Origin: a virus
Lineage: Duplodnaviria > Caudoviricetes
Direction: 5' to 3' (one strand)
DNA: 33,957 nt
IMG/VR virus record: IMGVR_UViG_3300021408_000103
Coordinates: 1 to 33,957 of that record
Shown: piece by piece, positions 1 through 33,957 of the stretch
Layout: the number at the start of each line of letters is the position of its first letter
How positions within the stretch are numbered: the stretch's first letter is position 1
The notes under the pieces: generated by a model
Database searches by the model: none
What the model was told of the DNA's origin: nothing
What the model saw: the letters and a program-made list of their open reading frames with translations, nothing else
Position numbers and translations under genes: made by a program

Positions 1-31
1 ATCTTCCTCTCTCTAACCCCAGCGGGGGGTC

Positions 32-298
32 ATGGCCCAGCGTGAAGACCTGGAGACGCTCCGGAACGGCCTTCTAGCGGCGTTTGAGACCGCTGACGTC
101 GCCGTGAAGGCCCAGATCGCCGGCCAGCTGCGGGCGGTCATCAAGGACCTGGCGGCGCTGCCGGTGTCTGCGGAGGTGTCGAAGGCCGATGAGATCGCAG
201 GTCGCCGAAAGGCTCGGCGTACAGGAGCCGCAGATCGTCCATCGGCCGCCCGACGTGGTCAGCCTCGCCGCAGCGGAGGAAGCAATAGAGCTGGGTGA
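32..298 (+). CDS. terS: Terminase small subunit (putative)
   Basis: 88 aa helical protein (AQIAGQLRAVIKDLAAL...DEIAGRRKARR) overlapping the start of terL; typical actinophage TerS size, position and basic tail. Confidence 0.7.
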   Translation: MAQREDLETLRNGLLAAFETADVAVKAQIAGQLRAVIKDLAALPVSAEVSKADEIAGRRKARRTGAADRPSAARRGQPRRSGGSNRAG

Positions 299-1637
299 CG
301 CCTACGGCGTCTGTGACGGCAGCCCGCTGGCCGAGTCGCAGAAGATCACGTTGCGGGCTGCGCTCGGGGAGCGGCTCGACGGCTCGTGGGCGGCGTCGCG
401 GGTGGCGGATTTCGGGCCGCGGCAGGGGACGGGGAAGTCGGACAAGATCGCTGTGCGGGAGTTGTCGGGCCTGCTGCTGTTCGATGAGCGGCTGCTCATC
501 CATACGGCGCACGAGTTCCCGACGGCCAACGAGTCGTTCCTGCGGATGGCGGCGATATTCGAGAACCACGACGACCTGCGCAGGCGGGTGGCGCGGGTCC
601 GCTACGCCAACGGCGAGCAGGGCATCGAGCTGCTGTCGGGTCAGCGGTTGAAGTACCGGGCCCGGACGGGTGGTTCCGGTCGAGGGTTCGCCAAGGCCGA
701 CCTGCTGGTCTACGACGAGGCCCAGCACCTGGGCCGGGAGCATCTCGCAGCGTCCGCCCCGTCGAAGCTGGCGAACCCCAACAGCCAGACCTGGTACGCG
801 GGCTCGGGCGGTCTCCGGACGTCGACCTTGGCCTGGGCGATCCGGCGCGACGCACTCGGCGGAGATGCGGGCCGCCTGGCCTACACGGAGGCGACCGCCG
901 AGCGGGTGGCGCTGGTCAACGGTCGGATCAAGTCGCAGCGCCCGGACCCGAGTGACCGGGACGCCTGGTACCGAGGGATGCCCGGTCTGGGCCGGTGGGT
1001 CACTGAGGAGTCGATGCAGTCGCTGTACGAGGAGCTCGGCCCCGAGCTGTTCGCCCGCGAGTGCCTGTGTGTCTGGGACATCGAAATGGGAGCGAGCGAA
1101 GGCCTGATCCCGTCGGTCACATGGGACCTGGTCAACAGCCCGGACGCCAAGCCCGACGGTCCCGTGGTGCTGGTGCCTGACGTCAACACTGAGCGCTCGG
1201 CGGCCGCCATCGTTGCCGTGGGCTCGAGGGTGATCGAAGTGGTCGAGCACCGTCCAGGTGTGGGCTGGCTGGTCGACCGGTGCAAGGAGCTCGACGAGTC
1301 GTGGCACCCGACGTGGGCGGCAGACGGGCGGCCGACGGCGCCGGTGGCGGGCACAATCGAGAGGCTGCGGGCCGCCGGGATCGACGTGCGGGAGGCCGAG
1401 CCCGCCGATCTGTACATCGCTTGCGGCGACATGTTCGAGGCGATCGCCGACAGGACGGTCACGTTCCGTCGTCATGCCTCGATGGACGCTGCGGTGGAGG
1501 GCGTTGACCAGAAGTTCTTTGGCGAGGTGTTCGTCTGGGATCGCCGAGGCGACGTGGACATCTCCCCGTTCATGGCCGGGACTGTCGGCCTCTGGGCTTC
1601 AGGAGTCGCCGTCGAGGCTGACTTCTTCACGATCTGA
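189..1637 (+). CDS. terL: Terminase large subunit
   Basis: Walker A PRQGTGKS, HTAHEF motif, Walker B LLVYDEAQ, FARECLCVW, C-terminal nuclease region ending DISPFMAGTVG; upstream of portal. Confidence 0.93.
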   Translation: MRSQVAERLGVQEPQIVHRPPDVVSLAAAEEAIELGDAYGVCDGSPLAESQKITLRAALGERLDGSWAASRVADFGPRQGTGKSDKIAVRELSGLLLFDERLLIHTAHEFPTANESFLRMAAIFENHDDLRRRVARVRYANGEQGIELLSGQRLKYRARTGGSGRGFAKADLLVYDEAQHLGREHLAASAPSKLANPNSQTWYAGSGGLRTSTLAWAIRRDALGGDAGRLAYTEATAERVALVNGRIKSQRPDPSDRDAWYRGMPGLGRWVTEESMQSLYEELGPELFARECLCVWDIEMGASEGLIPSVTWDLVNSPDAKPDGPVVLVPDVNTERSAAAIVAVGSRVIEVVEHRPGVGWLVDRCKELDESWHPTWAADGRPTAPVAGTIERLRAAGIDVREAEPADLYIACGDMFEAIADRTVTFRRHASMDAAVEGVDQKFFGEVFVWDRRGDVDISPFMAGTVGLWASGVAVEADFFTI

Positions 1638-1655
1638 ACCCTCGAAGGGGGTGCT

Positions 1656-1826
1656 GTGGCTGGTGTCGTGATCGTGTTGGGTGCGCTCGCGGTCGTTGTT
1701 GGTGTGGCGATCGAGGTGGGTGCGGGTTGGGCGTGGATCGTGGGCGGTGTGCTTGCCATGGCGGGTGGTGTCGATCTGACGATCAGTGATCGTCGCCGGC
1801 CGGCGCCTGGTGGTGGTGAGGGGTGA
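1656..1826 (+). CDS. Small two-TM membrane protein (56 aa)
   Basis: Read by hand: GTG 1656 after GAAGGGGG; MAGVVIVLGALAVVVGVAIEVGAGWAWIVGGVLAMAGGVDLTISDRRRPAPGGGEG; stop overlaps next start (GTGA). Confidence 0.7.
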   Translation: MAGVVIVLGALAVVVGVAIEVGAGWAWIVGGVLAMAGGVDLTISDRRRPAPGGGEG

Positions 1827-2128
1827 CCGTGGACGTCAATGAGCAGCAGCCGGTCGTGCCGCGCCCCCCGCCTCTCCCGTTCTCGAAGTTGCGCGACCAC
1901 GGTCTGCTGTGGCTGATCAACAAGGCGGTGTTCCATCCCCGGGGGTTCGCTCTCGCATTCACCGTCGAGGACGACGGCACGGTCACCGGGTGGTCCATGC
2001 AGGGCGACGGCACCGAGTCGTGGCACTACGACAACGACCCCGCCGGGGACTGGTCGGAGGACGTCGCCTTCGCAGCCGTCGAGTCCTTCCTCAACTCGTG
2101 TCGCCCGTCGGCCGGTGAGCCGCAGTGA
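1823..2128 (+). CDS. Hypothetical phage protein (101 aa)
   Basis: GTGA-coupled on both sides; globular-looking sequence LRDHGLLWLINKAVFHPRGFALA. Confidence 0.75.
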   Translation: MTVDVNEQQPVVPRPPPLPFSKLRDHGLLWLINKAVFHPRGFALAFTVEDDGTVTGWSMQGDGTESWHYDNDPAGDWSEDVAFAAVESFLNSCRPSAGEPQ

Positions 2129-3432
2129 GCATCCTGCGTCGGGCGTTCGATCGTCGCTCTGTCCCTGACCTTCCGGACACCTACGGCCAGGCGGGCTACG
2201 GCTCATGGGGTCAGGGGATGACGTGGCACGGCGGGGCCGGGACGTCGAAGGACCAGGCGATGCGGCTCTCCGCTGTGTTCGCCTGCCTGCGCATCCTGTC
2301 CGAGGCGGTGTCGACGCTGCCGTTGGACACGTTCGTGAAGGAGGGCACCACCCGGCTCCCGTACGAACCGAAGCCCGACTACCTGTCGTTCGATCCGCCG
2401 CAGGGGTCACAGATCGACTACCTGTCGCAGGTCATGTTGTCGCTGCTGACCGACGGCAACGCCTACGTCCTCACGCCCCGTGACGGCCTCGGAGTCCCGA
2501 CCACCCTGGTGGTGCTCGACCCGACGCTGGTCAACGTCCGCCGCGAGAAGGGCCAGCTCAGGTACAGGTGCCAGAACGTCGAGCTGCGCCCCGACATCGA
2601 CGTGATGCACATCAAGGGGATGTGCATGCCTGGCGCCATCACCGGCCTGTCGCCGCTCGCCTACGCCCGTGAGACGGTCGATGTGGGCCTCGCTGCCCAG
2701 CGGTTCGGTGCGTCGTTCTTCAACAACGGGGCCCTGCCCGGCGCCGTGATCGAGACGCCGGGCGCCATGAAGAAGGACGCAGCGGACCGGTTCCGGGACA
2801 CCTGGAACGGCGACCATGGCGGGGTCGGGAACTCCAGCCGGGTCGGAGTCCTGACCGGCGGGGCGAAGCTCTCGAAGGTCTCCATCCAGCCGAACGACGC
2901 CCAGTTCCTGGAGACCCGCCAGTTCGCTGTCCCCGACGTCGCCCGCATCTACGGTGTCCCGCCCCACCTGATCGCCGACGCCTCCGGGTCGACGTCGTGG
3001 GGCTCCGGGCTCGCCGAGCAGAACCTCGCCTTCGGCCAGTTCTCCGTGACCCCGTGGACGTCGCGCGTCGAGGACAGCCACGACCGGCTCCTTACCACCC
3101 ACGGGCTGAGCCCGGTGTTCGTGAAGCTCAACCTCGACGCCCGACTCCGGGCGTCGATCCAGCAGCGCTACCAGACCTACGCCATCGGCATCGTCCAGCG
3201 CCTCGTCACCATCAACGAGTGCCGGGCCCTCGAAGACCTGCCGCCCGTCCCGTGGGGCGACGAGCCCGTCAACTCCGACGGCGCCGGCGGGGTCACCCCG
3301 ATGGACCTGGTCACCATGATCCAGAAGGCCTACCTCGGGGTGGGTGTCCTGATCTCTCCAGAGGAGGGTCGCGAGATCCTCAACCAGGCCGGCGCCGGGC
3401 TGATCGGCCCACCACCAGGAGGCTCCCAGTGA
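2125..3432 (+). CDS. Portal protein, HK97 family
   Basis: AMRLSAVFACLRILSEAVSTLPL, LLTDGNAY, GLSPL, DAQFLETRQF...VARIYGVPPHLI, TINECRALEDLPP motifs. Confidence 0.95.
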   Translation: MSILRRAFDRRSVPDLPDTYGQAGYGSWGQGMTWHGGAGTSKDQAMRLSAVFACLRILSEAVSTLPLDTFVKEGTTRLPYEPKPDYLSFDPPQGSQIDYLSQVMLSLLTDGNAYVLTPRDGLGVPTTLVVLDPTLVNVRREKGQLRYRCQNVELRPDIDVMHIKGMCMPGAITGLSPLAYARETVDVGLAAQRFGASFFNNGALPGAVIETPGAMKKDAADRFRDTWNGDHGGVGNSSRVGVLTGGAKLSKVSIQPNDAQFLETRQFAVPDVARIYGVPPHLIADASGSTSWGSGLAEQNLAFGQFSVTPWTSRVEDSHDRLLTTHGLSPVFVKLNLDARLRASIQQRYQTYAIGIVQRLVTINECRALEDLPPVPWGDEPVNSDGAGGVTPMDLVTMIQKAYLGVGVLISPEEGREILNQAGAGLIGPPPGGSQ

Positions 3433-4109
3433 AAGACCTGATCATCGAGCGGCGCACCCTGGTGGAGCCGGTCGAGTTCCGCTCCGAGGGCACCACGCTC
3501 GTGGCGTCCGGTGTCGCCATCCGCTACGGAGCTGTCTCCAAGGACCTCGGCGGGTTCAAGGAGCGGATCATGCCGGGTGCCGCGACGAAGACGTTGAAGG
3601 AGCGCGACGTCACGATGCTGCACGAGCACGAGCGGCGCATGCTGCTCGGCCGCTCGAGCGCCGGCACGCTGCGCATCACGAACAACCGGGACGAGATGGC
3701 CTACGAGGTCGACCTCCCGGACACGAGCTACGGCCGGGACCTCGCCGTGTCGCTCGAACGCCGGGACGTGACCGGATCGAGCTTCGGGTTCCTGGCCATT
3801 GGCGCTGACACGAAGTGGTCGGTCGACGAAGACGGTGCAGCGCTGCGTTCGGTCGGCGCTCTGATGCTCGACCACCTGTCGACCACATGCGCACCTGCGT
3901 ACGACGAGAACACCGCCGAGCTCGCCATGCGGTCCCTGGCCGCCAGTAGTGGCCAGGAGTTCCGCACCCTGTTGGAAGCCGCTGCACGCGGTGAGCTTCC
4001 CGAACTGATCGCCCCGCCCGAAAGCGGAGACGACGAACCGGAAGCCGAAGACGAGGAGCCGGCCGGGGAACCACCGGTCCACCGTCGCCCGGCCGAGTGG
4101 TTCGTGTAG
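3429..4109 (+). CDS. Prohead protease, HK97 family
   Basis: GTG 3429 overlaps portal stop; DLGGFKERIMPGA, LHEH, LLGRSSAGTL, DLPDTSYGRDL, GSSFGF, PAY motifs. Confidence 0.92.
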   Translation: MKDLIIERRTLVEPVEFRSEGTTLVASGVAIRYGAVSKDLGGFKERIMPGAATKTLKERDVTMLHEHERRMLLGRSSAGTLRITNNRDEMAYEVDLPDTSYGRDLAVSLERRDVTGSSFGFLAIGADTKWSVDEDGAALRSVGALMLDHLSTTCAPAYDENTAELAMRSLAASSGQEFRTLLEAAARGELPELIAPPESGDDEPEAEDEEPAGEPPVHRRPAEWFV

Positions 4110-4197
4110 CGGCCGCCCGCACGGCACCGCCACAACCCCCAACCCATTCGACCGAGGGGCGGCGCTGTCGCGCGCCCCCCAACGGAAGGAACACGAC

Positions 4198-5457
4198 ATG
4201 ACGCTGACCATCGTGCGGGACAACTACGCCGCACGCGCCACCCTCATGACCGAGCTGCGCTCGATCGACGAAGCCGCAGTCGGCCGCGAGTACGACGCCG
4301 ACGAGCAGACCAAGGTCGACGAGCTGCGTGCCTCGCTGACCACGATCGACACCCGGATCGAAGAGGCCATCGGCCAGGAGATCCGGGCGATCGAGATCGA
4401 CCAGAGCCTGCAGGGCCTGCTCGGCGCCATGGCCGACCGCGAGGGCGGCGACGCCGGCGAGGGCCCGGACACCCGGTCGATCGGCGAGCGTTTCACCGAT
4501 GGTGGCGGCTACAAGGAGTGGGCCGAGCGCGGCGCCCGTGGCGCCTACACGGTCGACCTGCCGGGCATGAGCGTCCGGGCGGTGACCGACACCACCCTCG
4601 ACGCCACGTCGGGTGGGGCGATGACCCGTCCCGAGCGGCTGGGCCGCGTGGGCCAGGACTTCATCGACCGCAAGGTGTACCTGCTCGACCTGCTGCCGCA
4701 CATCCCCGTGAGCCAGGGCACCATCGAGTACGTCCAGGACAAGACGCCGCTGGCGGACATGGCCAACAAGGCGGTCGAGGTGGCGGAGAGCGGCGGCAAG
4801 CCGCAGGCCGGCATCACGACGCAGGTGGTCGCAGAGGCCATGGCCGTGATCGCGGCGTGGACGAACATCACCCGGCAGACCGCGAAGGACATCCCGCAGA
4901 TCGAGGGCTACCTCGACACGCGGCTCCGCTACAGCCTGAAGCGTCGGGCTGACGGTCAGTCGATCAACGGTGACGGCGCGTCGCCGAACATCCGTGGGCT
5001 TCTGAACCGTGCGGGGATCCTGACCTACGCCCCGGGCGCCGAGGCCCGGTACGTCTCGATCCGCCGAGGCATCCGCCTCATGGAGGACGCCGAGACCGTC
5101 CCGGAGATCATCGTCCTCAACCCGGCCGACGCCGAGATCTTCGACCTCTCGAACCAGACCACCGCAGGCCTGCACGCCGTCAACGCCATGACCGGTGACC
5201 TGCAGTCGCCCCCGGCCCGCACGGCGTGGGGCCTGACGCAGGTCCGCTCTACGGCGATCGCCTCGGGCACGGCGATGCTGCTCGACCCGATGGCGGCCGC
5301 CGTGTTCGACCGCGAGGAGCCGACGGCCTACATGACCGACAGCCACGCCTCGAACTTCACGTCGAACATCCTCACGCTGCTCCTCGAGCTGCGCATGGGT
5401 CTCGGCCTGTTCGAGCCGTCGGGCGTGTGTCGGATCACGTTCAACGGCAGCACCTGA
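4198..5457 (+). CDS. Major capsid protein, HK97 fold with N-terminal coiled-coil delta domain
   Basis: GGAAGGA RBS; helical N-terminus, VAESGGKP, IAAWTNITRQ, INGDG..PNIRGLL, NPAD, FTSNILTLLLELR; follows the protease. Confidence 0.95.
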   Translation: MTLTIVRDNYAARATLMTELRSIDEAAVGREYDADEQTKVDELRASLTTIDTRIEEAIGQEIRAIEIDQSLQGLLGAMADREGGDAGEGPDTRSIGERFTDGGGYKEWAERGARGAYTVDLPGMSVRAVTDTTLDATSGGAMTRPERLGRVGQDFIDRKVYLLDLLPHIPVSQGTIEYVQDKTPLADMANKAVEVAESGGKPQAGITTQVVAEAMAVIAAWTNITRQTAKDIPQIEGYLDTRLRYSLKRRADGQSINGDGASPNIRGLLNRAGILTYAPGAEARYVSIRRGIRLMEDAETVPEIIVLNPADAEIFDLSNQTTAGLHAVNAMTGDLQSPPARTAWGLTQVRSTAIASGTAMLLDPMAAAVFDREEPTAYMTDSHASNFTSNILTLLLELRMGLGLFEPSGVCRITFNGST

Positions 5458-5476
5458 GCCGTCCGATCACTTCGGT

Positions 5477-5498
5477 CCGGGGGGCTGCGGCCCCCCGG
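5477..5498 (+). terminator. GC-rich hairpin after capsid gene (terminator or mRNA stabiliser)
   Basis: CCGGGGGGC-TGCG-GCCCCCCGG, perfect 9-bp stem, no U tract. Confidence 0.55.
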
Positions 5499-5536
5499 GT
5501 CACCTCCCGCCCCACCACCGTTCGAGGAGAGTCCAC

Positions 5537-6094
5537 ATGCCCAGCCGCTACGACCCGACCTACAGCGAGGACTGGCTTCTCGCCGGCTCGCCGTCGGGTC
5601 TCCGCAACCAGAACATGCGCCAGCTCGACATCAACGCCGACCTGGCCGCCCTCACCACGCAGGTGATGTCGTCCGTCGCTGTGCCCGTGCAGCCCGGCGA
5701 CAAGGTCACCAGCCTCACCTTCAAGTCCGGGGCGACGGCTGCGGGCACGCCGACGAACTGGTGGTTCGCGCTGTACAGCTCGGCCGGTGTCCTGCTGGCC
5801 CAGACGGCCGACCAGCTCACCGCTGCGTGGGCGGCCAACACGGCGATCACGCTGGCACTCGCGACCCCGCAGGGCGTCGCCCGGCAGGGCTACGTCTACG
5901 CCGCCGTGATGGTCAAGGCCACCACGCCGAACACGCTGCTCGGTGCCTCCGTGGCGCTCGCCGGCGCCGCCGGAGCGATCGCCGGCTCGGTGATCCTCTC
6001 GCAGACCAGCGGCTCGGGACTGACCACCACGGCGCCCGCCACCATCGCCACGCCGACCACCGTCGCCACGGTGCCGTTCTGCGTGCTCACCTGA
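5537..6094 (+). CDS. Virion structural protein, possible capsid decoration (185 aa)
   Basis: GAGGAG RBS; Ala/Thr-rich beta-type sequence directly after the capsid gene; function from position only. Confidence 0.7.
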   Translation: MPSRYDPTYSEDWLLAGSPSGLRNQNMRQLDINADLAALTTQVMSSVAVPVQPGDKVTSLTFKSGATAAGTPTNWWFALYSSAGVLLAQTADQLTAAWAANTAITLALATPQGVARQGYVYAAVMVKATTPNTLLGASVALAGAAGAIAGSVILSQTSGSGLTTTAPATIATPTTVATVPFCVLT

Positions 6095-6105
6095 GGAGGA
6101 ACCTG

Positions 6106-6438
6106 ATGGCAGACCGCCAGGAAGCAACCGTCTCCAGCACGGGCGTGTGGGTCGACACGCAGACCGGCCAGGTCGTCGAGTCGGAACCCGTCGAGGGCAA
6201 GCTGCTCGTCCCGCCCGGCGGGGAGATCGACCAGCGGATCCGCGACGACATCGACTCGGCCAAGCTGGCCGCCGGCCCGGTGCCCGTCGACGACGACGTG
6301 GCCGAGAAGGGCGACGACGAGTCGGACGAGACGGAGACCTCGGCCGAGACCGAGCCGGCGCCGGCCCGGCGGGGCCGTCCCCCGGGCGGCAAGAACAAGG
6401 CAACGGTCGCCGACTCCACGGAGAAGGCGACCGAGTAG
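6106..6438 (+). CDS. Hypothetical acidic protein with RRGRPP basic motif (110 aa)
   Basis: GAGGAGG RBS before ATG 6106 (MADRQEATV...); in frame with track ORF 5761..6438. Confidence 0.75.
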   Translation: MADRQEATVSSTGVWVDTQTGQVVESEPVEGKLLVPPGGEIDQRIRDDIDSAKLAAGPVPVDDDVAEKGDDESDETETSAETEPAPARRGRPPGGKNKATVADSTEKATE

Positions 6439-6440
6439 CC

Positions 6441-7064
6441 ATGGCGATCGTCAACGGCTACTGCGAGTTGGGAGACCTGCAGAAGTGGATCGGCGCCGAG
6501 CAGATCGGGTCGATCCCCAACCTCGAGCGCGCCATCACGGCCAGCTCGAGGAGCATCGACAACTTCTGCGATCGGACCTTCTGGCAGACCGCCGCTGACA
6601 CGCCACGGACGTTCGTGGCCCCGAACTGCGGACCCCTGGTCTTCGGGGCCAACAACGACCTGGCCACCTTCGTCTCGGTGAAGACGGACGAGGGTGGCAC
6701 AGGGTCGTTCACCACAACGTGGTCGGCGTCCGACTACGAGCTCCACCCGCTCAACCCGACGGCCGGGGCCGAGGTGCAGCCGTGGACGTCCCTGCGGTCG
6801 ACAGGTGCACGGCAGTGGCCGTATCCGACGGGCACCGGCCGGTCCGCCCGGGTGCAGATCAGTGGCACGTGGGGATGGGCTGCGGTCCCAGAGGCCGTGA
6901 AGCAGGCGTGCCTGATCTGGGCGGCCCGCATCTACAAGCGCAAGGAATCCCCCGAAGGCGTCGCCGGCTGGGGTGACTTCGGTCAGATCCGCATCGGCCG
7001 TACCGACCCCGACGTGATCGGTCTGCTCGAGCCGTACCAGCTCTACCCGATCGGCTTCGCGTGA
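6441..7064 (+). CDS. Head-to-tail adaptor/connector
   Basis: ATG 6441; NGYCEL.DL, AITASSRSIDNFCDRTF, GTWGWAAVPEAVKQACLIWAARIYKR, DPDV..LLEPY. Confidence 0.85.
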   Translation: MAIVNGYCELGDLQKWIGAEQIGSIPNLERAITASSRSIDNFCDRTFWQTAADTPRTFVAPNCGPLVFGANNDLATFVSVKTDEGGTGSFTTTWSASDYELHPLNPTAGAEVQPWTSLRSTGARQWPYPTGTGRSARVQISGTWGWAAVPEAVKQACLIWAARIYKRKESPEGVAGWGDFGQIRIGRTDPDVIGLLEPYQLYPIGFA

Positions 7065-7492
7065 CCGCCCTCGAAGAAGTCGTCGCCGGGCTCAAGACGC
7101 TGCTCGACACGATCTACGGGCTCGAGGTCTACGACCACCCGGCGGCGAACCTCGAGCTACCTGCAGCCATCATCGTCCCGCCGGAGATCGACTACCGGCA
7201 GGCCATGCGCACCGGGACCATCCGGCTGGAGTTCGAGATCGTGGTCTTCGTCTCGGCGGCCGCCGGCCACGACTCATCCAAGAAGCTCTGGCCCTACATC
7301 GACTGGACCGGCGAGAAGTCGATCCTGCAGGCCATCGAGGTTGACCCGACGCTCGGCATCGTCGGCGCCGATGGCCAGCCCCGAGTCGACGCCCACGTCT
7401 ACAGCGAACGTCGTCTCGGTTTCGAGGAGCTGCCTGAGGGCGCCTTCGGTGTGGCTCTTCAGCTCCCCGTCATCGTCACCAACAAGGAGTGA
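7061..7492 (+). CDS. Tail terminator / neck protein (putative)
   Basis: GTGA-coupled; LPAAII.PPEIDY, SILQAIEVDPTLG; position between adaptor and tail tube. Confidence 0.7.
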   Translation: MTALEEVVAGLKTLLDTIYGLEVYDHPAANLELPAAIIVPPEIDYRQAMRTGTIRLEFEIVVFVSAAAGHDSSKKLWPYIDWTGEKSILQAIEVDPTLGIVGADGQPRVDAHVYSERRLGFEELPEGAFGVALQLPVIVTNKE

Positions 7493-7495
7493 CCC

Positions 7496-7750
7496 ATGCC
7501 CAAGTTCAAGGTCGTCGGGATCGCCCCGATCGTCGGTGTCGATGACGTCACCGTCCAGCCCGGCGGCACGGTCGAGCTCGACCCCGCCGCCACGAACATC
7601 GATGCGCTGGTCATGTCCGGCTGCGTCGAGCCGGTGAAGAAGGCGAAGGGCGGCAGCCTCGTGCCAGGCCCTCGCGGCGAAGAGGTCGAGGGGACCGTGC
7701 AGGCAGGCGAGGAAGTTCTGTCGCTCGACGACGACCCGAGGGCGAAGTAG
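7496..7750 (+). CDS. 84-aa protein whose C-terminus copies the TMP C-terminal motif
   Basis: AAGGAG RBS; GGSLVPGPRGEEVEGTVQAGEEVLSLDDDPR versus TMP GGIVPGRRGEEIAAVLQAGEEVLALDDPR. Confidence 0.8.
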   Translation: MPKFKVVGIAPIVGVDDVTVQPGGTVELDPAATNIDALVMSGCVEPVKKAKGGSLVPGPRGEEVEGTVQAGEEVLSLDDDPRAK

Positions 7751-7753
7751 CCC

Positions 7754-8515
7754 ATGGCCGCCTTCGCCCTGCTCGACGCCTTCTCCTACGTCCACGGCTA
7801 CGACTTCACGACCGACACCAACAACGTCATGTTGACGATGGACGCCGAAGCCAAGGACGTCACGACCTTCGGGTCGGGCGGCTGGGTGGCACTGACCGGT
7901 GGACTGAAGAAGGTCGTCTACGACATGAAGGGCTACTGGCAGTCGGCCACCGCGCAGGCGGTCGACCCCGAGTCCTTCCCCGACCTCGGCAACGTCGACC
8001 GGGTGTTCACCGTCGGCACCAGTAACGCACAGCCGACGTCGCCTGCGGCGCTCACGGCGCCGGAGCGGGCCTACATGTTCAAGGCCGGCAAGTTCCACTA
8101 CGAGCCCTTCGGCACCACCATCGGTGAGGTCGCACCCTTCGCTCTCAACTCGATGGGCAGCAACGGCGTGGGCGTGGTGGCCGGCATCTTGACCAAGGCC
8201 AAGGGCACCGTGTCCGCCACCGGTCAGCTGGGCTCGATCTACGACACGCTCGGACTGGGGATCCCCGCTGGCATCTCGCTGTACGCCACGTTCCATGTGT
8301 TCGTGGCCGCGACGACGATCACGGTGCAGGTGCAGTCCGACGACAACACCGGGTTCACGACCCCAACGACCGTCGCCACGATCGGTCCGATCACCACCGC
8401 CGGCGGCACCTGGATGACCCCGGTCCCCGGTGTGGTCGCCGACCGCTACTTCCGCATGAACGTCTCGGCCATCACCGGGACGCACACCGTCGCTGCGGCG
8501 ATGGGCATCCGCTGA
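7754..8515 (+). CDS. Tail tube-like protein 1 with C-terminal beta-rich extension (253 aa)
   Basis: Starts MAAFALL; DVTTFGSGGW...GGLK motif matches DPTAMGDSW...GGLK in 8716..9126. Confidence 0.75.
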   Translation: MAAFALLDAFSYVHGYDFTTDTNNVMLTMDAEAKDVTTFGSGGWVALTGGLKKVVYDMKGYWQSATAQAVDPESFPDLGNVDRVFTVGTSNAQPTSPAALTAPERAYMFKAGKFHYEPFGTTIGEVAPFALNSMGSNGVGVVAGILTKAKGTVSATGQLGSIYDTLGLGIPAGISLYATFHVFVAATTITVQVQSDDNTGFTTPTTVATIGPITTAGGTWMTPVPGVVADRYFRMNVSAITGTHTVAAAMGIR

Positions 8516-8697
8516 TGCTGGCGCCGGAGCCCGAGGCGCCTCGCCTCGCCACGGGCGGCATCTTCCCCAGCTCCTCTGCTCGCTTCTCCGAGGGCGGCTG
8601 CGATCACGTCGTCCCCGGTCACCGGGGCGAAGTCGAGAGGACGCTCTACGCCGGCGAGATCGTCCTCCACCTCGACGACCCTCGCCTGAGCACCTGA
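8515..8697 (+). CDS. 60-aa microprotein carrying the TMP C-terminal motif
   Basis: TGATG-coupled to upstream gene and fills the gap; LATGGI...VVPGHRGEVERTLYAGEIVLHLDDPR. Confidence 0.65.
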   Translation: MLAPEPEAPRLATGGIFPSSSARFSEGGCDHVVPGHRGEVERTLYAGEIVLHLDDPRLST

Positions 8698-8715
8698 CCC
8701 CCCGAAGGAGAACCC

Positions 8716-9126
8716 ATGGCCGCATTCGCACTGCTCTCCGAGCAGCTCACCATCAACTCGGTGGACTACACCGCCCTGTCGATGGTCAAGTCCGCCACGC
8801 TCACGCTCGACGCCGCCCAGCTCGACCCCACCGCGATGGGTGACAGCTGGACCGAGGTGCTCGGTGGCCTCAAGTCGGGCAGCCTGTCGGTCACCTTCAA
8901 CGACGACTACGCCGCCAGCTCGATCGATCAGCTGCTGTTCCCGCTGTTCGGCACCGTGACCACGTTCCTGGTCCGCCCGACCACCGCCGTGGTGGGTGCC
9001 ACCAACCCGAACTACACGGGCTCGATCTTCATCGCCCAGCACGTGCTGGGCGGGCAGATCGGTGACCTCGCCTCGAAGTCGCTCACGTTCCCGACCTCGG
9101 GAGCCGTGCTCCGCGCCGTGGCCTGA
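8716..9126 (+). CDS. Major tail (tube) protein
   Basis: GAAGGAG RBS; 136 aa; DPTAMGDSWTEVLGGLKSGSLSVTF, NPNYTGS, GDLASKSLTFPTSG typical of small siphovirus tube proteins. Confidence 0.85.
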   Translation: MAAFALLSEQLTINSVDYTALSMVKSATLTLDAAQLDPTAMGDSWTEVLGGLKSGSLSVTFNDDYAASSIDQLLFPLFGTVTTFLVRPTTAVVGATNPNYTGSIFIAQHVLGGQIGDLASKSLTFPTSGAVLRAVA

Positions 9127-9701
9127 TGGGCACGTCCCGGACAGCGGCCCAGTTCGGCAAGAAGCTCGACGCCCTGCAGCGTGAGTTCAAGGACCAGAAG
9201 GCTGCGGCGGGGCGGGTCGGCATGGCCGGCAAGGGCATCTTCCAGACCGCAGGCGCAGGGGCCGTGGGACGCAAGCCGGCCGGCAAGCGCAAGGTCATCG
9301 GCGCACGGTTCGACATCATCAAGTCGAACACGGGCGCCACGATCGTTGTGATCTCCTACACGGGCGCAGCGCACCTGATCAACAACCCGACCAAGGCGCA
9401 CTTCATCGGGGCGAAGCGGCTGGGCAACCGCACGGCCCATCGCCGACGCTCCGCCGGAGTCGGTGCGGTGGCTGCGTTCGGGGGCTCCAACCGGGGGGCG
9501 TTCGGCAGCCTCCGCAACCTCAAGGCTGGGCGTGGCGCCCAGGCGCTGACGATCGGCCCGAACCTTCGGCCGTTCGCCTTCCACCCCGGCACCAAGGGCA
9601 AGGACTTCTACCGGCGGGCCCGGTCCCAAGCCGTCGACAAGCTCCCCGCCGTGTACGGCAAAGCCGCCCTGACCGAGCCTCTACGGAAGGTGTTTGGATG
9701 A
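9126..9701 (+). CDS. Basic tail-completion protein, HK97 gp10-like (putative)
   Basis: TGATG-coupled; basic; PTKAHFI...HPGTKGKDF motif. Confidence 0.6.
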   Translation: MGTSRTAAQFGKKLDALQREFKDQKAAAGRVGMAGKGIFQTAGAGAVGRKPAGKRKVIGARFDIIKSNTGATIVVISYTGAAHLINNPTKAHFIGAKRLGNRTAHRRRSAGVGAVAAFGGSNRGAFGSLRNLKAGRGAQALTIGPNLRPFAFHPGTKGKDFYRRARSQAVDKLPAVYGKAALTEPLRKVFG

Positions 9702-10132
9702 CCGCAGCGAAGGACCCGTCACAGAAGGTGATCGCCGAGATCCTCGCCGGTCGCCACGACGGCAATCTCGGTGAGCTGATGGAGGCCGTCGTCGAGCACA
9801 TGCGAGCGACGTCGATCCGCATGTACTGGCGGTTCAACCTCGACGGGGACACGTGGGATCAGGACACTGTCACCACGGGCGAGCTGGTCCTCGCCGAGGA
9901 ACTGCTCTCCACCGAGAAGCGTCCGATGTCGTACACGGAACTCGAGCCGCTCAAGTTCCTCCACCATCGGACGGCGTTGCTGGTCGCTCACCTGTACAAG
10001 GTCAGGGGGCTCAAGAAGCCGGAGGCCCTTGCTCGCGTCGAAGCGCTGACCCTCGCCGAGCAAGAGAAGCTCATGGACATGTACGAGGTCGGCGACGCCC
10101 CAAAAGACCAGGACCCGCCAGCCTCGTCTTGA
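9698..10132 (+). CDS. Tail assembly chaperone (gpG-like)
   Basis: Between tube gene and TMP; slippery heptamer near its 3' end. Confidence 0.75.
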   Translation: MTAAKDPSQKVIAEILAGRHDGNLGELMEAVVEHMRATSIRMYWRFNLDGDTWDQDTVTTGELVLAEELLSTEKRPMSYTELEPLKFLHHRTALLVAHLYKVRGLKKPEALARVEALTLAEQEKLMDMYEVGDAPKDQDPPASS

Positions 10133-10230
10133 GGCTCTGCATCGAGGCGTTCGGCTGGCCGCCGACCGTCACGATGGCCCAGCCCGTGGGCCCTGTCCTG
10201 CGGGCGTTGAGCCCGAAGCTCGAAGGCTGA
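10099..10230 (+). other. Programmed -1 frameshift site C CCA AAA and gpT-like extension
   Basis: X XXY YYZ heptamer at 10099-10105 in the correct phase; -1 frame reads RPGPASLVLRLCIEAFGWPPTVTMAQPVGPVLRALSPKLEG to TGA 10230. Confidence 0.75.
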
Positions 10231-10234
10231 GAGC

Positions 10235-10612
10235 TTACTCGGTGACGTTGGCGGTCACGCCCTGCCAGGTGGTGCCGTACATCCAGGTGGCGTCACAGGA
10301 CCAGGAGAGCCGAAGCATGGCGCCGAACGAGTTCTCGGCGTCGACCTGGCCTGACACTTTGTAGTTGTCGCCGTCGGTGGTGGCGACCTCTTCGAGGAAC
10401 TCGGCGGTGCCGGGCGCCTTCAGTTTGGCCTTGACCGCCTCGCGGCAGACGTCGATGGCGCCGGCGTCAGTCGGTCCCTCTGCTTCTGCGCCGCTGTCCT
10501 CGCCGAGGCTGCTGATGATCGTGGCGCCGATCGCGAACACGACGATCACCAGCATCACCCAGATGCAACCGCGGTTGTCCGGCTTGGCCTTCTCGCCGCC
10601 TGCTTCGTCCAT
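10235..10612 (-). CDS. Membrane-anchored moron protein (125 aa)
   Basis: One N-terminal TM helix; CREAVKAKLKAPGTAEF...VDAENSFGA...C domain; antisense insert between chaperone and TMP. Confidence 0.8.
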   Translation of the reverse strand: MDEAGGEKAKPDNRGCIWVMLVIVVFAIGATIISSLGEDSGAEAEGPTDAGAIDVCREAVKAKLKAPGTAEFLEEVATTDGDNYKVSGQVDAENSFGAMLRLSWSCDATWMYGTTWQGVTANVTE

Positions 10613-10687
10613 CGCCCGCCCGCCTTCATGTGAGGACTACTCGGGCGAACCGTAACCGCGTAGAGCGTCAAGCAGAAGGGGGTGTCG

Positions 10688-12922
10688 ATGGGTTCCTTCA
10701 CCGAGACACTCCGCCTGCTGGTCGACATGGACGCCAAGGGCGCCATCTCCCAGTCGGACAAGCTCGGCGAGTCATCGAAGAAGGCAACCGAGAAGGCAGA
10801 GAAGACCGGCAAGAGCCTCGACAAGTGGGGCAACAAGATGTCCTCGGCCGGCACCGGGATGATCGCCTTCGGTGCGGTCGCCCTCGCCGGCCTGGGTGCT
10901 GCCGCGATGGCCTCGGAGGAGGCTGAGCTTTCAGTCCTCAAGCTAGAGAACACCATCAAGAACGCCCCGAAGCTCGCGGGTGAATCGAGCAAACAGTTCA
11001 TCGAGCTGGCCGAGTCGATCCAGAGCGTGACCGCAGCCGACGCCGACGCCATCGTCGAAGGCGAAGCGCTGCTCGGCACCTTCTCCCTGACGGCCGATGA
11101 GATCAAGGGCATCATGCCGCTGGTCGTCGACTACGCCCGCAAGTTCGGCACCGACATCCCGACCGCAGCGATCCAGGTAGGCAAGGCCCTCGACGGCAGC
11201 GTGGGGGCGCTGAAGAAGAACGGCGTCTCGATCGACGAGGTGCTGTACAAGACCGACCGCTACGCCGCTGTGCAGCAGGCCCTGACGGATCAGGTCGGCG
11301 GCTTCGCCGAGGCCGAGGGCAAGACCTTCGCCGGGTCACTGCAGCGGCTCAAGAACCAGATCGGCGATCTCGTCGAGGGCGTTGGTGCTGGTGCGGTCGA
11401 CGCCTTCACGACCCTTGCCCGGGTGACCGGCGGGCTGAGCGATCGCCTCAACGGCATGTCGCCCACCACCCAGTCGATGATCGGCAAGGTCGCCACCTTC
11501 GGCGCCGTCGGCCTCATCGCAGCAGGCGGCCTGTCGACCCTCGTCGGACAGGGCATCAAGGCGCACGAGAACTTCCGCTCCCTCGCTGATGGTGCATCCT
11601 CGCTGAGCCAGAAGCTCGGCGGGATCGGCAAGATCGCCGCCTTCACCACCGTGGCGGCAGGCATCGCGGGCGTTGCGTTTGCCCTGAACGAGATCGCCGA
11701 CGCACGCGACGCGGCCGAGCTGGAACGTCTGGCTGACAACTTCCTGCTGGTCGGCGATGCTGTCAACGCCACCACCAAGAAGGCAGTCGAACAGGCCGAC
11801 GAGTTCGGCCAGCTCGACAAGGTCATCGCCAAGCTGAGCGAGTCGAACCCTCGGGCAGCCGAGGAGACCATCAAGCTCGCCGAGGCGACGGGCGTCTCCA
11901 AGGAGCGCGTCAAGGAGTGGCGGGCCGAGCTCGAGCGCAAGCGTGACGTCGACATAAAGGCGAGCGTCAGCCAGGAGGAGTACAGCGAAGACGTCCGTGA
12001 CGGCGCCGAGGCCATGGACGAGAACGCAGAGTCGACCGAGGATGCCAAGTCGGCGCTGCAGGAATGGTCGGACGCCCAGCGTGCGGCCATCGACCCGATG
12101 TTCGCGTTCAACCACGCCGTGGTCGCCAACGAAGAGGCGCAGAGCAAGGTCGTCGAGGCTGAGCTGAAGATCGTCGCCGCCGAGGCCGATGTGGCGAAGG
12201 CTCGCAAGGAGCACGGCAGGAACAGCGACGAGGCGAGGGAGGCCGTCCTCAAGCTGGCGGAGGCGCAGGGCGATCTGGAGGGCGCCAACAGGTCGGCCGT
12301 GGAATCCGCTCTCGAGTACGACACTGCGTTCGCCGGCCTTAAGGACAGCATGCTGACCGGCGGCACCACGGTTGGTGAGGTGAAGGCGACCATCGACCGG
12401 TGGGCGGAGTCAGGTCTGATCGCCGCCGGCTCCGCGGCCTTCTACAAGGCCGAGGTCGACAAGCTCGCCAACGCCATCCGGCAGACCCCTGATCGCAAGG
12501 CCACGTCGGTCACCGCGCCCAACGCAGTACAGGCCCGTGAGCAGATCGACCGGGTTGGCAGCGCCCTGGCCAGGCTGAACGGCAAGTCGGCCAGCGTGCG
12601 GATCAAGACCGTCTACGAGACGGTGCAGATCGGCTCCGCCCACGGGCCCGGCTTCAAGCTCCACGACGGTGGCATAGTCCCCGGCCGACGGGGCGAAGAG
12701 ATCGCCGCGGTCCTGCAGGCGGGTGAGGAAGTCCTCGCCCTCGACGATCCCCGCAACAGCTCCAACGCCAAGCAGCTCGTAGGCGCTGGCGTCAGCAGCG
12801 GGGGAGCGACGCACAACCACTACTGGACGATCAACGTCGCCGGCTCCGTGCTGTCCGAGCGTGACCTGATGGGCGTGCTCCGGGACAACATCCAGCGCGG
12901 CGGACTGCGGGGGTTGATCTGA
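10688..12922 (+). CDS. Tape measure protein
   Basis: Long helical Ala-rich protein with hydrophobic segments and coiled coils, after the chaperones; C-terminal HDGGIVPG...AGEEVL motif. Alternative start GTG 10682. Confidence 0.92.
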   Translation: MGSFTETLRLLVDMDAKGAISQSDKLGESSKKATEKAEKTGKSLDKWGNKMSSAGTGMIAFGAVALAGLGAAAMASEEAELSVLKLENTIKNAPKLAGESSKQFIELAESIQSVTAADADAIVEGEALLGTFSLTADEIKGIMPLVVDYARKFGTDIPTAAIQVGKALDGSVGALKKNGVSIDEVLYKTDRYAAVQQALTDQVGGFAEAEGKTFAGSLQRLKNQIGDLVEGVGAGAVDAFTTLARVTGGLSDRLNGMSPTTQSMIGKVATFGAVGLIAAGGLSTLVGQGIKAHENFRSLADGASSLSQKLGGIGKIAAFTTVAAGIAGVAFALNEIADARDAAELERLADNFLLVGDAVNATTKKAVEQADEFGQLDKVIAKLSESNPRAAEETIKLAEATGVSKERVKEWRAELERKRDVDIKASVSQEEYSEDVRDGAEAMDENAESTEDAKSALQEWSDAQRAAIDPMFAFNHAVVANEEAQSKVVEAELKIVAAEADVAKARKEHGRNSDEAREAVLKLAEAQGDLEGANRSAVESALEYDTAFAGLKDSMLTGGTTVGEVKATIDRWAESGLIAAGSAAFYKAEVDKLANAIRQTPDRKATSVTAPNAVQAREQIDRVGSALARLNGKSASVRIKTVYETVQIGSAHGPGFKLHDGGIVPGRRGEEIAAVLQAGEEVLALDDPRNSSNAKQLVGAGVSSGGATHNHYWTINVAGSVLSERDLMGVLRDNIQRGGLRGLI

Positions 12923-13815
12923 TGGGTGTCGTCATCGTCGACGCAGGCGAGGAGGCGTTCCTCGACCTGGTGCTCGCGGTCAACTACACGCTGCGGCTCT
13001 ACCGCAACAACGTCACCTCGGGCCTGACCGAGGAGCAGATCGACGCCCTCGCCGTCGGGGCGTTCACCGAAGCCAACTTCGCTGGCTACTCGGCGGCGGC
13101 CATGACGGGTGGATCGTGGGTCTCGACGCAGGGCAACCCGTCGATCGGTCAGTACGCCCAGCAGACGTTCACCCGGTCGAGCACCGGTGCCGCGCAGCTG
13201 ATCTACGGCTACTACGTGACGCTCACCTCGGGCGGGGCACTGCGGTGGTTTGAGCAGTTCCCGGCACCGATCTCGGTCGAGTTCATCAGCGATGCGATCC
13301 GCGTCACCCCGAGGGTCACGCTCGACGACGTGGAGGGCAACGACGTGGAAGCCGGAACCATCGTGATGACCGGCCGTGCCGCGGCGCCCACCGGCTGGCT
13401 GCTGTGCGACGGCACGGCCGTGTCCCGCACCACCTACGTCGACCTGTTCACCGCCGTCGGCACAGCCTTCGGGGTCGGCGACGGGTCGACCACGTTCAAC
13501 CTGCCCGACCTCCGCCAGCGCTTCCCGCTGGGCAAGGCCACCTCCGGCACCGGCGCCACGCTGGGCGGCACCGGCGGCAACGTCGACCACGTCCACGGGC
13601 TCGACACCGCCACCTCGCACGCAAAGGCCCGGATCGCCGCCACCTCGGTGGCCGCCCGACAGAAGACGGTCTCCGCCTACAACATCACGATCAACGGCAC
13701 CGGCGTCTCGGGTAGTGCCGATGCGTCGTCGCTGTCCGTCGGCATGGAGCTGGGAGGCAGTTCCGGCACCGGCAACCCGCCGTTCCAGGCCGTGAACTTC
13801 AAGATCAAGACCTGA
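12922..13815 (+). CDS. Tail fibre-type protein with phage tail collar domain
   Basis: GTIVMTG...APTGWLLCDG.AVSRTTY.DLFTAVGT.FG.GDGSTTFNLPDLRQRFPLG; C-terminal NPPFQAVNFKIKT. Confidence 0.85.
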   Translation: MGVVIVDAGEEAFLDLVLAVNYTLRLYRNNVTSGLTEEQIDALAVGAFTEANFAGYSAAAMTGGSWVSTQGNPSIGQYAQQTFTRSSTGAAQLIYGYYVTLTSGGALRWFEQFPAPISVEFISDAIRVTPRVTLDDVEGNDVEAGTIVMTGRAAAPTGWLLCDGTAVSRTTYVDLFTAVGTAFGVGDGSTTFNLPDLRQRFPLGKATSGTGATLGGTGGNVDHVHGLDTATSHAKARIAATSVAARQKTVSAYNITINGTGVSGSADASSLSVGMELGGSSGTGNPPFQAVNFKIKT

Positions 13816-16292
13816 TGGTCACGACCGACGTCCGGGGGTCAGGCGGCATCGAGTTCGGTGGCGAGGCGCCCGTCGCCTTCGTCCACGGCTCAGGCCAGGT
13901 CAACAACGACATCGTCGTCGAGTGGGACTTCGACAACGACGGCGACTTCGACGAGCCCGAAGAAGACATCACCGCTTACGTCGTCTCGGCCGAGACCCGC
14001 ACCGGCAGGGACTGGCCCTCGCAGATCAGCGGCAAAGCCAGCCCCGGCACCCTGCGCCTGACGGTCCGCAACGACGACGACCGCTTCTCGTTCTTCAACA
14101 CCGCGTCACCGCTCAACACAGGCCCGTTCAGCCTCGCCACCGGGCGCACGATCCGAGTGCGCACCCTGGCTTCGACGCCGGTCGATCCTGTGCTGCTGGC
14201 CAGGGACAAGTTCAACGGCGACGGAGTGCTCGGCATCGACGAGGTTGGCAACGTCTGGTCGAACGAGACGGCCAACACGTGGACCCGAGACGGCGCCGGG
14301 CGGGTCGTGTCCGACGACGTCAACGGCGTCGACACCATCGCGATCGTCGACGTCGGTACCGACGACTCGTTCGTGCAGGCCACGGTCGGCTCGATCGACG
14401 GGGCCGGCATCCTCTACCGCTACACCGACGTCAACAACTACGGGCTTCTGTTCTTCAACGTCGGCAGGATCACCCACTACACGGTGGCCGCCGGCGTCTC
14501 GACCCAGCACGAGGACTACACGGTCGGCTGGTACTTCGCTCCCGCCACCATCGGTCTCCTCGTCTCCGGCTCCAACGTCACCGGCTACCTCAACGGGGTG
14601 ACCGTGTTCACCGGAGCCACCGCCCGGGCGTCAGCGTCGACCGAGGTCGGCATCTACTCGCTCGCCGCCAACGTGGTCGTCGACGACTTCCGGGTGTGGG
14701 ACACGGTGCCGGTCCCGATCGACGGCGTTCTGTGGACCGGCGACGTCTCGTCGGTGATGCCCGAGACGCCACGAGATCACGACAAGACAGCTGCCATCGC
14801 CGCCGAGGGGCGACTGGCCAAGGCAGCCACCGAGGTCGAGACCGCATCGTTCGAATACGGGGCCCCTACCGGCATCCAGGTCGGCGGCGTCCTTGCAGCG
14901 GCCGACCTGCTGCAGCCTCCCGGCCTCATCGCCGAGGGCGACATCAGCACCGGCGCTGTGTCGTTCGCACGGAACCAGGCGCTCGAGCTGGCCCGCCAGC
15001 TGGAGGAGACCGAGCTCGGCTTCTTGCACGAGATGCCCGAGGGCTACATCGGCTTCGAGGCCCGGTCGACTCGGGCGACCGACACACCGGCGGCGTGGTT
15101 CTCCGATGATCCTGCAGCGCAGTTCGAGTTCGAGGAGATCCGCCCGTTCGACTGGCGCAAGGAGATCGTGAACCGGGCGCTCGCCGGCCTGGCGCCACGC
15201 ACCCCTGTGTGGCCGGTCAGCAACGGCAACGACAGCCGCTCGACGGCAGCGGGCGCACAGAACGACGTCGCCGTCACGATGCCCTCGACGGCCAACGCAG
15301 GCGACCTGCTGCTCGTCGTCATCGCGTCGACGGTGCGCACGGCTGGCAAGCAGTGGGAGGTACCCCACGGCTGGCGCCAGATGTCCAACGAGGGCGACTC
15401 CCTGCGGATCAGGGTGTACGCCAAGGTGGCGCTCGGCACCGAGGCGTCGACTGACGTCACCTTCTACGACGACACGACCCCGTTCGCCGGCGGCCTGTGG
15501 GTCGCTCACTGGTGGCGGGTGCCGGTCGGCCAGTGGTTCGGCTCCCTCGACGGCGTCGCCCAGGCGCCGTGCGTGGCATCGGACCTGACGATCGGTGAAC
15601 CGGTCGCCGCGGCCCACGACCCGCCGCCGCTCGTGGTGCCGTGGCGCCGTGACCCGTCGCTGTTCATCGCCATCAGGGCAGGGATCTCGTCGCTCACCGG
15701 CGGCGAGGGGGGCACCGGCGGAGGACCACCCGGCTACCTGCTCTCAGGGCTCTCCGATCTCAACGGTGCCACGAACGCCTTCGACGTCTCTCTCCACTTC
15801 GCCGACAGGGTGGGCTCGGCCGAGACCGAGGACCCTGGCCTGTTCGTGTCCGAGGACTTCGGCGGCTACCTCGTCGTGTGCTCGACGACCATCGCGGTGC
15901 GGGGCTGGAACGGCGATCCTCCGTTGGGCTCCGACCGCCAGACGGTGCAGGTCGACAACCTCCCGTCGCAGGACCGCCACAACATGGTGCGTACCTACCC
16001 GACGGTCCCCGAGCTGTTCGCCTCGGCGGCCGACGCCGACGCCTACGCCGACAGGGTCACCGCCATCTACGGCAACGACCGTCCGATCTTCTCGATCAGC
16101 TTCACGGCCAACAAGACGTCGGCCTACCGGGGCCAGGCGTGGCGCCGCCGGGTGGGCGACATGATCCACCTGACCGCCGACGGCCAGTCGGGTACAGGCG
16201 TCGACGCTGACTTCTTCATCGAGTCGGTGTTCCACCAGTTCAGCCAGGGCGACAAGCTCTGGCGAGTCACCTGGGAGTTGTCACCCGCATGA
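13815..16292 (+). CDS. Minor tail / tail-tip hub-like protein (825 aa) with inserted beta domains
   Basis: N-terminal DITAYV...GRD...PGTLRLTVRNDDDRFS...SPL; C-terminal VGDMIHL...FFIESV.H...WRVTWELSPA. Confidence 0.8.
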   Translation: MVTTDVRGSGGIEFGGEAPVAFVHGSGQVNNDIVVEWDFDNDGDFDEPEEDITAYVVSAETRTGRDWPSQISGKASPGTLRLTVRNDDDRFSFFNTASPLNTGPFSLATGRTIRVRTLASTPVDPVLLARDKFNGDGVLGIDEVGNVWSNETANTWTRDGAGRVVSDDVNGVDTIAIVDVGTDDSFVQATVGSIDGAGILYRYTDVNNYGLLFFNVGRITHYTVAAGVSTQHEDYTVGWYFAPATIGLLVSGSNVTGYLNGVTVFTGATARASASTEVGIYSLAANVVVDDFRVWDTVPVPIDGVLWTGDVSSVMPETPRDHDKTAAIAAEGRLAKAATEVETASFEYGAPTGIQVGGVLAAADLLQPPGLIAEGDISTGAVSFARNQALELARQLEETELGFLHEMPEGYIGFEARSTRATDTPAAWFSDDPAAQFEFEEIRPFDWRKEIVNRALAGLAPRTPVWPVSNGNDSRSTAAGAQNDVAVTMPSTANAGDLLLVVIASTVRTAGKQWEVPHGWRQMSNEGDSLRIRVYAKVALGTEASTDVTFYDDTTPFAGGLWVAHWWRVPVGQWFGSLDGVAQAPCVASDLTIGEPVAAAHDPPPLVVPWRRDPSLFIAIRAGISSLTGGEGGTGGGPPGYLLSGLSDLNGATNAFDVSLHFADRVGSAETEDPGLFVSEDFGGYLVVCSTTIAVRGWNGDPPLGSDRQTVQVDNLPSQDRHNMVRTYPTVPELFASAADADAYADRVTAIYGNDRPIFSISFTANKTSAYRGQAWRRRVGDMIHLTADGQSGTGVDADFFIESVFHQFSQGDKLWRVTWELSPA

Positions 16293-16311
16293 CCTTTCGA
16301 GAGGTGACCTG

Positions 16312-17997
16312 ATGCCCGTCCAGATCGACTCCAGGCCCCAGGGCATCCATCACAACTTCCGGCCCGGGCTCACCCTGACCGTGGACCTGGACTGGCAAAC
16401 GCCGGGGGTGCTCGTAGGCCGCACGTTCACGTCCACCCTCAACGGCGTAGCGATGGGCGTGTCGATCGTCGGTGACGTGATGACACTCGAGGCCACGCAG
16501 GCGGAGACCGCGGCGATCGAGGATCCGGTCGAGTGGCTGCTGCTCGAGGACCGCGGCGGGGTCACACCTGAGGCGATCCTGATGGGCACGTGGGTGCCGT
16601 CGGATCAGGCGGCCCTGCGCCCGGCCACGACGACGGTGGTCACCGACCAGGCGGTCACCGTGCAGGTCACCGTGTCGCTCGGCGGCCTGACGACGGCCAC
16701 CTTCAACTCCCACATCGAGACGCTGCATCTCCCGTTCGTCGCGGTCCCTGCCGGGTGGGGCGGTCAGTGGGAGGAGGCCCGCGAGGAGGCCGACACCCGC
16801 CAGGTGAAGGTCCACCTGCACGGCGACTCCATCTACCAAGGCGTCGGCGCCACCAACCCTCGCACCGAAGGCTGCGCCATCCTCACCGGCGACGAGCTGC
16901 GCGACCGCTACGGCGACGGCGGCACCGGCTGGATCCCCTCGGCGCTGCGCACGTCGGCGACCGGCGTGTGGACCTCCGGCATGGGCATGGGCGGCTGCCA
17001 GCTGCGGGCCACGAACACCGCCACCCTGGCATTCACCGACCTACGGGGCTCGGCCCTCCGAATCTTCCACCGCAACGCCAGCATCACCGGGTCGTTCCGC
17101 TGGCGGGTCAACGGCGGCAGCTACACGACGGTCACCCCGCCGACCGTCTTCGGCCAGGACCCGGGTGCGGTCGAGATCAACCCGGGCGGCAACGGGCCCC
17201 ACACCCTCGACGTCGAGTGGGTCAGCGGGACGGTCGACATCTTCGGGGTCGAGGCCACGTTCACCACCGGGGTCGTCACCTACCAGTTCGCCCAATCCGG
17301 TCGGGCAGCGTCCGACTACACGCCCGGCCTCGAGCAGTTCATCACCGGCGTCTCCGCCTCCGGGGTGACGACGACGATCACGACGCCGGGTGCGGGCAGC
17401 TTCACCAACTCCATGATCGGCAAGTTCATCCACGGCCCGGCACAGATCGCCGTGGGGACCACGATCACCGCCGTCGCCTCGGACACCTCAGCGACGATCT
17501 CGGCTGCGACCACGGGGACGATCACGAACCAGTCGTGCACGATCTCGACGAACGGCACCATCGGGGTGCTCGGCGCCAACATGGTGGCCGACCCGTTCCT
17601 CGCCGCTGCCGTCGGTCGACCGGACCTCGTCATCATCCAGCTCGGCGCCAACGACCCGGCCGGTGCGTTCAACTCGGCGGACACGTTCCGGGCCGGCGTG
17701 TCGAAGGTGATGCGCCTGTACTCGGGCAGCGACCAGCTCGACTACGTGCCCACCTTCGTGCTCGTGATCGAGCACATCGCCAACTGGTTCGACATCCAGT
17801 CGGAGTACGCAGCCATGGCCGCCGTGCTGGCCGACCTGGCCGGCGGCAACGGCGCTGCGCTCGTCGACATCTGGGGCATCGGTCACCGGTCGTTCAAGTA
17901 TTGGAACGACCTCGGCATGTTCGCCGACACGATCCACCCGACGACCGCCGGCCACGCCGCCTACGCGGCGCCGGTCATCGACCTGCTCACCCGCTGA
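16312..17997 (+). CDS. SGNH/GDSL hydrolase-domain protein, probably virion-associated
   Basis: Blocks HGDSI, AQSG, QLGAND and DTIHP in order; located in the tail module. Confidence 0.85.
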   Translation: MPVQIDSRPQGIHHNFRPGLTLTVDLDWQTPGVLVGRTFTSTLNGVAMGVSIVGDVMTLEATQAETAAIEDPVEWLLLEDRGGVTPEAILMGTWVPSDQAALRPATTTVVTDQAVTVQVTVSLGGLTTATFNSHIETLHLPFVAVPAGWGGQWEEAREEADTRQVKVHLHGDSIYQGVGATNPRTEGCAILTGDELRDRYGDGGTGWIPSALRTSATGVWTSGMGMGGCQLRATNTATLAFTDLRGSALRIFHRNASITGSFRWRVNGGSYTTVTPPTVFGQDPGAVEINPGGNGPHTLDVEWVSGTVDIFGVEATFTTGVVTYQFAQSGRAASDYTPGLEQFITGVSASGVTTTITTPGAGSFTNSMIGKFIHGPAQIAVGTTITAVASDTSATISAATTGTITNQSCTISTNGTIGVLGANMVADPFLAAAVGRPDLVIIQLGANDPAGAFNSADTFRAGVSKVMRLYSGSDQLDYVPTFVLVIEHIANWFDIQSEYAAMAAVLADLAGGNGAALVDIWGIGHRSFKYWNDLGMFADTIHPTTAGHAAYAAPVIDLLTR

Positions 17998-18007
17998 GGA
18001 GACGCAC

Positions 18008-18187
18008 ATGGATGAACCCTGGCAGCTCGTGCACCCCGACACGCTCGTCGGGCCCGAGCTCGACGCCGTCGTGGCCATGTTCCGCGACGTCGACTGGCAG
18101 GACCAGTCGGCCGTCGAGCAGCGGGTCGCAGCCCTACGTGCTCTGGCCTGCGACCCGCAGGACGACAACCTCGAAATCGCCTCTTAA
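18008..18187 (+). CDS. Hypothetical acidic protein (59 aa)
   Basis: Read by hand: GAGGAG RBS, MDEPWQLVHPDTLVGPELDAVVAMFRDVDWQDQSAVEQRVAALRALACDPQDDNLEIAS. Confidence 0.7.
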   Translation: MDEPWQLVHPDTLVGPELDAVVAMFRDVDWQDQSAVEQRVAALRALACDPQDDNLEIAS

Positions 18188-18199
18188 AGGAGACCCTTC

Positions 18200-18607
18200 A
18201 TGACCGTCGGCCTCGCACCCGCAACCGCCAACGCCTGGCTGAACTGGCTCGTCAACCAGACCACCGCCGGCACCTCACCCGCCGCGATCTGGATCCAACT
18301 CCACACTGCGGACCCCGGCCTCGCCGGCACCACCGCCGTCGCTGGGAACGCCACTCGCAAGAACATCACCGCCTCGTTCCCCGCCGCGTCCGGCAACACC
18401 GGCATCGTCTCCAACGACGTTGCCATCTCCTGGACCGCCGGCGAAGTCGACACGGCCGAGGACTACACCCACTGGGCGCTCTTCGACGCCTCCACGACTG
18501 GGACGTTTCTGTGCTCCGGGCTGATGACCGCCAACGCCGTGCTCGTCGGCGACGAGTTCACGATCCCGATCGGTGACCTCGACCTCTCCCTGTCCGTGAC
18601 GGCCTGA
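18200..18607 (+). CDS. Small beta-sandwich virion/fibre-associated protein (135 aa)
   Basis: AAAGGAG RBS; IQLHTADPG.AGT, HWALFDASTTGTFL.SG, GDEFTIP.GDL pattern common in actinophage tail regions. Confidence 0.75.
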   Translation: MTVGLAPATANAWLNWLVNQTTAGTSPAAIWIQLHTADPGLAGTTAVAGNATRKNITASFPAASGNTGIVSNDVAISWTAGEVDTAEDYTHWALFDASTTGTFLCSGLMTANAVLVGDEFTIPIGDLDLSLSVTA

Positions 18608-18622
18608 TCACGGCCTGACCCC

Positions 18623-20068
18623 GTGGCCGTCGACCTCGTACCGAACGGCGTCTGGTCCCGGGCCTCCACTGGGCTCGCCATCACCGGTGTGTCGTTCTGC
18701 GGCTGGGTCCGCTTTGACACCACGCCGGCCGCGTACCGGGGCTTCGTCTACCACGGCACCACCAGCTACTCGAACTGCCTAGCCCTGGTCCGACTGGCGA
18801 ACGGGACCGTGCGGGCCGAGCACGCCTCGTTCACGGGCCCGGTCACCGCGGTCCTGTCCAACAACACCTGGTACTTCGTGGCGGTCACGGCCACGACCGG
18901 CGCCAACAACTTCATCGTCTACTGGCGGGCCGAAGGCGAGACGTCGCTGCAGTCAGCCGTCGGTACGTGGTCGGGCACCCTGGCGCAGAACACACTGCGC
19001 TACGGCGGCGGTCCCTCCGAAGCTTCGGCCAACTGCCATGACGGCAAGTACGCCTACAACCGGGTGTTCGCCTCCGTGCTCACCCAGGCGCAGCTACTCG
19101 CAGAGTCTGCAGCCACGGCGGCGGTGCTCACCGAGTGGGCCGACTACCCGATGGCTGCCGCCGCCAGCTCGACGACTGATGCCAGCGGTAACGCTCGCAC
19201 CCTGACGTTCACGGCGGGCAGCGGCTCGCAGGGCGACTTCGCTGACCCGAACATCAGCTTGTCCACCCCTGCCACCGGCACTGCTACTGGCACCTTCACG
19301 TTCTCTGGCGCCGCGAGCGGGGTCGGTCGTGGGCTGGGCGCCGCGGCTGGGGCGTTCGTGTTCACGGGTGCGAGCTCGGGGGTACGGGCCCGGCCCGGGG
19401 TCGCGGCGGGCGTGTACGTGTTCACCGGCACAGCGGGGGGTCATCCCCGGGTGCTGGGCGCCGGCACCTCGACGTTCTCGTTCGCTGGGACAGCGACAGG
19501 ATCCCCCGACTCGCCGGCGGTGACCGGGACCGCCACAGGCGTCTACTCGTTCGTTGGCACAGCTTCGGCCATCCGCCGCACCTCCGGTGTCGGAGCAGGC
19601 ACCCTTACCTTCGCGGCCTCCGGAGCCGGTGTACGTCGAGTCAGCGGTCTTGCCGCCTCGAGCTACGGGTTCACGGCCACCGCCTCGGGGGTGGGCCGAG
19701 CTACGGGTTCGTCGTCGGCGCCGTACACGTTCACGGCCGCCGCCATCGGTGTCCGTCGCCGCCTGAGTCTGGCGGCGGGCAGCTACTCGTTCTCCGGCAC
19801 GGGCGCCGGGGTGATCCCTCCTGATGCCGGTGTAGGCCAGGGCGTCGGCGTCTACTCGTTCGTTGGTGAAGGGGCGGGGGTCCGTCGGGCCAGGGGCGCA
19901 GCGGCCGGGGTGTACGTGGTTGCTGCCCTGGGATCGGGCATCCCGCGGGTCCTCGGGCGGGCGGCTGGTGACTACGGGTTCCTGGCCACCGCCGTCATCT
20001 TCCCGGTGCCCGACCCCGACGCCGTCGACCGCATCCTCATCTCCGCCTCCCGACTCGCCCGCCGATAG
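18623..20068 (+). CDS. LamG/ConA-like domain plus 20-aa repeat fibre-like protein
   Basis: N-terminal SFCGWVR, NTWYFVAVT, RVFASVLTQAQL; then 12 repeats of about 20 aa. No clear RBS, so the start is uncertain. Confidence 0.75.
   Translation: MAVDLVPNGVWSRASTGLAITGVSFCGWVRFDTTPAAYRGFVYHGTTSYSNCLALVRLANGTVRAEHASFTGPVTAVLSNNTWYFVAVTATTGANNFIVYWRAEGETSLQSAVGTWSGTLAQNTLRYGGGPSEASANCHDGKYAYNRVFASVLTQAQLLAESAATAAVLTEWADYPMAAAASSTTDASGNARTLTFTAGSGSQGDFADPNISLSTPATGTATGTFTFSGAASGVGRGLGAAAGAFVFTGASSGVRARPGVAAGVYVFTGTAGGHPRVLGAGTSTFSFAGTATGSPDSPAVTGTATGVYSFVGTASAIRRTSGVGAGTLTFAASGAGVRRVSGLAASSYGFTATASGVGRATGSSSAPYTFTAAAIGVRRRLSLAAGSYSFSGTGAGVIPPDAGVGQGVGVYSFVGEGAGVRRARGAAAGVYVVAALGSGIPRVLGRAAGDYGFLATAVIFPVPDPDAVDRILISASRLARR
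19271..20002 (+). repeat. 12 degenerate ~20-codon repeats
   Basis: ATGTATGTFTFSGAASGVGR / GLGAAAGAFVFTGASSGVRA / RPGVAAGVYVFTGTAGGHPR ... VLGRAAGDYGFLATAVIF. Confidence 0.8.
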
Positions 20069-20077
20069 GAGATCGCC

Positions 20078-20926
20078 ATGAAGCGTGGCTTCGTCCTGCA
20101 CCACAACGGCCCAGCGGCCAACTGCCTCGACCGTCCGCACACCCGGTGCGTCGCCTACTGGGCGGCCGTGCGCAGCTTCCACATGGCGCCTGAGCCCAAG
20201 GGCCAGGGCTGGAGCGACATCGCGTACAGCTTCGGTGTGTGCCCGCACGGCATGCGCCTCACTGGCCGGGGCTGGAACAAGAACCAGTTCGCCAACGGCA
20301 CCGACCTCGTCGGCACCAACGACGGGCCCGACTCCGAGTGGTACACGGTCCTCGTCTTCATCGGGATCGGTGAAGCGCCCACCGAGCAGATGGTCGACGG
20401 CGTCGTCGCCCTGATCGACGAGGGCCGGGCGAGTGGTCGTTGCGCCAGCAGGGTGCTGCCACACAACGCCTTCAAACAGAAGGCCTGCCCCGGTCCCGAG
20501 TTCACCACCTACGCCCAACTGTGGGACAACCGGGCGCTCGTCGCCCCCACCCAGAAAGAGGACGACATGACCCCCGAGAACCTCGCAGAGATCAAGGCCG
20601 CCATGAAGGCCGAGGTCGCCAGCGGAGTGAAGCAGGCCGCCAAGTTCCTGACCGTCGGCGGGCCCACGACGATCTTCGACCCGAAGGTGACCGGCAACGA
20701 GTGGATGACCGGTGCCGGCACCGTCACCCTGCCGAAGCTGCTGCTCGCCACCCAGGACGTCGACGTGGATGTGGTCGAGCTGGCCGCCGTCCTCGCGCCC
20801 GTCCTGGCGGCCGCCGTGATCGAGGCCCTGCCGGACGAGGTCACGGACCACCTCGACGCCGAGGAGTTCGAGGCGCTGGTCGTCTCCGCTCTCGGCTCGG
20901 TGCGGCTCACCCCCGACGCCGGCTGA
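20078..20926 (+). CDS. Endolysin, N-acetylmuramoyl-L-alanine amidase (Amidase_2/PGRP-like)
   Basis: AGGAG RBS; VLHH, GWSDIAYSF, GRGW, PH...KACPG zinc-amidase motifs. Confidence 0.9.
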   Translation: MKRGFVLHHNGPAANCLDRPHTRCVAYWAAVRSFHMAPEPKGQGWSDIAYSFGVCPHGMRLTGRGWNKNQFANGTDLVGTNDGPDSEWYTVLVFIGIGEAPTEQMVDGVVALIDEGRASGRCASRVLPHNAFKQKACPGPEFTTYAQLWDNRALVAPTQKEDDMTPENLAEIKAAMKAEVASGVKQAAKFLTVGGPTTIFDPKVTGNEWMTGAGTVTLPKLLLATQDVDVDVVELAAVLAPVLAAAVIEALPDEVTDHLDAEEFEALVVSALGSVRLTPDAG

Positions 20927-20958
20927 CCGTGTGCTGCGACCCGAGGGTGGGGTAGCCG

Positions 20959-21156
20959 GTGTGGCAGGGCCTGACGTGGTCGAACATCGAGCGGGCCATC
21001 CGGCTGGCGCTGGCTACGGGCGCTGGGGTGCGGGAGCTGTTCTTCCAGGCCGAGGCGCAGACCTCGGTGCTGCTCTTCATCTTGGCGGCGCTGGGGCTAC
21101 CGGAGGCGTTGCGGCTCTTGGCCCATCTGGCTCGGGCGCCGGAGACCCTGGAGTGA
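20959..21156 (+). CDS. Small hydrophobic lysis-cassette protein (65 aa)
   Basis: Follows endolysin; hydrophobic SVLLFILAALGLPEALRLL; GTGA-coupled to next ORF. Confidence 0.6.
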   Translation: MWQGLTWSNIERAIRLALATGAGVRELFFQAEAQTSVLLFILAALGLPEALRLLAHLARAPETLE

Positions 21157-21242
21157 ACCGCCTGCTCGCTCCCCGGATGCTGCTCATCTACGACGCCTGC
21201 ATCGCGGCGACCTACGTCTTGTGGATGGTGTGGCACCGATGA
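21153..21242 (+). CDS. Tiny hydrophobic peptide (29 aa)
   Basis: MNRLLAPRMLLIYDACIAATYVLWMVWHR; GTGA overlap upstream and ATGA overlap downstream. Confidence 0.45.
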   Translation: MNRLLAPRMLLIYDACIAATYVLWMVWHR

Positions 21243-21535
21243 AGGTCCCGAGAGTCGTCGTAGGTCTCCTCGCCGTGATGATCATCGGCATGTGCGTCGT
21301 GGCCGGGCTCGGGTTCCGCAAGCTCGAACGCCAGGACGCCCAGGTCGGGGAACTCGTGTCCCGTCTCGACGCCGAGATCGAAGCCCGCGACGTCCAGTCG
21401 TGTGAGAGCGCCAAGGTCGTCCGCGTCGAGCAGCAGGACCTGCTGGAGTTCTTCGCCGCCGGCCGCCCTGCGTTCCTCGCCGAGGTGCACCGCTACTACG
21501 ACGGTCTCCCTGCGCCGGCCGACTGCGGCCCGTGA
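21239..21535 (+). CDS. Single-TM membrane protein with coiled coil (98 aa)
   Basis: MKVPRVVVGLLAVMIIGMCVVAGLG..., two further Cys in the soluble part; within lysis cassette. Confidence 0.7.
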   Translation: MKVPRVVVGLLAVMIIGMCVVAGLGFRKLERQDAQVGELVSRLDAEIEARDVQSCESAKVVRVEQQDLLEFFAAGRPAFLAEVHRYYDGLPAPADCGP

Positions 21536-21696
21536 TGCTGCAGCGCCCCAGCAACCAGGCGGCCGTGGGGGAGTGCATGTCCTGCTCGTGCCGGTCCTGC
21601 CGTGAGCGTGGCCGGGCTGCGCACCGGAAGCGCCGCCGGTTGAAGCGCCGCGAACGCCGACGCTGGCGAGCCTTCGAGCTGGCCGACAACCGATAG
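21535..21696 (+). CDS. Cys/Arg-rich microprotein (53 aa)
   Basis: Read by hand, TGATG-coupled: MLQRPSNQAAVGECMSCSCRSCRERGRAAHRKRRRLKRRERRRWRAFELADNR. Confidence 0.55.
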   Translation: MLQRPSNQAAVGECMSCSCRSCRERGRAAHRKRRRLKRRERRRWRAFELADNR

Positions 21697-21765
21697 TCGC
21701 AGGCCGGAAGCTTGAAATCTCCGCGCCCGATCTCAAGCCCACTTCAACACCCAGGAGGTACCCGC

Positions 21766-22014
21766 ATGATGTTCGACCTGACCCGCAGGCTCGGCGTGAT
21801 CGCCGGCTCCGTCGTCACCCTCGTGATGGCGCTCGCCGTGGGCATCACCCAGCTCGTCACCGAGATCGCACCGGAGCTGCCCGACGGGTGGCAGGACGAC
21901 GCCTTCCGCTGGGGCGGCATCGTCACCACCGTTCTGGCCGCTGCCGCTGCTGCGATCCGACGGCTGACCGAGGTGGCACCGCACGAGCGGGGCATCCTGC
22001 CGCCGGACGTCTGA
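21766..22014 (+). CDS. Holin-like two-TM protein (82 aa)
   Basis: AGGAGG RBS; two hydrophobic helices and charged C-terminus; last gene before terminator. Confidence 0.7.
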   Translation: MMFDLTRRLGVIAGSVVTLVMALAVGITQLVTEIAPELPDGWQDDAFRWGGIVTTVLAAAAAAIRRLTEVAPHERGILPPDV

Positions 22015-22067
22015 CCTTCGGCGTAGCCTCGTCGCTGAGTTGCGATGCTCGAACCCGTTCCACCGTG

Positions 22068-22097
22068 CAGCTCCCTGGCCTTCGGGTCGGGGAGCTG
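22068..22097 (+). terminator. Late-operon terminator hairpin
   Basis: CAGCTCCCTGGCC-TTCG-GGTCGGGGAGCTG, 13 bp with 2 G-U pairs, C(UUCG)G loop, followed by TTG. Confidence 0.7.
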
Positions 22098-22193
22098 TTG
22101 CGCGTCCGTGGCCCTAGTCGCTGGCGCAGGGTTCAACCTAGAATGGAGCTAGTCCCGGTTGTGGTGACCCGGACCCCCGGACAGGAGAAGGAC

Positions 22194-22457
22194 ATGGATA
22201 GGCGCAAGCATGGGATCGAGCTGGTTGCCTGTGCGGGGCACAGGGACTGCCGCTGCTTCGACAACAGCAAGCCTGATGGCTACGACGGCGGTAGGTGCTC
22301 GTGTGGGTCGGCGTGGTTCCAGCTCGCCGACGGACTTGAGCGCGGCTTGTTCACAGTGGACAACAGCGGAATGGTCACAGGTTTCAGCGGTCAAGCTGTC
22401 TGCGCCGAGTGCGCTACGCCGTGGACTCCGCCACGCACCCGCTTCTCGGTGGTCTAG
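22194..22457 (+). CDS. Cys-rich putative zinc-binding protein (87 aa)
   Basis: AGGAGAAGGA RBS; CxxHxxCxC, CxCG and CxxC motifs; TAGAAT -10-like hexamer at 22139-22144. Confidence 0.7.
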   Translation: MDRRKHGIELVACAGHRDCRCFDNSKPDGYDGGRCSCGSAWFQLADGLERGLFTVDNSGMVTGFSGQAVCAECATPWTPPRTRFSVV

Positions 22458-22660
22458 TGGCCACACTCAGGGCACGCTTCGGCTGCTGGCTGCTCAGACC
22501 TCACGCTGGACGACTGTTGTGCCACTACCGGACGATGGCTCGCGAGCACCCGAACCCCGTGAACCGGGAGCATTGCGAGTACATCACGATCGGCATCGGC
22601 CACGTGATGAACTGGCGGCGCCCTTTACCGTCAACGATCGCTCCTTCCGGGGAGTGAAAC

Positions 22661-22708
22661 GCCCCCCGCCCCTTCACCACGCCGGTTCGCCGGTTGGGGG
22701 CGGGGGGC
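22661..22708. terminator. 12-bp inverted repeat between convergent units
   Basis: GCCCCCCGCCCC (22661-22672) / GGGGCGGGGGGC (22697-22708). Confidence 0.5.
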
Positions 22709-22714
22709 ACCACG

Positions 22715-22951
22715 GGGGTCGTAGGGGTGGCGTGTCGGAAACGTCGCGCGCCGATGTCGGATGGAATCCCACTATCCACGCCGACCCGCAGGCGTAGGCT
22801 CAGAGCGGAGCACGGACGGTCGTCTGCCAGCGGCAACGGTGGCACCTGCGGGAGCAGCTACGAAGACGGCCGCCGGGCTCCGACTCTTGTCGGTGCGTCG
22901 AGCATGAGGCTTCGTCCTCGTAGCGGCACCAGCCCTCAGTCCCTCGGCCCC
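22715..22951. ncRNA. Candidate multi-domain structured RNA or ssDNA element
   Basis: Basal stem 22715-22727/22940-22951 enclosing three adjacent stem-closed domains: 22729-22782, 22785-22852, 22857-22924; no convincing ORF. Confidence 0.4.
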
Positions 22952-23218
22952 CTACCGGGTCGGGGGACTGTTGGCGTTTTGGGGCTCACGCACCCACATG
23001 GCCACGTGCCACTCGCAGCCGCTGGTCAGCGCGACACCGTTGGCCATGCCGAGGTGCGTCGCACGCGGGCGCTGCTCCTTCGGGCACCACGGGCAGCGCT
23101 GACGGCTTTGGCTACGCACTGGCTTGGCGTACCGCTGGTGGTCGGCGGCGCTTCCGACCTGGCCCCAGCCGCCGGGGCTGGAGAGCCGAGCCTTGGTCTC
23201 TCTCGCGGTGGGCATCAC
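22952..23218 (-). CDS. Hypothetical phage protein with CPWC...H...C..H (88 aa)
   Basis: GTGA-coupled; RATHLGMANGVALTSGCEWHV. Confidence 0.7.
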   Translation of the reverse strand: MMPTARETKARLSSPGGWGQVGSAADHQRYAKPVRSQSRQRCPWCPKEQRPRATHLGMANGVALTSGCEWHVAMWVREPQNANSPPTR

Positions 23219-23508
23219 TCGCCGCCTTCGACGTAGGTGCCGCCGTGCTCGGGCAGCATGATGCTCCGCACCTGGGTCACCGTGGTCGGGAGCGACCAGC
23301 CCGTGTGGTCCATCAGCTTGGCGATGGCCGGCGCAATGTCGGTGCTCAGCTCCTGCTCCACCAGGTAGGCCTCGATGTCGGGCAGCCAGTGGCCCGCGCT
23401 GCGGGCCATCCGCACTCGGGCCACGACTCCCGGTTCCAGCAGGTCGGGGTAGGGCTTCTCGACCGGCTCATTCTTGGGGTCGAACCAGGACTGGTGAACG
23501 GCCATCAC
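23215..23508 (-). CDS. Hypothetical protein (97 aa)
   Basis: Coding-like codon usage; coupled to downstream ORF. Confidence 0.7.
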   Translation of the reverse strand: MMAVHQSWFDPKNEPVEKPYPDLLEPGVVARVRMARSAGHWLPDIEAYLVEQELSTDIAPAIAKLMDHTGWSLPTTVTQVRSIMLPEHGGTYVEGGE

Positions 23509-23755
23509 TCGTCGCCCTCGATGCGACGGCTCTGGACCCGCTCGTCTGAGCGGGACGCGACTGTTTGTCGAGCCTGACGTACTCGGCGCACGGCCACCGC
23601 TTCTTGCAGCGCAGGCAGAACGTCGTCTTCCCGTCGCCCATGTCGACGGGGTCGTGCTGCCTCAGAAGCCACCGGTCGGTGCGGTCAGGGAGTTGGTCGA
23701 CAGCTTCTCGCAGGAGTGCCGCCACTTCTCGCACCTGCTTGACGAGCTTCGCCAT
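23468..23755 (-). CDS. Hypothetical zinc-binding protein (H...CxxC...WPC), 3' end possibly frameshifted
   Basis: ATG 23755 (MAKLVKQVREVAALL...QHDP...FCLRCKKRWPCAEY), TGATG-coupled to the upstream frame. Confidence 0.55.
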   Translation of the reverse strand: MAKLVKQVREVAALLREAVDQLPDRTDRWLLRQHDPVDMGDGKTTFCLRCKKRWPCAEYVRLDKQSRPAQTSGSRAVASRATSDGRSPVLVRPQE

Positions 23756-24025
23756 CACCCACCGCCTTCGAGGTTGCCTCCGCCCACCTGGCCGGAGCCA
23801 GGTGGCGAGGGCGGGGGCTGCTCCCCTGAGCGGGAAGCGATCTCGCCCGCGTTGCGCACGAGGTGCGCCGCGGCCTCGGCTGCGCTGACGCCTGCGACCT
23901 CGGCGTGTGCCTTGGCTCGCTCCATGAAGCCTTCGATGGTCCAGCTTGCAGCGGTGATCTGACTGTTGAACCGCGTCGGCGGCAGCTCGCCTCATCGCGC
24001 TGACCATCGGGGGGATCATGCTCAT
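23755..24025 (-). pseudogene. Apparently frameshifted small gene
   Basis: Strong RBS (AAGGAGAAGGTG) before ATG 24025, but the coding-like frame (GELPPTRFNSQITAASWTIEGFMERAKAHAEV...GGG, stop 23755-23757) is shifted after about 11 codons. Confidence 0.4.
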
Positions 24026-24105
24026 CTCACCTTCTCCTTGCTGTCTGCGACACTAGAGCTGGAGCCTCGGAGCGCCTGTCCGAGGGACCCCGGCGGGGGG
24101 TCCGC

Positions 24106-24282
24106 CTAGGACGGGAGCCGAGGCTCCTGCCGTGGACTCCCGCGAATGATGCGGGCTGCGCCGGCCATCGCGGCGAGGACGTCCTTCGACGACCACCCGA
24201 ACCTGTCGGCCAGCTCGTGGACTGACGGGTCGGCGGCGCACATCTGGCACTCGCACAGCAGGCCATGGATGCGGTGCGGCAT
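24106..24282 (-). CDS. Small CxCxxC protein (58 aa)
   Basis: TGATG-coupled to the recombinase; MPHRIHGLLCECQMCAADPSVHELADRFGWSSKDVLAAM. Confidence 0.55.
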   Translation of the reverse strand: MPHRIHGLLCECQMCAADPSVHELADRFGWSSKDVLAAMAGAARIIRGSPRQEPRLPS

Positions 24283-24908
24283 CACGAAGCGCTCCAATCT
24301 CTTTCTCGCATCATCGCGACGACGTCCATAGGTGCCAGGTGGGAGATGTAGCGCTCCGTCCCCGACAGGGACTCGTGGCCGAGCTGCGCCTGGATCTGGT
24401 GGATGGGGGTGCCACGCTGGGCGAGGTCGAACGCGAAGGAGTGCCGCAGACCGTGCGGGTGGACCCGCTTCTCGATGCCGCTTCGCGTGGCGAGCCGAGC
24501 GAGGGCGGTGCGGATGTAGCGCTGACTGAGCGGGGTGCCCATGTTCCCCTCGGAGTAGGTGGTGAAGATGGGGTGGCGACCGTTCAGTCCGAGGTCGCTG
24601 CGCCGGGTGAGCCACCGGTCGAGCAGCCCGCAGGCGAACGGGTCGAGGCCAACGAACCGCCACTTCGAGTTCTTCCCGCAGCGCACCCTCACGGTCCCGT
24701 CCTCCGTGTCGGCGTCCCGCGGGTACAGGTCGATGGTCTCGGCGATGCGAAGACCGGCGCCGTACATGACTGCGATGAGGGCTCGGACCCGGATGCCGGA
24801 CGAGGATCGGTTCGATGCTGCCGTCAGCAGACGGCGGACCTCGTCGGAGGTGAGCGGTTCAGGCGGGAACTTCTGGCCCTTGTTCGTCGGGGGCGTGGGC
24901 GCAGGCAC
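24282..24908 (-). CDS. Tyrosine recombinase, catalytic domain only (208 aa)
   Basis: GAAAGGA RBS; all catalytic residues: GLR(IAE), GK, HGLRH, LGH, TERY. Confidence 0.93.
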   Translation of the reverse strand: MPAPTPPTNKGQKFPPEPLTSDEVRRLLTAASNRSSSGIRVRALIAVMYGAGLRIAETIDLYPRDADTEDGTVRVRCGKNSKWRFVGLDPFACGLLDRWLTRRSDLGLNGRHPIFTTYSEGNMGTPLSQRYIRTALARLATRSGIEKRVHPHGLRHSFAFDLAQRGTPIHQIQAQLGHESLSGTERYISHLAPMDVVAMMRERDWSAS

Positions 24909-24950
24909 TTCGGTGGTCCTTTCGCAGCCTTAGTGGTGATGCTTGAACGG

Positions 24951-24999
24951 AGCGGTACTCATCTGCACGCAAACCACGACGTCGGGTGGAAGCGGTACT
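24951..24999. repeat. 9-bp direct repeat AGCGGTACT upstream of the tyrosine recombinase
   Basis: Copies at 24951-24959 and 24991-24999, 40 bp apart, in a 98-bp intergenic gap. Confidence 0.5.
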
Positions 25000-25006
25000 A
25001 AACGGG

Positions 25007-25228
25007 TCACTCGGGCCGCCCGACAATCTCCCGCCAGGCCTCGTCGATCTCGCCGGGACTCACGCCTTGTTCGACCATGCGCCGACGGAACGACGCCTCG
25101 ATCCGCGTCTGCGCCCAGTCACGGGCAGCGATCGAGACGACCCACACCGGGATGCACGCGATGCCGCACAGCACGAGCACTGCGAGGACCGCGCCGCTCC
25201 CGGACAGGTGGACGGTCACAGCGATCAC
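25007..25228 (-). CDS. Single-TM membrane protein (73 aa)
   Basis: GTGA-coupled; GAVLAVLVLCGIACIPVWVVSIAA. Confidence 0.65.
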   Translation of the reverse strand: MIAVTVHLSGSGAVLAVLVLCGIACIPVWVVSIAARDWAQTRIEASFRRRMVEQGVSPGEIDEAWREIVGRPE

Positions 25229-25776
25229 GCCTCGTCCGCCTTCCGGGGCATCTGGCCCTTGTCCCACCGGACCGGGCCCTTGTACCCCTCGACCTCACGC
25301 AGCCGGTAGAACTCGTCCTGCTCCGCCTTCTGCTGCGGGGTGGCGCGGTCGTGCTGGCGCTGCCGGAACCCGGAGCGGGTGCTGCGGTCGGGGCCTGTGG
25401 CTGCGGGCTGACGGGTCGCTTGCGGGAGCCGGGTCGGCTGCTGCCGGGAGCGCGGGGGAGCGGACCGCCGCTGGCTCGAGCGCGCCTGAGCGGGTGTCGG
25501 TGCGGTGGCCCGACGGAGGGCTACCCCGGTACCGGGGACCGCGAGGCCGACAGTGACGAGCGCCAACCCAGCGCCGCGGCCGAGCAACCAGCCGCCGGCC
25601 TCAGCAGCCGCGGCACAGCCGAGCGCCGCAGCGGTGCCGTAGTTCTTGCGGCGGCCGTGGCGGACCGCGGCGCGGGCGTTGGCTCCGGCCCGGGAGGGCC
25701 TGAGGGTCCGGTTGTGCGTTCGCACCGTCTGGGTGCGGCCGTTCACCGTGCGCTTGTGGGACTTGACCTTGGCCAT
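25225..25776 (-). CDS. Basic membrane-associated protein (183 aa)
   Basis: ATG 25776 after GAGGAGG; MAKVKSHKRTVNGRTQTVRTHNR..., central hydrophobic hairpin. Confidence 0.7.
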   Translation of the reverse strand: MAKVKSHKRTVNGRTQTVRTHNRTLRPSRAGANARAAVRHGRRKNYGTAAALGCAAAAEAGGWLLGRGAGLALVTVGLAVPGTGVALRRATAPTPAQARSSQRRSAPPRSRQQPTRLPQATRQPAATGPDRSTRSGFRQRQHDRATPQQKAEQDEFYRLREVEGYKGPVRWDKGQMPRKADEA

Positions 25777-26036
25777 CAGGGGGCCTCCTCGGTGGTGGCC
25801 CGGGGCTCGACGTCGGCCAAGGGCCGGACCATGAGCGCCTCCGAGCGGATGATGTGGGCGGCGACCTTGCGGCGGTTGATCACGCCCTCGGTCGTCACCG
25901 GCTGGTGCATCGGGGTCCACGAGCCGGGCCACCGACAAGCGGCCTCGGCGATGAGAGCGGCCTCGCCATCGAAGGCATCGACCTCGACCTCGACGTAGAA
26001 CCCGACCCGCCATGTGGTGCGCGTCGGCTCGCTCAC
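25776..26036 (-). CDS. Hypothetical protein (86 aa)
   Basis: Coupled at both ends; GAGGTG RBS. Confidence 0.7.
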   Translation of the reverse strand: MSEPTRTTWRVGFYVEVEVDAFDGEAALIAEAACRWPGSWTPMHQPVTTEGVINRRKVAAHIIRSEALMVRPLADVEPRATTEEAP

Positions 26037-26260
26037 GGCGTCACCTCGCTGATGCCGTAGACGTCGGACAGCTCATGGTCTTGGGCCTCGGTGTCCCGCT
26101 CGCCGGTCATCGGGAGGATGCGGGGCTCGGCTGTGATCAGGCCGCAGTAGTCGAACGAGTCGACCGTCCGGCCCTCGGTGGGGGCCGGCAGTGCCACCGG
26201 GCGACGGAAGGCGAACCGGAGGCCGCGGGCCGCCTGGCGGAGGGTGTCGAGGGCGCTCAC
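26033..26260 (-). CDS. Hypothetical protein (75 aa)
   Basis: GTG 26260 after GGAGGTG; MSALDTLRQAARGLRFAFRR...; coupled at both ends. Confidence 0.65.
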   Translation of the reverse strand: MSALDTLRQAARGLRFAFRRPVALPAPTEGRTVDSFDYCGLITAEPRILPMTGERDTEAQDHELSDVYGISEVTP

Positions 26261-26445
26261 GGGGTCACCTCCCGCACACCCCAGTGGTAGGAGATCCACA
26301 GGCCGGCGCTCCCCAACGCGAGGTTGATGGCGCCCGCGTCGTAGTTGCCGGCGCACCAGTGGTAGGCGCCGACGGCGAGGCCGACCGCGAAGATGCGCCG
26401 GAGCGGGCCTGCCACCATCGCGTCGAGGGTCTGGTGGGTGCTCAC
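26257..26445 (-). CDS. Small two-TM membrane protein (62 aa)
   Basis: GAGGAG RBS; two hydrophobic segments; coupled. Confidence 0.65.
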   Translation of the reverse strand: MSTHQTLDAMVAGPLRRIFAVGLAVGAYHWCAGNYDAGAINLALGSAGLWISYHWGVREVTP

Positions 26446-26732
26446 GGCGTCTCCTCAGTGAGGCGGTAGACGGCGCGTTCACCGCGGCGCTTCGCGTCGT
26501 CGGGGGTGCGGGCCAGTCGGTGGATGGTCTCGTCCTGCTGCGGAGCGCGCTGCCACCCGACCTGCTCCATGCCTCCGCGGTCGACAACGAGCCGTGCCAG
26601 CACCGAGGAAGGGATGGCGTCGAGGGCGGTCTCCACTTGGAGCTTGACCACCATCACGTCGAACCGGTCCCACGGGACCATCGTTTCGAGCGCTGTGGCC
26701 ATCGCCTCGATGGCTTCGTCGCGGGCGCTCAC
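26442..26732 (-). CDS. Hypothetical protein (96 aa)
   Basis: GAGGAGG RBS; MSARDEAIEAMATAL... phage-like; coupled. Confidence 0.7.
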   Translation of the reverse strand: MSARDEAIEAMATALETMVPWDRFDVMVVKLQVETALDAIPSSVLARLVVDRGGMEQVGWQRAPQQDETIHRLARTPDDAKRRGERAVYRLTEETP

Positions 26733-26989
26733 CGGGCCTCCTCAGTGCCGTCGGCGCCCGGGTCGATGCGCACCATGCGCCAGCCGGTGGCATCGAGGGC
26801 GGCCTGCAGGTCGCTCGCGCTCACTCGGGTCTCGGTGCGGGGGAAGCGGGTGGTGAGCCACAGGAGGAAGAGGGTGATGAGGAGGCCGATGACGGTCCCC
26901 CCTCCGGTCTCGCCCCCGAGGGTGACATCTGCATTCCAACCGGCGGAGGCCAGGAGTCCGAAGCGGATGAGCTGGTTGTCCCAGTTCAC
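26729..26989 (-). CDS. Membrane protein (86 aa)
   Basis: TVIGLLITLFLLWL TM segment; GTGA-coupled to the RHH gene. Confidence 0.65.
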   Translation of the reverse strand: MNWDNQLIRFGLLASAGWNADVTLGGETGGGTVIGLLITLFLLWLTTRFPRTETRVSASDLQAALDATGWRMVRIDPGADGTEEAR

Positions 26990-27144
26990 TGGGTGTCTGC
27001 CTGACGCTCGGCGTCCATGCGCTCGGCCTCGGAGGCGAGCCCTCGGATGACGAGTTCCCGCAGGGTCTCGTCGCTGTCGAGCGCTAGGCCTTTCAGCTTC
27101 TTATGCAGGTCACTGGGAAAGTCTTTGATGTGAAGCACAGACAT
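26986..27144 (-). CDS. Ribbon-helix-helix (Arc/CopG-like) regulator (52 aa)
   Basis: Read by hand, below the ORF-track cutoff: MSVLHIKDFPSDLHKKLKGLALDSDETLRELVIRGLASEAERMDAERQADTQ. Confidence 0.8.
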   Translation of the reverse strand: MSVLHIKDFPSDLHKKLKGLALDSDETLRELVIRGLASEAERMDAERQADTQ

Positions 27145-27239
27145 CCTCTGTTTCTAGCGCAGCCCTCGTAGCAGCGGATGCGTAGATGATAGCGCAGGCT
27201 GTGCAGGATACGCATGCATCCTCTGCTACCGTCACATCC
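27142..27239. promoter_or_regulatory. Divergent promoter/operator region
   Basis: GTAGCAGCGGATGC (27168-27181) / GCATCCTCTGCTAC (27216-27229), 13/14 inverted match; CATCCTCTG also at 27142-27150; TACCGT -10-like hexamer at 27227-27232, 7 nt before ATG 27240. Confidence 0.6.
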
Positions 27240-27410
27240 ATGTGGACTCTCCCCATGGGCTTCGGCCTCGCAGTAGTGGGTGCCGCGCTGCACCTCTGGG
27301 ACTGGTTGCGGACACCGTCCGTGCCGGCCCGGCTCACCGTCGGTCGCGTCGTCGTCTTCGCCGCAGGCGTGGCCGCCGCCAACCTCATCGTCGGGCAGGT
27401 GGCCTCGTGA
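27240..27410 (+). CDS. Small two-TM protein, Spd-like (56 aa)
   Basis: MWTLPMGFGLAVVGAALHLWDWLR...; probably leaderless; first gene of the transfer operon. Confidence 0.65.
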   Translation: MWTLPMGFGLAVVGAALHLWDWLRTPSVPARLTVGRVVVFAAGVAAANLIVGQVAS

Positions 27411-27622
27411 CCATCTCCCTCGGACTCCTGATGCTCGTGATCGTGGGCCTCGCCTGGAAGATGAAGGGCGCCCAGCTCCCGCACGTCATCCTCGGCATGC
27501 TGCTCGTGAAGGCCGCGACGCCGGGCAGCATCGTCGACGACTTCGCCGGCCAGGGCCTGGCCATCGTCAACACGATCGTGAACTCGGTCGCCACCGCCCT
27601 CGGCCAGGGGAACCTCGTCTGA
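27407..27622 (+). CDS. Small membrane protein, Spd-like (71 aa)
   Basis: GTGA-coupled; MTISLGLLMLVIVGLAWKMKGAQLPHVILGMLL resembles small TM proteins of actinomycete conjugative elements. Confidence 0.75.
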   Translation: MTISLGLLMLVIVGLAWKMKGAQLPHVILGMLLVKAATPGSIVDDFAGQGLAIVNTIVNSVATALGQGNLV

Positions 27623-27753
27623 TGGGCGCCTTCGCGGTGTTCACCCTCATCCGCGGCGTGCTGGGCCTCGTCACCGGGGTCCTGCTCCGCTACCCGAAAC
27701 CCCTGCTCGGCCTGCTGGCGGTGTGGGTGCTGGTCAAGGCGGCCGGCGGGTGA
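27622..27753 (+). CDS. Small hydrophobic protein (43 aa)
   Basis: TGATG-coupled; MGAFAVFTLIRGVLGLVTGVLLRYPKPLLGLLAVWVLVKAAGG. Confidence 0.65.
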   Translation: MGAFAVFTLIRGVLGLVTGVLLRYPKPLLGLLAVWVLVKAAGG

Positions 27754-28655
27754 GGGTCAACGAGTGGGAGCGCTACGCCACATGGTCCGTGGTGGGGCTC
27801 GTCGCCGCGCTCGGCCTGATCGGCGCGGTGAACAGCTTCACCCACGTCGCCGAAGCCGTACGCCCGTCGTTCGGTGAGCTGGCCCCAACGGTCCCGCTCG
27901 GCATCGACATCGGCATCGCCGCGTTCACCGGCCTGGACCTGCTGATGGCCCGCATGGGGATGCGCACCCGGTGGCTGCGCCTCGTCCCCTGGGCGCTGGT
28001 GGGTGTGACCGTGTACCTCAACGTCGCCGGTGAGGTCACCCTCGTCGGCCAGCTCGCACACGGGGTCCTCCCGCTGTTGTGGGTCGTGGCCGTCGAGGCC
28101 GGCGCCCACGTGGTCCGCACCCTCGCCGGGCTCTCCGGCCGCGGTGCGCCGAGGATGGACCGCATCCGGCCCTCCCGGTGGCTTCTGGCCCCGCTGCCCA
28201 CGCTGCTGCTGTGGCGCCGCATGGTCCTCTGGGAGCTGCGCTCGTACACGCAGGCCCTGGACCGCGAGCAGGACCGCCTCCTGGCCCGCAGCGACCTACA
28301 GGACGCACACGGCGGCGTCGCCTACCGGTGGAAGGCACCGCGCCGGGACCGGGTCATGTACCGCCTGGGCCGCCGGGCCCCGGCCCAGCCCGAGCCGGCC
28401 CCCGCACTGGCCCCCGTGGCAGTCGCCTCGAGCGCGCCACCCGTGGCCCAGCCCGGCCCCGCGAGCTCCAACGGCAACGGCCACAAGCTGTCCGTCGACG
28501 ACGCGGCGCGGCTCATCCACGAGCAGGCGCAGGCCGCCGGCCGTGACCTCTCCGCCCGGGAGCTGGTCCGCAGACTGCAGGACGAGGGCCACGCGTGTGG
28601 CCGCGCCAGGGCCGGCCAGCTACTCCGTGGCTTCGCCCGCGAGGTGGCCTCGTGA
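27750..28655 (+). CDS. DUF2637/SpdA-like membrane protein with C-terminal HTH-like region
   Basis: Four TM segments, VPLGIDIGI, HGVLPLLWVVAVE, RWLLAPLPT..LWRRMVLWELRSY, C-terminal LSARELVRRL...GRARAGQL. Confidence 0.82.
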   Translation: MRVNEWERYATWSVVGLVAALGLIGAVNSFTHVAEAVRPSFGELAPTVPLGIDIGIAAFTGLDLLMARMGMRTRWLRLVPWALVGVTVYLNVAGEVTLVGQLAHGVLPLLWVVAVEAGAHVVRTLAGLSGRGAPRMDRIRPSRWLLAPLPTLLLWRRMVLWELRSYTQALDREQDRLLARSDLQDAHGGVAYRWKAPRRDRVMYRLGRRAPAQPEPAPALAPVAVASSAPPVAQPGPASSNGNGHKLSVDDAARLIHEQAQAAGRDLSARELVRRLQDEGHACGRARAGQLLRGFAREVAS

Positions 28656-30856
28656 AGCCGCTCTGGCGCCGCGCCTACAGCGGGGACGTGGCCCCGGGGT
28701 GGCTCCGTCGCAGGGCCGGCCGGGACCAGCCGAGGGCCAACGGGAGCCATGAGGACCACCGGCCGGAGGGCCAGGACCACGAGGGCCAGGCCATGGACCG
28801 GCCGTGGCCCTCGGAGCCGGACCAGGAGGGCCACCGGTCCCTGATGCCGCCGCGGCCCTACGTGGCCGAGGACCACTGGACCGAGGTGGACGTGGTCCCG
28901 GTGGTCCCGGACGCCTGGCGAGATCCACGCGCCGGGGCCAGGCTCGCGTACCTCAGGGCCAAGCACTGGCTGGGCTTCCACCTGGTCCGCACCCCGGTCT
29001 ACGCGGGGCGGAACCTGCTCTGGTCGCCCCGTGGCTTGCGCCGTGACGTCGTGGGCCTGTGGCGCTGGGTGACGGACTTCGAGAACCGGGACGTCATCTG
29101 GGCGGCCGGTAAGGCAGCGGAGGAGACCGGCGACTTCCACCAGTACGACCGGCTGACCAAGTCCCGCGAGGCCAGGGTGAAGCCACGCCGGCTCTCGCTG
29201 GCCTTCATGGCCCTGGCCCTCGGTGGCCTCGGCTACCTGGTCCTCATGGACCTGTGGCTCCTGGCCCTCGTGGCCCCGGTCCTGGTCCTGGTCCTCGGCT
29301 ACCAGGGCCGCCCATCGGACCGGCCCTACTTCGAGTCCTCGGTCACGTCGGCCCCGGAGGCCATCCGCATCACAGGCGAGATGATCCTCGTGGCCCTCCA
29401 CAGGGCCGGCCTCGCCCGGGAGGCCGATGGACCTGAGGCCCCCACCTTCCTGGCCCCCGGCGTCGCCCAGGAGCACAAGGGCTGGGGAGCCACCGTGGAC
29501 CTGCCGCTCGGCTACTCGGCCGAGACGGCGATCAAGGCCAAGACCAAGATCGCCGCCAACCTGCGCATCAGCGGCCGCCGCCTGTTCATCGAAGAGGCCG
29601 AGCACGCAGGCCAGATCAAGCTGTGGATCGCTGACTCTGACCCGCTGGCCCGCCCACCGGTCGTGTCGCCGCTGGTCAAGGCATCGAAGTTCGACCTGTG
29701 GCGGGAGATCCCGTTCGGCCAAGACGAGAAGGGCCAGCAGGTGTCGTTCCTGCTGCTGTGGACCTTCGTCCTGATCGGGGCGCTCCCGGGCATGGGCAAG
29801 ACCTTCGTGCTCCGACTGATCGTCGCCGCCGCTGCGCTCGACCCCTACTCGAAGCTGCTGCTGTGGGACGGCAAGGGCGGCAAGGACCACGCCCCGTTCG
29901 AGCGGGTGTGCCACGCCTTCGGTGCCGGCGCCGCCGACGAAGTGGCCCGAGCCCTGCTCGCCGCCACGTCTGACCTGGTCAGGGACATGGACGGCCGGTA
30001 CGCCAAGATCGCCAAGCTCCCGGTCGAGCGTGTCCCCGAGGGGAAGCTGACCTCGGCCGCGTCCCGGGACCGCAAGCTCAACATGCCGGTCACGCTCCTG
30101 GCGATCGACGAGTTCCAGGTGTACCTGCAGAACAAGCTGTACGGGAAGGACATCCTCGACAACCTCACGAAGATCGCCCAGCGCGGCCGTGGTGCCGGGA
30201 TCATCCTGGCCCTGGCCACGCAGAGGCCCAGCTCAACGGTCATGAAGACCGACTTCCGGGACCTGTTCGGCACCCGGATCGCCCTGCGCATGCCCAACAG
30301 CGACGCAGCGAAGATGATCCTGGGCGACGGCGGCTCTCGCACGGGGCTCGACTCGTCGACGTTCAAGGCCACCGACAAGGGTGTGTGCATCCTGCTGGGA
30401 GCCGATGAGGGCGCCCTCGTGGACCGTGGCGCCGTGGTCGTCAAGTCCCACCTCATGGACCTCCCGGCCGCCACGCAGGTGGCGAACAGGGCCCGTGCGC
30501 TGCGGGAGGGCGCCGGCACCCTGACCGGGGTCGCAGCGGGGGAGCCCGAGGCCCTCACGGATGAGGTGCTGAACCACGCCGCCGCCGCGTTCGAGGGCGA
30601 GGACCAGGCCCACTCCGAGGTGCTTGTCGCACGGATGGCTGCGACCTACCCGGGCCTCTACGGGACGTGGGATCAGAGCGACCTGGCCGCCGCCCTCGGC
30701 CGCTTCGGCATCGCCGCCGGGAACCAGACGTGGGCGGCGCCGCTCGACGACGGACCGAAGCGCAACCGCAAGGGCTTCGCCCTCAAGCAGGTGCTCGATG
30801 TCCTCGTCGAGAAGGCCGGCGAAGTGCCCGATTCGCCCACCGGAACCGCCGATTGA
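28652..30856 (+). CDS. traB: TraB-like FtsK/SpoIIIE DNA translocase
   Basis: GTG 28652 coupled; TM pair, Walker A GALPGMGKT, DGKGG, Walker B LLAIDEFQ, GRGAGI...ATQRP, C-terminal winged-helix-like W...DLAAAL..FGI...Q.W...NRKG. Confidence 0.88.
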   Translation: MKPLWRRAYSGDVAPGWLRRRAGRDQPRANGSHEDHRPEGQDHEGQAMDRPWPSEPDQEGHRSLMPPRPYVAEDHWTEVDVVPVVPDAWRDPRAGARLAYLRAKHWLGFHLVRTPVYAGRNLLWSPRGLRRDVVGLWRWVTDFENRDVIWAAGKAAEETGDFHQYDRLTKSREARVKPRRLSLAFMALALGGLGYLVLMDLWLLALVAPVLVLVLGYQGRPSDRPYFESSVTSAPEAIRITGEMILVALHRAGLAREADGPEAPTFLAPGVAQEHKGWGATVDLPLGYSAETAIKAKTKIAANLRISGRRLFIEEAEHAGQIKLWIADSDPLARPPVVSPLVKASKFDLWREIPFGQDEKGQQVSFLLLWTFVLIGALPGMGKTFVLRLIVAAAALDPYSKLLLWDGKGGKDHAPFERVCHAFGAGAADEVARALLAATSDLVRDMDGRYAKIAKLPVERVPEGKLTSAASRDRKLNMPVTLLAIDEFQVYLQNKLYGKDILDNLTKIAQRGRGAGIILALATQRPSSTVMKTDFRDLFGTRIALRMPNSDAAKMILGDGGSRTGLDSSTFKATDKGVCILLGADEGALVDRGAVVVKSHLMDLPAATQVANRARALREGAGTLTGVAAGEPEALTDEVLNHAAAAFEGEDQAHSEVLVARMAATYPGLYGTWDQSDLAAALGRFGIAAGNQTWAAPLDDGPKRNRKGFALKQVLDVLVEKAGEVPDSPTGTAD

Positions 30857-30860
30857 GGCC

Positions 30861-30941
30861 CTATCCCCCTATCCCCCTACCGCGCGGATCCTATCCCCCC
30901 CGATGGGAATGGATACCCGCTCTGACCTGGACTCTATCCCC
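30861..30941 (+). repeat. clt-like 8-bp direct repeats (CTATCCCC x4)
   Basis: Perfect copies at 30861, 30869, 30891 and 30934, starting 4 nt after the traB stop, with degenerate neighbours. Confidence 0.7.
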
Positions 30942-31022
30942 CAGCCCCCAAACCCCGATGAGAGCCGAAACCGGCCGAAACAGGGGTCAGCGCCTCGCGC
31001 CGCCCCAGATAGGACCCACACC

Positions 31023-31235
31023 GTGAAGGTGCTCTACGTCTTCGACGACACCGTGATCGTCACCGACGAGTTCGAACTCGACCCCGGCGACGCGACCGAC
31101 GTCCGCAACGCCAAGTCCCGCGCCGAACTGCGCGACATCCTCGACCCGCTGATCGCCGAGCACGCCCTCTCTGAGCCGCGCCCCACGCTCGGCTCCCACA
31201 AGCGGACCATCGACTTCGGGCTTGAGGAGACCTGA
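31023..31235 (+). CDS. Hypothetical acidic protein (70 aa)
   Basis: GTG 31023 after AGGA; MKVLYVFDDTVIVTDEFELDP...; coding-like codon usage. Confidence 0.6.
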   Translation: MKVLYVFDDTVIVTDEFELDPGDATDVRNAKSRAELRDILDPLIAEHALSEPRPTLGSHKRTIDFGLEET

Positions 31236-31381
31236 TGAGCCTCTCCGTGATGCTCGGCCTGCAGCCGCCCTGCCCCGGCGAGAAGTCGGTGTGGTGGGGG
31301 ACCATGAAGTGCAAGCTCCCAGCCCGCCACCGCGGCGACCACAAGAACGGCAAGCACACCTGGCACTACGGCACCTGGTGA
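31235..31381 (+). CDS. Small C..C..H..H zinc-finger-like protein (48 aa)
   Basis: GAGGAG RBS, TGATG-coupled; MSLSVMLGLQPPCPGEKSVWWGTMKCKLPARHRGDHKNGKHTWHYGTW. Confidence 0.6.
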   Translation: MSLSVMLGLQPPCPGEKSVWWGTMKCKLPARHRGDHKNGKHTWHYGTW

Positions 31382-31444
31382 CCAGGCGAGTACACGTAGA
31401 AGTAGCCTCGCCCCGCCGAGATTGCTCCAACTAAGGTGCGACGC

Positions 31445-32971
31445 ATGGAGACGAAGGCGGGTGCGTGCGTGGCGATCTACGTGCGCATCTCAGTGGACCG
31501 TGCCGGCCGGCGCGAGGGCGTCGGCCGGCAGGAGAAGTGGGGCCGGGCCTACGCCGCCCGGGTGTGGCCCGGTGTCCCGGTGCGGGTGTTCGCCGACAAC
31601 GACGCCTCGGCCTTCGACGAGGACTCGGTGCGGCCCGGCTACGACGCCCTCCTCGACGCGATCCGCCGGCGCGAGGTACTCCACCTGTGGTCTGTGGAGC
31701 AGACCCGCATCGAGGCGAACAACCGCCGATGGGTCGGTCTCGTCGCCGACCTCGACGACGCCGGGCTCGACGAGATCCACACGGAGCGGGACGGGGTCGT
31801 CCGCCTCGACGAGGTGGCCGACATCAAGCAGGCACTCTCCCACCACGAGCGCAAGCGGGCCCGCAAGCGGCTGCGCGACACGCTGAACGACCTCGCCGAC
31901 GAAGGGCGACCTCACGGAGGCAACACCTTCGGGTACCGCCCAGCTGTCGATGCGGACGGCCGCAAAACGATGCGCTCCCCACCGGCCGAAGTCTTCGCCC
32001 TGCGGTGGTGGGCCGGCGCCGTGCTCGCCGGCTGGTCGGTCACCAACATCGGCCGGCAGATGAACCAGTTCAACGCGCTCCGATGGATGTTCGGCCACCG
32101 CGGCGTCGAGCCCATCATGGCCTGGCGCATCCGACGTGACGGCAGTGTGGTCAGCCCGCTGTGGGTGCCGCCGAAGATCCGGGGGGCGCTCACGAACCCG
32201 ACCGTCGCCGGGTTCCGCGTCCACCACGGTGAGGTGCACCGGCGTGGGACGTGGGAGCCGATCCTCGACGAGGTCACCTGGCGCCGGGTGTGCGCCGCCC
32301 TGTCCGCCCCCCGGAAGGTGACCCGCCGGGACGGCAAGACGATGACCATCAGTCCGACCATCCGCCCGGCCCGCAAGTTCCAGCTCACCGGGTACGTGTA
32401 CTGCGGGCGCGAGGAATGCGGGCACCACATGACCGGCCGCACCCAACGCGACCGCGGACGGCAGGAGCCACGGATCTACTTCTGCGTCCGGGACCCCGAC
32501 GCCGGGGGAGGGTGCAACGGCACCGGGATCGTGGCGCCGCCGCTCGAGGCCGATTTCAAGCGACGCCTGTTCGACCGCCTGCGCAGCAAGCAGTTCCGTG
32601 CCGCTCTGGCTTCGGACGGCACGCTGGCGCGGCGCGAGGAGATCGCCGCCGAGATGTCCGCGGTGGAGCAGCGCAACGTGGCGCTCGCTCGGCGCTGGGC
32701 GACGCCGGGGAGTGGCCTGTCGGACGAAGCGTGGGATGTCGCACGGCAGGGGCTGGCTGACCAACTGAGCGCTCTCAGCGCCGAACTGGTAGCTCTGCCC
32801 CCTCCGCTCGTGGATATCGATCCTGAGGCGATCATGGCGGTCTGGGACCACCATGATCGCCTCAGGATCGATATCCACGAGCGGCGGGTGGTCGACCGGA
32901 TCGTGATCGGCCCGGCTGTTCCGGGCGCCTCGTGGTACGAGCGCTCCCGCGTGACCGTCGTGTGGCGCTAG
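31445..32971 (+). CDS. int: Large serine recombinase (integrase)
   Basis: AIYVRIS catalytic Ser, FADND.SA, RPGY, FGY, LTNP..AG, WEPIL, zinc ribbon CG..CG...YFC...C, coiled coil; TAAGGT -10-like hexamer 7 nt before ATG 31445. Confidence 0.93.
   Translation: METKAGACVAIYVRISVDRAGRREGVGRQEKWGRAYAARVWPGVPVRVFADNDASAFDEDSVRPGYDALLDAIRRREVLHLWSVEQTRIEANNRRWVGLVADLDDAGLDEIHTERDGVVRLDEVADIKQALSHHERKRARKRLRDTLNDLADEGRPHGGNTFGYRPAVDADGRKTMRSPPAEVFALRWWAGAVLAGWSVTNIGRQMNQFNALRWMFGHRGVEPIMAWRIRRDGSVVSPLWVPPKIRGALTNPTVAGFRVHHGEVHRRGTWEPILDEVTWRRVCAALSAPRKVTRRDGKTMTISPTIRPARKFQLTGYVYCGREECGHHMTGRTQRDRGRQEPRIYFCVRDPDAGGGCNGTGIVAPPLEADFKRRLFDRLRSKQFRAALASDGTLARREEIAAEMSAVEQRNVALARRWATPGSGLSDEAWDVARQGLADQLSALSAELVALPPPLVDIDPEAIMAVWDHHDRLRIDIHERRVVDRIVIGPAVPGASWYERSRVTVVWR
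32804..32884. repeat. Perfect 34-bp inverted repeat inside the integrase 3' end
   Basis: CCGCTCGTGGATATCGATCCTGAGGCGATCATGG (32804-32837), 13-nt spacer CGGTCTGGGACCA, exact reverse complement at 32851-32884. Confidence 0.95.
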
Positions 32972-33171
32972 GCGAGGTCGTCGAACTCCCCGGCCTTGGC
33001 CCCGTCGAGCAGGGCCCGGATCTCGGGGCGGGTGAACTCCAGCACGGGGGAGCCGTCGCCCAGCTTGCTGTCGCGCAGCCCGATCGTGCCGTTGCCGAGA
33101 TCAGCCAGCTGGACGCACGAGCCGTTCTGGCCGGAGGCCGATGCCTTGCGCCAGGTCACGGATTCGCTCAT
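32968..33171 (-). CDS. DUF397 (BldB/Scr2-like) protein (67 aa)
   Basis: WRKASAS...GSCVQLA...IGLRDSK....PVLEFT..E...L..G.K.GEFD. Confidence 0.92.
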   Translation of the reverse strand: MSESVTWRKASASGQNGSCVQLADLGNGTIGLRDSKLGDGSPVLEFTRPEIRALLDGAKAGEFDDLA

Positions 33172-33956
33172 CGGTATTTCTCCTCGGCTGTGGTGCGGAT
33201 CAGGTCGAGAGACTCGCTGGGTGGGAGGGCGACTGCGGAGAGGTAGCGCCACAGGGCGACGTGTGCTTCGACGTCCGGTGGCCGGTCGAGGTAGTGAGGT
33301 CCGGCCCGGTCTTCGGTGACGACCATGTAGGGCGCGGGGCCATCGGTCGAGGCGTAGGCGGAGAACGACCCGAACGCCGCGCAGAACACGCCGGCAGCGA
33401 GGGGCAGCACCTGGACCGTGACGTCCGGCAGGGACGCCACGGAGGCCAGGTGTGCGAGCTGGGCGGCCATCACCTCGCCGCCGCCGGCGACCCGGTAGAG
33501 AACCGACTCGTCGAGCACGACGGACAAGCGCAGGGGGTTGGGCTGGCGGGTGAGGACGGCTTGGCGGGCGACACGGGTGCCGACCTTCTGGGCGACGTGG
33601 TCCGGGTTGACCGGCGAGGGCCCGACACCCTCGACGGCGGTCGCGTACTCCGGCGTCTGCAACAGCCCGTGGACGACGACGGGCTCGAACGCCCAGATCC
33701 GAGCGGCGGCCTGTTCGAGGGAGGCCAGGTGTCCGAGCCAGTTCGGCACGGCGTGCCCGTTGGGGGCGACGGCCTGGTCCAGCAGCAGCGCGAGCTCGGG
33801 CAGCGTCACCTCGAGCGCCTGGGCGATCTGCGGGCGGGTGTCAGGGTGGGGTAGTCGCCGGCCCTGCTCCCAGTCCCTGACCGATGCGACCGAGGCGCCG
33901 ACCGCTTCCGCGAGTCGCTCCTGACTGAATCCCTGTTCCTCTCGGCGGGCCCGCAG
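33168..33956 (-). CDS. XRE HTH + DUF5753 (WhiJ/Scr1-like) regulator, 5' end outside window
   Basis: Frame open to window edge: LRARREEQGFSQERLAEAVGASVASVRDWEQGRRLP; then LEQAA..IWAFEP.VVHGLLQTPEYA, LDESVL.R..GG.EVMAAQL.HL. Confidence 0.92.
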   Translation of the reverse strand: MRARREEQGFSQERLAEAVGASVASVRDWEQGRRLPHPDTRPQIAQALEVTLPELALLLDQAVAPNGHAVPNWLGHLASLEQAAARIWAFEPVVVHGLLQTPEYATAVEGVGPSPVNPDHVAQKVGTRVARQAVLTRQPNPLRLSVVLDESVLYRVAGGGEVMAAQLAHLASVASLPDVTVQVLPLAAGVFCAAFGSFSAYASTDGPAPYMVVTEDRAGPHYLDRPPDVEAHVALWRYLSAVALPPSESLDLIRTTAEEKYR

Positions 33957-33957
33957 G

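What the first reader, a model, noticed from the sequence alone, without database searches (positions are those of the whole stretch)
26986..30950. Siphophage apparently carrying a complete TraB-type conjugation module (candidate conjugative phage)
Seen: between the lysis cassette and the integrase/XRE module lies a coupled operon of three small TM genes, a DUF2637/SpdA-like gene, a TraB/FtsK-like translocase and 8-bp repeats, divergent from an RHH regulator. No Rep, relaxase, T4SS or host gene is visible. Established: Streptomyces plasmids and AICEs transfer double-stranded circular DNA using TraB bound to clt repeats, helped by Spd membrane proteins, without a relaxase. Inference: the excised or plasmid-form prophage could move cell to cell through TraB as well as in virions, bypassing receptor-based resistance.
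Basis: partly seen in the sequence, partly recalled or inferred. Interest (0 to 1): 0.85.

Follow-up and report, generated by a model that had tools for sequence, protein, structure and literature searches.

The report
Conjugation-type DNA pump inside soil phage
A temperate soil phage, likely of an Acidimicrobiales-type actinobacterium, carries in its own genome the membrane DNA pump, helper membrane genes and a repeat site of the kind Streptomyces plasmids use to move between cells, so it likely can also spread its DNA without virus particles (untested; one distant precedent is known).

Summary
A siphophage (terminase to lysis, 0.2-21.7 kb) is followed by an RHH-like gene and a coupled operon: three small membrane genes, DUF2637 and a TraB-type FtsK pump (35% to pSVH1 TraB; model matches the FtsK motor). 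Behind it lies a 170-bp element with 4x CTATCCCC and a 10-mer also found just after traB of pSVH1. It is unlikely to be a chimera or inserted AICE. Re-assembled contigs bridge lysis and module at similar depth, a second assembly lists the virion and module proteins on 54,353-bp contigs, no Rep turned up, and a 55-kb relative with different head genes keeps the module in the same slot. New here: a GGNCC word array inside traB, a probable Acidimicrobiales host, and a complete circular analogue in a tractable isolate (pPaSha2, Pseudonocardia alni). Transfer is untested, and packaging of the module could not be checked. Precedents exist: plasmid-phage pZL12 (very distant pump) and SpdB2-like genes on phiC31 and VWB, already proposed to spread phage DNA. 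The scan noted similar modules on seven other genomes. Verdict: new variant of a known kind.

The parts
32..21535 (+). Siphophage virion and lysis arm: putative TerS 32-298 (by position only), TerL 189-1637, portal, HK97-type protease, capsid 4198-5457, connector and tail genes, tape measure 10682-12922, endolysin 20078-20926, spanin-like 21221-21535
   Evidence: Pfam/PHROG; no family hit for the putative TerS
24282..24908 (-). Catalytic-domain-only tyrosine recombinase (208 aa); possibly resolves circle dimers (inferred)
   Evidence: PF00589 E 4e-37; 94% identical in G001, dN/dS 0.11; pPaSha2 also has a short one, 184 aa
26986..27144 (-). RHH/Arc-like regulator divergent from the operon (likely TraR/Kor role, inferred)
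   Evidence: Atlas lead; 73% identical in G001
27240..27410 (+). Small hydrophobic gene 1 (56 aa)
   Evidence: no counterpart seen in G001
27407..27622 (+). Small hydrophobic gene 2 (71 aa)
   Evidence: 61% identical in G001, also in L015
27622..27753 (+). Small hydrophobic gene 3 (43 aa)
27750..28655 (+). DUF2637 membrane protein: predicted four-helix N-terminal bundle, Pro/Ala linker, predicted three-helix C-terminal domain; SpdB2-like layout
   Evidence: 41% over 185 aa to phage VWB gp24; hhalign to pSVH1 SpdB2 only probability 6.8
28652..30856 (+). TraB-type FtsK/SpoIIIE translocase (734 aa): two TM segments, Walker A GALPGMGKT, Walker B AIDE, predicted winged-helix C-terminus
28652..29461 (.). 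GGNCC word array written into traB codons 1-270
   Evidence: 40 observed vs 19.8+-3.3 in synonymous shuffles, 0 of 500 reach it; G001 43 vs 18.2; top-ranked word in the window, L001 and L015, not in 10 other traB genes
30857..31025 (+). clt-like element: CTATCCCC x4 (30861, 30869, 30891, 30934) and CTCTGACCTG at 30920
   Evidence: (145 of 172 nt identical in G001)
31445..32971 (+). Large serine integrase; the 43-bp hairpin at 32800-32888 is an assembly artefact
32968..33957 (-). DUF397 (32968-33171) and XRE-DUF5753 (from 33168, cut by the contig end): captured regulator pair or host flank

Best explanation
This is a temperate siphophage whose own genome holds a TraB-type DNA pump operon and a clt-like repeat site, which likely lets the excised circular phage DNA be pumped into a touching cell or neighbouring compartment without a virion. 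Shown: the genes, their coupling, the fold class of the pump, the repeat element, and the same module in the same genomic slot of a related phage. Inferred from the pSVH1 model (PMC4447253, PMC3583192): the RHH-like protein represses the operon; after excision by the serine integrase, membrane-anchored TraB hexamers load through the predicted winged-helix domain on the CTATCCCC element and translocate double-stranded circles; DUF2637 and the small membrane proteins form the helper complex; the incoming circle integrates again. The short tyrosine recombinase may resolve circle dimers, and the GGNCC array may be a second docking zone, for example for the DUF2637 C-terminal domain; both are speculation.
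For: Pump: profile vs pSVH1 TraB probability 100, E 9e-47 over 389 columns; model matches the E. coli FtsK motor (Z 30.1, rmsd 3.7, 344 aligned) and TcpA (Z 27.8); catalytic motifs invariant or nearly so in 28 homologues; motor dN/dS 0.34, C-terminus 0.30 against G001. cis site: directly after the traB stop, as in pSVH1, pWTY27; 84% conserved in G001 against 74% for traB DNA; CTCTGACCTG single-copy in the window, in the G001 stretches searched (L001, L003, L004) and in pSVH1, each just behind traB. Part of the phage: unitigs 13958-21592 (depth 9.67), 21563-21741 (6.1) and 21712-31742 (8.8) overlap; TerL, capsid, endolysin, both recombinases, DUF2637 and TraB are each listed with a 54,353-bp contig; G001 (55 kb, other head genes) has lysis - serine integrase - Tyr recombinase - RHH - TM - DUF2637 - TraB - repressor/cro - early genes; G008 (CheckV 100%), G002, G006 and circular pPaSha2 carry TraB beside lysis or tail genes.
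Against: No transfer, expression or virion data. The C-terminal profile does not match the C-terminus of pSVH1 TraB (E 300), so clt binding rests on a predicted fold and on position. DUF2637 is not shown homologous to SpdB2. Phages VWB and Gilgamesh and 5 of 5 further viral records tested carry DUF2637 with no TraB motor found, so these genes can serve phages without a pump. 0 of 5 TerL relatives tested (24-49% complete) show TraB. TraB transfer is documented in mycelial hosts; this host's growth form is unknown, and only 7 of 401 genomes of the probable host class have any homologue, 1 of them close. dS is probably saturated at GC3 about 0.9, so the ratios are rough. The two runs are one sample and may be the window's source.
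Confidence: 0.5

Rival explanations
1. The pump works only inside one organism: it tethers the replicating or excised phage circle to the membrane and moves it through septa or into daughter cells (segregation or intramycelial spread), replacing ParAB, with no transfer to new hosts.
Against: In pSVH1, traB plus clt is the part needed for transfer between strains, and both are kept here; nearest non-phage relatives are AICE-type elements (L079, L012).
Confidence: 0.22
2. The 22-33 kb block is an independent AICE or satellite, or its remnant, inserted in or beside a prophage and merely carried along.
For: The parts are AICE parts; two recombinases lie in the block; a strain bubble sits at 21592-21712; depth falls to 5.4-6.3 at the right end; the XRE/DUF397 pair resembles host genes.
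Against: No Prim-Pol in G000, G001, G006, G008 while the AICE in G003 rings; no Rep among the scanned ORFs; no direct repeat over 12 bp across the flanks; G001's only Tyr recombinase and the only serine integrase seen in it lie in this block next to repressor/cro; the serine integrase changes side between the two phages; GC3 is the same as in virion genes.
Confidence: 0.1
3. The operon was co-opted as a lysogen function unrelated to spreading its own DNA, such as superinfection exclusion, defence or Kil-type toxicity at the membrane.
For: It sits in the usual accessory slot between lysis and immunity genes; unregulated traB is probably toxic (PMC4447253); motor-less DUF2637 cassettes occur in VWB and Gilgamesh.
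Against: The unique clt-like site is conserved more strongly than the gene, which points to action on the phage's own DNA.
Confidence: 0.12
4. The link between virion genes and module is an assembly chimera.
For: The window does hold one local mis-assembly, the hairpin at 32800-32888; coverage is low.
Against: Overlapping unitigs of a different assembler bridge lysis and module in both runs; the second assembly; the same linkage in G001.
Confidence: 0.03

Closest known systems
TraB/clt/Spd transfer system of Streptomyces venezuelae plasmid pSVH1 (PMC4447253; record NC_007431)
   Same: TraB motor 35% identical over 348 aa; coupled upstream operon of small genes plus a multi-TM protein; divergent regulator; 8-bp direct repeats and CTCTGACCTG straight after traB.
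   Different: Host element is a tailed phage, not a rolling-circle plasmid; RHH-like instead of GntR regulator; repeat word differs; C-terminal domain and SpdB2 show no significant sequence match; no rep gene.
Streptomyces plasmid-phage pZL12/phiZL12 (Zhong et al. 2010, not held; record NC_013420)
   Same: [quoted passage not shown]
   Different: 90 kb, with ParAB and a GntR regulator, described as replicating extrachromosomally (PMC7157519). Its gp71 is only very distantly related (probability 1.5), and no DUF2637 was found in it. The window's phage is about 54 kb (inferred) with a serine integrase.
AICEs (Int + Tra + Rep; definition in PMC3218068)
   Same: FtsK-type Tra and a serine integrase; nearest non-phage relatives are AICE-type elements in an Acidimicrobiales MAG (L079: TraB 41%, DUF2637 48%) and L012.
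   Different: No Rep, Prim-Pol or Xis found; full virion and lysis arm; the 2011 survey found no AICE in Acidimicrobidae.
SpdB2-like genes of actinophages phiC31 and VWB (PMC4447253, refs 34, 35)
   Same: DUF2637 protein 41% identical to VWB gp24 (that gp24 is the protein the paper means is my inference); VWB also has a TGACCTG-plus-repeat stretch behind the cassette.
   Different: No FtsK motor was found beside VWB gp24; the window has a complete one.
pPaSha2 of Pseudonocardia alni Shahu (CP052773.1, deposited as a plasmid)
   Same: 41.9-kb circle with terminase (30% to the window's), portal, HK97 protease, capsid, holin, XRE, short Tyr recombinase, DUF2637, FtsK (34%) and CTCTGACCTG about 290 bp behind it.
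   Different: Other host order and TraB sub-clade; portal annotated in two pieces; the strain paper PMC8928166 has no occurrence of 'pPaSha' or 'prophage'.

Membership tests
TraB/clt dsDNA transfer system | Membrane-anchored FtsK/SpoIIIE-type ATPase related to TraB | tested here: met
TraB/clt dsDNA transfer system | C-terminal winged-helix recognition domain | tested here: inconclusive
   Model shows helix-strand-helix-helix-strand-strand-helix at 635-722 with good pLDDT; no structural hit tested for that part; no sequence match to the pSVH1 C-terminus
TraB/clt dsDNA transfer system | cis element of 7-9 bp direct repeats next to traB | tested here: met
TraB/clt dsDNA transfer system | TraB binds the element and transfers DNA between cells | not testable with these tools
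   needs EMSA and matings
TraB/clt dsDNA transfer system | Coupled spd membrane genes and a divergent repressor | tested here: inconclusive
   layout met; homology to pSVH1 Spd proteins not shown
AICE | Integrase and FtsK-type Tra | tested here: met
AICE | RepSA, RepAM or Prim-Pol replication gene | tested here: inconclusive
   Prim-Pol not found, with a positive control; RepSA and DUF3631 searches rang nowhere; none among 59 ORFs; record incomplete
AICE | No virion genes within the element | tested here: not met
   virion arm contiguous with the module
Temperate siphophage (Caudoviricetes) | Terminase, portal, HK97 capsid, tail with tape measure, lysis genes, integrase | tested here: met
Temperate siphophage (Caudoviricetes) | Closed genome, att sites, particles | not testable with these tools
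   linear fragment, CheckV 49%; the 54,353-bp contig could not be fetched
Plasmid-phage (pZL12 type) | Plasmid replication and partition genes (Rep, ParAB) | tested here: inconclusive
   none among the window's scanned ORFs or the 35 G001 proteins scanned; both records incomplete

The most novel reading that the evidence does not exclude
Integrative temperate phages of soil actinobacteria, including Acidimicrobiia, have repeatedly captured AICE TraB/clt modules and use them as a second, virion-free route of infection. The prophage excises, is pumped as dsDNA into a neighbour and re-integrates, so one element is both phage and conjugative element and reaches cells that lack its receptor. The GGNCC array in traB is a second, lineage-specific loading code.
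Probability: 0.35. Interest if true: 0.8.

Novelty: new variant of a known kind. Interest (0 to 1): 0.55.

Why it matters
If the pump moves phage DNA between cells, temperate actinophages in soil have a contact route that needs no particle, adsorption or lysis. That would change how lysogeny, host range and gene flow are modelled for them, and would extend TraB transfer beyond mycelial Actinomycetales. The long-standing suggestion that phage Spd-like genes spread phage DNA (PMC4447253) becomes directly testable, because a complete analogue sits in a strain with working genetics (pPaSha2 in P. alni Shahu, PMC8928166).

Tried and rejected
1) The hairpin at 32800-32888 as an att site or signal: rejected. 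Contigs of both runs differ there, and the other assembly's integrase has an ordinary C-terminus. 2) Recent exchange of the Tyr recombinase (94% identity): rejected, since its dS (0.32) is like that of its neighbours; my notebook entry 2 is corrected by entry 4. 3) The Nonomuraea gerenzanensis hit as part of plasmid-phage PhiNon1: rejected; no virion genes were recognised by eye, and it looks like a chromosomal AICE near gyrase genes. 4) att-like direct repeats between 21.5-24.3 kb and 30.85-33.3 kb: only three of 11-12 bp; serine att sites would escape this test. 5) Rfam: 0 hits in the window and 0 at E<=1 in 21.7-27.3 kb; ARAGORN 0. 6) Fold searches with the DUF2637 model: no Foldseek match at E<=0.001, best Z 8.0 to generic helical bundles. 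7) TraB against 50,697 cultured-phage records: 6 weak hits, none over 29% coverage. 8) RepSA and DUF3631 searches had no positive control and prove nothing. 9) G006 holds two terminase sets and may be a fused assembly, so it is weak support; L006 lies at a provirus edge and was not counted as phage. 10) A 21-mer from the 24.1-kb hairpin found nothing in viral contigs. 11) Literature searches for a described TraB-carrying integrative phage: one search gave 0 papers with all five terms since 2015; (listings only) showed none. Subscription papers, including Zhong 2010, are not held, and no supplements were opened. 12) No complex prediction was run; the careful tree did not finish and no one-clade test was done.
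Full report
What the window is. It is a whole 33,957-bp linear virus record, rated 49% complete by CheckV. Pfam and PHROG scans of 59 ORFs give TerL, portal, HK97 protease, capsid, connector and tail genes, tape measure, endolysin and a spanin-like gene from 0.2 to 21.5 kb. They give a 208-aa tyrosine recombinase at 24.3 kb, DUF2637 and an FtsK-family protein at 27.7-30.9 kb, a large serine integrase, DUF397 and an XRE-DUF5753 gene cut by the contig end. GC and GC3 are level across the arms. Most early genes are missing.

The observation. The module is as described: a 52-aa leftward gene, then genes of 56, 71, 43, 301 and 734 aa with overlapping stop and start codons. The 52-aa protein has no Pfam hit; RHH/Arc rests on Atlas look-alikes at 0.90-0.92. 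CTATCCCC occurs four times in the window, all within 85 bp of the traB stop, against 0.38 expected.

The pump. A profile of 28 homologues matches pSVH1 TraB at probability 100 over 389 columns (35% identity over 348 aa). The AlphaFold model (mean pLDDT 75.9) matches the FtsK motor and the pCW3 coupling protein TcpA best. Walker A, Walker B and neighbouring motif residues are invariant or nearly so. The C-terminal 90 residues are modelled with a winged-helix pattern and are 80% conserved in G001. Their profile finds pPaSha2 (E 2e-19) but not pSVH1 TraB (E 300) or chromosomal FtsK. Recognition of the repeats by this domain is therefore inferred. In a quick maximum-likelihood tree of 76 motor domains, the three chromosomal FtsKs form one side of a branch, and the window groups with G001 and five database proteins at support 100. 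The six phage-labelled rows need three changes (at least two forced; 53 of 500 shuffles as low). 63 rows were left without a group label and the careful search did not finish, so repeated capture is suggested, not shown.

The cis elements. The 172 bp after traB are 145/172 identical in G001, whereas traB DNA is 73.8% identical. The 10-mer CTCTGACCTG is single-copy in the window (30920), in the G001 stretches searched and in pSVH1, where it lies just behind traB next to a cluster of 8-bp repeats; pPaSha2 has two copies, one about 290 bp behind its ftsK. A looser form, TGACCWG, lies within 400 nt after traB in 50 of 120 loci, against 617 of 3152 background windows. More distant relatives show CTAG-core repeats at the same place. 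PMC3583192 (passages) describes clt loci as direct and inverted repeats next to tra, bound by Tra. GGNCC occurs 40 times in traB codons 1-270 against 19.8+-3.3 in synonymous shuffles (0 of 500), and 43 times against 18.2 in G001. Only 17 of the 40 sites align, so the density is kept while sites turn over; the word is under-used in the tape measure gene (7 vs 18.9). It was picked after a word scan. It ranks first in 3 of 13 traB genes tested, namely the window and its two nearest loci L001 and L015. Its role is unknown.

Is the module part of the phage? Two public runs of one sample hold the stretch and may be its source, so they test the assembly, not the distribution. In X1, unitigs run 2-8762 (depth 11.5), 9841-21592 (9.67), 21563-21741 (6.1, with a 3.2 variant), 21712-31742 (8.8), 31758-32913 (6.34) and 32886-33957 (5.4). 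X2 bridges 21018-21868 and 30890-32373. There is a slope but no step at 22.7 kb; depth is lowest over the integrase end and the XRE pair. In exact look-ups, TraB and TerL, capsid, endolysin, both recombinases and DUF2637 each have a cluster member on a 54,353-bp contig; 2 of the 10 queries were not found, probably through my choice of start codon. That this is one contig and the whole phage is inferred from the equal length. G001 (55,086 bp) has a different head module but shares tail genes and, from 22 to 32 kb, the Tyr recombinase (94%), RHH (73%), DUF2637 (78%), TraB (65%) and serine integrase (50%), followed by repressor/cro, Erf, WhiB and HNH genes. This is ordinary temperate-phage order with the module between integrase and immunity genes. 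Of the five viral loci found with the TraB profile, four lie beside lysis or tail genes (G001, G002, G006, G008); L006 lies at a provirus edge, and G006 may be fused. True AICE-type relatives (L079, L012) differ in having Prim-Pol and a full tyrosine integrase and no virion genes nearby. Against generality: 0 of 5 TerL relatives tested (of 11 found; all under 50% complete) show TraB.

Host. A TraB 67% identical to the window's comes from a contig binned in an Acidimicrobiales MAG. The XRE is 64% identical to a gene of MAG G003, the only one of 401 genomes of its order with a hit at E<=1e-20. G003 also holds an AICE with related TraB and DUF2637, a 36% identical serine integrase and an 82% identical 70-bp hairpin. 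An Acidimicrobiales-type host is therefore likely but unproven. PMC3218068 (passages) found no AICEs in Acidimicrobidae in 2011.

What is known. [quoted passage not shown] The DUF2637 protein is 41% identical to VWB gp24 and 45% to Gilgamesh gp79, and no TraB motor was found beside either. pZL12 is a plasmid-phage with a transfer locus. I could not read the original paper and rely on passages in PMC3583192, PMC4487206, PMC5431353 (also section 5) and PMC7157519, and on its sequence record, whose FtsK-like gp71 is only remotely related. pPaSha2 of P. alni Shahu, deposited as a plasmid, is by its annotation a 41.9-kb circular HK97-type phage with the same layout; the strain has working genetics (PMC8928166, abstract and passages). 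Earlier notes of this scan report similar modules on seven other genomes; they are unchecked and I do not count them as support.

Verdict. A real, phage-borne TraB/clt-type module under purifying selection. The most likely function is virion-free movement of the excised phage circle between cells (0.5). Movement within one filament or at division (0.22), a lysogen membrane function (0.12), a passenger AICE (0.1) and a chimera (0.03) are the rivals. It is a new variant of a known kind; interest 0.55.

Noticed in passing
window 32800-32888: 43-bp inverted repeat inside the serine integrase; absent from both runs' contigs and from the other assembly's protein, so an assembly artefact.
   Followed up: yes
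window 24059-24130: Non-coding hairpin (z -4.2 on the + strand), 82% identical to a stretch of Acidimicrobiales MAG G003:C124; no Rfam hit. Possibly an undescribed RNA or DNA element.
   Followed up: partly
window 21592-21712: Strain variant just after the lysis genes: 119 bp replaced by 80 other bases in a minor contig. A second variable patch lies at 9182-9284.
   Followed up: no
window 1-31: The window and the X1 unitig both start about 30 bp upstream of the putative TerS gene, and depth slopes down from there; this could be a physical genome end or packaging start.
   Followed up: no
window 31381-31420: Short imperfect inverted repeat upstream of the serine integrase, a possible attP; folding is no better than shuffles.
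   Followed up: partly
window 32968-32971: The serine integrase and DUF397 stop codons overlap on one CTAG, leaving no room for an att site between them.
   Followed up: partly
L160/L161 (CP052773.1): pPaSha2, deposited as a plasmid of P. alni Shahu, is a circular tailed-phage genome with DUF2637 and FtsK; its portal is annotated in two pieces.
   Followed up: partly
L162:4923-8300 (phage VWB): DUF2637 gene, small membrane gene and a 253-aa protein with a hydrophobic segment and a weak match to the TraB C-terminus (E 0.17) but no motor, followed by TGACCTG and repeats: perhaps a motor-less version of the cassette.
   Followed up: partly
G006 (L201, L202): 48.5-kb viral record with two different terminase-portal-capsid sets; tandem prophages or a fused assembly.
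   Followed up: partly
G003 (L079, L199, L207): 5.9-Mb Acidimicrobiales MAG with an AICE and at least six XRE-DUF5753 genes, a family I recall as typical of mycelial actinomycetes; unusual among 401 genomes of its order.
   Followed up: partly
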